Of a stretch of DNA of 47,596 nt, positions 1 through 47,596 are shown piece by piece. How positions within the stretch are numbered: position 1 is the stretch's first letter; every line of letters begins with the position of its first letter. A program made the translations under genes and the position numbers. Under the pieces are notes generated by a model. The model ran no database searches and was not told the origin of the DNA. It saw only the letters and a list, made by a program, of their open reading frames with translations. Source of the stretch: a virus; IMG/VR virus record IMGVR_UViG_3300050498_000023, positions 1 to 47,596 of that record; one strand, given 5' to 3'.

Positions 1-127
1 TGATCTACTCGTCGCAGCGTTGGAAGATAGTTATCGGCAATCCTGTAGAATGCTTCCTGATCCTCACTTTTCGCTGCCATTAGCACTGATGTGATGTCAC
101 CACTCATCACTTCAGCTTCTACGTTGT
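1..127. repeat. Terminal direct repeat, copy 1 (identical to 47470-47596): closure overlap of a 47,469-bp circular or terminally redundant genome
   Basis: Bases 1-127 (tgatctactcgtcgcagc...cttctacgttgt) are read again base for base at 47470-47596, ending exactly at the window end. Confidence 0.95.
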
Positions 128-557
128 CTAGAATCGTAGCTTTTTCTGCACTCGCACGCGCATCCTTAATCGACGGAAATACCTCCGTAAACTGCTGCTC
201 ACGATAATACGCCTTCTCCAAGTACGGAAAATCTTTGAACAGTTTAGGATACTTTGCGAGTATTTCACGCCGTCTTACCGGCGTCATTAGCTCCAAATCT
301 TCTTCTTTTGGTCCCTCTAGTTCTTCCTCAATTTCCTTCAGTTCATCTACTTCTTCCTCTTTCCCATCCTTTTCAGTTTCATCTTCAGGTTCTTCAGTTT
401 CAGCTTCATCAGCTTTCTTTTCTTTTCCAATATCAAGTACTTCAGGTTCATCTTCGACATTCAACAGCTCGAAAGTATCAGTCTCTTTTTCTTCGCTTGC
501 ACCCGCACCCGCCGGCGCATCAGGAGCAGCGAATAATTTACTGAACTGTAGGTTCAT
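1..557 (-). CDS. Scaffolding-like protein, N-terminal part. The gene wraps the window ends and continues at 47469 down to 46743; total 427 aa.
   Basis: I translated the minus strand by hand from the ATG at 557-555 (MNLQFSKLFAAPDAPAGAGASEEKETD...). The frame stays open to base 1 and is in frame with the 46743..47579 ORF (557 minus 110 is a multiple of 3). It is highly acidic and sits between portal and capsid genes. Its start overlaps the portal stop. Confidence 0.7.
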   Translation of the reverse strand, partial: MNLQFSKLFAAPDAPAGAGASEEKETDTFELLNVEDEPEVLDIGKEKKADEAETEEPEDETEKDGKEEEVDELKEIEEELEGPKEEDLELMTPVRRREILAKYPKLFKDFPYLEKAYYREQQFTEVFPSIKDARASAEKATILDNVEAEVMSGDITSVLMAAKSEDQEAFYRIADNYLPTLRRVD

Positions 558-2859
558 ACTGTCCCTCATTTAATTGTTGACCCGTACTATCTGCTTGTGG
601 TGCCGGTGGTGCTTGTGCCTGCATCATCTGCATCTGTTGCTGCATCTGCATCTGCATATCCATATCTTTATGCATCTTCATATGCAGTAGCACATTTTCA
701 TATCCAGCGGGATTGTCAGTTTTGCACAATCTACCCGCGTCACTTACTAACCACCGTCTACAAATGTCAGCTTCCAGAACGTGATTATCTACATCAAAAT
801 CTGGTTGTATTGATGGTACTCGCTGCGGTGGAGGTGGCTCAGTGCCGAAGGCCATCGCCTGCTCAACCATCATGGGATCAGGCGGTACTTCAATTGGCTC
901 ACTGTTAATCAACAGTTGAATTTCTTCGTACTGTTTCTGTCTATCATCTTCACCTGGAATAATGTAGTCATTCAAACCAATTGCCTTCTTGATGAATGGC
1001 ATGTTTTCTGGTGATGCAAGTGTTGCAGTTATGCCATCATTGTTCAGTTGGAACAGTTCCATGATAGCATCTTTCTGCTGATTCCATGTAATTGGTAGAT
1101 TCTCGTTCGCCTCTAGTTCGACGTTTCCAATTTTCCCCTGTAACTCAGCCATACGGATAAACACGTTGACGAAGTTACCAAATTCGTCCTTCTTTACCTG
1201 CTTCTCGTCATCCTTCATCTCTTTGATATACATCGGAATGACTTTACCGAAGATATCCTTCCACCAAAGTAGTAGCATCTTCCACGTTGATTGCAATCTC
1301 TGCAACGCCTGAGCGCGACTCATCGAATATTCAGATGCAGTGCGCGAACCACTCATCTGACCACCAAAGAGAGAAGGTAAAGCTCCTGATACCATTTGAC
1401 CGATCTCCTGAATCTTCTGGGCAAATGGTAATACCTCCTGTGAAAGAGTCGCCGTCCTAACTTCGTAGAACCCTTCTGATAACGGCTTCCCCGATTTGGG
1501 AGTAGCAGGATATATTCCACCGGGGATAACCTCCGAATTACGGTATGCATTGAAATTCAACACTTTCGGGTCTGCAAACGTCTGTGGTATCCCATGTTCT
1601 ACTGTCTGGAGTACAAGAGAGATAAGATCGTTTGTAATATCCTGCACCGAAGTGAGTAGTAGGCCAATTGGGTCGAAATGAAGATAATCCGACAGCGGAT
1701 TGTGAGTAATCGTCCAGTGGTCATCAAGAGCTTCATTACAAGCATGTGCCACGAAGTCATTAACCACCACGCATTTCACGCCATCAGGAAATTGCTTCTT
1801 CAAATCCTCAACTTCATCCGCATTCAGGACGTGATATGAGCACGGTCTAAGCCAACAGTTTCTAACTGTGACATTATTGATAGGATGCTCTCCACGATAC
1901 TGTGGGCTAGTTCTTCCCCACTGTTCGTACAGATCATAAGTAGCTCCCCCTCTTTGAATCTTATCTCGAAGTTCGGGATATTGGTCCAACACATTAGCGT
2001 AGTGTGTTTCATAGCTGTAGATGAGATAGCTACACTCTTTTTGACCTCTAGCCCAGACGGGAACTTTAACAAACAGCCCACCGAATACCTCCATGCAAAT
2101 CCGGCTCTTAGGATGCTTAGTCACACCCACAAGTTTCGTTATAGTAATTGATTGCCGTTTTTTGTCTGGTATAATAGACTGCGCGCAATTAGGACACATT
2201 TCCAATTCTGGTTCCGTCTCCATTGCATAGTCTATGTCTACATCTTCTTCTCCCGGTGCAAATTTATCCTCTTGAGTCTGCGTAATCGTTTCGTCAGCCA
2301 GTTCCGTCTGACATAACGGACAGACACTCAATTCATGTTCTTCTTGTTCATCTTTGTATTCTTTCTTCTCATATGTTCCGTATTTCTCGTCCGCGTGTGG
2401 ATAACTGTAACACGCTGTCATGCCTTCTGTGCAATACACGAACAGCGCGTGCAACCAAAATAGTGGAGCATTGTTATGCTTGAATACTAGTTCAGCGATT
2501 TTATCTCCTGCTTTAGCCGTTGCAATATCTAGCGAGTTTTCAGCATCGTCAGGATAACAAGTGACAGGAGGTACAGTGACAGATAGAGCAGCAATAATAG
2601 ACTCCAAATACGCGCGATAAACATTGACTGGCTTGTCGTAATATCCTTGATCACTATCTTCACCGACTCTTTCAGCTTCAGGAATGCGCCAGTCATGTGC
2701 AACCTCGCTGTAGTAGGTGTGCTGAATATTTTCCCACAGTAACTTCAATCTTCTCCACTGCTTGATTTGCCTATCACGCACAGCTCTATCTTCATCATCG
2801 AAATGATCAATGAGCTGCTTGAGTAGAGATTTAGTTGCGTCGTTTATCTCTTTAGCCAT
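538..2859 (-). CDS. Portal protein (putative), with a Cys4 insertion and a Met/Gln-rich C-terminal tail
   Basis: 773-aa ORF directly upstream of the scaffold-like and capsid genes and downstream of the TerL block. The call rests on size and position; no family motif was recognised by eye. Confidence 0.65.
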   Translation of the reverse strand: MAKEINDATKSLLKQLIDHFDDEDRAVRDRQIKQWRRLKLLWENIQHTYYSEVAHDWRIPEAERVGEDSDQGYYDKPVNVYRAYLESIIAALSVTVPPVTCYPDDAENSLDIATAKAGDKIAELVFKHNNAPLFWLHALFVYCTEGMTACYSYPHADEKYGTYEKKEYKDEQEEHELSVCPLCQTELADETITQTQEDKFAPGEEDVDIDYAMETEPELEMCPNCAQSIIPDKKRQSITITKLVGVTKHPKSRICMEVFGGLFVKVPVWARGQKECSYLIYSYETHYANVLDQYPELRDKIQRGGATYDLYEQWGRTSPQYRGEHPINNVTVRNCWLRPCSYHVLNADEVEDLKKQFPDGVKCVVVNDFVAHACNEALDDHWTITHNPLSDYLHFDPIGLLLTSVQDITNDLISLVLQTVEHGIPQTFADPKVLNFNAYRNSEVIPGGIYPATPKSGKPLSEGFYEVRTATLSQEVLPFAQKIQEIGQMVSGALPSLFGGQMSGSRTASEYSMSRAQALQRLQSTWKMLLLWWKDIFGKVIPMYIKEMKDDEKQVKKDEFGNFVNVFIRMAELQGKIGNVELEANENLPITWNQQKDAIMELFQLNNDGITATLASPENMPFIKKAIGLNDYIIPGEDDRQKQYEEIQLLINSEPIEVPPDPMMVEQAMAFGTEPPPPQRVPSIQPDFDVDNHVLEADICRRWLVSDAGRLCKTDNPAGYENVLLHMKMHKDMDMQMQMQQQMQMMQAQAPPAPQADSTGQQLNEGQYEPTVQ

Positions 2860-3672
2860 TTAATAGGCCATTTCTTCTTCTTGCTGTTGCGGTATTCTTG
2901 ACTTCTTCTTTTTACTAGTCGCCGGTCCCTGAATATTTGCTGTTGGTTGGAAGATACTCCTACCGCCTCTTTCTGATCTAATTGGGGGCATTCTTGTTGT
3001 GTACGGAGTTTCGTCATCGCTGCCGAGGAAGTTTACGTCGTATCCTTTACGGAATGGCTGATTTCTAATTGCTTCTTGTCTACCTTGGAATATTGACTGC
3101 GCCAAATTCGGGTTACTTTGGTCTACCTGATTCATCGGGTTATTACGGTAATTGTATCCACCACGCGGCATTACCTGACTTCCTCCACGTGGCACTGCCT
3201 GTTGTGGAACAAAATCTGGTGTTCTATAAGATGGCTGTTGTTGCTGTCCGCCATCACGATTAGAAAATCTATCAACAAGCCCACCTATTGTATCTTTCCA
3301 ACTACCCGGCTGTTGTATTGGTTGGTTTGGAGCACCGCCGATATTACTGAGAGTACCCTTAGCGACGTTACCAAGTGCGCTCTTAATTCCTGTCTTAGCG
3401 CCTATCTTCATGCCTTCACCAACTGATTTACTTACAGCAGTTGACGAGGGACCAAGTCCCTTGATGGGAATTTTACTCGTTGCGGCTCCAATTCCTCCAG
3501 CGAGTAGTGCATCTTTCCAACTACCACCACTAGCCTTCTTAGCCGCAGCACTAGTACCCGCACTAATAGCCATTGATGCGAGTGGACCCACACCAGGAAT
3601 AAATGCGGCGGCTATAGGCGCAGCTTTTAGTGCGACCTTACCAACCTTTTTCATTACACTTTTGAAGCCCAT
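2860..3672 (-). CDS. Gly/Ala/Gln-rich low-complexity protein (possible virion or ejection protein)
   Basis: 270-aa ORF abutting the portal start, with RBS aaaggtg 5 nt upstream. It has an amphipathic Gly/Ala N-terminus (GKVALKAAPIAAAFIPGVGPLASMAISAG) and a Q/N/R-rich C-terminal half. Confidence 0.55.
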   Translation of the reverse strand: MGFKSVMKKVGKVALKAAPIAAAFIPGVGPLASMAISAGTSAAAKKASGGSWKDALLAGGIGAATSKIPIKGLGPSSTAVSKSVGEGMKIGAKTGIKSALGNVAKGTLSNIGGAPNQPIQQPGSWKDTIGGLVDRFSNRDGGQQQQPSYRTPDFVPQQAVPRGGSQVMPRGGYNYRNNPMNQVDQSNPNLAQSIFQGRQEAIRNQPFRKGYDVNFLGSDDETPYTTRMPPIRSERGGRSIFQPTANIQGPATSKKKKSRIPQQQEEEMAY

Positions 3673-3681
3673 ATCACACCT

Positions 3682-3822
3682 TTATGTCGGCCACGGAATC
3701 ATTGATGCAGTTAGAAATGTCAGTCCAGCCGCAATTAGACGAGGGTGGTAGGGCTGTGTCATACTTAGCGTTGCTAATGCGAAGCATACCAACGCGAATA
3801 CTAACAGGATGAGTTTGATCAT
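3682..3822 (-). CDS. 46-aa two-TM membrane protein (holin-like candidate); not on the ORF track
   Basis: Hand translation gives MIKLILLVFALVCFALATLSMTQPYHPRLIAAGLTFLTASMIPWPT. RBS ggag lies 5 nt upstream, and the ATGA overlaps the preceding small ORF. There are two hydrophobic segments. Confidence 0.5.
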   Translation of the reverse strand: MIKLILLVFALVCFALATLSMTQPYHPRLIAAGLTFLTASMIPWPT

Positions 3823-3935
3823 TTGCTCCACTCTTTCCTTTTACTCGCGGGCGTCTTTTTCACAAACTCTTTTGCTACTGCTTCAGACGGTCCAATCCCT
3901 TTACGCGGAGAAGCGCCATGCGCGATAGCCTGCAT
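3819..3935 (-). CDS. 38-aa basic hypothetical protein; not on the ORF track
   Basis: Hand translation gives MQAIAHGASPRKGIGPSEAVAKEFVKKTPASKRKEWSK. Its stop overlaps the next ATG (ATGA). No clear RBS. Confidence 0.3.
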   Translation of the reverse strand: MQAIAHGASPRKGIGPSEAVAKEFVKKTPASKRKEWSK

Positions 3936-3939
3936 GAAT

Positions 3940-4287
3940 CTATACTGTTTCGCGCTTTTCGCTGGCATCATCACTCCGTGGAATTATCTTCAGTTCTTTC
4001 TCTAACTCGTCAATTTCCTTCATCCTATCTCGCTTCAGTTGTGCAGTCTTTCTATCTTCTGCTTCCAACATCTGCTGCTTCACGCGCCACGGAATGAACT
4101 GCGGTGTAATCGCCTTCGGTTCCTCTACGTGCGCGTGTGAAGGTTCAGGCTTATCCTTCTCTAGTAGTCGTGAAAGTAGCTCCCTTCGCTCCATTTCACT
4201 CTTATCGAGTTGATCCCGAAGGACTTCACACGTCGTACAAGATACAGGATCGAGCCTGAACCATTTTCTAAAAAGTTCTGAAATCAT
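3940..4287 (-). CDS. Hypothetical coiled-coil protein
   Basis: ORF-track frame 3940..4299. The ATG at 4287 forms an ATGA overlap with the upstream stop, so I prefer it to the GTG at 4299. The sequence is charged and heptad-like (ERRELLSRLLEKDK, MKEIDELEKELK). Confidence 0.5.
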   Translation of the reverse strand: MISELFRKWFRLDPVSCTTCEVLRDQLDKSEMERRELLSRLLEKDKPEPSHAHVEEPKAITPQFIPWRVKQQMLEAEDRKTAQLKRDRMKEIDELEKELKIIPRSDDASEKRETV

Positions 4288-5849
4288 TGCACCTGCCACT
4301 CATGAATGTATGCGTTGATTAGACCCCACGTAACTTCACCTTGATCCGCACCCTGAGCGATCGTGTATAACCGTCTCGTCTCAGCGTTAAAGAATCCAGT
4401 AGCATTCATCTTCGCATTGCCTACTGAACTAACCGGCGCGGTGACGATGTCGTAATCCTTCTCAAGATTAGACCATGCAATAGGTTCTTGCTCGTAATCT
4501 ACTGCATCTCCATCACGCACTCGATTCAAATCAGACCAATCGTAGTTAAATGCGGCGGGATATCTCGCGGTCGCTACTGGTCCTGTAATTCCTGCTGGGA
4601 CCGCGTCACATCCATGCGGACATCTGTAGTTGTTTAGTCCCGTCGCATACCAGATATGACACGCTAGACAATTGGTAGGATCGAGTATCGGACTACCTGA
4701 CACGCCCGCGAAGAACATGACGCGATCTTCTAGAGGAACAAATCCACCAAGCGTATCATTATCAGTCCAGCTACCAATGCCATTGTAATGAATAGGATTG
4801 ATGAAATTACTCTGCTGATTTATATCTCCATCGTAAATATATGCATCTATTGGTCGTCTCTGCGACCGAACTGGACCAGATGCAATGCCACTAACCCTAT
4901 CAATTTCTGTCCCCATGTAGTAATGCCACAAGTATTTATCAGGTAACATTATGTCGTTACCCGGTCCTACTGGCATTGTTCGGGTAGGCCATTGTGCGCC
5001 ACCGTGCAGATTAGCTCCCCAAGGATATCCTGAATTACCACTGGACATCGCGGTACTCGTGAGAACTGATCCATCTACTGGATGCGCGCGTAGGCAGGAG
5101 GAAATTCTTGTTCCGAATCTCATTGAACCATCTGGGTCCATTCCGGCGAATCTGAATGGTCCATATGCTTCAGTTGTCCCATCATCATTCAATTGAACTC
5201 CGACGCAATTCCAATCTGGTCTACCTGTTACGTTGTATGTATCTCCATAAGTGGCGAAGAAAAGATCTAATTCGGGATGATAGTAGTGACCAGTTGTAAC
5301 GACGGAATTGTTTCCCGCGAAATCTACGTATTCCCAATCGTTACCTGACTTTCCTTCTTTCCTTGCTTTCGAGTAAAGTAAAAAGAAGAGAGTTGCTAGC
5401 TGGTGTAAGTGCGGAAGATGCAACTTCTTCGCTAAATCTCTATAACCTCTGGAACTGGACAGCATGGACGCGACTTGCATCCACGTCCCACGCTTACCTT
5501 TGTATGGATCATTCCAACTTCTCACCAACGTAGCTACTGGCTCGTCACTAATCTCTACTTCATTGATTGGAGATCCTAACACTACATCTCCTGTGAACAG
5601 CAATCTGACTTTACCATTCACGATTCGGCCCGTGCAATCTCCGTATGCAAAGCCCATGTTCAAACTAGGTAGGCCAATCTTACGAACATAGGTTAATCCT
5701 ATGTCTCCCATGACTGGAGGATCAATTGGATCTGGAGGATCTATGTCAGGTGGAACGATATTAGACAGAGTTAGAGTCCCCCGCAGATTCTTTGCAGAAC
5801 CATCAGGGTTAACTACTGACAATGAAACTTTATAATCGCCGGTAGTCAT
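4284..5849 (-). CDS. 521-aa hypothetical protein with an N-terminal Ig-like segment and a Pro/Asp linker
   Basis: Long ORF translationally coupled (ATGA) at both ends. It has a PPDIDPPDPIDPP linker after about 30 aa and a Cys cluster (CLACHIWYATGLNNYRCPHGC). No family recognised. Confidence 0.6.
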   Translation of the reverse strand: MTTGDYKVSLSVVNPDGSAKNLRGTLTLSNIVPPDIDPPDPIDPPVMGDIGLTYVRKIGLPSLNMGFAYGDCTGRIVNGKVRLLFTGDVVLGSPINEVEISDEPVATLVRSWNDPYKGKRGTWMQVASMLSSSRGYRDLAKKLHLPHLHQLATLFFLLYSKARKEGKSGNDWEYVDFAGNNSVVTTGHYYHPELDLFFATYGDTYNVTGRPDWNCVGVQLNDDGTTEAYGPFRFAGMDPDGSMRFGTRISSCLRAHPVDGSVLTSTAMSSGNSGYPWGANLHGGAQWPTRTMPVGPGNDIMLPDKYLWHYYMGTEIDRVSGIASGPVRSQRRPIDAYIYDGDINQQSNFINPIHYNGIGSWTDNDTLGGFVPLEDRVMFFAGVSGSPILDPTNCLACHIWYATGLNNYRCPHGCDAVPAGITGPVATARYPAAFNYDWSDLNRVRDGDAVDYEQEPIAWSNLEKDYDIVTAPVSSVGNAKMNATGFFNAETRRLYTIAQGADQGEVTWGLINAYIHEWQVQ

Positions 5850-6301
5850 TTCACCACTACTTCTTTTTTCAGAAGCTCAACTGTATTTTGGAATGCGCGC
5901 TCAAGGAGTTCAGGTGAGAGATGCAGAGGATACACTGAACCCGAACGACCCATTCCAGACATAACACAATCAGCGATGAAATCCAATACGTCGATCAGAT
6001 TCACATCGAATGGAACACCATCATTTTCCGTAAGATGATGGCGATTCAACTTACGATGTGCATCCCACCAAGTTGTCTGCTTAAATCCTGTGAGAAAATC
6101 ACGATGAAATCCATCGATATCCGTCAGTTTGTCTGGATCATGATTCGTCTTAGCATCTTGAATCTTTCCAATGAAAAATTCCAGTGCTTGATGGATATCA
6201 TCGATGTGTTGAACCGAACTTTTATACAAAGTCTCCTTTGAAACTTTTGTATAATCACAAGTTCGTGTATCAGCGGTTGAACTCTTTTCAATAGTAATCA
6301 A
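5846..6301 (-). CDS. 151-aa hypothetical protein (His/Asp-rich helical; family uncertain)
   Basis: ORF with a TTG start overlapping the TerL stop (TTGA). Motifs noted: NHDPDKL, WWDAHRKLNRHH, NLIDVLDFIADC. The resemblance to small phage HD-like helical proteins is only from memory. Confidence 0.45.
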   Translation of the reverse strand: MITIEKSSTADTRTCDYTKVSKETLYKSSVQHIDDIHQALEFFIGKIQDAKTNHDPDKLTDIDGFHRDFLTGFKQTTWWDAHRKLNRHHLTENDGVPFDVNLIDVLDFIADCVMSGMGRSGSVYPLHLSPELLERAFQNTVELLKKEVVVK

Positions 6302-7971
6302 TGTCTATACCTCGACACAGGTTTAATCGAATCGTCTGATTCTACTTTCGCCATGTTCCTGTAGAATGCAGTCCAGTCGTTACTCGTATTCAGCTTGTTT
6401 ACTAACGCTTCTTGTGCTTGGATTTTCTTGAACTCTTGATTAGACTCATCGAAGAATCCTTCTGCTGCATCCACAAGATATCGCAGTCCGTCGATTGGAT
6501 CATCCCCTTCAAATTCTGCAATATCTTCTGCGGGCTTGTTACCTTTTGGTTTGTCGTATGAACAAGCCTTAATTGCTTCGACGAGTATTGGCGCGCATCC
6601 CTCGAATATTTGTAATTTGGGAATATTAGTCTCAGGTTCTTGCGGATCGAATGACTTAAGGTACGATTTGTACTCGTTCATTCCTCTATTCCGCATAATC
6701 CACATTGCATAGTCTTCATTATATAGTGGCATTACATCTTGGCTAATTAGTTTCGGCTGCCACCGTAGATACTCGTGTATGAGTAGTTTTCCAGCAATAC
6801 GCGAACCGGGAGTATTATTACTGAGTTCAACGGATTGACCAAGTTCATCCTCGATTTGTTGCTGAATTGTGTGCTCTTGTCCTCTTTCTTGACCTGCACT
6901 TTTGCAGAATCTGATGAGCCGCGGGTTCTCTTTGTCGATGTAGATTTTAACATGTGGTGCCCATTCCGCAATCTTCGTCTTTACCCAGTATTGCTCACGG
7001 TAAATGTATACGCGCTTCAGCGGAGATATCGCAGCCCATCCGATCCACGTCATTGCAGCGAATCCCCAATCACCAATGACCATGCGCGGCCACCATTGAG
7101 GAATCTCAAACTCTGGAATGACGTGCAATGCATTAGCCGGCTCGTCCTGAAACTTCCTGTCACGAAACTCATCGAACACTTGCCCCTGATACGCATCCCA
7201 ATCGCCTAGTAACTTGGCTTTTCTCTCAGCTTCGATAGTAATTCCCTGTAGTGACTGTCTGTATGTGGGATCAATGTGTCGATTATCTTCAAGAGTTGAG
7301 TGTATATATATTCTTTTGTTTCCTCCTCTACCGATGATAATTTTTCCACCCTTAGGGTAAGGTTTGATAAATCTCTTATAAGTCCAAGTATGACCAATTC
7401 CTCCGGGCATTCCAGCAGCGCGTGTAATACTTGGCAGGCCGGAGTCTTTGGGTGCGCGGTTTCGTTGGAAGGTGATGTAGGTGTAGATCCACTCTGTAAT
7501 GGAGGTAAGCTCATCAGGAGTGTATAAGCAGATTTGCATTGTGTCATATTGGTGCACATCATCTTCATTCTCACAATGACCTAAAAAAATCATTGCCCCT
7601 TCATTTGCTCTGGTTGCACCAGCAGCTCCATACTGATCTTCACGTGGAAAGGTCCAACACATCTCAGTCTTGTTGAGTGTCGCTCCAAATTTTCTGTATA
7701 ACTCTCTAGATCGTGGAATAATTTCATTACGGAGTTCAGGGTATGTTCGTCGCATGAAAACTTGCTTGAACTTCGGATGTTCATGCCATCTATGTACGAT
7801 TCCATAGAGCAATAGCACATCAGATTTACCTGAACCTGCTCCCCCTCCGTAAAACGCTTCCTTTATACTGACCGGAATAGAGAGGAATAGTTCCTGCTTA
7901 GGCTCAGGACGCCATTCATTCTTGTTGAAGACTGGCTCGTTCATGCCAGTACTTAATTGCAAGCTCCCCAA
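6298..7971 (-). CDS. terL: Terminase large subunit
   Basis: Walker A FYGGGAGSGKSD near the N-terminus, and a C-terminal nuclease-like region (VIGDWGF, DPIDGLRYLV). 557 aa. Start uncertain: TTG 7971 or first ATG 7944. Confidence 0.85.
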   Translation of the reverse strand: MGSLQLSTGMNEPVFNKNEWRPEPKQELFLSIPVSIKEAFYGGGAGSGKSDVLLLYGIVHRWHEHPKFKQVFMRRTYPELRNEIIPRSRELYRKFGATLNKTEMCWTFPREDQYGAAGATRANEGAMIFLGHCENEDDVHQYDTMQICLYTPDELTSITEWIYTYITFQRNRAPKDSGLPSITRAAGMPGGIGHTWTYKRFIKPYPKGGKIIIGRGGNKRIYIHSTLEDNRHIDPTYRQSLQGITIEAERKAKLLGDWDAYQGQVFDEFRDRKFQDEPANALHVIPEFEIPQWWPRMVIGDWGFAAMTWIGWAAISPLKRVYIYREQYWVKTKIAEWAPHVKIYIDKENPRLIRFCKSAGQERGQEHTIQQQIEDELGQSVELSNNTPGSRIAGKLLIHEYLRWQPKLISQDVMPLYNEDYAMWIMRNRGMNEYKSYLKSFDPQEPETNIPKLQIFEGCAPILVEAIKACSYDKPKGNKPAEDIAEFEGDDPIDGLRYLVDAAEGFFDESNQEFKKIQAQEALVNKLNTSNDWTAFYRNMAKVESDDSIKPVSRYRH

Positions 7972-8308
7972 CTTTTCTCTCCCTTAGAGAATCTCGTCTG
8001 ATACACTCCTCTAGCGGTGTATCAAATTCTTTTATCTCGAATTGCGCCTTGTACTTCCTTGCTATTGCACGCAATTCACGTTCATGTCGAGGGAGTAAGT
8101 TGGGATCAGTCGAGATTACTGTCTTGCCAGCTTGCAGCGCGCGTCTAATCTTGTTACGCTTCTCTACCTGAACTAGTTCTTCAAATTCCTTCGAGTATCC
8201 ATTGCGCCGAATGTCATCTGAATCAACTATTATGACGTTTGTTTGTGACTCAGCCCACGTGGATTTACCAGATGCAGGTAATCCACGACACATAATTAGT
8301 TTCTTCAT
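7916..8308 (-). CDS. P-loop polynucleotide 5'-kinase-like protein (T4 Pnk kinase-domain type, no phosphatase domain)
   Basis: MKKLIMCRGLPASGKSTWAE parallels the remembered T4 Pnk N-terminus ([22 protein letters not shown]). Further matches are VISTDPNLLPRHERE and KEFDTPLEECIRRDSLR. Only 130 aa. Confidence 0.65.
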   Translation of the reverse strand: MKKLIMCRGLPASGKSTWAESQTNVIIVDSDDIRRNGYSKEFEELVQVEKRNKIRRALQAGKTVISTDPNLLPRHERELRAIARKYKAQFEIKEFDTPLEECIRRDSLRERKVGELAIKYWHERASLQQE

Positions 8309-8979
8309 TAGTACTGCATTGGACCGCCACCACCGAATCGTGGTCCAATTCCACCCTGTCTCATCTGCCTGAATCTATTGACTCTATCTTCATCTACCGA
8401 TGCATTAGGCATAGGCATTTGGTCCATGCCTTGAGCTTGATCCTGCATTGGTTGCATCATTGGCTGTTCTTGTGGTTGCATCATTCTACCAAATCGTGGC
8501 ATCACATGCGGGCGCGCACCAATTGATGGTCCTAAGCCAAATCTACCACCCATTCCTACTTGTGGACGCATCGCTTCCATCTGCTGTATCTTCTGTTGCA
8601 TCATCTCCTGTTCTGGTCCTTGTAATGGTGGTGCCTGTTCCTGCATTTCCTGAGGAGGAGGAGGTTGCATCGGTGGTAACTGTGGCCTAGCATAACCCGG
8701 CATCATTCTGCCAACTGCTTGTGCACCACCCTGCATCATATTCTGCATACCAGGTTGTGGCATTCTATTCTGTATAGGAGGCGCTTGCTGTGTAAATTGC
8801 TGTGGAGCTTGCTGTACTTGCTTCTGAGGATTACTAGGCCCCAATCCTAGTTTCCCGCCTACTGCACCTACACCCGGTGCCTTCTGTACTCCCCTCTGCA
8901 CAGCACCCATTCCCGGTAGTTTTCCTACGGCTTTGACAGGCGCTTTTAATGCTTTACCAAGTGCGCCAAAGAATGCCAT
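8308..8979 (-). CDS. Met/Gln/Pro-rich low-complexity protein
   Basis: 223-aa ORF with a TAATG overlap to the next gene. By my count about 26 Met, plus very many Gln and Pro (MQPPPPQEMQEQ, MMQPQEQPMMQPMQDQAQGMDQMPMP). The N-terminus resembles that of 2860..3672. Confidence 0.55.
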   Translation of the reverse strand: MAFFGALGKALKAPVKAVGKLPGMGAVQRGVQKAPGVGAVGGKLGLGPSNPQKQVQQAPQQFTQQAPPIQNRMPQPGMQNMMQGGAQAVGRMMPGYARPQLPPMQPPPPQEMQEQAPPLQGPEQEMMQQKIQQMEAMRPQVGMGGRFGLGPSIGARPHVMPRFGRMMQPQEQPMMQPMQDQAQGMDQMPMPNASVDEDRVNRFRQMRQGGIGPRFGGGGPMQY

Positions 8980-8998
8980 GTGATTTTCTCTCTTTTCT

Positions 8999-9556
8999 TC
9001 AACTACCGTTACGAACTAATGACCATACAGTAAGAGGGTCGAATCCCAGCACTTGCCAACTGAATTTACTTGCTGTGCCACAGCGATCGATGATGATGTC
9101 AACTCCCCACGCGCCCGTGTTATCAGATGTTGCACGGTATGCAATGACATCACGGCTAATCGTCCCATCCATCTTAACTAGATAGCCCCATCTCATGTCA
9201 CTACTTTGCAGCGTTTTGACCACGAGATCCAGAAACGCCCAACCAGATTCGCCATACGTCTCAGGGCATGATCTAGCTAATAGTGTGGGATTAGTATCTG
9301 CTACCTTCTGGGCAATTGCTTGCGCCGTCACTGGAATTGGTAGCGGCACCTCCGTCCCTACTCCCGGCGGTGGTACTGGCACAGGAGCAGTAGGATTCGG
9401 TACGGGCGCAAAGTTAATCAAATCATGTATATCGAATCTATTCTCGTTGTTATTTGAATTAGAGTTGTTATTGTTTATTGTTGGTCCTACGAAATTATAG
9501 TCACATGCTGCTATTAACGCAATAGTCAGAATAGATGGAGCGATTCTTTTCATCAC
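8999..9556 (-). CDS. Predicted lipoprotein
   Basis: Signal peptide plus lipobox (MMKRIAPSILTIALIAAC), then an Asn-rich run (NNNNSNSNNNEN), a Pro-rich linker and a roughly 100-aa C-terminal domain with 2 Cys. RBS agaggga is upstream. Start is GTG 9556 or ATG 9553. Confidence 0.7.
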   Translation of the reverse strand: MMKRIAPSILTIALIAACDYNFVGPTINNNNSNSNNNENRFDIHDLINFAPVPNPTAPVPVPPPGVGTEVPLPIPVTAQAIAQKVADTNPTLLARSCPETYGESGWAFLDLVVKTLQSSDMRWGYLVKMDGTISRDVIAYRATSDNTGAWGVDIIIDRCGTASKFSWQVLGFDPLTVWSLVRNGS

Positions 9557-9558
9557 AA

Positions 9559-9798
9559 TTAATCCCTCTTGAGTGTGACGAGAGTATCAGCAGTTGCACG
9601 AATGAATCCACCTGCTAACTGCGCAGCTCCACCAGTAAATGTTACTGCTGCGTTCGCAGTGAATGCTGGTGTATTAGATTGCGCTACAGTGGGAGCAGCA
9701 GCGTCAGTGAACATGGTGACTTTCACGGCTGGCAATGCATACACGACATTAGCCAGCATAGTTACTGGAGGCCCGATTGGTAGTAGCTGTACTGGCAT
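9559..9798 (-). CDS. 79-aa Ala/Thr/Val-rich protein, distant paralog of 44376..44669 and 44755..45057
   Basis: ATG with RBS ggagag. Composition and length resemble the two tandem small genes after the capsid gene. Confidence 0.5.
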   Translation of the reverse strand: MPVQLLPIGPPVTMLANVVYALPAVKVTMFTDAAAPTVAQSNTPAFTANAAVTFTGGAAQLAGGFIRATADTLVTLKRD

Positions 9799-9933
9799 GA
9801 CTCTACTCTCCTGCCGATCTTACTCGATGTTCATTACAGTCACGGCACTGTTGATGTTCATACAGACCGACTAGATATGTATACCAACGATGAATACCAT
9901 GTCGGCATTTGAACGCACGTAACTTTGCGCGCT

Positions 9934-10431
9934 TCATTTCTGAAGAACTTTCTCTGATTTCTGGTACTGCTGATCTGTTTTACCAGCCAGAGCCATCACA
10001 CTAGTCACAGTGAATGGAACCGAATCCGTGAGTATCCCTGTTGCTGATAGAACTGACACAGGCAGAATACCCGGTTCACCCAGTGCAACCAATGCAGTCA
10101 ACTCTGTAGGAGATACGAATGTAGTTTCCTGCTCTACTCCACTCACTACAATCTTTGCACCAGATGTGAAGTTTGTACCATGAGCAGTCAGCGTGACACT
10201 GTTCAGAGTTACACCTGTGTTAGGACTGACTGAAGCGAGCGTGGGTACCTGAGCAGGACCAGATGTGAGGACGTATAGAATTGCATCATACGCCTTCTGC
10301 GCGAACTTACTATCCGAGCACGCAATTTCCAGAATGTCACGTACATGCATCCTCTGCTCATCAGTAACGAGCAGAGCAGGAGATGAGAGAAGTACAGCAG
10401 CGAATGGATCTGGATGTAATACTACTGGCAT
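9934..10431 (-). CDS. IPT/TIG (Ig-like) domain protein
   Basis: SVSPNTGVTLNSVTLTAHGTNFTSGAKIVVSGVEQETTFVSPTELTALV is a typical IPT/TIG pattern. I prefer the ATG at 10431, with AAGGAG 6 nt upstream, over the GTG at 10434. Confidence 0.6.
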   Translation of the reverse strand: MPVVLHPDPFAAVLLSSPALLVTDEQRMHVRDILEIACSDSKFAQKAYDAILYVLTSGPAQVPTLASVSPNTGVTLNSVTLTAHGTNFTSGAKIVVSGVEQETTFVSPTELTALVALGEPGILPVSVLSATGILTDSVPFTVTSVMALAGKTDQQYQKSEKVLQK

Positions 10432-10434
10432 CAC

Positions 10435-11007
10435 TTACTCCTTCACTTCGATTGTTTCAAAGCTGCGCTCATCACGGAATGTGGGCGCAAAGATCACGAA
10501 TTGAGGTTGTTTAGAATCTGGTGAATCAGGAGACTGCTGCGGAGGTTCCATGTTCTTGATGATTACTGACATGTCCTTCGCTATACCCGCTAAATCTTTT
10601 GGATCTGCGTAATCCAACTTCTCCTGACTTATGGCGCCTAGTGCTGCTTCCATCGTTTTGGCGGCTCGTCTCACGACTCGCCTTCTGCTTTTATTTATAT
10701 GGTCGATTATTCCCTGCTTGGGTTGATCATATGTCGTGGTACTCGTCGCGCCTTTTGCATACGCACTTACTGAGGAGGGACTGATTCCGAATTGAGCGGC
10801 GAGATGTAACGCCGACTGACGACCGTTGATTACTGCTTCTTCACCGATGATTTTACGCAGGCTATCAGGGACATTATTGTCGCCACTGGATCGGCCTCTC
10901 GGAGTCTCAGGGACAATCTCTGCTACTACAGGAGGTTTCTCTACCGCGCGATTTACGCGCGATAACTCTTGTAGAAAATCATCATCTGTTACTAATCCGA
11001 TAGGCAT
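10435..11007 (-). CDS. HTH DNA-binding protein, first gene of the leftward operon (regulator or small-terminase candidate)
   Basis: HTH-like GRQSALHLAAQFGISPSSVSAYAKG. The ATG at 11007 has RBS aaggacgagg. The track start, GTG 11037, lies inside the predicted -10 element, so I reject it. Confidence 0.5.
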   Translation of the reverse strand: MPIGLVTDDDFLQELSRVNRAVEKPPVVAEIVPETPRGRSSGDNNVPDSLRKIIGEEAVINGRQSALHLAAQFGISPSSVSAYAKGATSTTTYDQPKQGIIDHINKSRRRVVRRAAKTMEAALGAISQEKLDYADPKDLAGIAKDMSVIIKNMEPPQQSPDSPDSKQPQFVIFAPTFRDERSFETIEVKE

Positions 11008-11027
11008 AGCCTCGTCCTTCAGGGGAC

Positions 11028-11056
11028 AGACTATCACCGATTCGGCTGTCTGTCAA
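11028..11056 (-). promoter_or_regulatory. Sigma70-type promoter for the leftward (structural) operon
   Basis: Minus strand reads TTGACA (11056-11051), a 17-nt spacer, then TAGTCT (11033-11028). This places the transcription start just upstream of the RBS of the 11007 start. Confidence 0.45.
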
Positions 11057-11087
11057 GTCCCGTAAGTCTAACCCTATCAAGGACTTG
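11054..11087. promoter_or_regulatory. 7-bp inverted repeat overlapping the leftward -35 (operator candidate)
   Basis: CAAGTCC (11054-11060) and GGACTTG (11081-11087) are exact reverse complements separated by 20 nt. Confidence 0.35.
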
Positions 11088-11122
11088 CATGGGACTCAAA
11101 TTCCGGTTGACGCTTACCTCCT

Positions 11123-11130
11123 TACTAGTA
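11123..11130. promoter_or_regulatory. TACTAGTA palindromic site (shared operator-like motif, site 1)
   Basis: TTACTAGTA at 11122-11130. The same half-site recurs at 12553-12561 (minus strand) and twice at 13368-13394. Confidence 0.35.
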
Positions 11131-11186
11131 TAGGGGACCCAATTTCTACATGTATTGCATGACACATGCTATTTCACCCAAGCCCC

Positions 11187-11244
11187 CGCGAGTAATGTCG
11201 GATGTAATTTTTACACATGGGTATACCCCCATACATTACTCGCG
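11187..11244. promoter_or_regulatory. 12-bp perfect inverted repeat enclosing the GGGTATACCC palindrome
   Basis: CGCGAGTAATGT (11187-11198) is the exact reverse complement of ACATTACTCGCG (11233-11244). The 10-bp palindrome GGGTATACCC sits at 11219-11228. Confidence 0.4.
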
Positions 11245-11335
11245 CGTGCTTGTAAAGGAAATTCAAAAGAAAGTTTTGAGTTGACTTCGACGCCGAGTTA
11301 TGCAGCGAGCTAGCGCGAAGCACATACGCGCTCGA

Positions 11336-11352
11336 CTGTCAATGGTTGACAG
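11336..11352. promoter_or_regulatory. Palindrome CTGTCAA-tgg-TTGACAG
   Basis: Perfect 7-bp arms with a 3-nt spacer, carrying TTGACA on both strands. Confidence 0.35.
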
Positions 11353-11421
11353 CGAGGCACAGGGCGTGCTAGGCGAGACTGCCAATAATCCGCCTGGCCG
11401 ACCTGCTATCAACTTCGATGT

Positions 11422-11448
11422 TTGACACGGGGCAAACTGTGGTATTCT
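11422..11448 (+). promoter_or_regulatory. Early rightward promoter with an extended -10
   Basis: TTGACA (11422-11427), a 15-nt spacer, then TGgTATTCT (11440-11448). The ctgtggta context matches the promoter at 13315-13343. Confidence 0.4.
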
Positions 11449-11454
11449 TTCTTC

Positions 11455-11604
11455 GGCCGGTCTCTACTAAGAGAGTAAGCGCATCCCGCGCTGAAACCCC
11501 AACGAGCCGCCCAAGTTTGGAGCAGGGCGCGAGGTCAACCGCGACGGCTCCCGCAAGCTAGTGACCGGCCCGACGGTTCTCGGGAGTGAGTAGGGAGACT
11601 GAGT
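11455..11604 (+). promoter_or_regulatory. GC-rich structured 5' leader of the first early gene (candidate cis-regulatory RNA)
   Basis: Closing helix GGCCGGTC (11455-11462) with GACCGGCC (11563-11570). Nested hairpins at 11478-11492 and 11519-11551, with an inner CGCG/CGCG stem. An alternative pairing, 11504-11509 with 11545-11550, competes for the same bases. 42 of 60 bases are G/C in 11521-11580. Confidence 0.3.
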
Positions 11605-11964
11605 ATGAAAACGGTTAGCTTCAACGGCGTTATCGAGAACGCCTACGGCAAGAAACTCGACGCGCCTATCACGTTCGACACCACGTTCGAGGCGTTCGAG
11701 ACGAAAGCGGAAGTCGAGAAGGCGAACGAACTTCTCAAGGACGAGGAGATTGTAGACTTCCGCAACGCGCAGCGGAAGGCCAACGCGCGTCAGAAGGCCA
11801 TGCAAGCGGCACTTGACGCAGCGGGCGTCGTGAAGCCGACGTTGGAGAACGACGAGCAGCTTCGCCTGCGGAAGATGTATGACATTTTCGTAGCGAACGG
11901 CTCCACGCACGACGAGGCGCGCGCGAGTGCAGCGGCGGCACTGAACCTCACGTGGGCTGACTAG
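11605..11964 (+). CDS. 119-aa hypothetical early protein (GC-rich cassette gene 1)
   Basis: ATG with RBS gggag 7 nt upstream. The protein looks plausible and helical. The antisense ORFs listed here are typical high-GC artefacts. Confidence 0.6.
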   Translation: MKTVSFNGVIENAYGKKLDAPITFDTTFEAFETKAEVEKANELLKDEEIVDFRNAQRKANARQKAMQAALDAAGVVKPTLENDEQLRLRKMYDIFVANGSTHDEARASAAAALNLTWAD

Positions 11965-12035
11965 TAGTCTCTACACATGCTGGCGAGGTCACTACGACTC
12001 GCCAGCACAAAACTGATATCCGAAAGGACAGGGAA

Positions 12036-12239
12036 ATGACAAACGAACAATTCATGACATGGTTCGACGCGCAATCGCACGACATGAAACGCGACATTAA
12101 CCGCGCACTGGACGCGCTCGAAAACGCCGGTATCAACGGCAAGGCCGCAGCGGAAACTGTCATGGTAGCAGCTACTCGCGCCAACGTCCCGCCAGCGCGT
12201 CTCGCGGCCGTGTTCGCCGAGAACGTGGTGAAGCACTAG
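12036..12239 (+). CDS. 67-aa hypothetical early protein (GC-rich cassette gene 2)
   Basis: ATG preceded by the conserved TCCGAAAGGACAG motif and followed by a GC hairpin at 12247-12268. Confidence 0.55.
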   Translation: MTNEQFMTWFDAQSHDMKRDINRALDALENAGINGKAAAETVMVAATRANVPPARLAAVFAENVVKH

Positions 12240-12246
12240 CACATTG

Positions 12247-12268
12247 GCCCGGCAGAACATCGCCGGGC
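12247..12268 (+). terminator. GC-rich hairpin after the early cassette (weak intrinsic terminator candidate)
   Basis: GCCCGGC (12247-12253), 8-nt loop, GCCGGGC (12262-12268), then ttcctcc. The T-run is poor, so function is uncertain. Confidence 0.35.
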
Positions 12269-12318
12269 TTCCTCCCCGCGCCTCCCCGGCGCGCCGCCCG
12301 CTCGCGCCACGAGCCGTA

Positions 12319-12437
12319 GCTGTGCCTCATGCTGTGCGCGTATTGGTCATATGACCTAATACTAGCGGGCAAGACCAAACCCACGAGTAATCTGTGCGTG
12401 TAATCTATACAAGAGCATAGCATGTATTCTGTGCGTG
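12319..12437. repeat. CTGTGC(G) direct repeats (iteron or operator candidates)
   Basis: TCTGTGCGTG is exact at 12391-12400 and 12428-12437. Related copies are GCTGTGCGCG at 12331-12340 and GCTGTGC at 12319-12325. Confidence 0.4.
12345..12356. promoter_or_regulatory. 12-bp perfect palindrome GGTCATATGACC
   Basis: Read directly from the sequence; it lies among the CTGTGCG repeats. Confidence 0.35.
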
Positions 12438-12601
12438 ATGCAATTACATGTAAGAGAGTGTGTGTCTGTGTGTCCCTCCCTGTATACATGTATGTAAAAG
12501 GCATATGGCCCACACTAGACACCACACACCCCACAGACCGTCAATTTCACGACACTAGTAATACAGAAAAATGGAGATTTAGTTGAAGTTAAAAGGTTCT
12601 C

Positions 12602-12624
12602 TTTTTTTTTTTTTGGTTTTTTTT
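12602..12624. repeat. T13-GG-T8 homopolymer tract
   Basis: cTTTTTTTTTTTTTggTTTTTTTTa in a 550-bp non-coding stretch. It could be a DNA-unwinding element, bent DNA or an UP-like element. Confidence 0.6.
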
Positions 12625-12663
12625 ATTACTTCGATTTGTCAACCGCAATGTTCCGGTGGGGTC

Positions 12664-12692
12664 TTGACTCCGGTGTGTGGGCATGTTATAGT
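12664..12692 (+). promoter_or_regulatory. Sigma70-type promoter with an extended -10
   Basis: TTGACT (12664-12669), a 17-nt spacer, then TGtTATAGT (12684-12692), about 95 nt upstream of the 12789 gene. Confidence 0.5.
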
Positions 12693-12788
12693 GCCCCATA
12701 GGCAGTTGAGACACGCGGGCACGGGGGGAGAGACGGACACACACTCGGCTATCCACCTCGGGTCAGCACTTTACTAGAGGAGAAAATC

Positions 12789-13244
12789 ATGGCAAAACAC
12801 GCGCACAAAATCATGTTGCACCAGCATAAGACGTGGAGATGTATGTTGTCTGGATGTAATTACTTTGTACATCGGGGGCTGGAATTTACAATTCCGGGTA
12901 AGTTGCTGATTTGCTGGGGATGTAGTGACGAGTTTATGGCTACAGACGAGTCTTTACTTGAAGAAATGCCGATGTGTGATGATTGTAAACGCGGAAATAG
13001 AGGTGGACCTACGGACGAGGAAGTAGAAAGACATATTGAGATTCAGTTAGCACTTGGTAAAGCGGGCGTAAAAACTGTAGAGGAGTTACCGTCGTCTACG
13101 CGCAGTCTGCTGCGTATACGCGGTATTCTGCCTCCACTCCCGCTCGAAACTGTCAAACCAACCAAACCAGTAGAGGAGCGTAAACCAACCATTGAAGAAA
13201 CAATGGATGAAATTGAGGTATACGACCCTCCTGACGAGGAGTAA
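12789..13244 (+). CDS. 151-aa Cys-rich (zinc-binding) protein with an acidic tail
   Basis: RBS ggag. Cys/His clusters (WRCMLSGCNYFVH, ICWGCSDEF, MCDDCKRG). C-terminus is EETMDEIEVYDPPDEE. Confidence 0.65.
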   Translation: MAKHAHKIMLHQHKTWRCMLSGCNYFVHRGLEFTIPGKLLICWGCSDEFMATDESLLEEMPMCDDCKRGNRGGPTDEEVERHIEIQLALGKAGVKTVEELPSSTRSLLRIRGILPPLPLETVKPTKPVEERKPTIEETMDEIEVYDPPDEE

Positions 13245-13259
13245 TCGCTACAAAAGACG

Positions 13260-13288
13260 GCCGGGTCGGCTCCCCTGACCGGCCCGGC
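13260..13288 (+). terminator. GC-rich hairpin downstream of 12789..13244
   Basis: GCCGGGTCGG (13260-13269) pairs with CCGGCCCGGC (13279-13288) over 10 bp including one G-U, with a 9-nt loop. No adjacent U-run. Confidence 0.35.
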
Positions 13289-13314
13289 GCCCTAACCCCT
13301 TTGTTCTCTAAGGG

Positions 13315-13343
13315 TTGCAGACAGCCTCGACCTGTGGTAAGAT
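13315..13343 (+). promoter_or_regulatory. Sigma70-type promoter with an extended -10
   Basis: TTGCAG (13315-13320), a 17-nt spacer, then TGgTAAGAT (13335-13343). Confidence 0.45.
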
Positions 13344-13367
13344 GGGGGTCTCGAACGACTCCGGCCC

Positions 13368-13394
13368 GGTTACTAGTAATTCCTACTAGTAACC
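13368..13394. promoter_or_regulatory. 11-bp perfect inverted repeat GGTTACTAGTA-attcc-TACTAGTAACC (operator or 5'-UTR hairpin)
   Basis: Exact reverse-complement arms at 13368-13378 and 13384-13394. It lies about 20 nt downstream of the predicted transcription start of the 13315 promoter and just before the conserved RBS motif. Confidence 0.5.
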
Positions 13395-13421
13395 AGCGAG
13401 TTCCGAAAGGACGTGGCTACC

Positions 13422-13598
13422 ATGAAACGGTTCTTCTGCACAGTATGTAATAAAATGAAGCGGGTTCGCCGCCTTCCGCGTGTTATTGAAAACGCGCAGG
13501 CAGAGACTCCAGAGTTGCGTGTCGGCGCGTGTAACCGCCACGGCATAATCTCGCGCTCTGAATTTTCCAGAATTAAGAGCCAGAAAGTCGGCGCGTAA
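13422..13598 (+). CDS. 58-aa zinc-ribbon-like protein
   Basis: CTVCNK...CNRH. The first ATG is 13422; the track starts at GTG 13413. The TCCGAAAGGAC motif is upstream. Confidence 0.5.
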   Translation: MKRFFCTVCNKMKRVRRLPRVIENAQAETPELRVGACNRHGIISRSEFSRIKSQKVGA

Positions 13599-14296
13599 TG
13601 AACCTGAATAACCGTCCCACCAAAGGCAATTGTGAGTTTTGCACCCGCGTGGATGTGATGCTCACAGTTCGCCACGGCGACATGATGTGCGATGAGTGTA
13701 TTGCACGTGAAGTTGCCGTCGAAAGGACAATCGCGGATACGCGCAAGGTCGTCGATGATGCGCGTAAATTGGATGATACTATCCAATTGAATCAGGATAT
13801 CTGGAACGCGGCTACAGTCTCATTTCATGAGCTGGAGCAGGCGATTCAGAATAACCCTTCTATACCAGCGACGGAGAAGCAATTCTCGCTGGTAAACGAA
13901 GCGGCAATCCGCATTCAGAAATTGAACGCGGCAATCTTCGAGCAGGAAGCAGCAGTAATTGCCCTCAAAAACGAGCGTCACTCGCTCGTCACGCAAACGC
14001 AGAATGCCGCTGCGAAATTGAATGCCGAGCATCTGGCAAAGTTCAAGCAATACGACCTGAGCTACACGTCACCGGGCATCACCAAAAAAGAGAAATCGGT
14101 GAAACCGATTTCTTCATCGAGCAAGAAAGTCAAGTTCTCAAAAGAGGACTTGTATGCAGCAGCGAAGAAATACAACCTAAACGCTACTGCGATACAGATG
14201 ACGGCAGCAGCGCGTAACATCGTCCCTGAAGCAGCCGCGAAAGTACTCGTAGAACTAGCTGCTGAGGCTGCTGCCAAAAGAACCAAGAGCAACTAG
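13598..14296 (+). CDS. 232-aa protein with an N-terminal zinc ribbon and a long coiled coil
   Basis: TAATG coupling to the upstream gene. CEFC...CDEC is followed by an Ala/Gln/Lys-rich helical region. Confidence 0.6.
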   Translation: MNLNNRPTKGNCEFCTRVDVMLTVRHGDMMCDECIAREVAVERTIADTRKVVDDARKLDDTIQLNQDIWNAATVSFHELEQAIQNNPSIPATEKQFSLVNEAAIRIQKLNAAIFEQEAAVIALKNERHSLVTQTQNAAAKLNAEHLAKFKQYDLSYTSPGITKKEKSVKPISSSSKKVKFSKEDLYAAAKKYNLNATAIQMTAAARNIVPEAAAKVLVELAAEAAAKRTKSN

Positions 14297-14321
14297 ATAC
14301 TGACTCCGAAAGGACAGTAAA

Positions 14322-16400
14322 ATGACACGCCAACAAGCGTCAGAATTACTTCACAAGAAACTAATTGAGCACGGACTATCTGATTGGTCCGTGCGACTGA
14401 ACCAGAATGCAGACTCACGTTTTCTCGGACTCTGTAGCTACAAGGACAAGTGTATTATCTTGTCGGCTCATCACATTGATATACATCCTGAACCGGATGT
14501 AGTCAACACGATTCTCCACGAAGTGGCCCACGCGCTCACACCCGGACATCACCACGACGAAGTTTGGGCAGCAAAAGCGCGTGAAATTGGTTGCGATAAC
14601 ACTCTCCCCTGTAGTAATCTCTCCTTGTCACCCGAAGTAATCGACGCTATCCGGTCGGGCGCGACGGTGGAAGTTACATTCGACACGCAAGTAATACGCA
14701 CGCCGAAATACAACATCACCCGTCTGCAAGACAAGTGTGAATACTGCGGGAAAGTCGCAAAAACCGTCAGTGAAAAGACAATCGCGAGTAGTGACGAAAC
14801 ACGGCCGGACCTGAAATACATTCGGCTGGAATGCGGCCATCTACTCATCAAGAAAATCCCAAAGGGCACGCCGTTCCATGCGTATCAGGCATTTGGCGAC
14901 CCTGCCTGCAAACACAAGTGGGACAAGAACACTTGTATATCATGCGGCCGTAAAAGGCTGTATGATTATCAGGTGACAGGCGCGCAGTTCCTTGAAGCTG
15001 GCCTAGCTGTAAACAAGGGTGCAGCGTGTTTTGATGAAATGGGCCTTGGTAAGCAAATCATGGCGCAGGCTGTGACGTATTACCACGAGGAGTTGCATCC
15101 CGTTCTGTGGATTATGAAGGCCGGCGCGAAGTATCAGGCTGCTACATCGATTATGAAGTGGAATGGCAACGCGCACGTCCCACAAGTAATCGACACTAGC
15201 GCCGAGTATCTGATTCCCGGTCTGAAGCACTACATCATCAGCTACGATATGCTGGTGCCGAAAACGCGCAAACTGAAGTCCGGTAAGACGGTTACGAGCG
15301 GCTTCGACATCACGCAATTTGACCGCGTTGGGATTAAGCTGGTGATACTCGATGAGTGTCAGCAGATTAAGAACGTGGACAGCTCACGGACACAGATGGT
15401 CCGTCGCGTCGTAGCAAACCGTAAAGTCCTGCCCCTCTCTGGTACTCCTTGGAATAACCGTGGCAGTGAGTTGTTTCCCGTCTTTAACATGATGGACCCG
15501 CGACGTTTCTCGTCTGAAGCGGGTTTCCGTCGTGATTGGGTTGCTACTTACTGGCAGGGCAGCTACGAGAAAGAAGGTGGAATCAGGAACATCGCGCGGT
15601 TCAAGGAATACACGAAAGACCTCTGCATTCGTCGTGAGCGTATCGAAGTAATGCCCGAAATGCCACTCGTGAATCGCACGAAACTCTACGTCAAGATGGA
15701 CGCGCAGGCAGAAATCGCGTATGACGACGCGGTGAATGAGTTCGTAGCGTGGTATGAGGAGCAAGTAGGCGAGATGAGCGGCATGGCTATTATCGCGGCC
15801 ATGCAGAAAATGCGTCACCTTGTAGCAATCGCGAAGATTCCTGCTACGCTGGAATTCGTAGACGAGTTCGTAGAGGATACTGATAGAAAGCTGGTCGTAT
15901 TCGCGCATCACAAAGACGTGCAGGCGCTACTCTATGAGGAAATCAAGAACAAATACAGCGCGGAATTTCCCGTCCTGCGGCTCGTAGCGGAACAAGACCC
16001 CGCTGAGAGATTCGACGTAGTAAACAAGTTCAACGCAGCACCACGTTCCATACTCGTCGCGTCACAACTTGCAGCGGGTGATTCTATTAACCTGCAAACA
16101 TGCGCGGACTGCGTGATGCACGAGAGGCAATGGAATCCGGGTAAAGAGGAGCAATGCGAAGGACGTTTCCCGCGTCCGGGCCAACTCGCGACGAGCATCA
16201 ACGCAACATACGTGCACTTGGACGGGCTAACGACAATTGACCCGCAACTTGACGGTATTGTCGAACGTAAGCGTATTCAGTTCCATACGTGGGGCAACAA
16301 GTCCGAGATGGTCCAGTGGAACGAGAATGCAATGATGAAAGAACTTGCAGCCACTATCGTCAACGCGCATAACGCCAAAAAGAACCGGAAGGCGTCATGA
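14322..16400 (+). CDS. SprT-like zinc-metallopeptidase domain fused to an SNF2-family helicase
   Basis: HEVAH at 14517-14531 in an SprT-like context (ILSAHHIDIHPEPDVVNTILHEVAHAL). Cys clusters follow. SNF2 motifs: DEMGLGKQ (I), LDECQQIKN (II), LSGTPWNN (III), AGDSINLQ (V), WNPGKEEQCEGRFPRPGQ (VI). Confidence 0.8.
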   Translation: MTRQQASELLHKKLIEHGLSDWSVRLNQNADSRFLGLCSYKDKCIILSAHHIDIHPEPDVVNTILHEVAHALTPGHHHDEVWAAKAREIGCDNTLPCSNLSLSPEVIDAIRSGATVEVTFDTQVIRTPKYNITRLQDKCEYCGKVAKTVSEKTIASSDETRPDLKYIRLECGHLLIKKIPKGTPFHAYQAFGDPACKHKWDKNTCISCGRKRLYDYQVTGAQFLEAGLAVNKGAACFDEMGLGKQIMAQAVTYYHEELHPVLWIMKAGAKYQAATSIMKWNGNAHVPQVIDTSAEYLIPGLKHYIISYDMLVPKTRKLKSGKTVTSGFDITQFDRVGIKLVILDECQQIKNVDSSRTQMVRRVVANRKVLPLSGTPWNNRGSELFPVFNMMDPRRFSSEAGFRRDWVATYWQGSYEKEGGIRNIARFKEYTKDLCIRRERIEVMPEMPLVNRTKLYVKMDAQAEIAYDDAVNEFVAWYEEQVGEMSGMAIIAAMQKMRHLVAIAKIPATLEFVDEFVEDTDRKLVVFAHHKDVQALLYEEIKNKYSAEFPVLRLVAEQDPAERFDVVNKFNAAPRSILVASQLAAGDSINLQTCADCVMHERQWNPGKEEQCEGRFPRPGQLATSINATYVHLDGLTTIDPQLDGIVERKRIQFHTWGNKSEMVQWNENAMMKELAATIVNAHNAKKNRKAS

Positions 16401-16753
16401 GATTCTGGTTTAACGACGAATTCGCTCCCATGATGTATCCGACATCTGAGGACTTACTAGAAATAAACTTCCATGCAATCGTGTCTGATTGTCGAGGACT
16501 GATACGCGGTACACTAGTGCCGCGCTCGTGGGCAGACCTGTCTGATACATGGAGTAAAGAGCCTGATGAGATAAAGGTACGACATCGGGCTAACAGCATC
16601 GAGACAGCAGAAAAGATGCAACGTAGTCGCATGAAGTGTCTTGCGCGCACTAACAGGCGTAACCGTATTAAACAGATGGCGCGTGTTCTCGAAGCCAACG
16701 GTATGCCTCTTGAACTGGCACTAGTCAAGGCGAAGGAACTACTCACAAAATGA
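16397..16753 (+). CDS. 118-aa hypothetical protein
   Basis: ATGA overlap with the helicase stop; basic C-terminal half. Confidence 0.55.
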   Translation: MRFWFNDEFAPMMYPTSEDLLEINFHAIVSDCRGLIRGTLVPRSWADLSDTWSKEPDEIKVRHRANSIETAEKMQRSRMKCLARTNRRNRIKQMARVLEANGMPLELALVKAKELLTK

Positions 16754-16941
16754 GTAGACAGGCGAAGTGGCAGCGTGAACGACGTGCTAGTGACCAATGC
16801 CGTATATGTGGTGCACCCACTGCGGCATACGTCACTAGTACTGGTGTGGCGAAACAATACGCTTATTGCACTACGCATCGCGCTCAGAGTCGTGAGCGAT
16901 ACTTGAAACTGAAACTGGAAAAAGAGAAGGAGAACAAGTAA
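16750..16941 (+). CDS. 63-aa Cys-containing basic protein
   Basis: ATGA overlap. CRICGAP...YCTTH followed by a Lys/Glu tail. Confidence 0.5.
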   Translation: MSRQAKWQRERRASDQCRICGAPTAAYVTSTGVAKQYAYCTTHRAQSRERYLKLKLEKEKENK

Positions 16942-17171
16942 TGGACAAAGACAATCCGCTTGTCGAGTTGATTCGTGTAGTCGCTTCAAGTTCGTTGACC
17001 CTCGACAAGTCACTACTCCAATTGTGTGAGGCATTGATTGCAGAGGTGAATGTCCACACTGAAGTAATTCGTAATCAGCAGGAGAGAATTACGAGGCTGG
17101 AGCAGCGTCACGAGGCTCTGTTGACGGCATTCTACTCGCACTGTCAGGACGTAGCAGAGGAGATTCACTGA
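16941..17171 (+). CDS. 76-aa hypothetical helical protein
   Basis: TAATG overlap with the previous gene; coiled-coil-like QQERITRLEQRHEALL. Confidence 0.5.
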   Translation: MDKDNPLVELIRVVASSSLTLDKSLLQLCEALIAEVNVHTEVIRNQQERITRLEQRHEALLTAFYSHCQDVAEEIH

Positions 17172-17338
17172 TGTCAGTACTCCAGTTTCTCATCCATCCT
17201 CAGTACGGTTGCTGCACCACTGGCGAACTGATGGCACTTAACCGTATGGACAAGGACGGCTACAAGAAGCTGACTGATTGGGCGCGCGAGGAAATGACAG
17301 CGCGCGGCATTCCAATCGACGCGCCAACGGCGAAGTAA
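17171..17338 (+). CDS. 55-aa hypothetical protein; not on the ORF track
   Basis: Hand translation gives MSVLQFLIHPQYGCCTTGELMALNRMDKDGYKKLTDWAREEMTARGIPIDAPTAK. TGATG and TAATG coupling at the two ends. Confidence 0.45.
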   Translation: MSVLQFLIHPQYGCCTTGELMALNRMDKDGYKKLTDWAREEMTARGIPIDAPTAK

Positions 17339-17436
17339 TGAAGATACTACTTCTGTCACTACTAGCCATCATAACCGTCATGGTGGCTATACTAATCCGT
17401 GCAATGAATGAATCTGAGTGGAGGCACAAAAACTAA
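17338..17436 (+). CDS. 32-aa single-TM micro-protein; not on the ORF track
   Basis: MKILLLSLLAIITVMVAILIRAMNESEWRHKN; TAATG coupling at both ends. Confidence 0.35.
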   Translation: MKILLLSLLAIITVMVAILIRAMNESEWRHKN

Positions 17437-17600
17437 TGAACATGAAAGTCGGAAAGACAATTGGATGGCTCTACATCGTAATACTCGTGCTGTTAATTGT
17501 GTGGGGTTTCTCACGCAATATGCGACACGAACTACCCGCGCTGCACTGTCCTGAACCAAAGGGATGTGTAGCAATTCCACAAGAACCATACGAGAGGTGA
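17436..17600 (+). CDS. 54-aa single-TM protein
   Basis: MNMKVGKTIGWLYIVILVLLIVWGF... I prefer the ATG at 17436 (TAATG coupling) to the track's GTG at 17418. Confidence 0.45.
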   Translation: MNMKVGKTIGWLYIVILVLLIVWGFSRNMRHELPALHCPEPKGCVAIPQEPYER

Positions 17601-17601
17601 C

Positions 17602-17799
17602 ATGGCAAGCTACTACGACGATAACTACGGCTGGTACACTATCGAGTCACAAGATGACATCGACTTTTATCACCAGACTCAGCGCGCTTCTGTGCGTAAA
17701 AAGTGCAAAGGATGCGGGCAAACGGTGAAAATCAAACGTGAATACGCCTACTGCAACTCATGCGCGGACAAGCTGGAGAAGGGATACGACGTTGGATAA
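17602..17799 (+). CDS. 65-aa zinc-ribbon protein
   Basis: RBS gagg; CKGCGQ...CNSC. Confidence 0.55.
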   Translation: MASYYDDNYGWYTIESQDDIDFYHQTQRASVRKKCKGCGQTVKIKREYAYCNSCADKLEKGYDVG

Positions 17800-18028
17800 T
17801 GAATTCTCCGTCGTACAATTCTTCACGGACGGTACGCACGAATACGTCCGGCGTATGGTGAGTGCAGAGGAAGCTGTAAAGGCTGCGAAACACTACATGA
17901 GCAGCGTAGCCGTCAAGATGGGACTCGTGAATCGCGTAATCATCACTGATGGTGGTGACTGCTGCCGCTTCGACTGGGTAAAGGGTAAAGGTATAGTGTT
18001 TCCACTATATCTTATTGAGGAGAAGTAA
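17792..18028 (+). CDS. 78-aa hypothetical protein (start uncertain)
   Basis: Frame of track ORF 17738..18028, whose listed start is GTG. TTG 17792 follows ggagaaggg and avoids a 62-nt overlap. Confidence 0.4.
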   Translation: MDNEFSVVQFFTDGTHEYVRRMVSAEEAVKAAKHYMSSVAVKMGLVNRVIITDGGDCCRFDWVKGKGIVFPLYLIEEK

Positions 18029-18031
18029 CTA

Positions 18032-18220
18032 ATGGAATCCAAGAGCTACATCGAATTTCGTGTCTACTTGAAAGATGATGCGGACGTGCAGGAGGTTGGT
18101 GAAGCTGCATCAGAACTACAGGACCACATCATTGATATACTGGACCCTTCTACTGGCGATGTGCCTCCAGTGTTCACGCAGGATGTGACATATGAGGTGA
18201 TATACGTGAAGAAGGAGTAA
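18032..18220 (+). CDS. 62-aa acidic hypothetical protein
   Basis: RBS ggag; Asp/Glu-rich. Confidence 0.5.
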   Translation: MESKSYIEFRVYLKDDADVQEVGEAASELQDHIIDILDPSTGDVPPVFTQDVTYEVIYVKKE

Positions 18221-18350
18221 CGAATCTTTTGATGGGGGAATAACCTTAAACACGAGCCTCTCAACTTGCCATTGAACACTCGTGGATGCTTCTCCTGAGT
18301 CGCATTATAGGTTGTTCCTCCTTCAAAGGAGTAGTTATCTGGAGCGTGTC

Positions 18351-18431
18351 GTGCTAGAAGTTATTGTAGTAGTTCTGATTGTGCTAACTTGGGTCTGGAT
18401 AATTAACAGGTCGAGGAGTAAAGAACAATGA
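18351..18431 (+). CDS. 26-aa single-TM micro-protein; not on the ORF track
   Basis: GTG start after ggag. Sequence LEVIVVVLIVLTWVWIINRSRSKEQ. The stop overlaps the next ATG (ATGA). Confidence 0.3.
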   Translation: MLEVIVVVLIVLTWVWIINRSRSKEQ

Positions 18432-18598
18432 ACTGGCGAAGTGTGAAGATTCACTTAGAGGATAAGATTGTACTCGTAGTGGAGTTTCTCACGCGCGATG
18501 AACTTGTACTAGTGAAGAAATACAAGGGAATGGATACGGCGTTTCGATTCGACGTATGCAATTGGCTTGAAGGTGAACTACCTGCTACTGAACTATAG
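18428..18598 (+). CDS. 56-aa hypothetical protein; not on the ORF track
   Basis: Hand translation gives MNWRSVKIHLEDKIVLVVEFLTRDELVLVKKYKGMDTAFRFDVCNWLEGELPATEL. The antisense 83-aa track ORF is rejected. Confidence 0.45.
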   Translation: MNWRSVKIHLEDKIVLVVEFLTRDELVLVKKYKGMDTAFRFDVCNWLEGELPATEL

Positions 18599-18607
18599 GA
18601 GACTGTT

Positions 18608-19279
18608 ATGACTGAAGGTAAGGCGCTACAACCGCTGACTAACGGCGGAACTGTACTCATTGTCGGTGTGAAGTCGTCGAATCTGAATGATGAGATTCGC
18701 ACTCACCCGCGTGTAATTCTTTGGGACAGTCAGCAAGAACACTGGACTGACAAGGACATTCCGTCCAACGTGCGCGTAATCTTCATGACGCGATTCATTG
18801 GACATGCTGCGTTCGAGAAGATACTAGGTGAGGCGCGTAAGAAGCAGCTCACTATCTTCAATCCAGAAGGCACGGGGATGATTGTGAAGCAAGTGAGAGA
18901 GTTACTCGCGCTTGAGCCGAAGTCAACTGATGTGCAACAACCAATTGCTACACCAGGGAAACTAATTCCTCTACGTCCATTCATCGACCTCAGTAAGACG
19001 AATGTAGAGAATGGTCGTATTCTTCTGGCAAAGGCGAAGGAACTTGGAATTATTACAACTGAGCATTCACTCGCTCAGATGGTCAGTGTTCATCGACGTA
19101 GGATGAGCGGAACTGCTGTACCAAGAAGTATTCGAGCGAAGTTGGATGTGTCGGTTGAGATACTCGACAACATGATTCAATCGCTGAAGGACATGCGTGA
19201 TTTCCTTATCGCTACGACTGAGGAGAACCGCACACTGCGAGCCAAGATGGAAAACTTCAAGAAACTGATGGAGCTGTGA
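18608..19279 (+). CDS. 223-aa hypothetical protein (N-terminal DUF2325-like pattern, low certainty)
   Basis: RBS ggag. TVLIVGVKSS...VRVIFMTRFIGHAAFEKILGEARKKQLTIF resembles the remembered DUF2325 pattern. Confidence 0.55.
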   Translation: MTEGKALQPLTNGGTVLIVGVKSSNLNDEIRTHPRVILWDSQQEHWTDKDIPSNVRVIFMTRFIGHAAFEKILGEARKKQLTIFNPEGTGMIVKQVRELLALEPKSTDVQQPIATPGKLIPLRPFIDLSKTNVENGRILLAKAKELGIITTEHSLAQMVSVHRRRMSGTAVPRSIRAKLDVSVEILDNMIQSLKDMRDFLIATTEENRTLRAKMENFKKLMEL

Positions 19280-19458
19280 TGCCTGAAAAAGATAGTGAAT
19301 TCGAGGATATTCCTGAAGATATCAGGAATGCCCTAGTTCAACTAGCAGCGGACTTTATCAATGAGACCGGAGTTTCATTCGATGAAGTTCGAGACTTTAT
19401 GGCGGAAGTAATTCGACTGCATGGCGAATACTTACGCCGGAAGGAGAATGTTCACTAA
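19279..19458 (+). CDS. 59-aa acidic hypothetical protein
   Basis: The ATG at 19279 overlaps the upstream TGA (TGATG). Confidence 0.45.
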   Translation: MPEKDSEFEDIPEDIRNALVQLAADFINETGVSFDEVRDFMAEVIRLHGEYLRRKENVH

Positions 19459-20411
19459 TGGTAGACGTAATTGCTGCACCGAAGAAGAACATAATCATGG
19501 ACGCCACAACTCTATCTAGTCTGATGAGTTGCGCGCGGCTCATGGACTTACGCCTCAACCACCGTTTCATCTCCACGAAAGGCAAGTCGAATAGCCTCGA
19601 AGTAGGGACGTTAATCCACAAAGTGCTGGAGGTGTATTACAAGCACAAGATTAACGGCTTCCCAAACTCGACGGCTATCGGCAATGCATTAGCAGCAGGT
19701 CAACTCTTTATTGTTGGCTGTCCACATTGTGCGTCCATAGTAGAGGGTACGCCTAGCTGCGGGCATGAGATTGGCGAGTACCCCGGCTTGCAGAACACGC
19801 CAGAAATGAATGACCGTTATGTGGTCGGTTGGCGTTTCGCGCTCCAAACCTGCGAGCAATACTTCGATTTCTACAAGAACGATTCATTTATCACACTCGC
19901 GTGTGAGCAGGTGAAGGGCGAGGTACTCTACGAGGACGACGAGATACGCATCTTGTGGAAAGCGAAGTTCGACTTAATCATCGACAACTCACAAATCGGT
20001 ATCGTGTCGATGGACCACAAGACATTCAAACAGCGCCGTGATAAGTCTACACTGAGTAACCAGACCACAGGACAGTGTCTCCTGCTGAAGTCACGCAACG
20101 TAATCATCAATAAGATTGGGTTGCAGACTACGCTGAAGATTGACGAGAGACTCACGCGCGAAATCGTATCGTACTCAGCAGATAGACTGCTAGAGTGGCA
20201 GACGGAGATTCTCCCCTACTACGCCTACAAGTATATCCAGTTCTCTGAGAGCGGATATTGGCCTCCGAACTACACGCACTGTGATAACGTGTATGGTCCC
20301 TGCATGTTCAAGCAGATTTGCGAAGCGGATAGGAACATGCGTGAGGAAGTTCTGCGTAATGAATATCAGATTGGCCCCGCGTGGGACCCAACTAATCGGG
20401 GAGATGACTAA
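19458..20411 (+). CDS. PD-(D/E)XK exonuclease, Cas4/RecB-like, with a Cys cluster
   Basis: FDLIID ... VSMDHKTFKQ core (D...D-x-K), with an N-terminal Cys and a C-terminal HCDNVYGPCMFKQIC cluster typical of Cas4-type Fe-S nucleases. Confidence 0.65.
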   Translation: MVDVIAAPKKNIIMDATTLSSLMSCARLMDLRLNHRFISTKGKSNSLEVGTLIHKVLEVYYKHKINGFPNSTAIGNALAAGQLFIVGCPHCASIVEGTPSCGHEIGEYPGLQNTPEMNDRYVVGWRFALQTCEQYFDFYKNDSFITLACEQVKGEVLYEDDEIRILWKAKFDLIIDNSQIGIVSMDHKTFKQRRDKSTLSNQTTGQCLLLKSRNVIINKIGLQTTLKIDERLTREIVSYSADRLLEWQTEILPYYAYKYIQFSESGYWPPNYTHCDNVYGPCMFKQICEADRNMREEVLRNEYQIGPAWDPTNRGDD

Positions 20412-20600
20412 GTGAAACTACGACGAGTTCAATACATTTACAACAATCAACCTCATCAAACAGGAACCTTCTATTTTCACGGTTTCTTTATGATTGAAGG
20501 TGAAGTAAAAGCTCTAGTTGAAAATGGAAAGGGTGAGATGGAATGGATTGAAATGTATCGACTCCGTTTCATTGATAGTCCCGATACAGGAGGAGACTAA
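20412..20600 (+). CDS. 62-aa hypothetical protein
   Basis: GTG start with ggggag 8 nt upstream. Confidence 0.4.
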   Translation: MKLRRVQYIYNNQPHQTGTFYFHGFFMIEGEVKALVENGKGEMEWIEMYRLRFIDSPDTGGD

Positions 20601-20651
20601 TGACTGTCCGCGAATTGCTCGAATTGCTGCATGACTTTGAGAGGGATGTAA

Positions 20652-20882
20652 ATGCCTAACTGTGTATCGGATGATTGGGTAGTTGTCAACGTCCAAGGCA
20701 TTCGGAATGCTACATGGGGTGAAGCCTCATACGTTAGTTCAACCAACGTAGGTAAACCATTCTTTATCTCGTTGACATACAAGGGTGCTCATAACACCTT
20801 CTACTACCGAACTGAAGCCGAAGCACGCACAATCTTCAATAAGATTCGTGCAGCAATGGATAAGGAGTTCAAGAATGCCTAA
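20652..20882 (+). CDS. 76-aa hypothetical protein
   Basis: ATG with an upstream gagaggg; the stop overlaps the next start. Confidence 0.5.
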   Translation: MPNCVSDDWVVVNVQGIRNATWGEASYVSSTNVGKPFFISLTYKGAHNTFYYRTEAEARTIFNKIRAAMDKEFKNA

Positions 20883-21687
20883 CATGAGCGACGTGAACTT
20901 CGATGCTCTCTATGTAATGATGAAGGGTGAGCCGGGTACACGTAAATCAACTCAGGCGTTATCATTCCCTGGACCACAGGAATGGTTCTCGTGGGATAGG
21001 AAGATGAACGGCATCTACCTACCCATGAAGAAGTGGGGAATTGACCCAAAAACTATCAGTTACACGGACTACGACGACTGGAATAAGCCTCGTGCGCGCT
21101 TAGAGAAACTTCAGGTAAACTGTCCGTTCAAGACGCTAGTATTCGACAGTCTTACTTCGATGTGCGACATGACACTACGCCAAACGCTGAAGATGAAGTA
21201 TGGCGTAACACGTCAGTCAGGCGCAGCAGCGGGTAAACTGATTGCGGGTATTGCAGTAAACGAAATTGAGGATTATAACGCTGAAGCTGCTGGATTACAG
21301 GAACTAATTGCGTTGACGAAAGATATCAACGCATTCCACAGAGTCAACATCATCCTCATCGCGCACGTCGTTCAAGCGGAATATCGCAACACGACGAACA
21401 ACACAACTCACATTTCCCGCACGATAATAACTGCGGGCAAGAAAGTTGCGCCGAAAATCCCTGCTTATTGTGGTGAAGTATACCACTTCAACATTAAGAA
21501 GGGAATGGTAGAGGGAGCAGGAGGTGACTATTCACTGTTAACTGAACATACAGGTGACGACTTCGCACGGACAGCGTTGGGATTGGACAGAGAAATTGTC
21601 TTTGGTGACAAACCTCTCTACGACACGTATCTCAAACCTGCCATCAACCGAATGCAACAAACGTACGTACCTCTGACAAAAGTCTAA
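20875..21687 (+). CDS. Sak4-like (AAA_24 type) RecA-fold ATPase
   Basis: Walker A GEPGTRKST, Walker B TLVFDSLTS, and a C-terminal YSLLTEHTGDDFARTALG pattern. The ATG at 20875 overlaps the previous stop; the track start at 20785 is rejected. Confidence 0.6.
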   Translation: MPNMSDVNFDALYVMMKGEPGTRKSTQALSFPGPQEWFSWDRKMNGIYLPMKKWGIDPKTISYTDYDDWNKPRARLEKLQVNCPFKTLVFDSLTSMCDMTLRQTLKMKYGVTRQSGAAAGKLIAGIAVNEIEDYNAEAAGLQELIALTKDINAFHRVNIILIAHVVQAEYRNTTNNTTHISRTIITAGKKVAPKIPAYCGEVYHFNIKKGMVEGAGGDYSLLTEHTGDDFARTALGLDREIVFGDKPLYDTYLKPAINRMQQTYVPLTKV

Positions 21688-21701
21688 AAGGAGACTAGCA
21701 C

Positions 21702-22100
21702 ATGGCTATTTTCACGTTCTCGGATTCTGACCTCCTCCGCAATCGTATTGTGGAGCCTGCGTGGTACGTGTTGGACATTCAAGAGCATCGCGATTGGTCG
21801 CCTACTAAGGACGGTCAGTCCAACAACTGCCACTACGAGACTGTCATTGTCAAGAATGCTGACAATGGCAACGATGAATTCTCCGGCGTACCGATTACGC
21901 TTCAGTTCAATGACAAACCCAAGGCGCGGGGATTCATTGAGGGATTCCTTCGTGGATTGGGCGTTGAAGTTGCTGCGGGTCAACGGTATGACGGTAACAG
22001 CGCCGTTGGTAAGAAGATCGAAGCGTTCATCGAGAATGACACGTTCAATGGTCGTCTCGTGAACCGCGTGAACCACAAGTATCGCATCGCGCGCGGCTAG
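21702..22100 (+). CDS. SSB-like protein (DUF669-type, tentative)
   Basis: RBS aaggag. The call rests on position right after the Sak4-like ATPase and on its size of 132 aa. The antisense 147-aa ORF is rejected. Confidence 0.4.
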   Translation: MAIFTFSDSDLLRNRIVEPAWYVLDIQEHRDWSPTKDGQSNNCHYETVIVKNADNGNDEFSGVPITLQFNDKPKARGFIEGFLRGLGVEVAAGQRYDGNSAVGKKIEAFIENDTFNGRLVNRVNHKYRIARG

Positions 22101-22110
22101 CAAGTAGATA

Positions 22111-22148
22111 TGGACCAGAGTAGTCACGACCTATACTACTCTGGTCCA
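22111..22148 (+). terminator. Perfect 14-bp stem hairpin (terminator or processing site candidate)
   Basis: TGGACCAGAGTAGT (22111-22124), 10-nt loop, ACTACTCTGGTCCA (22135-22148). No U-run follows. Confidence 0.45.
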
Positions 22149-22179
22149 CTCCAATTAACTAGGTCCAACAGAGAATAAC

Positions 22180-22368
22180 ATGATTCACGATCAGATTGAA
22201 GATGAGGAAGTAGTCGAATCTCCTCGGGAAGAACCTCCTCAAGATGAGGATAGCAAAACCTTCGAGGATAAAGAGAAGGAAGATACTCTCGTCGAAGATG
22301 AAGATGACGACGAGTACGACGATGACGATGACGACGATGATGATGATGAAGTCGTCGAGGCTAACTGA
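22180..22368 (+). CDS. 62-aa poly-acidic protein
   Basis: MIHDQIEDEEVVESPREEPPQDEDSKTFEDKEKEDTLVEDEDDDEYDDDDDDDDDDEVVEAN. More than half the residues are Asp or Glu. Weak RBS. Confidence 0.5.
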   Translation: MIHDQIEDEEVVESPREEPPQDEDSKTFEDKEKEDTLVEDEDDDEYDDDDDDDDDDEVVEAN

Positions 22369-22492
22369 TATTCACTAAGATAGATTACTGTCTCGCCCAG
22401 AGTAACCAGTAATTTGTCTGGTGATAGGGGGCGCATCCAATACCACAATTCGGTGGGTTACGGGTGCGCCCTCGCACGATTGAGGAAGGCAA

Positions 22493-22774
22493 ATGACTGA
22501 CTCAGTTAAAATAATTGGACGTATCATCAAGGTCAGTAAACAAGGGTGGGGATTCATCTCGTCACGCGAGATTGAGTTTACTCGTATCTTCTTTCACTGG
22601 ACCTCACTCAGACAAGATACGATTCCATTCTTAGAACTTAAGACTGGAATGATGGTGGAGTTTACTCCGCTGAAAATCGAGGGTAAAGGGCACAGAGCCA
22701 TCCACATCCGAGTAATCGAAAAGAAGAAAGAAGAACCAAATGATAACCCGGATCAAATGCCCGTATTGTCATAA
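22493..22774 (+). CDS. Cold-shock-domain (OB-fold) like protein
   Basis: GRIIKVSKQGWGFISS...IFFHWTSL...GMMVEF matches the CspA pattern (G.V.W....GFGFI ... VF.H.S.I ... G..V.F). RBS gaggaagg. Confidence 0.5.
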   Translation: MTDSVKIIGRIIKVSKQGWGFISSREIEFTRIFFHWTSLRQDTIPFLELKTGMMVEFTPLKIEGKGHRAIHIRVIEKKKEEPNDNPDQMPVLS

Positions 22775-22949
22775 CGAAGATGAAACACTGCTAGACCAAA
22801 TCACCATCGAGATTTACTTCTGTAACTGTTGCTCAAAGACGTTCGCGCCCAAGATACTGGAGAATTATGACTCAACACGAAAAGGTCAAGAGAGTAGCGC
22901 AGATACTAAAGGAAAGATTCCCGAACCTCACCGTCGCCGAAACTATTGA
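22740..22949 (+). CDS. Zinc-ribbon protein (C-terminal extent uncertain)
   Basis: CPYCHNEDE...CNCC. The last 30 or so codons overlap a better-looking ORF in another frame (22867..22986). Confidence 0.4.
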   Translation: MITRIKCPYCHNEDETLLDQITIEIYFCNCCSKTFAPKILENYDSTRKGQESSADTKGKIPEPHRRRNY

Positions 22950-22986
22950 CATTGCGTTCAAGATTGTGGAGGCGCTCGATGAATAG
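22867..22986 (+). CDS. 39-aa helical protein; not on the ORF track
   Basis: ggagaatt-ATG. Sequence MTQHEKVKRVAQILKERFPNLTVAETIDIAFKIVEALDE. The stop overlaps the next ATG. Confidence 0.4.
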   Translation: MTQHEKVKRVAQILKERFPNLTVAETIDIAFKIVEALDE

Positions 22987-23179
22987 CTACCACAAAGAAC
23001 TGCTGCTGGAAATAATCCACACTGAGTGGGATGATAACCAACTGGATACCTACATTCACAATCAGGAGTTGAGACTGGAGAATACGAAGGAATTAATCAG
23101 AGAGTTGAGACAGATACGCAGGAAGCGGAATAAGAGGAGACAGAAGCCTCTAGATACGGGGGTGCGTGATGGCAGGTAA
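22979..23179 (+). CDS. 66-aa basic hypothetical protein
   Basis: I prefer the ATG at 22979, with GGAGG 6 nt upstream, to the track's TTG at 22946. Confidence 0.45.
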   Translation: MNSYHKELLLEIIHTEWDDNQLDTYIHNQELRLENTKELIRELRQIRRKRNKRRQKPLDTGVRDGR

Positions 23180-23363
23180 AATCTATTTCCTCGACCCAAC
23201 CATGGGGAGGAATGAAGTAAGAGTAATTAAATCCCCCATTGAAATATTGGGTTTCAATATAAAGAATAAAACCGGGGAGGATTTATTTATTGAAGTTAAG
23301 CGTCAGTCTGGATTCGTAGCTCCGGGCGAAAGTGACATAGAAGAATTGATCATAAGAAAATGA
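23169..23363 (+). CDS. 64-aa hypothetical protein
   Basis: ATG 23169 (the track lists GTG 23166). Confidence 0.45.
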   Translation: MAGKIYFLDPTMGRNEVRVIKSPIEILGFNIKNKTGEDLFIEVKRQSGFVAPGESDIEELIIRK

Positions 23364-23476
23364 CTATAAGGGAACGCATTCACTACAATCGACTCAGCCG
23401 CATCCATGATGAGGGCCAGAGTCCGATATACGCATGGATCATGTCTATCGTCGATGAGGTATTCAGACATGGCTGA
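23360..23476 (+). CDS. 38-aa hypothetical protein; not on the ORF track
   Basis: ATGA coupling to the upstream gene. Sequence MTIRERIHYNRLSRIHDEGQSPIYAWIMSIVDEVFRHG. Its end overlaps the next ATG by 8 nt. Confidence 0.35.
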   Translation: MTIRERIHYNRLSRIHDEGQSPIYAWIMSIVDEVFRHG

Positions 23477-23639
23477 CCTTTATCTAATTCCTCGAAGTGT
23501 TCCATGTGAGAAATGTGGAGTGAAGATAAGAACTTTAGAGTTACTAGCAAAAAAAGTCTGTCCTGTGTGTAAAGCAGAACAGAATGAGGAAAATTACGGG
23601 AAATACTTCGGCGTGATTAGAGGTGTTAAGAATGACTAA
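23469..23639 (+). CDS. 56-aa zinc-ribbon protein
   Basis: MADLYLIPRSVPCEKCG...CPVCK. The ATG at 23469 has gagg 8 nt upstream; the track start at 23406 is probably too long. Confidence 0.5.
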   Translation: MADLYLIPRSVPCEKCGVKIRTLELLAKKVCPVCKAEQNEENYGKYFGVIRGVKND

Positions 23640-24178
23640 TCACAAATACGTACCAGGAATGGGAGCAGTTGGTGCGCGCTTAATGATACTAGGCGAAGCA
23701 CCCGGACGTGAAGAAACTGCTTCTGGTAAACCCTTCGTCGGTGCTAGTGGTCGTGAACTAGACCGCATACTAATCGATGCAGGCATGAGACGTAGTGACT
23801 GCTGGATAAGTAACGTCTGCAAATACGAGGTTCCTCCAAATGAGTTTCGCAAGAAACTCCCTTTTCACATACGCGCGCGTAATGCCGGCATCGACATGGA
23901 CCAGCAGTTAGCAGAACTGCAAACAGAAATCAATGACATTAAACCTAACTGCATACTCGCTCTCGGTGGTACTGCTCTATGGGCACTGTCCGGAAAAACT
24001 AAAATTTCGATGCACAGAGGCTCTATCATGTGGGGTATGGGCCACAAGTTTGTTCCTACCTATCATCCCGCGCATCTTTTACATAGTGCTGCGGGTGGAG
24101 AAATCAAGGGTTATTGGAACCGACAAGTAATGATATTCGACTTCAAGCGTGCATACCAAGAGAGTCAATCACCTCAGC
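23632..24178 (+). other. UDG family 4/5-like domain of the polymerase
   Basis: LGEAPGREETASGKPFVGASGRELDRIL and the VPTYHPAHLL motifs. The N-terminal Cys pair of Fe-S UDGs is absent. Confidence 0.7.
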
Positions 24179-26169
24179 TTGAGTTGCCACAACGCGCACT
24201 ACAGATATGCAGGAACTCTGGAGAATTTTACGAGTTCCTAAATCGCTATTCAATGTGCGCCAAACTATCCGTGGATATCGAGGCGGGTGGTTCATGCCTG
24301 CCAATTTGTGTCGGACTGTCATTCGATAAAAGACATGGCATGACAATTCCATTGTGGAATCGTGGTGGTATTTCCACAATACCAGATAGTGACCTTGCTA
24401 CCATCTGGGTTATGCTAGCCAAGGTGCTGTGGGAGAAGAAAATTGTCGGACAAAATTTCAATTACGACAGGGACAAACTTCGTAGACTTGGTTTTGCCAT
24501 CCAACGTATCCACTCTGATACATTACTCAAGGCATTTGCTATTAACCCTGAACTCCCAAAAGGGCTTGCATTCCTTACATCTATCTATACCCGAGAACCC
24601 TACTACAAAGACGAAGGTATGTATGAGGGGGAACTTAGAGATTTATTCTTGGGGTGCGCGCGTGATAGTTGTGTCACGCTCGAAATAGAAGAAGCGATGG
24701 ATGAGGATATAGACGAGTTAGGAGTGCGGAAGTTCTACGAGAATTTCTTGATGGAATTGCCTGACTTCTATCTCGAAATCGAGAATAACGGATTCTGCGT
24801 GAATGAATCGAAGCGATATGAACTGCTCGACAAGTATATCGAGTGGGACAATCGACTGCGATACGAGATGTTTAAGCTCGCTGGTGGTAGTGATGTGAAT
24901 GTCAATTCACCACTCCAGGTCCACGAACTGCTGTTTGACGTATGGAAACTCCCGCATCGACATGGTACTGGTGAAGAAGAACTTACTGCACTTCTAAACC
25001 TGAAGCATGGCGTGAAGTTTCCTCAGCACAGGGAATGGATAGAGAAGTGTCTGGAACGCCGACGAGTAAGGAAAACTATATCTACCTACTTGATGGCAAT
25101 TCCTGATTTCGATGGTAAGATGAAAACTACCTGTTTCATGTGCCTCGAAACTGGGCGCACTTCTACCGGCCAACAAGACCCTCCCATCAGACCGCTAGTA
25201 GACATCGTAGGTAAAGGTAACAAGAAAGACATGAAGGTCATGGGTACAGCATTTCAGACCATGACTAAACACGGTGATATCGGCAGCGACATACGTTCGA
25301 TGTATGAGCCTGAACCGGGTTACATCTTCGTCCAACTAGACAGTCAGCAGGCTGAGGCGCGCGTAGTATTCAACCTCGCCACAGATGAGCAAGCGTTAAA
25401 GGACATAGACGAACATGATTACCACGCTCTTACTGCTAGTTGGTTTTTTGGCGGTATCGAATCTGATTACTCTAAGAAAGTACTCGGATATGAAAGCCCG
25501 ATTAGATTTGCTGGTAAGACTCTCCGCCACGCAGGACATCTCGACGCTGGAGCACGACGCGCAGCTACAGAACTCAATACACAGGCTAGAAAATACAAAA
25601 TCCCCATCACTATCCATGAGGGGCAGGCCGAACGTGCATTAAAGATATTCCACGCCAAACAGCCCAAGATTCGACAGGTGTTTCACCACGACGTACTCGA
25701 ATGTATCAAAGAAAATCGGCGCTTAATTGCGCCTTTACCTTGGGGGATCGATGCCGAACGAGGTGGTGTTCGTATATTCTATGAACGATGGGGTGACGAC
25801 CTATTTCGAGAGGGACTTGCCTATCTTCCACAACGAGCTGTCACTGATAATACCAAAGCGGCTGGTATTAGAATTAAGAGAGGATTCCGAGAGGCGAAAA
25901 TCATTCTTGAAGCACATGACGCACTTCTTTTTGCAGTGCGAATCGAGTATCTCGACGACTTTATCCCTCTAGCTAAGAAGGAGATGGAGCGTCCCATCAA
26001 TTTCTTGGCCTGTTCACTACCCCGAAGATTCCTCAAAATTCCTTGTGACGTGGAAGTAGGCGAGAACTATCGTGACTTGAAGAACTTCAAATTTCCTGAT
26101 AAGGTAGTAGAGCAACACAAGTTCGTGATGCCTAAAACAATAACTGAGCAATTTCTAGTACAGGAGTAG
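23632..26169 (+). CDS. Family A DNA polymerase with an N-terminal UDG-family-4-like domain and a 3'-5' exonuclease
   Basis: Exo I SVDIEAGG and Exo II GQNFNYDRDKL. Pol motif A is LDSQQAEARV, motif B region RFAGKTLRHAGH, and motif C EAHDALLF. The ATG at 23632 follows gaggtg. Confidence 0.85.
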   Translation: MTNHKYVPGMGAVGARLMILGEAPGREETASGKPFVGASGRELDRILIDAGMRRSDCWISNVCKYEVPPNEFRKKLPFHIRARNAGIDMDQQLAELQTEINDIKPNCILALGGTALWALSGKTKISMHRGSIMWGMGHKFVPTYHPAHLLHSAAGGEIKGYWNRQVMIFDFKRAYQESQSPQLELPQRALQICRNSGEFYEFLNRYSMCAKLSVDIEAGGSCLPICVGLSFDKRHGMTIPLWNRGGISTIPDSDLATIWVMLAKVLWEKKIVGQNFNYDRDKLRRLGFAIQRIHSDTLLKAFAINPELPKGLAFLTSIYTREPYYKDEGMYEGELRDLFLGCARDSCVTLEIEEAMDEDIDELGVRKFYENFLMELPDFYLEIENNGFCVNESKRYELLDKYIEWDNRLRYEMFKLAGGSDVNVNSPLQVHELLFDVWKLPHRHGTGEEELTALLNLKHGVKFPQHREWIEKCLERRRVRKTISTYLMAIPDFDGKMKTTCFMCLETGRTSTGQQDPPIRPLVDIVGKGNKKDMKVMGTAFQTMTKHGDIGSDIRSMYEPEPGYIFVQLDSQQAEARVVFNLATDEQALKDIDEHDYHALTASWFFGGIESDYSKKVLGYESPIRFAGKTLRHAGHLDAGARRAATELNTQARKYKIPITIHEGQAERALKIFHAKQPKIRQVFHHDVLECIKENRRLIAPLPWGIDAERGGVRIFYERWGDDLFREGLAYLPQRAVTDNTKAAGIRIKRGFREAKIILEAHDALLFAVRIEYLDDFIPLAKKEMERPINFLACSLPRRFLKIPCDVEVGENYRDLKNFKFPDKVVEQHKFVMPKTITEQFLVQE

Positions 26170-26173
26170 GAAA

Positions 26174-27451
26174 TTGACATGGCTGGACAAACTACTCTCC
26201 CAACACTCCGAGCTAGAGTCACCGACCAATTTCTGGTTATGGGGTGGAATGGCTGCAATATCAGCGGTGGTAAAGGACAATGTTTGGATAAATAGACAGA
26301 TTTACAACTTGTATCCGAATATCTACGTGATGTTCCATGCTGAGTCTGGACTGAAGAAAGGCCCACCTATAAGCATGGCGAAACAATTGGTGCGCGGTGT
26401 GAATAACACCCGTATCATCAGCGGGCGTAGCTCTATTCAAGGAATACTGAAGGAACTTGGTACTGCACAGACTCAACCGGGCGGTAAGGTGAATGCTAAG
26501 AGTACTGCGTTCATCTGTAGTAGTGAATTGACCAGCTCGCTAGTAGAGGACAAGGTAGCGACGGACATTCTGACCGACTTGTATGACAGACAATACAATA
26601 TAGGTGAATGGCGGTCGCTGCTAAAGATGGAACAGTTCAATCTAAAAGACCCAACTATTACTATGTTGACTGCGACTAATGACGCGCACTCAACTGACTT
26701 CTTCGGAAAGAAGGACATACATGGAGGATACTTTGCACGGACATTCATTATCTCGGAAAGCAAAAGACACAGAGCTAATTCACTTTCTGTCCCACTCACA
26801 AATCCCCCTAAGCTGGCAGAAGCAACTGAATACCTCAAAATCCTCGGCAAGTTACAGGGACCGTTCAAAGCGTTGGCGAGTAAAGAACAGACGGAGGAGT
26901 TCAAGTACCCGCACAAGGACTCAACTACAGGTGAAGTGAACTACTTCACATCAGCGGGGCTAATCTATGAGCAGTGGTACGATGATTTCATAGACCAGAT
27001 GCAGACTCAGGAATTGAGTGATGACACAGGCACATTGAATCGATTCGGTGATTCAATACTGAAGGTAGCGATGCTGCTATCTCTATCACGCAGTCCTGAG
27101 CTAGTAATAGATGACGAGTCAATGCGACTTGCTATCAACTATTCGGAACGGTTAATTGGTAACGTCCGATACATGACTCAGGGGAAGAAGGGACTGAGTG
27201 AAGCGAAAGGAATTAAGAAGCTGATAATAGATGAACTCTACTCAAGAGAATCGCATCAAATCTCCCGTCCTATGCTATTGAAGAAAATGTGGTCGCATTA
27301 CAGAGATGTAACCGAACTAGATGAAATCATGCTATCCTTCGACCAATCTGGCATGATTAAAATCGAGACTATCGGTAACAATATCATCTATGTAATGACA
27401 GACAGACAAGTTCAGGAATACAAACGGTATTACGCAGGGAAGAACAGATGA
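26174..27451 (+). CDS. DUF3987-like (YfjI-type putative helicase) protein with a degenerate P-loop
   Basis: TTG start 6 nt after AGGAG. LYPNIYVMFHAESGLKKGPPISMA aligns with the usual LYvllvGpsGsGKS region, but the Walker A Lys-Ser/Thr pair is lost. Confidence 0.45.
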   Translation: MTWLDKLLSQHSELESPTNFWLWGGMAAISAVVKDNVWINRQIYNLYPNIYVMFHAESGLKKGPPISMAKQLVRGVNNTRIISGRSSIQGILKELGTAQTQPGGKVNAKSTAFICSSELTSSLVEDKVATDILTDLYDRQYNIGEWRSLLKMEQFNLKDPTITMLTATNDAHSTDFFGKKDIHGGYFARTFIISESKRHRANSLSVPLTNPPKLAEATEYLKILGKLQGPFKALASKEQTEEFKYPHKDSTTGEVNYFTSAGLIYEQWYDDFIDQMQTQELSDDTGTLNRFGDSILKVAMLLSLSRSPELVIDDESMRLAINYSERLIGNVRYMTQGKKGLSEAKGIKKLIIDELYSRESHQISRPMLLKKMWSHYRDVTELDEIMLSFDQSGMIKIETIGNNIIYVMTDRQVQEYKRYYAGKNR

Positions 27452-27666
27452 CACCAATAGATGCTAACGGAGAGGTAATAGAAGAATTAAAAGCTGAAAT
27501 TAAGCGGCTCACTGAGGCGCTCCAGACGGCGCATGAGGCAATGCAGAGGGTATTGACGTTGCCACGCCCGCATGGAGATTACGGTAGTTCGACTTGGGAA
27601 CAGTGGGACGCGGTACAGACACAGATTGAGGAGGCCCTACGCACCGCAGGGGAGAGAAAGAAATGA
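27448..27666 (+). CDS. 72-aa hypothetical helical protein
   Basis: ATGA overlap with the upstream gene. Confidence 0.5.
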   Translation: MTPIDANGEVIEELKAEIKRLTEALQTAHEAMQRVLTLPRPHGDYGSSTWEQWDAVQTQIEEALRTAGERKK

Positions 27667-27866
27667 TAATTCCAATACCAACACACATCGAATATGAAGC
27701 TGAACCAATTGAAGGACAGGACTACAAGTGGATTCAGTGGTATTGGAACTGTCCACCTTGGAGATGTATATGCGGGCACACGATGTTCGGACGTATGCCC
27801 CACTGTATACACTGCAAACAACCAAGACCTACGGAGGAATTTAATGCCACTCAGTCCAGTATTTGA
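27663..27866 (+). CDS. 67-aa zinc-ribbon protein
   Basis: ATGA overlap; CICGH...CIHCKQ. Confidence 0.5.
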   Translation: MIIPIPTHIEYEAEPIEGQDYKWIQWYWNCPPWRCICGHTMFGRMPHCIHCKQPRPTEEFNATQSSI

Positions 27867-28038
27867 AGTGAAACTCGTACCCAAATCTTCTGAGGCATCG
27901 ATTGTCTACATCATCGTGCGCGTAGATGATTCGATAAACCTCGATAATTCAGATAAACTTTTGGATTTCATGGAAGCTCAATTCCCAATGTATCGGGTGG
28001 AACATATCATCGCTGGATACAAGAAAACTGACCCTTAG
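27844..28038 (+). CDS. 64-aa hypothetical protein, last gene of the rightward arm
   Basis: The ATG at 27844 follows ggagga. The longer track ORF (from 27694) would overlap the previous gene. Confidence 0.45.
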   Translation: MPLSPVFEVKLVPKSSEASIVYIIVRVDDSINLDNSDKLLDFMEAQFPMYRVEHIIAGYKKTDP

Positions 28039-31000
28039 AATGGAGAACCACCCTTAAATTGCAGGTCAGATCCACGAGGAATGAATACACTTTCCTCTTG
28101 ACCTCTCTTGTATGTCTGTGAACCCATCCCTACAGCAGTTGCAGGAATAACCACTGGAAGTAGGGCTGGGTTTTCTTTAGCTAGTTCTATCACATCTCCT
28201 ATAATCATGGGAACAAACATCTGCACCATACGGTCACCCACATATGTAGGTCTTTGTTTGGACGCATATGCTAGGTCATAAGCGAAACTCGCTACAGGAT
28301 TCAGTTTGTTTGAGATGAATCTTTGTGCGATTTCACCTCTAGTTGGTGCAGGGAAATCTGCTCCTGTTTCATACCGTTTTCCTGATGTCTTAGTTCTGCC
28401 CGTGAGTAAGCGATAACCCGCAACGATGTATTGCTGGAACCCACCAGCAGGGTCTATGCGCGTATCACCAATTCTAATCTTACCAAAGTCTGCACTATCT
28501 GGATCTAATGATACGGCTGCTCCTGCCATACTTGCCAATCCCGCCATACCTGCCCACGCGCTCGTAGTAGCCAGAGCAGATTTCAGATACTGCTTTCTGA
28601 CAAGCGGAGGTGCCATGATGTACGTAGCAGGATTCAACATCTGGAATCGTGATGCCATAAGACGTGGTGCAAAGAAGATATCCGCCATTACCTTCGCACT
28701 CTGCTCAAATCGTCCCAAATCACCACGTCCAGTTGCTGTATTTATGTAATCTCCAATCGCCTTAGTTAGTGGTAGATCCTTCAGTGGATGTAGTCCCATG
28801 TCCTTAGCAGATTCAAGTATAGCTTTGAACGAATCTGCGCGTAGTGAATTCAGGTATGCTGTGTATGCGCGGTTAGTCCTACGCACACCGGGAACATACT
28901 TCTCAATTGCCCCACCAATTGTATTCTCCTCTCGTCCAGTTATCTTATCATTCACATCAGTAAGTCTTATCCCTGCTTCTTCAGCTTGTGACTTCCCGAA
29001 CTTTCCCGTCATAGGGTCAAAAGGTCTAGTGAATTCAGGACGCGCTTTAATCTCAGCCATTATCTGGTTATATGCACCCTCACTTCCCAACGATTGCAAC
29101 ATAGGTTTCCATGAAGTCCACCACTGTTTGGTGTGTATCATGGGAAGTCCCTGTCTAAATGGTGCAGACAAGTCCCACGTTGCCATTAGCCCGCGTGGTG
29201 CATGATACAATTGTCTTGCTATACTTTCTTTTACTGGTTTCTTTCCTCCTCCGGGAAGAACTCCTTTTCCATTAGGCTGATTACCTCCAGGAATTCCTGG
29301 CGATCCCGCTCGGGCCAAGAGAGGGCTTTCTGCTTGTCTAGAGAGAATATCGACTTTAGACTCTCCGCGCCCCCGTGCTTGAGTGTATTCCCGTACGAGG
29401 TTCGGTATCTCTGCAACATAATTTCCTGTTGGTCCGGTGATAGCTTTGAGTACTTTAGCAACATATGCCTCCGTATCTGGAAAGCGCGTGTCTAATTGAG
29501 AAAACGCCCAAGTAAATCCACCTCCCTCATCTCGAACTAGATTATGATTAAACTCATGTTTGACTATATGCACAAATCTACGTGCAGCTTCGGCAGGTGT
29601 TAAATCTCGCACTCCACCCGTAAAACCAGAGCGGAATGAGTCCATCGGATTTACTAAGATAGCAAATTTCTGAGCGTTAGTCGGTGAACTTGGATCAGAT
29701 ATATTAATTCCGCCTTGACCTTCATCTGCAATTCTATAACCAAATTTTCCTGTTGTTCCTTTAAGTTCAGCAGGAGTAAAGTAAGTAGCTAAATCGTCCA
29801 ACAGCTCTTTCATAATCCCACCCATCTTTTTAAGGGTAGGACTATTGACAACTCTAGCTAATTCTTCAGGTGTATATTTTGAACCTGAATCTAGAACTAC
29901 ATGACGATTACTAGACTCGGGTCGTAAACTGTTGTAAACTTGTTGAATTTCTCCTAAATATTTAGCTCTAGCAGGAGCAACAATATTATCCTTAACCCAT
30001 TGCTGAAGTTCTGTACTAACACTCTGATTAATTCCCTCACGATTAGCTGGAAATGGATAGTCAGTATGACCTTCTGGTACCTTAGTATTAATGTCAAATA
30101 CAACTCTACTGGGAATATGAGGAATTCCATAACGTGATACGTTCATTCTAGTAGAATGATAAAATGTTCCATTATTTAAGTAAATAAGAGTAATTTGTGA
30201 ACGCTCCTTATCGTCTAGATTAAAGCGAACCGCAGTATCATTACTTGGAGTTACTATAGTATCAACATGAGCAGGTGCGGCTGCTGATTCAAATCTATTG
30301 AAATTAGCACGACGATCATATGCTGAAAGTCCTTGTTCTCCCTTATTAATAAATTTATTAGCCTCCGATCTAGGATCTGTTGTATCTTCTGTCAACCAAT
30401 TCTCATAAGATTCAATGTTCTTCACTCCAGTACTATTTTCACTAACTACTTGCAGCAATTGTTTTGCATTATCAAAGTATTTATCCCGTCCAAAGAACAC
30501 TTCCACACGCAATCCAGTAGGCTTGTCATAGTGTACATTATAAGGATCATCCAATACTTCACGACTCAGGGGTACACCTACTTCCTGATTCACAAACTGT
30601 TCTGGAGTACCCTCAAATGTATACCTAACTTTATCTCCACCTTCCATTACAATGGATTCAACTCGCATGTGCTCACCACCTAAAAATGGAGCAGCTTTTG
30701 CGAATCCAAATCCACCAGCAGCACCCTGTATGTGCCTCTTACCACTCTTACCTACGTCAGAAAATTCATTATACAGTTGACTTTCATTCATTCCTCGACC
30801 AAAGTCTTGGAATACAATAGATTTTTGAGCTACTTTCGTTACAGGATTAAGAGAAGCATTCGAGAATATAACTCTAACTGGATTCTGAATACCAGCAATC
30901 TTCATCTCATCCATAATATTCTGCATTAATTCTTGAATCAATACAGAAGGTCTATCCCTAGTATATAGACTCTGACCAAGTTGTCTAATAACTTGGGGAT

Positions 31001-32714
31001 CTGCACCACCCATTGCAAGATTAGGTCTACCAGTCTGAGGATTAACAATTACAGGCCCACCACCCCCATATCCACCTTGCCTGACCTGCATCCTGCTAAC
31101 TGGTTCTGAACCAAATGCAGGACCAGGTGTTGGATAAGTTCTCGTCAATCCATGAGCTTCGTACTCAGATACTCCTCTTACTTTCTGAGGCCATGATCCT
31201 TCTGCACCTGTTGCACTACCCGGAGGTACTCTAGTTACAGGAGCCGTAACGTAATCCTCAAATTCCTCCTGTGTAGGCTCACGTTTTAGCATTCGCCTCA
31301 GATTATCTCGTTGTTCTTCAAGAGGATCAGCCTGCATTCTACTAACTAGAGATTCCTCATCACCACCTATCTGTTCCATACGCGCACGGGCGCGTAAATC
31401 ATCTATACCAGTAGGTGGTAAGGGAGATTCCTGTAAACCCGCTTCAATATTGAATTGATCCGCTGATTGTTGACTTACAGCTCTTTGTCCTTCAGGAGTG
31501 AGTTTATCCCATCCTGTTTGAAATGGAGTTTGTTCCTGAATAGGAGGCCGTCCTGCATCTATGTTTTCATTAATCTGCTGTATACGCTGTTGCCTTGCTC
31601 TTTCCTGTAATTCTGCCTCTGCTTCTGCCCTTGCTCTAGGGTCAGCCATGTTACTAACTAGAGGTTCATCTTCACCTACAGCTACTCGCTTAAATGTAAC
31701 AGTATTAGGATTTCTATCAACTAATGTATATCCACCTTCCTCCATATTAGCGATAAAGGTGTTATTTACCCTAGCAGTCGGAACTTCAATAGTTTCTCCG
31801 GGTATTTCTCGGCGTGAGACTGGCTCCACTGAAGGCTGAATTGGAGTTGGTTCGACCTGAGTTGGAGTAGTTTCAGCATTCGTGTATAGAGGCGCAAGAT
31901 CACCACGTACCATCTGGACGTAGCCTTCAGGACTACGCAGATTTGGTACTGACACGTATCCCTGATTACGATAGTACTCTACAATCGAAGCATCAGGAGT
32001 CTTAATCGTAACTACGCGCGGTAAACCCTCTCCTGCTACTGGTTGGGAAGCAGCAACAGTAGAAATACTTAGAGATGGACGTGCAGCAGGGGGAGGCGGA
32101 GGAGCAGATACGTCAATATCAACATCAGTCTTAGGTAATGGCACATCAGGAATTTGATTCAGTTTTCTGCCGTGATAGGCACCAATCCCACCACCTGTTA
32201 CCAAACCCATCAACCCGCCTGCACCAACATTCTGTGCATATTCCTCTAGTGGCGCATCGAAACTACCAGTCTGCGCCCAATGTTGAAATGGAGTACCGGC
32301 ACCGCTTACGACTGCACCTTCAGCAGCTCCGGACAGTGCTGTTTTACCCGCATATTTAGCTATTGCGCCGAGTCCTTTACCCGCGAATTTTGCAGGTCCA
32401 AGAATAGGAGGAACAGCACCTAATGCTGTCTCTACTCCAAATTCAGCGGGATTAAATTCCCTTCCACCATACCAATTACCCAGCACATTACCTAATGCAG
32501 AGCCACCTGCACCACCCGCCATGCCACCGGGTATGCCACCAAGAATACCACCTGCTACACCACCAACTACGGCAGGTACAGTGCGTAGACCCTGTTCTAT
32601 CCACCAGTCTAGTCCTGATGGTTCAGGTTTACTTGTTTCAAATTCCGAAAAATCATACTTCGGAGTAATTGTATCGAAATCTGAAAAATCGTACTTCTTT
32701 TGGGGGCCGGCCAT
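28035..32714 (-). CDS. 1559-aa multidomain internal-virion-type protein: glycine-zipper N-terminus, Hsp90/HtpG-like GHKL ATPase domain, HExxH motif, hydrophobic C-terminal region
   Basis: Last gene of the structural operon, with TAATG coupling. Motifs are detailed in the domain features. N-terminus: [31 protein letters not shown]. Confidence 0.85.
   Translation of the reverse strand: [1559 protein letters not shown]
29544..29558 (-). other. HExxH motif (HEFNH, aa 1053-1057): possible zincin metallopeptidase site
   Basis: Context [26 protein letters not shown], a hydrophobic helix followed by HExxH. No third ligand was assigned. Confidence 0.35.
30420..30992 (-). other. Hsp90/HtpG-type GHKL (Bergerat-fold) ATPase N-domain, aa ~575-765
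   Basis: [22 protein letters not shown] (N-box E595/N599/D602). [29 protein letters not shown] (G1 box plus the AKSGT-like segment). [12 protein letters not shown] (G2 box). All three run parallel to the remembered E. coli HtpG segments [20 protein letters not shown] / [27 protein letters not shown] / IGQFGVGFYSAF. Confidence 0.7.
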
Positions 32715-34333
32715 TATTTTACATACCCCTTAGCAATGGCAAGTTGAACATTTTTATCCGTAACTACCTGTCCCTGAGCCTTTAGAAATTCCTCCGCGCG
32801 CTGCCTTAATCCAATTTTCTTAAGATCATCCAATTCTCTCTGAATAGCTGGCCTAATCTGATTAGGTGTCTTAGGATTGGCTAGAAATCCTTCTAATTCA
32901 GTTATTCTAGCTTTTTCTCTTGCTCCTTTATTTGCACCAGCAGCGGCAGCCCTAGCTCTTATGTCTGCTCTAGTTTTTTCTTCTTCTGATGTTCCGGGAA
33001 TTTTAGTAGGTCCAATTCCCTTTGATGAGGTAGTCGGAGGTGCAGGTGGAGGTGCAGTTTGTTCTTGTCTAGGAAGTGAAGGAGGAACATAATTTGGATC
33101 AATAGACTGTCTTACTCTATCCCATGCATCCACTTGAGCCTGAGTTACACCCGCACCCAATCCCCATAAACCTGTAGGACCAGCTTTAGGTCTATCTGTC
33201 ATTTGATATGTGCCATCATCATTCTTAATTATGTGCTCTCTGGCTTCAGGATCTATTGCATAGGCATTTCCTAAAATCTTCTGCATATCTCCTGATGCAG
33301 CCGTAGGTCTAGGTGGTGTTCCAGGTCTAGTTGGAGTACCTTGCGGCAGTCCCTGTACGGGAGAGAAGCTTCCATCCTCATTACGCTGGTAAGTTGTACC
33401 ATTTATTACAACTAAGTCCCTACCAGATGCTACTGCACCTGCCTGTGCAGTTTGTACTGCTGCTCTACCCTGTGCTTCACTTCGTTTTACACCCCACTCA
33501 CCGATAATGTCAAGTTCATCTGCTCTATCTATCCCACCAGATGGACCTAAATCTACTCGTTCTTGAGTACTAGGATTTATTGCTACAAATCTCGAACCAG
33601 CCTTCTCTACTGTCCATCCACTATTCTTGGCAGCATACGCACGCGCGCGTACTGAATTCACTTCCGCCGCCGCTCTATTCTTTTCTTCAGTTATTCGATT
33701 CTTCTCGTCAGCTATTCGGCTCAACTCAGCCTGTTTATTCGCCGCGGTTGTAGCATTAACAACATTTCCTGCTAATGTCCGTTCATTGATGTTTGCCGTA
33801 TTCTCGAATTGTGCAGCTTGGCTAAATGGCCCCGCTTTTGCCGTAAAATCAGCCATATCACGGTAATGAGGTGCATTTAACACTTTTTCCTGCACTTCAT
33901 AACCACCTGGAATTCCTCTACTCTTGTTACCAAGGAATGCACCGGCAGCCACGATCCTTCTACCCAATGACGGTTCTTCACGTTCAGGATATTGGTCTAA
34001 AAGTCCTCGAAATCTGTCTCTATCTACAGTAGATGGTGTATAGAATTGGTTAATAAGATCCGCCATTTCTTTTGGATCATATGCTGCATTCTGCCCCATC
34101 GGTTTAATCTGCGGAGGTGGACCCATCTGCACGTTACGTCCATAACTCGTAGGATCAAATGATGGCTTACCCGGATTTATTGCCTGAAATTCATCTGGTA
34201 TTGGCATAGGTTGAAATGGGTCATCATACGTCGGTGCATAACTACCCATGCCAAAGTCACCACCAGTAATATCTGGGGTAGACTGGAATATCTGAGGTTG
34301 GCGTAGTTTATCAATCCCGTATCTAGACGCCAT
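32714..34333 (-). CDS. 539-aa internal-virion-type protein (Pro/Gly/Ala/Gln-rich)
   Basis: The ATG at 34333 forms a TAATG overlap with the upstream stop (the track start at 34357 is rejected). It contains a coiled Ala/Asn/Arg region and a Pro-rich linker. Confidence 0.6.
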   Translation of the reverse strand: MASRYGIDKLRQPQIFQSTPDITGGDFGMGSYAPTYDDPFQPMPIPDEFQAINPGKPSFDPTSYGRNVQMGPPPQIKPMGQNAAYDPKEMADLINQFYTPSTVDRDRFRGLLDQYPEREEPSLGRRIVAAGAFLGNKSRGIPGGYEVQEKVLNAPHYRDMADFTAKAGPFSQAAQFENTANINERTLAGNVVNATTAANKQAELSRIADEKNRITEEKNRAAAEVNSVRARAYAAKNSGWTVEKAGSRFVAINPSTQERVDLGPSGGIDRADELDIIGEWGVKRSEAQGRAAVQTAQAGAVASGRDLVVINGTTYQRNEDGSFSPVQGLPQGTPTRPGTPPRPTAASGDMQKILGNAYAIDPEAREHIIKNDDGTYQMTDRPKAGPTGLWGLGAGVTQAQVDAWDRVRQSIDPNYVPPSLPRQEQTAPPPAPPTTSSKGIGPTKIPGTSEEEKTRADIRARAAAAGANKGAREKARITELEGFLANPKTPNQIRPAIQRELDDLKKIGLRQRAEEFLKAQGQVVTDKNVQLAIAKGYVK

Positions 34334-35433
34334 TAGCCGCCTCCGCCTTCTTCCCAAACATTAGATGGCCCTCGTGATGGCTGTTGTGGGCGTCTACGAT
34401 TACTCAGGAATGCATTGGCTACACCAGTACCAGTGTTAACCCAATCCATTACGTCATTACCACGCTGCATACCACGTTCCCATGCACCCGGTAATTGTTG
34501 TCCTTCCGCGCGCCGTCCCATCATGTTCAGGCCATATGTACCACCTTGGCCTACACCTTGTAACAACTGATTACCGAATGTCTCGGCCATACCCGGTGAA
34601 GTGCCGTACAGCTGAGTCATTCCACTTAATGCTCTCAATCTATCGGTGTTATTAGCCGCTGCTGATGCTGCTCCACGATTTGCACCACTTTCAGCAGCCG
34701 CATTTGCAGCCGCTTGGGCACGCGCATAAGCATCAGCATTGTACTGTTGACCCTGAAAGTCTAGTCCTGTATTGAATTTGCTGAGATCAACGTCTGCACT
34801 GAGCCGTTGACCCTCAATATTACCCATTCCAGTCAGACCAAACTGCCTACCTCTATTCCTTGCTTCTGCCAGTCCAGCTTCTACATTCTGTGTAGCATCA
34901 GCCGCAGCCTGTCCTTGTTCTCTTGCCATCTTTACCTGCGCGGCTATTGCATTAGGTGCGTAGCCACCTTGTAATGACCTTTGTCTACCTACTTCACGTT
35001 CAGCGTTAGCGTATGCCGCGCGTATAGGACTGACTCCCCTCGCACGCATATTCGCTATGTCATTAGCAGAGTATCCACCTGTGCTGGCGAATTCCTGCAT
35101 TCCTCCGTATGAAGCAAATGGATCACTGTATCCTGCTCTACCCGGAGATACAGTAAATGCGTCGAAATTACCAACAGCACCACCGCCTCCGCCACCGCCT
35201 CCACCACCTTCGCCAGCTTGTCCACCACCTGATGCAATGGACCGATACTGGTTCATAATATCGGTGTAATCACCGTAATTCGCTTCAGAACCACGACCAT
35301 AGTTCTGCGCGAATGCATTAACCATTGGTCCTTGCTGCTTTTCATATCGATTTTGCTGATAATTAGCAGCATTCTGTAACTGGCCCCGAGGATCATTTCC
35401 AGATTCGCCTGGTTTCTTGTTATTTGAACCCAT
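34333..35433 (-). CDS. 366-aa Gly/Ala/Gln/Asn-rich internal-virion-type protein
   Basis: Contains GEGGGGGGGGGGAVG and repetitive Ala/Gln/Asn helices. It lies upstream of the two larger proteins. Confidence 0.6.
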   Translation of the reverse strand: MGSNNKKPGESGNDPRGQLQNAANYQQNRYEKQQGPMVNAFAQNYGRGSEANYGDYTDIMNQYRSIASGGGQAGEGGGGGGGGGGAVGNFDAFTVSPGRAGYSDPFASYGGMQEFASTGGYSANDIANMRARGVSPIRAAYANAEREVGRQRSLQGGYAPNAIAAQVKMAREQGQAAADATQNVEAGLAEARNRGRQFGLTGMGNIEGQRLSADVDLSKFNTGLDFQGQQYNADAYARAQAAANAAAESGANRGAASAAANNTDRLRALSGMTQLYGTSPGMAETFGNQLLQGVGQGGTYGLNMMGRRAEGQQLPGAWERGMQRGNDVMDWVNTGTGVANAFLSNRRRPQQPSRGPSNVWEEGGGG

Positions 35434-35439
35434 AACTCC

Positions 35440-35823
35440 TCACAAGTCGAAAATGAGTGACTGTCCTTGGGGCAATCTGAACCCGTTTTTCATTAATCTT
35501 TTCGTGTATTTTGGATTCTGGCTCCAAACATACATCTGTTCGTAATCCGACTTCTTACACACGAAGGTATTCGCGTCTAACATCTGGTATAATGCCCGCG
35601 CTCGAACTCTAGGATCTCTACTCATGTTCGTGACTAATACGCACTCAGCTATGTCACGTATTCCGCCCGCTGTAATGATTCCTTCCTCGTCTTCCACAAC
35701 GAATGCACAGACGTATTTCATGAAATCTGGCATAGTGAATTCACCCTTGAAGTGCAACGAGTGAATTCTCTCCACTTCACTCACATCAGCGGGAGTAAGT
35801 GCGCGTATTTTATGGGAGTTCAT
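35440..35823 (-). CDS. GNAT-like acetyltransferase-fold protein (tentative)
   Basis: MNSHKIRALTPADVSEVERIH...FVVEDEEGIITAGG...LYQMLDANTFVCKKSDYEQMYVWSQNPKYTKRLMKNGFR follows the GNAT strand-helix layout. The Q/RxxGxG/A motif is not canonical. I prefer the ATG at 35823. Confidence 0.4.
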   Translation of the reverse strand: MNSHKIRALTPADVSEVERIHSLHFKGEFTMPDFMKYVCAFVVEDEEGIITAGGIRDIAECVLVTNMSRDPRVRARALYQMLDANTFVCKKSDYEQMYVWSQNPKYTKRLMKNGFRLPQGQSLIFDL

Positions 35824-36433
35824 AGAATCCACTAATTGTAATGACTTGACCAGACGCCAATGCAGCCGGTGCCGCACCACTATAGAGATTCGCACTATTA
35901 TGTATCAGCAATACAACACCGGCTCCGAATGCTTGCGCGGTCATACCCTGATAAGTAGGTGAACCATTCCAAATTGCAGGCATTGCTATCGTTCCAGTAA
36001 ATGCTGTAGGTAAGCTGAATGTATAGAATCCACTTCCTGCCGCAGTCGTAGTTCCAGGATTGAATGCAATCGTGCAGTATACAGTTTTACCGATAGTCAT
36101 GAATCGGCCTGTTAATGTTCCATTATTGAGCGCAAAGCCTCCACCTGATGCAGTTATTACTGGTGTAAAAGGCTGCCACACCCCCTGAGATTGCCAGTTA
36201 GTATTGAAATTAGTTGCATCAATCTTTGTTAATACTTGTCCAGCAGTACCACCAACTGGAACACCCGGACCTGTCGGACCTTGTATACCTTGTGGTCCCT
36301 GTGAACCTGTAGCTCCTGTATCTCCTTTATCTCCTTTAGGGCCAGTAGGCCCAGCAGGACCAACTGGTCCCTCACTGAGTGGATTCCAGATAGGAACCCA
36401 ATTAGTAGTTGCAGGATCAGGAATATCAACCAT
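35810..36433 (-). CDS. Collagen-like repeat tail fibre protein (short)
   Basis: GPVGPAGPTGPKGDKGDTGATGSQGPQGIQGPTGPG G-X-Y repeats followed by a beta-rich C-terminal domain. Confidence 0.7.
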   Translation of the reverse strand: MVDIPDPATTNWVPIWNPLSEGPVGPAGPTGPKGDKGDTGATGSQGPQGIQGPTGPGVPVGGTAGQVLTKIDATNFNTNWQSQGVWQPFTPVITASGGGFALNNGTLTGRFMTIGKTVYCTIAFNPGTTTAAGSGFYTFSLPTAFTGTIAMPAIWNGSPTYQGMTAQAFGAGVVLLIHNSANLYSGAAPAALASGQVITISGFYELP

Positions 36434-36785
36434 TTCTCTTACTCGATGTTTGTAACCACTCTATTGTTTCTAACGCATTACGCGCAGGAGTACCAGTATG
36501 CCACGGAACCTGAGCTAAATAGTTGAATAACATGTCAAATTCAACCATGCTAATCTGTAATTGCCTACTTCCTTCCTTTTTCAGTTGTCTCTCTGATTCT
36601 CCATTGATCATTTTCTTGCCACATGACTTCAATTCACTGATACTCTCTAATTTCTCGAATAGTCCTACTTCAGTGCGAAGTATCTGCATTCCTTTAGTCT
36701 GTTGTAACGACCCTCCAAGTACGAATCCAACGAAACAGAACTGAAAATGACGTTCACCCATCTCATCTTCAAAGTTTAGAATCAT
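36426..36785 (-). CDS. 119-aa hypothetical protein between the two fibre genes (assembly-factor candidate)
   Basis: Coupled ORF; the suggestion rests on position only. Confidence 0.45.
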   Translation of the reverse strand: MILNFEDEMGERHFQFCFVGFVLGGSLQQTKGMQILRTEVGLFEKLESISELKSCGKKMINGESERQLKKEGSRQLQISMVEFDMLFNYLAQVPWHTGTPARNALETIEWLQTSSKRNG

Positions 36786-36787
36786 AA

Positions 36788-38422
36788 CTAATTCTTCTGA
36801 CAGAAATACACGTCAATAAATGGTGGCAGATTAGATGCCGCCGCTGACACGCCCGTAACAGGAGGCGCTTCACTACTTATTGGACCTGAACCTGCACCCG
36901 ATCCGCTGAAATTATGTGAGTGATCTCCTCTTGAATCAGTGTCCGAGTCAATTGTTCCACTAAAGTTGTGAGTGTGACTCGCCGCATTAGTCTGAAAACT
37001 TCCACCAGCATCAGCCGTGTTCGCTGCGCCTGTAGATGCTGTTGTGCCAGCAAATGGTGCGCTCAAATGATGATTATGATTCCCAGCGTTGTTAGTAGAT
37101 CCACTGACATTCACGCTGACATTGACGTTACCACCATGATTATGCGAACCTGCTGCAAAAGTGCCCGGACCATGTGAGTGTGTTGCTGCTCCACCAGTTC
37201 CACCCGGAGCACCACTACGTATAAAGAGTCCATCCCAATTCACCCTTGTCCATCCAACTGGACAAGGTGACATACTAATAACAATCAATCCACTCGGAAA
37301 TGATTCTAATGACTGCCACGTTGAATCACCACGTAAGAATGTGGATGCATTCGGCGTTCCGCTACCTAATCTACTTGGATTAACTAGTCCAGTCGTGATA
37401 TTCGATCCATTTAGATTCGTTACATCTGCGCCATTGCCTAGCAGGAATGGTGCAACAAATTGTCCAACTCTTGTGTATGCAAATTGGGCCTGATTAGTTC
37501 CAAAGCCATCAGTCCATGCCTCAACATAAAGATTACCATCCTGATAATTAATCATTCTCCAGATACGTTTATTGACTGGAGCAGCAGTATCATGAAATTC
37601 TAATGCACCATAACTTCCAGAAATTCTAGTAAAAGCAGCAAGAGTCTGTGGTACAAACATGTTATCGATGTTCTTCAGTGCTACGTTAGAAGTCAATCGA
37701 TTATCTGGTAGTATTCCAGTCGTATCAGTTAGTGGTATTGTCGCGACTACACTTGGTTCACCCGCAGTTGATCTTACATAGCCAGTTCCGAGCGCACCTA
37801 ATGGACGCGCATTCGGTAGACTCGCGTGTGGTGAAACTAACCAATATGTAGCATCTGCTACAGCTCCACCTGCTGGTCCGGGTGGTCCTTGTGGTCCTAT
37901 TGGTCCTACTATACCTTGTGGACCTGTAGGGCCAGTAGGTCCGGGTGGTCCCGGTGGACCTGTAACTGTTGCAATACCTACACCGGGCCATGTTACAGGA
38001 GGATCATTAGTCGGTTTTACACACAGATAAGCAATATTATCTGGACCAATGATTACATCTCCGTCACTGTAGAGAGGACCGGCTGCGAAATTCCCTAAAT
38101 ACTCTAAATCTAAATCTATCGTTCTCTTGTTGGCAACTGTATCATCGAATTTCAGTCCAAATCTTGCAAGGAACTGACGTGAATTCGGTAATATCGATGC
38201 TTCATTATCTTCAGTTAGGTATGAGGCCGCATCACTCGCGCCGCCACCTCCCGGTCCACCACCTATTATGGTTGTACTCGAAACAGCAGCCTGAGCACCT
38301 GATAATCGTTCAATAATTTCCTGAACGACTTGGTACAGAGAACCATCAACGTCCCTAGATTGTGCTAGAGTACTTTTTAAGTCCGCAAATTGCGGCGGCT
38401 TAGTTGAACGCTTCTGCACCAT
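36788..38422 (-). CDS. Collagen-like repeat tail fibre with tail-collar-like region and an HxH-repeat tip
   Basis: [31 protein letters not shown]. The [18 protein letters not shown] segment is collar-like. Five HxH motifs are present (HSH, HNH, HNHH, HTH, HSH). Confidence 0.75.
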
Positions 38423-38424
38423 GA

Positions 38425-38736
38425 CTATGAACCGGGATATGACTTGTATATTTCCTTCGTAAAGATTACAATTCGGTTAATTCTGAAGTAGTCGCCCTGA
38501 TTGACAGTTTTCAGTTCAAATGATGCGCGCTGCTCAACAAAATTCACTATGCGAGTAGGAGAATACCTGTTGCTAAGAGCCATAGGTAGAGGATCTAACG
38601 CCTTAGAGCGCATATCATCGAGTGAAAACACAGCAATTCTCAACTCTCCCGCACCAGTCAATCGAATGCGTATCGTGGAGAAATGAGTAGTAGCCTCACC
38701 CGAACTTTGCTCTGATACCGCAGCACCTACTGGCAT
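38425..38736 (-). CDS. 103-aa hypothetical virion-module protein
   Basis: Tightly packed ORF in the structural operon. Confidence 0.5.
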   Translation of the reverse strand: MPVGAAVSEQSSGEATTHFSTIRIRLTGAGELRIAVFSLDDMRSKALDPLPMALSNRYSPTRIVNFVEQRASFELKTVNQGDYFRINRIVIFTKEIYKSYPGS

Positions 38737-40113
38737 TTATTCACCTATGTATGCTGTTCTAATCGTAGGATTAGGAATTCGCAGACTTACCTGATTGTTA
38801 TAAATATCGACGCGCGCTTCCTTTGGTTTATTGACCACGAACAGACCACTCAAATCATCTTTGGGGGCAAGTGCGCGACCAGTTGGAAATCCAGTGTATA
38901 TTACATACAGCATTTGTTGAGATATACGTGATTCCTTAGTTGGCCCCTGCGGTGTTACAGGATTCCACAGAAATTCCGCACCAAATCCCCATCTATACAT
39001 GTTAGTTGCCGTGACAGACCCAGGAATAGTTAATCCTGCATTTCCCGTCTGCATGAAACTATTACTGGCTAATGATGTATTGCTTACTTCTGCGTTATTA
39101 TGATCTCTGTATAGTCCCCACGCCTCAGTCGCAGGTGTTCCCACATCTGCTCCAGTGTTAAAGAAGCCATAATACCTAATACTGCTTACCGTTGAATCAT
39201 TGTGAGGGACTGAACCCTTATCTACGAATTTAATAAAGTGAACTGCTTTGTAGAATGTAGGAACAGCAGGAGTAAGCCCAGGATCTATATATGCAACTGC
39301 ACTACCCGGACCAGTACCATCAGTATTAACCGGATACAGCCATGTAGGACATGGTTGCGCGGTCGCCAAATATGCAGGGTCATTCCAGCCACCTAATTGT
39401 CCGGCTGTAATCAAATTAGGTCGGTTAATATGCTGATCCCACATATGTCCCTGTTCCCAATTAAGTGACGTATAGGGATTAGCAATGTTACCTATATCTC
39501 CTGCTGTCCTTAAAGGACTGGCCCAAATTGGTCCCGGACCAGCTACTGGACCAGTGTTAGTATCCCATCTATTTGCCTGAGCCTCAAACTGTTCCTTAGT
39601 CAGTGCATCCTGATTCCAATACTTGAAGCAGCAAACATCCGCTATGTTACTGATGGCAACTACCAAGTTATAAAATGGGTCATTAATGCTATATCCCGTT
39701 CCTGCGGCAGTTACTTGCGTTAGTGTGACCGGACGTTCCCAGGGATTCGTGCTTAATGGATCTTCTACTCCAGCATAAACTGTAACATTAGCTCCACTCT
39801 TAGCAAAACAGAATACTTGCCATCTGTTGTGCAGGACAAAGCCTATGTCTGTAGAGGGAGCAGCAAGAGTTTTATCGCGTGCAGTCAGATGCCATACAAT
39901 TCCGTCATTCTGTATGATTATGTTCGACCCCCCGATACAGTTAAATCCGACTAATGTGTTCGGGACCGTGAAATACTGCTTGACCCAAATACAGAAACTC
40001 CACTTTTCCGACGCAGCAGGAGTTATACCTGGGAAAAAAATAGGCGGATTTTCAGACCCAGTAGTCTGAAATCTTATCAATTGCACATAACCCGCGCTAG
40101 ACCTAACCGACAT
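38737..40113 (-). CDS. 458-aa structural protein with an N-terminal LamG/ConA-like lectin-fold pattern (tail spike or receptor-binding candidate)
   Basis: WSFCIWVKQYFTVPNTLVGFNCIGGSNIIIQNDGIVWHL resembles the LamG_3 signature (f.vs.Wvk...). Confidence 0.45.
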   Translation of the reverse strand: MSVRSSAGYVQLIRFQTTGSENPPIFFPGITPAASEKWSFCIWVKQYFTVPNTLVGFNCIGGSNIIIQNDGIVWHLTARDKTLAAPSTDIGFVLHNRWQVFCFAKSGANVTVYAGVEDPLSTNPWERPVTLTQVTAAGTGYSINDPFYNLVVAISNIADVCCFKYWNQDALTKEQFEAQANRWDTNTGPVAGPGPIWASPLRTAGDIGNIANPYTSLNWEQGHMWDQHINRPNLITAGQLGGWNDPAYLATAQPCPTWLYPVNTDGTGPGSAVAYIDPGLTPAVPTFYKAVHFIKFVDKGSVPHNDSTVSSIRYYGFFNTGADVGTPATEAWGLYRDHNNAEVSNTSLASNSFMQTGNAGLTIPGSVTATNMYRWGFGAEFLWNPVTPQGPTKESRISQQMLYVIYTGFPTGRALAPKDDLSGLFVVNKPKEARVDIYNNQVSLRIPNPTIRTAYIGE

Positions 40114-41716
40114 CTAAAATCTCCGTAGGATTTCCAGAAATTAAATCAGGACCAATAGCTCCGAGTACTAATCTGTCAGTTTCGGCTAGTGTGATGCTGT
40201 TGATGTTCGCGTCGTATATCCACTTAGCCCATCTAATTTCCTTCGCATTCATTCCGTTCTTGTAGTCCGCGTGTAACAGCACCTTCCTGAACGGCGGAGG
40301 CAATGTAATCCAGAGTTTCTTATTGATTGAATCATTTACAATCTGTATTAGATGGAATTCATTTCGGTCCAATCCTCTCCAAAAATCTTCAATCTTCCAG
40401 GACATTTCAGGCTGTGCATATACGCCGTTGAATAGCATCAGACCTGACCAGTCCACAATGATTAGAAAGTCGATGTTCACGCCGCCCGTGTCTAACACCG
40501 TTGCTATTCCATGAACAGGTGAGCCTATACCTTGGTCCAGTAGTTCTTCCTGCCATGTTACTGGTTCATCATAGTTATCTGAGTATGCGTATGTTCTAGT
40601 TTTCTTGAATATATACATGACATCCCTAAATTCTTGGACGCATGTTAGTGGATGACCATCTAGTGGAACAACTATGATTCCTTCTACCTTGTTTATTGCT
40701 TCTGGTTCACCTGCGACTGACAATCTAGCAATTGATCTGTTGTCTGTGATTCCTGCTGGTAGTCCTGTCAATGTTTCAGTCGTACCAAATTCTCCGACTA
40801 TCACGAGCCGAGAATGATACGTGTTCAGATATACACCAGCGGGAATCTCAGCAAAGTTATCAGCTAGGTGCGATGCGTCACTTAGCAGGTCAGCATCAAA
40901 GAAGTTGATAGTTTTCGTAGTATCGATGTTATTATCAATATTTCCTCCTGGAATGAAGAAGTATTGATATCCCTTCTGATCACCATTGTATTCCGGTATC
41001 ATTTTCGTAGATACCAGATGTCGCTTCTTGACCCAAGCGTTAGGTGATACAGGAATATTCGATACGACTATATCATGCGTACCAGTGAATGTTACTTCAG
41101 CTTTAACATCTGGTCCTATTGATGTGAAATAACCAGTGTCCGTCTCATATACCACTCCGATGATGTGAAATCCAGCATCAGATTTAATTCCCGTCGTGAT
41201 TGCTCCCATTGCAGCAGTCATCGGCGGGCCTACAGGTGGAGTCCCGGCCGCTTTACGCGCCGCAGTTCCATCACCTTTGTAGACGTAAATGAATTCGTTT
41301 TGAATTCCTAGCTGATACTTTTCACCATTCTCATTCGTGTATGTCTTGAATGGACTGATATACGCGCGCCCGTTAATCGCGACGAACCCAAAATCCTCCA
41401 TCGCTGCGATGGTTAGAATCGGCCCAACTATCGTCCTAGGTGAACCTTTAATGTGATAGATGTTCCCTCCTTCAGTCAATACCAGGAGAGTTCCACCCTG
41501 CTGTGTAATGTAGTTATAGATTCTTAGAGGCTTCAGAATGACACTTGGATTGACATAGGAGGTTATTCCCTCCCTAGTCTCAAGTCCAGACTGAAAATAC
41601 TGAACATTATCAGCCTGAATGAAGTGGTCAGATGGAGCAGATTCGGCGTCACCTCTACTCCACCAGCCAGTAAAGTCTTCAATTACGAGTGGTTCGTGGT
41701 CCCTAGTAGTCGGCAT
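40103..41716 (-). CDS. 537-aa tail structural protein (nozzle / tubular-B-like by position)
   Basis: Large beta-rich ORF after a 240-aa adaptor-like gene, in a T7-like order. No motif evidence. Confidence 0.4.
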   Translation of the reverse strand: MPTTRDHEPLVIEDFTGWWSRGDAESAPSDHFIQADNVQYFQSGLETREGITSYVNPSVILKPLRIYNYITQQGGTLLVLTEGGNIYHIKGSPRTIVGPILTIAAMEDFGFVAINGRAYISPFKTYTNENGEKYQLGIQNEFIYVYKGDGTAARKAAGTPPVGPPMTAAMGAITTGIKSDAGFHIIGVVYETDTGYFTSIGPDVKAEVTFTGTHDIVVSNIPVSPNAWVKKRHLVSTKMIPEYNGDQKGYQYFFIPGGNIDNNIDTTKTINFFDADLLSDASHLADNFAEIPAGVYLNTYHSRLVIVGEFGTTETLTGLPAGITDNRSIARLSVAGEPEAINKVEGIIVVPLDGHPLTCVQEFRDVMYIFKKTRTYAYSDNYDEPVTWQEELLDQGIGSPVHGIATVLDTGGVNIDFLIIVDWSGLMLFNGVYAQPEMSWKIEDFWRGLDRNEFHLIQIVNDSINKKLWITLPPPFRKVLLHADYKNGMNAKEIRWAKWIYDANINSITLAETDRLVLGAIGPDLISGNPTEILDVG

Positions 41717-42438
41717 TAGTATCCACCACGAGCCTTAAATGCAGCTCTGAAGGGTCTATGACGAGTCATGATACTCTGGCGACCCTTGTTACTAATCGCT
41801 ATGGCCCTGTCTATTGCTTTCTCTGCTTGAGCCTCTAATACGGCTGCGCGCGTCTCATTTTCTCCAATGAAGAAAGCACATAGAGCCGCAGTCTTGTATG
41901 CGAGGTAAGTGCGTGAGTTAATCGCGTGAATTATATCATTCTCATTTACTACGTAGTTGACTCCCTGAATCACATACTTCAATTCAATTTCTAGTCTGAG
42001 ATTCGCTCCACCCGGATTGAACCTGATTACTAGTAGATCCCAAGTCCAGAATAGGAGAGAGTTAGTGGTAGGAAATCTCTGGTTAAATTCTCTGTGTGGT
42101 AATGGGTGGAATGCTTTATTACTTCCTTCAGGTCGTTCACCAATCTCCTGAATCTCAACCAAATTGTCCGGATATTTCGGATATCCTGGAGTTGTATCTT
42201 CTTGTCGAACAATAGCATCTACTCCAACTGGCATAATAATCTGATAGGGCGTGTAGTTAGTTGATGTGAAATTAGATACGGGAGCGTTAGCCTCCGCCAT
42301 CATGTCAGAGAATTCCTCAATTGCCATGTTCAGGTAAGGAACCATGACATTATATTTGTAATCAGTTTTATTGGGATCATTTAATAGATTCGCAACACGA
42401 TCCATTATCTGACCCGCTGATACGGCTGTGGTGCTCAT
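41716..42438 (-). CDS. 240-aa head-tail adaptor / tubular-A-like protein (by position)
   Basis: ATGA and TAATG coupling; positional call only. Confidence 0.35.
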   Translation of the reverse strand: MSTTAVSAGQIMDRVANLLNDPNKTDYKYNVMVPYLNMAIEEFSDMMAEANAPVSNFTSTNYTPYQIIMPVGVDAIVRQEDTTPGYPKYPDNLVEIQEIGERPEGSNKAFHPLPHREFNQRFPTTNSLLFWTWDLLVIRFNPGGANLRLEIELKYVIQGVNYVVNENDIIHAINSRTYLAYKTAALCAFFIGENETRAAVLEAQAEKAIDRAIAISNKGRQSIMTRHRPFRAAFKARGGY

Positions 42439-42632
42439 TTTTTCTCAGCCTTCTTTTGGGCTTCTTCTGCATCTTCCTTCGCGAACTTCTTTTCTTGCTC
42501 TAGATGTCTGTTTGAAACTTCTTCTACAGACTTCCTTAAAACATCCCTCTCTTTATTTCTCCTCTCCTCCTTTTCTTTCGCTGCTTGTTCCTCCGATACT
42601 TCTGGTTTTGCATTAGGTTTTTGGTCAGTCAT
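42435..42632 (-). CDS. 65-aa Lys/Glu-rich protein
   Basis: Strong RBS aggagg; sequence EEQAAKEKEERRNKERD.... Confidence 0.55.
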   Translation of the reverse strand: MTDQKPNAKPEVSEEQAAKEKEERRNKERDVLRKSVEEVSNRHLEQEKKFAKEDAEEAQKKAEKK

Positions 42633-42647
42633 TGTTCCTCCTATGCC

Positions 42648-42691
42648 TATGACAGAACAAAGGTCCAGTTATGACAGAACGAAGGCCCAGT
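42648..42691. repeat. 22-bp tandem direct repeat (2 copies, 2 mismatches)
   Basis: tatgacagaacAaaggTccagt (42648-42669) and tatgacagaacGaaggCccagt (42670-42691). Copy 2 is the 3' end and stop of gene 42669..42905. Confidence 0.9.
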
Positions 42692-42905
42692 TTCCAGCAG
42701 TCACCGTGCATGTTACCGTAGTAACTGCACTCAGTTCGTATTCTTTGATCTGATTACCCGATTGAGTTTCCGTGTGCACCTGAAGAATCTTATCATTCAG
42801 GTCGAAATCCAATCGCGTAACATTTGGAATCACAGCAGCCGTACTAGCTCTGTCTGGTCCCGTTTTCGCCGTAATCGTTACTTGATGTGGCATCTTTCTC
42901 TCCAA
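42669..42905 (-). CDS. 78-aa hypothetical virion-module protein
   Basis: ORF in the operon; its last 7 codons plus the stop are duplicated downstream. Confidence 0.5.
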   Translation of the reverse strand: MERKMPHQVTITAKTGPDRASTAAVIPNVTRLDFDLNDKILQVHTETQSGNQIKEYELSAVTTVTCTVTAGNWAFVLS

Positions 42906-42919
42906 TTCTCTCCAATCAA

Positions 42920-43615
42920 CTACTGAGCGAAGGTCAAATTCAACTTCTTCGCTAATTCCGGGTCCGCGATTGCCTTACATGTCTGGCAGATGGGGAAATT
43001 ACTGTTACGCAGGCTACCACACGCAACACATCGCACTAATTCTGCGTGTTGCACGTCGCCCAACCACGGTTTCTGCGTGATATTCAACTCTTTACACGCC
43101 ATCCGCGCATCTTCACTGATTGACAGGGGATTTCCGTTACTCCGGCTCCACAGAATATCCGCAATTCTAATCAGTTCTAGGAACCAGTTCTTCTGCTGCT
43201 CTTTAGCCTTAATTAAGAGAGGAAGATGTTCCTTTTTCAGCTTATCTACACTAAACTCTCCGGGAATATAGAATAAACCCGGCATCTTACCCGCCATATC
43301 ACAAGCCAGCAGACCATTACAGTAGTCTCGCACAATAGAATCAGCAATCTGAATGCTCGATACTGGAATTTCAAGTAGTGGTTGATTTTCATCAATTTCT
43401 CTCCACCAACTCGATGGTCCGACTACCAGAATTGATGGATTCTCGAAGTTTCCGGGCTTCAATGCAAAGAATCCCGGCTGACATGTAGGTTTACGCTCCT
43501 CAATCAGCTTCGGTAGTATCGACACTACCGTGCTCTTATCCATAGGATTGACTGGAGCGCGTATAGTGCGACGATTATTCTGTTGTAACAGCCCCGGAAA
43601 TTCACCGACCTGCAT
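42920..43615 (-). CDS. 231-aa hypothetical structural-module protein with a C-terminal CxxC...CxxC
   Basis: CVACGSLRNSNFPICQTCK near the C-terminus; no family recognised. Confidence 0.5.
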   Translation of the reverse strand: MQVGEFPGLLQQNNRRTIRAPVNPMDKSTVVSILPKLIEERKPTCQPGFFALKPGNFENPSILVVGPSSWWREIDENQPLLEIPVSSIQIADSIVRDYCNGLLACDMAGKMPGLFYIPGEFSVDKLKKEHLPLLIKAKEQQKNWFLELIRIADILWSRSNGNPLSISEDARMACKELNITQKPWLGDVQHAELVRCVACGSLRNSNFPICQTCKAIADPELAKKLNLTFAQ

Positions 43616-43618
43616 GAT

Positions 43619-43831
43619 TTACTCCACCTCTTGATATGTAGTCTCGAATTCATCTTTCGGAATGACGTAAGGATCACCTACGTCATCAATTGCTAGGTAA
43701 TCTCCAGCTTCTCCCACAACACTTTTCTTGGGAGCCTCATTCTTGATGATAAATTTCACATCCATCTGCCTCGCAAGGAGATTATTCTTCTTGCGATATG
43801 ACTTGAACGTGGTCAATTCGCCTACAAGCAT
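43619..43831 (-). CDS. 70-aa hypothetical protein
   Basis: I prefer the internal ATG at 43831, 1 nt after the upstream stop. The track start at 44011 would overlap the 180-aa gene by 179 nt. Confidence 0.45.
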   Translation of the reverse strand: MLVGELTTFKSYRKKNNLLARQMDVKFIIKNEAPKKSVVGEAGDYLAIDDVGDPYVIPKDEFETTYQEVE

Positions 43832-43832
43832 A

Positions 43833-44375
43833 CTAATTTTCCTTTTTGTAGTTGGATGGGACACTGATTCCCTCTTTGTACCTGAGCGCGTCCGCTGTTT
43901 CAGTTTCATTGCCAAATAATTCCAACTGAAGCTCTGAAATTCGCTGTTCACGACCTTCAGGAGTCGTGTTTTTCTCGTCGTCCACGTATTTCGCCAAACT
44001 CTTTTTACCAAGCGCGGCGTAGAGACAGTCGATTATGAACTTCGTCGCGGACCATATCGGAGGTAATGGATTGTCATCACCATCACGATACGCCCAAATC
44101 GGCTCATAACTCACTTTGGAGGTAGGGAGTTCATGTTGATTTTCTTCAGGAACTACTACCAACCTCTCAAGAACGTGTGTATTCCTCAGATATGGATATT
44201 TCCTCATCTCCATCACAACAGGATACAACAATCGGGTACCATTTTCCAAATAGTTAGTTAGTCTTTTCTCTGTCTGGTCATTAGCCCACACAATTCTAAA
44301 TATGGGCTGACCCGTTGTAGAGTCAGCCCCATACTCATCAATCAGTCTAGTGTTTAATGTCTCGATAGATTCCAT
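43833..44375 (-). CDS. 180-aa hypothetical head-completion/connector candidate
   Basis: Position downstream of the capsid block; no motif evidence. Confidence 0.45.
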   Translation of the reverse strand: MESIETLNTRLIDEYGADSTTGQPIFRIVWANDQTEKRLTNYLENGTRLLYPVVMEMRKYPYLRNTHVLERLVVVPEENQHELPTSKVSYEPIWAYRDGDDNPLPPIWSATKFIIDCLYAALGKKSLAKYVDDEKNTTPEGREQRISELQLELFGNETETADALRYKEGISVPSNYKKEN

Positions 44376-44669
44376 TTAGACACCAGAGTTGATAATCCAT
44401 TTACCCAGCGAGCGAACGAACACCATGAATAGAGCGCGATTCTGGGCGGCTGCAACACCTACCAGAATATTTCCGCTCGTTCCAAGTGTAACACCCGCAG
44501 CATTAGTTGGAATCAATACAAGGAATCCGCCAAAGCCTCCCCCAAAATTTGGCAGAATTGTATTGATTGCAGTAGTTCCTGTAACGAGTACGATGTCAGT
44601 TTTGGCACTGATGATAGCCGCGCTCGCTACCGTACTTTCACTCAGTTTACTCGTGGTTCCTGGAATCAT
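44376..44669 (-). CDS. 97-aa small beta-rich protein, paralog B (decoration or head-fibre candidate)
   Basis: The ATG at 44669 has aaagagg 5 nt upstream. It aligns with 44755..45057: VASAA.I...T..VLVTG..AI.TI.P ... AGVT.GT.GNIL. Confidence 0.55.
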   Translation of the reverse strand: MIPGTTSKLSESTVASAAIISAKTDIVLVTGTTAINTILPNFGGGFGGFLVLIPTNAAGVTLGTSGNILVGVAAAQNRALFMVFVRSLGKWIINSGV

Positions 44670-44714
44670 GTTACCTCTTTCCGCCCACCACCCACCGCTA
44701 TATGCTAATACCTT

Positions 44715-44733
44715 CACACTCGGGGCGAGTGTG
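44715..44733 (-). terminator. Hairpin between the two paralog genes (attenuator candidate)
   Basis: CACACTC / GAGTGTG 7-bp stem with a 5-nt loop; no U-run. Confidence 0.3.
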
Positions 44734-44754
44734 TCCCAGCTACTAGCATGTTAA

Positions 44755-45057
44755 CTAGCCGACCGGAACGTACTTCTGTGTATTCGGATTGAACACGAGC
44801 AACATGACCTGACCTGCTACTGATGCAGTAGTAGTCAGAATGTTACCAGTTGCACCCGTCACACCCGCAGTTCCAGCGAACTGAATTGCGAGCATGTGTC
44901 CGTGCGGTACTGGCGGAGTAATCGTCACAATCGCTACGTTACCCGTCAGTACTGTGAGGAATGTAGTCGGTGCGATAGTAGCTGCACTGGCTACAGTTAC
45001 CGGCGCGACGTTGTTGGCAGGATTCAACGCTGCCCAATCGCTTGCCACTAGGGGCAT
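44755..45057 (-). CDS. 100-aa small beta-rich protein, paralog A
   Basis: RBS gagagagg; similar to paralog B and more weakly to 9559..9798. Confidence 0.55.
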   Translation of the reverse strand: MPLVASDWAALNPANNVAPVTVASAATIAPTTFLTVLTGNVAIVTITPPVPHGHMLAIQFAGTAGVTGATGNILTTTASVAGQVMLLVFNPNTQKYVPVG

Positions 45058-45061
45058 GATG

Positions 45062-45478
45062 CTACCTCTCTCTTTCTAAGTAATCCATGATTTTCTGAAC
45101 TCTCTCAGGATCTTCTTCCAAAAATCCTATTGCTATATTACACGCATAACACAATAGACCTCTCACTCTACCAGTTAGATGATCATGATCTACGTGTAAC
45201 CTAGCATTTTTTCCGAGAGTTTTACTTTCTTCGCGACAAACGGCACACCTAAAATCCTGCGATACCAGTAAATTATCGTATTCTTCTTCACTGATACCGT
45301 AAAGTCTTTTCAGATGATTATCCCTTTGTCGTTCTTGTCCTACTCGATCTCTACATGTTATACACTGCCTACGAGTTTTTCCATCAGGCTTTGTATAATG
45401 ATAGGTATTCTCTGGGGTAAACTCGTGCCCATACTTACAATGAGTTTTTTCAGAATTCCTATCCATGCTGTGCTTCAT
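45062..45478 (-). CDS. Endonuclease VII-family (T4 gp49-like) nuclease with an N-terminal zinc finger
   Basis: LHVDHDHLTGRVRGLLCYACNIAIGFL is the Endo VII signature. The N-terminal zinc finger is HCKYGH...CITCR. The ATG at 45478 lies 1 nt after the capsid-gene stop (the track start at 45511 overlaps it). The gene is AT-rich: 21 of 60 G/C at 45121-45180. Confidence 0.75.
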   Translation of the reverse strand: MKHSMDRNSEKTHCKYGHEFTPENTYHYTKPDGKTRRQCITCRDRVGQERQRDNHLKRLYGISEEEYDNLLVSQDFRCAVCREESKTLGKNARLHVDHDHLTGRVRGLLCYACNIAIGFLEEDPERVQKIMDYLERER

Positions 45479-45479
45479 A

Positions 45480-46733
45480 TCAGTATCCAACTGGTACAGC
45501 AAGAGCATCAATGTAAGAACAAGCCGCTGGATTACTTACAAAAGTTTGCATCCCAACGACCATGTAGAAGATTTCCGCCGCAGCCACACCACCAGATGCG
45601 CCACGAATCTCGAAAATCTTACGCCCGTCCGTAGTGTAGAATCCGATGGGCAGAATCTCACCACGTCCCCACACTTCATCGACCACGAAGTCGATGCGTG
45701 TCTTGTCCCAGTTAAACGACGGAGTAACTGGCGCACCAGCCAACTGCATGTTGGAACCACCGAAATACATGTTCAGTGATTCTTCTTTTGCAGCTTTCTG
45801 GATGATGCTTACGAGTTGACCAATCTCCTCGTAAGCCTGCTGCTGACATGGATGCGTCCATGCTTTCGGTGAGAATGAATTCTCGATACCGACACGATTG
45901 CCAATCTTATTGATTGCCAAACGCGGTAACGGTAACGTTAGCGCCGAACCACCCGCGTTGACTCGATTTGCACGAATCTCTGGAGTAGTGCTGCGCGAGA
46001 ATCCCAACCATGTACCAGCACTCGCGTTCGAGTGATGATACGGCACACCGAACAATGCAGGCAATGAAGCTGGTGCAGTAAGACCAGCAGTCACCAACTT
46101 ATCACCCGCACCTACGCCAGCGACTTGTGGAGTCAAACTGATTACTTTGTTCTCCACATCCCACTGAGTGATAAGAGCTTCACCCTTTTTCGTGGTCAAG
46201 CCCGTATCCCACACTTGCACCGTCTGACCGTATCTGACCAATCGTGCGCCAAATCCATCAGTTGTCAGTGTGAGTACGTTTGATCCGCCAGCGGGTGTAT
46301 CAGTAGTGACTACACCTACCACACCATCACCAGTCTGCATCATCTGACTATCCAACTGTCGGCGCATTTCATCCAGTGCAGTTGCAGTCAAACGACGTAC
46401 AGAATTGATGATGGCTTTGCGCGCATCATCTGTTGCCCACTGCGTCAACTTGGTGTATTCGATGTTCTCACTCAAGAAAACACAGTTCAGAACGGCCTTA
46501 TCAAAAGTAGGTCCACCACCTCGACCCAGATCACCACCATCAGGATTGAAGTATTGGAAACTACCTCCGGGCCTGAGTTCCAATGGAACACGCATTTGAC
46601 GGTGTGAAATCTTCTCCACATCCCGCTTTTTGATGTTCGCATAGAACTTGTCATCGCGCTCAAACAGTACACGGACTTTTGGAACAACTTTCTCCAACTC
46701 AAGTGCCGCGACTTGAGCCTCATTTACAGCCAT
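45480..46733 (-). CDS. Major capsid protein (putative)
   Basis: 417-aa ORF with a strong RBS gagggg, immediately after the scaffold-like gene. Positional call. Confidence 0.65.
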   Translation of the reverse strand: MAVNEAQVAALELEKVVPKVRVLFERDDKFYANIKKRDVEKISHRQMRVPLELRPGGSFQYFNPDGGDLGRGGGPTFDKAVLNCVFLSENIEYTKLTQWATDDARKAIINSVRRLTATALDEMRRQLDSQMMQTGDGVVGVVTTDTPAGGSNVLTLTTDGFGARLVRYGQTVQVWDTGLTTKKGEALITQWDVENKVISLTPQVAGVGAGDKLVTAGLTAPASLPALFGVPYHHSNASAGTWLGFSRSTTPEIRANRVNAGGSALTLPLPRLAINKIGNRVGIENSFSPKAWTHPCQQQAYEEIGQLVSIIQKAAKEESLNMYFGGSNMQLAGAPVTPSFNWDKTRIDFVVDEVWGRGEILPIGFYTTDGRKIFEIRGASGGVAAAEIFYMVVGMQTFVSNPAACSYIDALAVPVGY

Positions 46734-46742
46734 AATTCCCCT

Positions 46743-47596
46743 CTAGTCTTTCATCAACACATCCAATGTGCTCATCCCGCGCGGGATATCACTCGCCTTC
46801 TTGTATTTTCCACTAGAGGGGGCCTGTGGACGGCCGGGCGTAATTGGACCCTTTTTCTCGGGTCTTTCTTCTTCTTCACGATCTTCTGAATCTGCGCGTC
46901 TACCTAAGCCTCTAAGCGCGTCGTTTCGTGCCTTTTTTATCACACTAGGCAAAAGTGTTTTCGCTTTGCTTAGATACGCACTCTTAATTCTATCGGTGGA
47001 TTCTTTGTCAAATCCACTCTGAAATGCTTTCTCCCACAATCTGTCGAGCAGTCCACGAAATCTCACGTCTTTTGCCATGAGATTTTCGAGTGTTTCATGC
47101 GCCTCTTTCACCGCATGATTCTTCACGTAATCTGTCATCGTGCCACGCGGATCAATGTTCCCACTAATCGTCGCTGTAAGCACGTTATCAGCTTTAGTCT
47201 GCAAACTTTCCCGCGTAGACTCAAACTGACCATAAATTCTCTGCTGTTCTTGCTGTCTGTATTGCTGCTCTCTACTCTGTTCACGCGGGTCACTCTGTCT
47301 TGACAACGGAACAGGTGGAGCAAAATTCTGTGAACCAAATACAAACTGGTTCAGGACATTCGCCGCTGCTTGTAACGGCGCACCTTGTTCACCAAGTGCG
47401 CGACTTTCCTTAACCATCGTAATGATGGTGTCTTTTATCACGTTTCCGAGTACGTGATAGTATGCCTGTTGATCTACTCGTCGCAGCGTTGGAAGATAGT
47501 TATCGGCAATCCTGTAGAATGCTTCCTGATCCTCACTTTTCGCTGCCATTAGCACTGATGTGATGTCACCACTCATCACTTCAGCTTCTACGTTGT
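46743..47596 (-). CDS. Scaffolding-like protein, C-terminal part (continues upstream into 557..1 across the closure)
   Basis: The track ORF 46743..47579 has no stop upstream up to the window end. Bases 47470-47596 duplicate 1-127, where the same frame continues to the ATG at 557. Confidence 0.7.
   Translation of the reverse strand, partial: NVEAEVMSGDITSVLMAAKSEDQEAFYRIADNYLPTLRRVDQQAYYHVLGNVIKDTIITMVKESRALGEQGAPLQAAANVLNQFVFGSQNFAPPVPLSRQSDPREQSREQQYRQQEQQRIYGQFESTRESLQTKADNVLTATISGNIDPRGTMTDYVKNHAVKEAHETLENLMAKDVRFRGLLDRLWEKAFQSGFDKESTDRIKSAYLSKAKTLLPSVIKKARNDALRGLGRRADSEDREEEERPEKKGPITPGRPQAPSSGKYKKASDIPRGMSTLDVLMKD
47470..47596. repeat. Terminal direct repeat, copy 2
   Basis: Identical to 1-127. 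Confidence 0.95.

Follow-up and report, generated by a model that had tools for sequence, protein, structure and literature searches.

The last gene of the late operon in an uncultured phage with a 47-kb genome encodes a 1,559-residue protein in which, as judged from sequence profiles and a structural model, an ATPase domain of Hsp90 type, with its nearest relatives among phage RIIA proteins, is paired with a zincin-like metallopeptidase domain. We found no published description of this combination. The gene (28035..32714, minus strand, ATG start) lies within the window, i.e., the whole stretch of 47,596 nucleotides that was analyzed, and all features described below are on the same strand. 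A preliminary description had drawn attention to this open reading frame without giving its strand; the frame is present, as are all the peptides quoted from it, namely, 25 residues at aa 51-75, 22 residues at aa 582-603, 27 residues at aa 636-662 and 12 residues at aa 664-675.

The ATPase domain and its relation to RIIA and Hsp90

Profiles, motifs, an AF2 model and Foldseek together delimit a GHKL/Bergerat ATPase domain at aa ~573-772 (30399..30998). When the giant protein was searched as a single sequence, it matched Pfam HATPase_c_3 with an E value of 0.0045 (17.5 bits, under the gathering threshold of 25), PHROG 2979 "RIIA" with 1.2e-6, and HtpG in the PDB with 0.029. A profile of 18 family sequences retrieved TRAP1, HtpG, Grp94 and Hsp90 from the PDB with E values of 8e-11 to 1e-7; 17 of the 18 members match HATPase_c and HATPase_c_3 as well as the NCBIfam "HSP90 family protein" model, and many relatives exceed the Pfam thresholds. 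The AF2 model of the module (pLDDT 86.2, pTM 0.77) found TRAP1 in the PDB at 5.7e-13 by Foldseek, followed by other Hsp90s, ParE, TopoVI-B, MutL, MORC3 and GyrB. There were 119 such matches at an E value of ≤1e-3, and among the matches listed all are GHKL enzymes. DNA-clamp GHKLs also appear among the NCBIfam matches, and these families are outscored by Hsp90 and RIIA.

The domain carries motif I (E595-x3-N599-x2-D602; nt 30909-30932), motif II (D637-x-G-x-G641; nt 30792-30806), an ATP lid with G658-K659, motif III (G667-G-F-G670-x-x-K673; nt 30696-30716) and motif IV (T733-G734; nt 30513-30518). We assessed conservation in 150 cluster representatives of at most 50% identity, which were picked for their DxGxG and HExxH motifs. 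E595 and N599 are each retained in 147 of these sequences, D602 in 148, K659 in 149, G667 and G670 in all 150, K673 in 147, T733 in 144, and G734 in 149; D637, G639, G641 and the HExxH residues are likewise found in 150 of 150, but the representatives had been selected on these two motifs. The active-site elements noted earlier (catalytic Glu, Mg-binding Asn, Asp box and Gly box) are all in place and are conserved family-wide. Judged by these profile searches and by the AF2/Foldseek comparison, both of which recovered the Bergerat fold, the domain is a genuine member of the Hsp90 type of this fold, beyond chance, with its catalytic residues conserved throughout the family. The fold alone does not imply chaperone activity.

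The ATPase domain is followed by a second, transducer- or middle-like alpha/beta domain (aa ~780-930; 29925..30377), delimited by AF2 secondary structure, Foldseek and hhalign. Here N847, G849, Y886-P887 and R892-E893 (nt 30036-30041) are near-invariant, and R892, which is located in a loop, is present in 150/150 representatives. The invariant Arg of this "NRE" loop may be reminiscent of the catalytic Arg of the Hsp90 middle-domain "SRE," which contacts the gamma-phosphate. A profile of the second domain alone gave no match to Hsp90, although the Foldseek alignments of the full module span both the N and the M domains of Hsp90.

According to the profile alignments and model comparisons, the nearest relatives of the ATPase are the GHKL domains of phage RIIA and not cellular HtpG. 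The preliminary description, which had proposed an Hsp90/HtpG-type ATPase, was therefore right about the type of Bergerat fold but not about the closest kin. With hhalign, the RIIA of a Ruegeria phage aligned over 341 columns (probability, 97.6%; E value, 4.5e-12) that pass through the GHKL and second domains and place the RIIA "SRE" opposite the NRE motif, and T4 RIIA was matched with a probability of 96.6%. The family HMM scored the Ruegeria and T4 RIIAs at 1e-24 and 3e-18, Foldseek against BFVD returned dozens of RIIA proteins at 1e-12 to 1e-8, and tblastn also pointed to RIIA as a near relative. The giant protein shares with RIIA (T4 rIIA and those of N4-like, T4-like and jumbo phages; PHROG 2979) an Hsp90-like GHKL domain with an N-terminal "LxxxLY" helix and motifs I to IV, and with some RIIAs the similarity runs on through the second domain, R892-E893 included.

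A full-length RIIA architecture was rejected. The match to PHROG 2979 is limited to profile positions 27-124 of 846, the hhalign match stops at residue 386 of the 862 residues of the Ruegeria phage protein, and RIIA proteins (620-1050 aa) are devoid of any HExxH and have a different, variable C-terminal part, whereas in the giant protein the ATPase is joined to a zincin within a scaffold protein of the late operon. RIIA genes usually adjoin rIIB; no RIIB match was obtained among the 21 window proteins (20 neighboring ORFs and the giant protein) scanned against PHROGs. RIIA is not known as a virion protein, and in the T4 annotation it is a membrane-associated, non-virion protein. We know of no biochemical function assigned to RIIA, so the term "RIIA-like" predicts little.

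Membership in the Hsp90 family proper was rejected as well, with 20.1 bits compared to an NCBIfam cutoff of 455 and a match to profile positions 18-132 of 604; coverage by the HtpG and HSP90 NCBIfam models is confined to the N-terminal ~115-130 residues. Hsp90s (HtpG, TRAP1, Grp94 and Hsp82) are nevertheless the best matches of solved structure, given the above profile and fold E values, and share the ExxxNxxD and DxGxG motifs and the K-S-G lid with the giant protein at a sequence identity of 11-15%. The Hsp90 C-terminal dimerization domain is missing from the giant protein, where the zincin follows the second domain instead.

The zincin-like domain and the surrounding scaffold

The zincin-like metallopeptidase domain (aa ~938-1127; 29334..29903) was delimited by its HExxH, by weak WLM/Wss1 matches and by the AF2 model. 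Its motif, H1053-E-F-N-H1057 (nt 29544-29558), stands where HEFNH had been reported and falls into a helix (484-500 of the model) that is accompanied by a beta-sheet, in a region with pLDDT values of 76-94. The signature reads HExxH-x5-(H/E), with E1063 (nt 29526-29528) as the putative third ligand. HExxH was found at the expected spacing in 153 of the 162 family proteins, and the position six residues past the second His, a column unused in selection, is occupied by H in 113 of the 150 representatives, by E in 36 and by V in one.

Pfam WLM was matched weakly by 4 of 18 members (best E value, 0.0029), and Wss1p aligned across the whole zincin domain, including the motif, at a sub-threshold E value of 0.2. 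Foldseek with the model of the zincin and C-terminal domains gave no significant match (best E value, 1.4); BepA and a BoNT-like zincin appear in its list only at 3.7-7.9. The domain thus resembles the WLM/Wss1-SprT zincins in having HExxH and a third ligand six residues past the second His but differs from them in that this ligand is Glu and not His, and all sequence matches to this group are sub-threshold (E values of 0.003 to 0.2). WLM/Wss1 proteases are DNA-dependent. The zincin HExxH and the third metal ligand are present, and in the model the order of the secondary-structure elements is compatible with a zincin fold. As for the zincin clan suggested earlier, the invariant HExxH and the ligand at +6 speak for it, but a significant structural match was not obtained and WLM stayed below threshold.

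The remainder of the protein consists of scaffold regions and linkers. A conserved N-terminal region (aa 30-190; 32145..32627; alignment A1) contains a hydrophobic Gly-zipper segment by hydropathy (aa 42-75; nt 32490-32591), in agreement with the glycine zipper first described, as well as a 15-residue motif (nt 32250-32294), and an HMM of this region matches 20 of the 162 relatives. It is separated from the ATPase by a variable Pro/Gln-rich linker region (aa 191-556; 31047..32144) that is poorly conserved in A1 and includes two short "GY..." motifs (nt 31902-31967 and 31686-31742). On the other side of the module, a Gly/Pro/Lys-rich linker with a pLDDT below 50 (aa 1128-1164; 29223..29333) leads to a mostly helical C-terminal domain (aa 1165-1545; 28080..29222), the conserved "scaffold" part. 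This domain was found in 126 of the 162 relatives and in 247 further proteins, most of them of ~720 aa, and had no significant Pfam, PHROG, PDB or Foldseek match; both the N- and the C-terminal scaffold domains are absent from Pfam. The hydrophobic segments previously ascribed to the C-terminal part were barely supported, with hydropathy giving one modest stretch (aa 1385-1403).

Genomic context, distribution and known virion proteins

The minus-strand late operon ends with the giant gene and converges on the primase/PolA arm. The same synteny was observed in relatives, bearing out the earlier placement of the gene at the end of the operon, in the position of podovirus ejection genes. Its ATG overlaps the stop codon of the preceding gene (TAATG), which is translationally coupled to it and encodes a Pro/Ala-rich protein of 547 aa (probably 539 aa; 32714..34357), with syntenic counterparts of 400-552 aa in relatives. 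Upstream of this lies the gene for a 366-aa Gly/Ala/Gln-rich protein with a poly-Gly run (34333..35433; counterparts of 370-405 aa). Both proteins had been considered Gly-rich, which is clearly true of the 366-aa protein (17.8% G) but not markedly so of the 547-aa protein (9.3% G). The late operon further contains TerL, a weak SU10-adaptor-like ORF and collagen-like fiber genes; one relative has a Collagen and Peptidase_S74 fiber gene upstream, and in relatives endolysin-like genes are located a few genes upstream in the same operon.

The sequence comparisons indicate that the ATPase and the zincin are a fixed pair, which forms one unit and a swappable insert. Both motifs were present with a spacing of 331-455 aa in 153 of the 162 proteins, while the orthologous last late gene usually encodes ~720 aa with the C-terminal domain only. 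The best 120 matches of that domain have a median length of 728 aa, are without GHKL and occupy the same last-gene position. At the same locus, one syntenic sister phage (P0004) has the zincin only and another (P0005) has neither GHKL nor zincin. Since the zincin is found without GHKL in P0004 and also in P0149, a strict coupling of the two is not obligatory. Larger relatives carry in addition LPD38 (P0115) or ResIII and Helicase_C_4, i.e., an SNF2-type helicase (P0146), and P0138 has two GHKL modules. The module occurs in at least ~490 protein clusters (50% identity) of uncultured phages and in no isolate phage among 50,697 GenBank records. In GenBank, the C-terminal domain was found in a single phage, as part of a 1582-aa protein encoded after portal, capsid and P22 gp10-like genes.

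Two kinds of known virion proteins invite comparison. As with the podovirus ejection proteins (P22 gp7-gp20-gp16 and T7 gp14-gp15-gp16), the structural block ends in three consecutive genes, each larger than the one before, whose products are Gly/Ala/Pro-rich and of low complexity; the P22 structural genes end with the three ejection genes 7-20-16. The giant protein differs in having no lytic transglycosylase domain, and no peptidoglycan hydrolase domain was found in it. With hhalign, no homology emerged between the scaffold and T7 gp15/gp16 or P22 gp20/gp16 (probability, 0.2-0.4%), and neither PDB nor Foldseek searches linked the giant protein to an ejection protein of solved structure. The resemblance is one of gene position only.

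The second comparison is with polyvalent proteins, which combine at least two disparate enzymatic domains in one polypeptide and in which a zincin (MPTase) is a frequent hub domain, with autoprocessing proposed for these injected proteins (Iyer et al. 2017, PMC5512222). The same paper states that P1 DdrB is processed before packaging and that encapsidation requires the N4 vRNAP zincin region; the terms GHKL, Hsp90, HATPase and histidine kinase do not occur in its full text. The giant protein, with a GHKL ATPase and a zincin in one ORF, has such a multidomain composition. Like the N4 virion RNAP with its MPTase domain and P1 DdrB, it is a very large late-operon protein with unrelated enzymatic domains around a zincin and a swappable central cargo. 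Pfam detected no LPD domain in the giant protein, the LPD38 and ResIII/Helicase_C_4 domains being those of relatives that share the module. Because relatives carry LPD38 and an SNF2-type helicase and zincins are the hub of the class, we assign the giant protein by analogy to the polyvalent virion-delivered proteins, with packaging predicted from gene context. The possibility raised at the outset that the architecture was already catalogued thus applies to the class, which had been described, but not to the combination, for which we found no description.

Possible roles of the ATPase-zincin module

We favor, at somewhat less than even chances, the reading that the giant protein is a polyvalent-type virion protein whose scaffold delivers the inserted ATPase-zincin cargo, is ejected with the DNA and acts in the host. 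The scaffold would comprise the N-terminal Gly-zipper region and the ~380-aa C-terminal helical domain and would correspond, in most related phages, to the ~720-aa product of the last late gene. Judging only from gene position, the scaffold probably enters the capsid and leaves it together with the DNA, as do the products of the three terminal ejection genes of P22-like podoviruses. Mid-scaffold insertion would then have added a three-domain cargo of RIIA/Hsp90-type GHKL, transducer-like second domain and WLM/Wss1-like zincin. To our knowledge, there is no ATP in the virion or in the periplasm, and the ATPase could thus act only in the cytoplasm; after ejection, the module would encounter ATP on reaching the inner membrane or the cytoplasm and might undergo the ATP-driven lid closure and dimerization typical of GHKL enzymes. 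We infer that the state of the ATPase may control the adjacent zincin, which would cut the polyprotein free and/or cleave a host protein, and the outcome would be an RIIA-like counter-defense or membrane protection delivered at time zero. A more specific proposal, which we regard as doubtful, is that of an ATP-gated virion-delivered effector: the GHKL domain would sense arrival in the cytoplasm by the first ATP and activate the zincin, freeing the module and/or destroying a presumed host abortive-infection or membrane-defense component before phage gene expression.

The module might instead work in the producer cell, as a built-in chaperone or maturation protease that folds, inserts or trims the scaffold or its neighbors late and is removed or inert in the finished virion. 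The gene is part of the late operon, GHKL enzymes need ATP, which is plentiful in the infected cell and absent from virions, the zincin can occur without GHKL, and both the pre-packaging processing of P1 DdrB and the requirement for the N4 vRNAP zincin region in encapsidation (PMC5512222) are in line with such a role. We still consider it unlikely: most related phages assemble the same scaffold without the module, which is thus not needed for assembly, the RIIA relatives of the ATPase are conflict-related rather than morphogenetic, and relatives join the module to SNF2 and LPD38 effector-type domains. That the module-less ~720-aa scaffold is the common form also means that delivery does not need the module, which argues against an ATP-driven part in DNA delivery, where a GHKL dimer on an envelope-spanning scaffold would clamp the incoming DNA or the channel to open it or pull the genome in, and the zincin would act on a DNA-bound protein. 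The Foldseek and NCBIfam matches to TopoVI-B, MutL, MORC3 and GyrB, the DNA dependence of WLM/Wss1 proteases (a weak match here) and the ejection-like gene position would fit; however, Hsp90 and RIIA score above the DNA-clamp families and no DNA-binding domain was detected, and we rate this role as rather improbable.

RIIA being membrane-associated and non-virion, the giant protein could also be a late membrane-anchored analogue of it and govern, in the producing cell, the timing of lysis, membrane integrity or superinfection exclusion, with the Gly-zipper segment as a possible anchor and endolysin-like genes nearby in the operon of relatives. To this we give a low probability, given that the gene is translationally coupled to upstream neighbors in synteny with structural genes, that the GenBank scaffold homologue is encoded among portal, capsid and gp10-like genes, and that packaged polyvalent proteins are typically large and subject to domain swapping. 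Catalytically dead relics serving as structural bulk of a large internal protein would account for the sub-threshold single-sequence Pfam score, but with every catalytic residue kept in 144-150 of 150 representatives at ≤50% identity, and with many relatives passing Pfam thresholds, this is scarcely credible.

The ATPase core of RIIA, whose gene is among the oldest of molecular genetics, is thus met in a novel context: rigidly paired with a conserved zincin-like protease, it is optional cargo of a late-operon protein that is probably injected. For RIIA-type ATPases, this points to proteolysis as a partner activity and to the first moments of infection as the time of action, both of which are open to experiment, and the known range of polyvalent proteins is extended by a GHKL ATPase. 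A large, wholly unannotated family of scaffolds is also defined, for whose N- and C-terminal domains Pfam, PHROG and PDB contain no relative; this scaffold seems to be a delivery vehicle. In practical terms, the findings yield rules by which giant "hypothetical proteins" of viromes, hundreds in number, can be annotated. If the ATP-gated effector proposal were true, RIIA-type ATPases would quite generally regulate proteolysis at the membrane or act as partners in it, and there would be a biochemical handle on the 70-year-old question of rII function.

Genome layout and position of the giant gene

The first 127 bases of the window recur exactly at positions 47470 to 47596 and, since these terminal bases are identical, we take the assembly to be circular and the genome, of 47,469 bp (46% GC), to be complete. 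Its genes form two arms, a replication arm on the plus strand, encoding a helicase, an exonuclease, Sak4, PolA, and a primase, and a late arm on the minus strand, which begins upstream of the large terminase gene (positions 6298 to 7971) and continues from one end of the window into the other. The late arm includes two collagen-like fibre ORFs (positions 35810 to 36433 and 36788 to 38422, minus strand) with Gly-X-Y stretches, which matched many PHROG tail fibre families; in the sister phage that encodes family protein P0005, the equivalent gene combines a Collagen domain with a terminal Peptidase_S74 intramolecular chaperone domain. The only hint at a podovirus-type neck came from a 240-aa ORF (positions 41716 to 42438, minus strand) that weakly resembles the Pfam SU10 adaptor (E = 2.4e-4, under the cutoff). 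When neighbouring ORFs, both of the window and at distant loci, were scanned against PHROG and Pfam, most gave no match, and in the window there was none at all to portal, capsid, or nozzle genes; the scans thus yielded no positive identification of portal, capsid, or tail genes. Neither tRNA genes in the window nor a terminator downstream of the giant gene were found.

The late arm closes with three genes, whose products are 366, 547, and 1559 aa long. The last of these, here called the giant gene, is a single long ORF with an ATG start (28035..32714, minus strand). The 547-aa ORF before it (positions 32714 to 34357, minus strand) is listed with a TTG start, but its true start is probably downstream, with a Met at codon 9. 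Its stop codon shares one base with the giant gene's ATG (TAATG), which implies translational coupling. The giant gene is convergent with the primase gene. A reading of its product as a tape measure protein was rejected on account of its place as the last operon gene, after the fibre genes, the podovirus-type adaptor hint, and the existence of orthologues of about 720 aa.

The polymerase/primase pair of the replication arm (positions 23623 to 26169 and 26174 to 27451, plus strand) was also seen in related loci L001, L002, and L028 to L032. Throughout this phage group, a DNA polymerase of family A that bears a UDG-like domain at its N-terminus adjoins a DUF3987-type primase/helicase of 420 to 430 aa, with cold-shock-domain genes nearby, and L032 has an additional Acb2/Tad1-hairpin anti-defence gene.

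The ATPase, its relation to phage RIIA, and the HExxH domain

The preliminary description had proposed an Hsp90-type ATPase domain in the giant protein, and the peptides quoted for it were all found at the residue numbers reported. By itself, the giant protein gave weak signals (Pfam HATPase_c_3, E = 0.0045; PHROG 2979 "RIIA", 1.2e-6; PDB HtpG, 0.029). An exhaustive search with residues 539 to 1105 retrieved 491 cluster representatives at E ≤ 1e-3, 126 of them at E ≤ 1e-30, and almost all of the 150 matches listed were 1300 to 2500 aa in length. Alignment of the ATPase, the second domain, and the HExxH domain (together, the module) from 18 sequences, termed A2, improved the picture: HATPase_c and HATPase_c_3 were matched by 17/18 members, NCBIfam "HSP90 family protein" was likewise matched by 17/18, and the profile retrieved TRAP1, HtpG, Grp94, and Hsp82 from the PDB (8e-11 to 1e-7), followed by TopoVI-B. 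In a confident AlphaFold2 model of residues 557 to 1127 (pLDDT 86.2, pTM 0.77), the three domains form one compact unit. Foldseek placed TRAP1, Hsp90-beta, HtpG, and Grp94 at the top of the PDB matches to this model (5.7e-13 and up), with alignments to the Hsp90s that span the N and M domains, and ranked ParE, TopoVI-B, MutL, MORC3, GyrB, and SMCHD1 lower.

Conservation was counted in 150 representatives, at most 50% identical to each other, which had been picked on DxGxG and HExxH, and the presence of these two motifs is thus not independent evidence in this set (D637, G639, and G641, which belong to the selection motif, were kept in 150/150). Near-invariance extended to motif I (E595 and N599, 147/150 each; D602, 148/150), the lid (G658 and K659, 149/150 each), motif III (G667 and G670, 150/150 each; K673, 147/150), and T733 (144/150), pointing to purifying selection on catalysis rather than to a relic. 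D-x-G-x-G and H-E-x-x-H occurred together in 153 of 162 proteins, 331 to 455 aa apart (mean, 395). The Hsp90-type ATPase domain is therefore borne out by the A2 profile, by structure prediction and Foldseek, and by active-site conservation, and by these measures the GHKL domain is a genuine, active-looking ATPase.

The HExxH motif of the preliminary description (HEFNH) is present where it was reported, and both the motif and its conservation give good support to a predicted zincin peptidase, of unsettled clade. Of the 150 representatives, 113 have His at the position six residues beyond the second His, 36 have Glu, the giant protein among them (E1063), and 1 has Val. The same ligand spacing, HExxH-x5-H, is seen in WLM/Wss1; Pfam WLM was matched by 4/18 A2 members, weakly and below threshold, and Wss1p aligned across the entire HExxH domain at a sub-threshold E of 0.2. 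The model places HExxH on a helix after a small beta-sheet (pLDDT 76 to 94). A second model, of residues 928 to 1559, had a mean pLDDT of 60.5, with values below 50 in the final third of the C-terminal domain, and gave no significant Foldseek match; profile and Foldseek comparisons of the zincin and C-terminal domain with Pfam, PHROGs, and the PDB likewise gave nothing significant.

Sequence and model comparisons indicate that the nearest family of the module ATPase is phage RIIA and place the giant protein outside Hsp90 proper. Matches to the models for HtpG and Hsp90 are confined to the first ~115 to 130 residues and reach 20 bits against a cutoff of 455 bits, and the second domain is followed by a zincin in the giant protein, whereas Hsp90 has its C domain. 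Among predicted viral structures, Foldseek found one whole-module match (A0A516L4L2, TM 0.60), followed by dozens of RIIA proteins (1e-12 to 1e-8), and tblastn with distant family members matched RIIA genes directly. By hhalign, A2 aligned with the RIIA protein of Ruegeria phage V17 over 341 columns covering the GHKL and second domains (probability 97.6%, E = 4.5e-12), the "SRE" of this RIIA pairing with the family's invariant R892-E893; with T4 RIIA, the alignment (96.6%) covered the GHKL domain only. Unlike the module, RIIA proteins have no HExxH. The invariant "NRE" loop of the family resembles the "SRE" loop of the Hsp90 middle domain, the Arg of which touches the gamma-phosphate. Equivalence of R892 with this Arg is a lead only, since the second domain, when used by itself as a profile, returned just a summed-repeat artefact (8h2i) from the PDB.

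The scaffold and its exchangeable inserts

The module is framed by a scaffold, made up of a conserved N-terminal Gly-zipper region and a C-terminal helical domain (residues 1165 to 1545). An HMM of the latter matched 126 of 162 proteins, in every case at the very C-terminal end, and a profile search added 247 further proteins. In the best 120 of these 247, the median length was 728 aa, the domain started near residue 325 and ended about 11 residues before the C-terminus, and the full ATPase-zincin module was present in none; the zincin end of the module was visible in a single case (P0180), which is probably N-terminally truncated. Two short forms that we inspected, on contigs of 44 to 48 kb, occupy the same location as the giant gene: each closes the structural arm, has a start overlapping the preceding stop, and converges on the DUF3987 primase and UDG-fused PolA. 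One close syntenic sister phage has the zincin without the GHKL domain (P0004) and another has neither (P0005). From the short forms and the sister phages together, we conclude that the core gene consists of the N- and C-terminal parts, the ATPase-zincin block being an insert that some phages have and others lack.

In relatives of larger size, additional inserts were found: ResIII with Helicase_C_4, of the SNF2/Sno helicase type (P0146), LPD38, a "large polyvalent protein associated domain" (P0115), DUF3293 (P0132), and a second GHKL module with an HTH (P0138). This pattern of inserts is the syntax of polyvalent proteins, a class of virion-delivered multidomain proteins (Iyer et al. 2017). No hub domain is more common in this class than a zincin metallopeptidase, for which a role in the autoprocessing of proteins packaged and injected together with the DNA has been proposed (PMC5512222). 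The terms GHKL, HSP90, HATPase, and histidine kinase have no occurrence in the full text of that article.

Neither terminal domain of the scaffold had a match in Pfam, PHROGs, the PDB, or Foldseek searches, hhalign revealed no profile similarity of the C-terminal domain to T7 gp15/gp16 or P22 gp20/gp16, and the giant protein showed no peptidoglycan hydrolase domain. The hydrophobic segments proposed earlier are clear for the N-terminal Gly-zipper (residues 42 to 67), while the C-terminal claim is weak and comes down to a marginal stretch at residues 1385 to 1403. Among GenBank phages, the C-terminal domain was found in a single record, L004 (MW202497.1, positions 9451 to 14199), where it lies in the middle (about residues 850 to 1160) of a 1582-aa hypothetical protein and is thus not always C-terminal; the gene follows those for portal, capsid, and a "phage stabilization protein" (gp10-like).

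Several further features of the giant protein and its relatives were observed. A short motif, (Q/G)GY-x8-10-G-x5-(R/K), is present twice, at residues 250 to 271 (positions 31902 to 31967) and 325 to 343 (positions 31686 to 31742, both minus strand), and in homologues of ~720 aa, motifs resembling it, such as KLGFDYEGMDAQGRIIIKK and EQGYKFGGKVREDGAFQMVK, immediately precede the C-terminal domain. Five family proteins (P0034, P0040, P0082, P0098, and P0110) carry an additional conserved segment of ~150 aa between zincin and C-terminal domain ("...RPIREDQE..YSAERS.R....VK...GGHVPQRGEL..."), which is absent from the giant protein. When the C-terminal domain (positions 28080 to 29222, minus strand) was compared as a profile, residues ~1240 to 1310 showed a borderline similarity (E = 0.017) to 4yk2, the BID translocation-signal domain of a type IV secretion effector from Bartonella. 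For a protein whose delivery into cells is proposed, this is a curious match, but one too weak to be given weight.

Distribution and proposed role of the module

A DNA-level search of GenBank phages gave no match, and tblastn with three family members against 50,697 GenBank phage records found no isolate with the module, yielding RIIA GHKL matches and the one C-terminal-domain match and nothing else. In metagenomes, the module is widespread, with ~490 clusters at 50% identity. A degenerate DNA pattern encoding the GGFGxAKAAP motif, used to find related loci, gave 19 matches in IMG/VR, all of them true members. Applied to 185,579 species-representative genomes, the same pattern found two contigs only, from MAGs of ammonia-oxidising archaea: L007 (DATBXD010000037.1, Nitrososphaerales, positions 1 to 3830, minus strand) and L008 (JBGPGB010000093.1, Nitrosotalea). 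The proteins that both contigs encode truly belong to the family (E = 1e-188 and 1e-200 for the module), which may point to tailed viruses of Nitrososphaeria or else to mis-binning; being just 30 to 38% identical to the giant protein, they are uninformative on the host of the window. The GHKL fold, the RIIA affinity, the zincin, and the concept of polyvalent proteins are already known individually. We found no description of an RIIA-type ATPase and a zincin as a fixed unit in the 50,697 GenBank phage records, PHROGs, or the full-text literature, nor, in GenBank phages and the same two sources, of the module as cargo in a late-operon scaffold.

We infer from the gene position, the L004 context, and an analogy with P22, whose three terminal ejection genes are matched in position by the giant gene and the two genes upstream, that the scaffold would be a virion internal or ejection protein. 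As for the module, an assembly or maturation role in the producer cell appears unlikely, and an ATP-driven clamp within the DNA-delivery machine distinctly more so; most relatives lack the module, which argues against a function essential for assembly or DNA entry. We regard it as similarly improbable, by a shade more, that the module protein is a non-packaged, late, membrane-anchored analogue of RIIA. That the domains are dead is hardly credible, given GHKL catalytic residues that are near-invariant in the 150 representatives.

Our tentative preference, to which we assign slightly less than an even chance, is for a delivered, ATP-controlled peptidase with RIIA-like counter-defence. The module, which requires ATP, would work after delivery, on the cytoplasmic side, where ATP-driven closure or dimerisation of the GHKL domain would control the peptidase. 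The peptidase, in turn, would free the module, cut a host target, or both, and the outcome would be RIIA-like counter-defence at time zero.

Follow-up and report, generated by a model that had tools for sequence, protein, structure and literature searches.

The late operon of an uncultivated virus (IMG/VR record IMGVR_UViG_3300050498_000023, whose 47,596 nucleotides form the window analysed here) ends in four genes, and these raise the question of what an acetyltransferase-like protein does next to three large proteins, the largest of which carries ATPase and metallopeptidase motifs. The original prediction saw in them a counterpart of the T7 ejectosome with three potential activities added (acetyltransferase, ATPase and metallopeptidase), as a possible effector module delivered by the virion. 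The analysis described below indicates that the system as a whole is of a known kind and that its new part is the cargo of the largest protein.

Organisation of the four-gene block

The four genes, their lengths and both TAATG stop/start overlaps were confirmed from the open reading frames and by direct reading, the overlaps appearing as CATTA on the plus strand at 34331-34335 and 32712-32716 (Table 1). The lengths of 127 aa and 539 aa are counted from ATG codons; the mechanical reading frames reach a GTG at 35895 and a TTG at 34357, respectively. Homologues of the 127-aa protein start at most four residues from its ATG, which supports the start chosen originally. This ATG lies within the collagen-like fibre gene upstream (35810..36433), whose 3′ end it overlaps by 14 nt. 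A promoter and terminator scan of 27000-39000 gave no more sites than shuffled sequence and is uninformative on the operon boundaries.

Table 1. Features of the four-gene block in the window
Feature	Position	Strand	Remark
Gene for the 127-aa IVP-A-like protein, predicted GNAT fold	35440..35823	-	Putative distant homologue of T7 gp13 (PF11090 family)
Gene for the 366-aa Gly/Ala/Gln/Asn-rich protein, IVP-B position	34333..35433	-	G10 run
Gene for the 539-aa Ala/Gly/Pro-rich protein, IVP-C position	32714..34333	-	Assigned by position
Gene for the 1559-aa modular giant protein, IVP-D position	28035..32714	-	Last gene of the late operon
Giant protein, Gly-rich, hydrophobic conserved N-terminal domain	32115..32714	-	aa 1-200
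Giant protein, predicted Hsp90-like GHKL (Bergerat-fold) ATPase and following middle region	30135..31037	-	aa 560-860
Giant protein, zincin-like metallopeptidase domain, closest to WLM/Wss1	29295..30134	-	aa 861-1140
HEFNH zinc-binding motif	29544..29558	-	aa 1053-1057
Giant protein, widespread, uncharacterised C-terminal domain	28038..29222	-	aa 1165-1559

The gene order is kept in seven related metagenomic phage contigs, and the block is therefore more than a chance arrangement. The products in these relatives measure, in order, 124 aa, 359-472 aa, 465-518 aa and 769-2481 aa, and the block always lies 3′ of the tail and fibre genes and before convergent replication genes. Among 50,697 phage records, megablast and tblastn found no near match to the region and a single distant one, limited to the C-terminal domain of the giant protein; no cultured relative emerged.

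The block has the position, the gene order and the gene sizes of the canonical podovirus operon for internal virion proteins (IVP) A, B, C and D. Genes 13-14-15-16 of T7 and 14-7-20-16 of P22 likewise consist of a small acetyltransferase-family gene and three genes of increasing size that are translationally coupled within a late operon. In the window and the seven relatives the small gene similarly sits directly 5′ of three consecutive late genes of increasing size, which here encode 366, 539 and 1559 aa (for IVP sizes see Table 1 of PMC8954989). Here the fibre genes precede the block, whereas in T7 they follow it; the protein at the B position has 366 aa and no hydrophobic helices, compared with about 200 aa in T7 and P22; and the large proteins of T7 and P22 share no detectable sequence similarity with those of the window.

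The reading favoured here, which is probably correct, is that the block is the internal-virion or ejection-protein operon of an uncultivated podovirus-like phage, with the 127-aa protein as an unpackaged morphogenesis factor, the three large proteins packaged and the 1559-aa protein acting as a carrier. The 127-aa product would most likely function in the infected cell in loading or assembling the internal proteins and would probably stay out of the particle. As their position and size suggest, the other three products would most likely reside in the head and leave it at infection to build a trans-envelope conduit for the DNA.

The largest protein and its proposed cargo

Sequence comparisons indicate that the 1559-aa protein (homologues P0087-P0099) is built of modules: its N-terminus is conserved, its centre varies and its C-terminal domain is very widespread. 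The N-terminal domain, which includes a hydrophobic segment at aa 42-67, is kept in P0088-P0092, P0094, L001 and L016. The C-terminal domain was found in 9,234 representative clusters at E ≤ 1e-3 and in 2,999 at E ≤ 1e-30; in nearly all of the proteins listed, of 463-1844 aa, it forms the C-terminal end, and it has no match in Pfam, PHROG or the PDB. A single annotated phage record, MW202497.1, contains it, within a 1582-aa hypothetical protein encoded downstream of a 'phage stabilization protein' gene. Six relatives possess the C-terminal domain and lack both the ATPase and the zincin, the N-terminal domain being present in two of the six. One relative carries ART-PolyVal in place of the ATPase-zincin cargo, as expected for packaged polyvalent proteins (PMC5512222); the PolyVal models of Pfam do not match the 1559-aa protein of the window. 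It is proposed that this protein is a carrier in which the N- and C-terminal domains flank a swappable central cargo, and that the cargo in this phage is one fixed module composed of an Hsp90-like GHKL ATPase and then a Wss1-like HExxH zincin.

The Hsp90-type ATP-binding and HExxH motifs, together with the G10 run of the 366-aa protein, lie where they had originally been placed, and the catalytic motifs are intact and conserved in homologues, with ExxxNxxD at residue 595, DxGxG at 637 and HEFNH at 1053. The ATP motifs and a GGFGFAKAAP lid (residues 663-672) are conserved in 19 aligned homologues. Among 33 homologues Pfam HATPase_c is detected in 15 and HATPase_c_3 in 11, with a best E of 1e-9 overall and 5e-9 for HATPase_c, and P0100 passes both cut-offs; the window protein alone matches HATPase_c_3 below the cut-off (E 0.0045, 17.5 bits against 25). 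The best PDB matches of the family profile are the N-domains of Hsp90, Grp94 and TRAP1 (best E 4.2e-7), and in PHROG the region matches the N-terminal region of RIIA, known from T4 (E 1.2e-6). All Bergerat-fold ATP motifs are shared with the N-domain of Hsp90/HtpG, but the middle and C-terminal domains of Hsp90 were not detected, and the ATPase is embedded in a virion-operon protein and fused directly to the zincin.

The HExxH motif of the zincin is invariant in 30 of 30 aligned homologues and has a Glu or His six residues past its second His, the third predicted zinc ligand in this phage being Glu. The domain shares with the Wss1/WLM minimal zincins the HExxH helix, a third ligand six residues downstream and its small size, and Wss1 is the best match of both profile and fold. 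These matches are all weak, as is the assignment of the modelled fold to Wss1: the profile finds Wss1p in the PDB at E 0.009 over 29 residues on the HExxH helix, and the AlphaFold2 model (pLDDT 83.5) retrieves Wss1 in Foldseek with probability 0.82, E 0.098 and TMt 0.45, followed by selecase. Pfam WLM is matched by one of 33 homologues (E 7.8e-4), and the MPTase-PolyVal model does not match the zincin. In most homologues a SRGR...D.L motif directly follows the domain. No muralytic domain was found, a further difference from T7 and P22; the D-position protein has ATPase and protease domains in its stead. The zincin was considered for the missing muralytic activity and rejected as unsupported, its affinities being only to Wss1 and selecase-type minimal zincins and not to peptidoglycan peptidases.

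Across 150 representatives the ATPase is present in 25, with the zincin directly downstream in every one and the order fixed; HExxH is intact in 29 of 29 zincins, and ExxxNxxD and DxGxG in 24 of 25 ATPases. A literature search of incomplete coverage found no paper in which ejection or internal virion proteins carry a GHKL or Hsp90-like domain, and the pair of Hsp90-like GHKL ATPase and Wss1-like zincin appears so far undescribed.

Since GHKL domains depend on ATP, the module may be presumed to work in a cytoplasm. This could be that of the newly infected cell, where the ejected module would be an ATP-regulated protease directed at host proteins, or that of the producing cell, where it would act while the core is assembled. 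According to the second option, a serious though less probable alternative, the module would have no host-directed role and would serve, as a built-in chaperone and maturation protease, to fold, dimerise or trim the giant protein or its partners ahead of packaging. ATP is present in the producing cell and not in the capsid or periplasm, and GHKL ATPases such as Hsp90, MutL and GyrB are commonly ATP-driven dimerisation clamps. Moreover, the SRGR...D.L motif could be a processing site, and relatives manage without the module, which therefore is not part of the conduit itself. However, its patchy spread among close relatives with the same flanking domains is hard to explain by a role in assembly only, and a cargo that can be swapped, in one relative for ART-PolyVal, fits host-directed functions better (PMC5512222).

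The small protein at the IVP-A position

The GNAT-like fold originally ascribed to the 127-aa protein is borne out by its AlphaFold2 model (pLDDT 79.4, pTM 0.73), in which only the last nine residues are not confidently modelled: the best 50 listed Foldseek matches in the PDB are all GNAT acetyltransferases (probability 1.0, TMq 0.56-0.75). Fold matches in BFVD include 'Internal virion protein A' of Vibrio phage N4 (probability 0.98, TMq 0.59) and the 'Internal (Core) protein' of phage ZG49. The protein has 86 homologue clusters, mostly of 123-125 aa and several of them on contigs of 45-49 kb. Its identity emerged only from the fold and from profile-profile comparison. Pfam yields no family at E ≤ 1 for the product of 35440..35823 and no GNAT model even at E ≤ 10 across 34 members of its family; PDB sequences searched by phmmer and with the family profile gave no GNAT, and PHROG and PADLOC gave nothing GNAT-like.

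When the 127-aa family was compared by hhalign with a 10-member gp13 family, a full-length match over 111 collinear columns was obtained (probability 89.6%, E 1.9e-6), while the reversed and 20 column-shuffled control profiles all remained at or below 1.4%. With the controls and the gp13-family fold matches this makes the protein a distant homologue of T7 gp13 (IVP-A) with moderate confidence, the link depending on a profile of ten sequences and on a probability of about 90%; against the single T7 gp13 sequence the match is too weak to use. Neither the 127-aa family nor the gp13 family matches P22 gp14 as a single sequence. T7 gp13 itself matches Pfam PF11090, labelled 'probable scaffold protein', at E 1.1e-47, and the 34 members of the 127-aa family do not at E ≤ 10.

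In T7-like, phiRIO-1-like, epsilon15 and P22 phages an acetyltransferase-family 'IVP-A' gene directly precedes the ejection-protein genes (section 9 of PMC4819975; PMC6775973), and a cobavirus GNAT encoded beside the IVPs has been equated with gp13 (PMC6775973). Section 9 of PMC4819975 describes T7 IVP-A as matching acetyltransferases, holding the same position across podoviruses and not being retained in the virion; its absence from the mature virion, though it is required for morphogenesis, is stated there with reference to Kemp 2005. A GenBank annotation of T7 gp13 names it as required for the incorporation of gp6.7. An acetyltransferase in a virion module, which had been called unusual, is thus to be expected at the IVP-A position, and as the family furthermore lacks the acetyl-CoA loop the protein is probably not an injected effector.

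The Q/RxxGxG/A loop that binds the acetyl-CoA pyrophosphate (motif A, after β4) is absent from 34 of 34 aligned members. With its placement taken from the secondary structure of the model, the loop of the window protein reads R69-D-P-R-V-R74, and Gly occurs at neither position in any of the 34. Motif B usually has a Tyr where these members have an invariant Leu110, a correspondence that presumably holds, being based on the RimI-type motif; this Leu argues against canonical catalysis. Conserved polar residues are R7, D13, E44, D45, E60, R74, S101 and Q102. The α/β fold and the GNAT-like spacing of the β5-α4 'N..x..x.k.GF' segment are common to the superfamily, from which the protein differs in the missing loop, the Leu in place of the catalytic Tyr, the lack of Pfam and PDB sequence matches, its shortness and its only one, poorly modelled, terminal strand. 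Acetyltransferase activity appears doubtful because of the absent loop and the missing Pfam GNAT match, and canonical acetyl-CoA chemistry has probably been lost or strongly altered.

The same fold and conserved residues could nevertheless be those of an active acyl- or acetyltransferase that stays out of the virion and, in the producing cell, modifies an internal protein or the portal as a step of building the core. Its gene invariably lies directly before the presumed substrates, and the requirement for T7 gp13 in morphogenesis (PMC4819975, on IVP-A) and, by GenBank annotation, in gp6.7 incorporation would agree with such a role. This is unlikely, given that neither the canonical cofactor loop nor the catalytic Tyr is present, and reports of acylated internal virion proteins were not found.

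Predicted packaging of the four products

The block is equivalent to the T7 ejectosome operon in position, and its 366-aa and 539-aa products are putative ejection proteins by synteny, size and composition. The 366-aa protein contains GGGGGGGGGG (the G10 run) and consists of 18% Gly, 15% Ala, 8% Gln and 8% Asn; its counterparts at the same position in the seven relatives are 46-65% identical. It has no match in Pfam, PHROG, PADLOC or the PDB and, unlike T7 gp14-like proteins with their typical hydrophobic helices, no hydrophobic segment. The 539-aa protein (12% Ala, 9% Gly, 9% Pro), whose counterparts at the same position in the seven relatives are 27-35% identical, has no family or PDB match apart from a weak similarity to 'tail fiber' in PHROG (E 0.0025). 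In hhalign the 366-aa family gave no signal with T7 gp14 or P22 gp7, and the 539-aa family none with T7 gp15/gp16 or P22 gp20/gp16; the three families including that of the giant protein stay at or below a probability of 0.4% against T7 gp14/15/16 and P22 gp7/20/16. The profiles of the 366-aa and 539-aa families retrieved nothing from the PDB, and none of the three proteins matched the ejection proteins solved there.

The lack of detectable homology to characterised ejection proteins, together with the weak 'tail fiber' match, would also suit structural parts of another kind, for example tail-tip, needle or decoration proteins. This is improbable: a late operon that closes with an IVP-A homologue and three successively larger genes has the hallmark IVP layout (PMC4819975, PMC8954989), IVP-C and IVP-D homologues are described in the former as notoriously undetectable by sequence, and the collagen-like fibres are encoded separately, upstream of the block.

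Least probable of all is the original suggestion that the 127-aa protein enters the virion as an active acetyltransferase and, delivered with it, modifies host targets, the fibres or the receptor, for even with its GNAT fold confirmed, its gene translationally coupled within the late structural operon, its conserved polar residues indicating a functional site and solo GNATs among late structural genes proposed as capsid-deployed in some mycobacteriophages (GNAT section of PMC5512222), it is opposed by a homologue, T7 gp13, that is not retained in virions (PMC4819975, section 9), by the loop absent in all 34 members and the Tyr replaced by Leu, and by the failure of Pfam at E ≤ 10 and of the family profile in the PDB to find any GNAT.

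Implications for podovirus ejection systems

With the block read as an ejection-protein operon, the GNAT gene in the virion module is explained by existing knowledge. The IVP-A (T7 gp13) family would extend to a deeply divergent, uncultivated phage lineage, and evidence would be added that IVP-A proteins have a GNAT fold that lacks the canonical cofactor loop, which bears on the role of gp13 in T7 morphogenesis.

The newer finding is on the largest ejection-type protein, of which a sizeable subset carries the fixed pair of Hsp90-like ATPase and zincin. It is reminiscent of the polyvalent proteins (Iyer et al. 2017, PMC5512222), likewise giant, presumably packaged and furnished with several catalytic domains, in which cargo is swapped and to which the ART-PolyVal of one relative belongs. 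However, a GHKL/Hsp90-like ATPase is not among the domains that a term search of that paper retrieves, and it does not describe the conserved flanking N- and C-terminal domains. If the pair works during assembly, the ejectosome would be built with the help of a self-contained chaperone-protease; if the host receives it, the pair would represent an injected enzyme of a new type, possibly one used against host defences.

The most far-reaching form of the latter idea, which is speculative and rather unlikely, is that the largest protein serves as a delivery vehicle: before the genome enters, it would inject an ATP-driven clamp of Hsp90/MutL type joined to a protease that is Wss1-like and possibly activated by DNA, and this module would remove or inactivate host proteins that meet the incoming DNA. 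If true, virions of this phage lineage would deliver a new class of counter-defence enzyme, borne on a scaffold that has its C-terminal domain in common with thousands of uncultivated phages. Candidate targets of such a module would include restriction enzymes, nucleoid proteins and defence sensors.

Operon layout and conservation

A long late operon on the minus strand closes with the four coupled genes (table). It runs up against convergent replication genes, which encode a fused UDG-PolA protein and a primase/helicase of the DUF3987 type. The two TAATG overlaps within the block are confirmed on the sequence, as are the G10 run and the amino-acid compositions claimed in the original prediction, and the giant 1559-aa protein carries the motifs ExxxNxxD (595), DxGxG (637) and HEFNH (1053). 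No cultured phage is closely related to this one (no megablast match), and its terminase has a best match of 28% identity.

Features of the late operon (nucleotide positions in the window) and domains of the 1559-aa protein (aa positions)
Feature	Position	Strand	Basis or remark
Adaptor	41716-42438	-	weak SU10_adaptor match; start of listed late-gene order
Two large tail proteins	after adaptor, before 544-aa fibre	-	gene order
544-aa collagen-like fibre	36788-38422	-	
119-aa ORF	between 544-aa and 207-aa fibre genes	-	
207-aa collagen-like fibre	35810-36433	-	directly before four-gene block
127-aa protein gene	35440-35823	-	first of four
366-aa protein gene	34333-35433	-	second of four
539-aa protein gene	32714-34333	-	third of four
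1559-aa giant protein gene	28035-32714	-	fourth of four
N-terminal region	aa 1-200		Gly-rich, hydrophobic; common to many homologues
GHKL ATPase	about aa 575-780		conserved ATP-binding motifs, family profile
HExxH (zincin) domain	about aa 860-1140		HExxH motif, profile, fold
C-terminal domain	aa 1165-1559		conserved across representative clusters

Homologues of the 127-aa protein fall into 86 clusters; most are 123-125 aa long and several lie on contigs of 45-49 kb. Gene order was compared in seven such contigs and is the same in all seven: a 123-125 aa protein is followed by proteins of 359-472 aa and 465-518 aa, a giant protein of 769-2481 aa and, last, the convergent replication genes. Upstream of the block, the seven differ in their fibre genes.

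The 127-aa protein

Sequence searches with the 127-aa protein and its family returned no match. The AlphaFold2 model based on 34 homologues (pLDDT 79, pTM 0.73) matches GNAT acetyltransferases in 50 of the 50 PDB entries listed by the fold search (probability 1.0, TM 0.56-0.75), which bears out the GNAT-like fold originally proposed. The model also matches the predicted structures of the Vibrio phage N4 'Internal virion protein A' (probability 0.98, TMq 0.59) and of the phage ZG49 'Internal (Core) protein', both of which belong to the T7 gp13 family. When the 127-aa family is aligned by hhalign to a profile of ten gp13-family sequences from T7-like phages, it scores 89.6% (E 1.9e-6) over 111 collinear columns, nearly the full length of both, against at most 1.4% for the reversed and 20 column-shuffled control alignments. 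Inspection by eye reveals common landmarks in the two families, namely a GG..(C/E)..VT strand and a YVW..N....R.L...G stretch before the final strand. We conclude that the 127-aa protein is a GNAT-fold homologue of internal virion protein A (IVP-A).

Matches of IVP-A to acetyltransferases have been described before (Hardies et al., PMC4819975, section 9), with homologues of IVP-A and IVP-B at the syntenic position in phiRIO-1-like phages, epsilon15 and P22 (Hardies et al., PMC4819975), and the cobavirus paper likewise equates gp13 with the GNAT adjoining the IVP genes (PMC6775973). P22 has the same layout as the window, with gene 14 (151 aa) followed by genes 7, 20 and 16. A GNAT at this position is therefore the podovirus norm and this part of the block is ordinary, contrary to the headline of the original prediction, which held an acetyltransferase in a virion module to be unusual.

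The conserved polar residues of the family (R7, D13, E44, D45, E60, R74, S101 and Q102) indicate a putative functional surface. The loop that joins strand 4 to helix 3 carries Q/RxxGxG/A in canonical GNATs. In the 127-aa protein it reads R69-D-P-R-V-R74, and glycine is missing from it in all 34 aligned members. The spacing N103-x10-G114-F115 in the beta5-alpha4 segment fits the classical N..A..LY...GF pattern; what we take to be the Tyr position of the RimI-type motif is an invariant Leu. T7 gp13 departs from canonical GNATs in both of these ways, the glycine loop and the Tyr position. Judging from these residues, canonical acetyl transfer by the 127-aa protein is unlikely.

The 366-aa and 539-aa proteins

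Both proteins are kept at their positions among the relatives, with 46-65% identity for the 366-aa protein and 27-35% for the 539-aa protein. Neither has a match in any library or solved structure, nor any similarity to T7 gp14/15/16 or P22 gp7/20/16; the literature cautions that homologies of this kind mostly escape detection (PMC4819975; PMC8954989). Unlike T7 gp14-type proteins, the 366-aa protein lacks a hydrophobic segment. Synteny, size and low-complexity composition are the sole basis on which the two are assigned as IVP-B-like and IVP-C-like, respectively.

The giant protein as a probable carrier of exchangeable cargo

The 1559-aa protein is composed of four parts (table). On its own it stays below the Pfam threshold for the ATPase (E 0.0045), but 15 of 33 long homologues match HATPase_c (best E 5e-9). 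The ATP-binding motifs are all conserved in 19 aligned sequences, and the best PDB matches of the family profile are the N-domains of Hsp90, Grp94 and TRAP1 (E 4.2e-7), so that the label 'Hsp90-like' is correct. The HExxH motif is invariant in 30/30 homologues, with Glu or His six residues past the second His, and the predicted zinc site is well supported. Against the PDB, the profile of this domain picks out Wss1p, aligned at the HExxH helix (E 0.009), Foldseek ranks Wss1 first (probability 0.82, E 0.098) and selecase next for its AF2 model (pLDDT 83.5), and one homologue matches Pfam WLM (E 7.8e-4); the Wss1-like family placement, consistent across methods, is weak. Directly past the zincin most homologues conserve 'SRGR' followed by 'D.L' (window 29295-29400, aa about 1105-1140), a segment that could be a candidate processing site.

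The C-terminal domain has no match to anything known and is present in 9,234 representative clusters, 2,999 of them at E<=1e-30; in almost all matches listed (463-1844 aa) it sits at the C-terminal end. MW202497.1, labelled Siphoviridae, is the only annotated phage record with this domain, which there lies mid-protein rather than terminally in a 1582-aa hypothetical protein (6451-11199); a 'phage stabilization protein' resembling P22 gp10 is encoded upstream of it.

The central part of the giant protein is exchangeable. In six relatives with the GNAT-like gene the giant protein contains neither ATPase nor zincin, and in one relative an ART-PolyVal domain replaces the ATPase-zincin cargo. The 150 best C-terminal-domain carriers include 25 proteins with the ATPase. 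In every one of these (25/25) the zincin follows directly, in unchanged order, and four more proteins have the zincin without the ATPase. Packaged 'polyvalent' proteins have been described as behaving in this way (PMC5512222), and a term search of that paper found no GHKL, HATPase or Hsp90 domain. A literature search likewise found no report of a GHKL/Hsp90-like domain in an ejection protein. The block represents a new version of a known system: the giant protein would be an ejection-protein carrier whose C-terminal domain is very abundant, and its cargo of Hsp90-like ATPase and Wss1-like zincin is previously undescribed in the literature searched.

Beyond the observed operon anatomy, conservation, folds, motifs and gp13 homology, a mechanism may be proposed. 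The 127-aa protein would help to load or assemble the internal proteins in the producing cell and would not itself be packaged, while the 366-aa, 539-aa and 1559-aa proteins would be packaged and then ejected to form a DNA conduit. The ATPase-zincin module would work in a cytoplasm because it needs ATP. Once ejected into the new host, it might be a protease regulated by ATP that attacks host proteins, or it might serve in the producing cell as a chaperone and maturation protease built into the giant protein. The patchy, cargo-like distribution of the module slightly favours the host-directed role.

Observations on the genomic surroundings

In three relatives' contigs the giant gene is immediately followed by a cold-shock-domain gene on the other strand (L001 16848-17072, L016 16915-17142, L017 15552-15800); at this place in the window there is a 114-aa ORF (27694-28038) unrelated to it. 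The stop codons of this plus-strand ORF and of the giant gene overlap by 4 nt (28035-28038, CCTTAGAA), and no terminator-like hairpin lies between the converging transcription units at this point. The giant gene of L016 (12922-16918) appears in the gene calls as two ORFs, one of 366 aa (conserved N-terminal domain) and one of 958 aa (C-terminal domain); the split could be natural, or could come from a frameshift or an error in assembly. The DNA polymerase of the window (23623-26169) is a single 848-aa protein in which a UDG-like domain (PF03167) is fused to PolA, and these parts are encoded separately in L017 (17720-20240), by neighbouring genes of 213 and 631 aa. The 544-aa fibre ends C-terminally in a run of HxH motifs (SHNHGG, NHNHH, SHTHNF, DHSHNF) similar to metal-binding repeats at the tips of some phage fibres.
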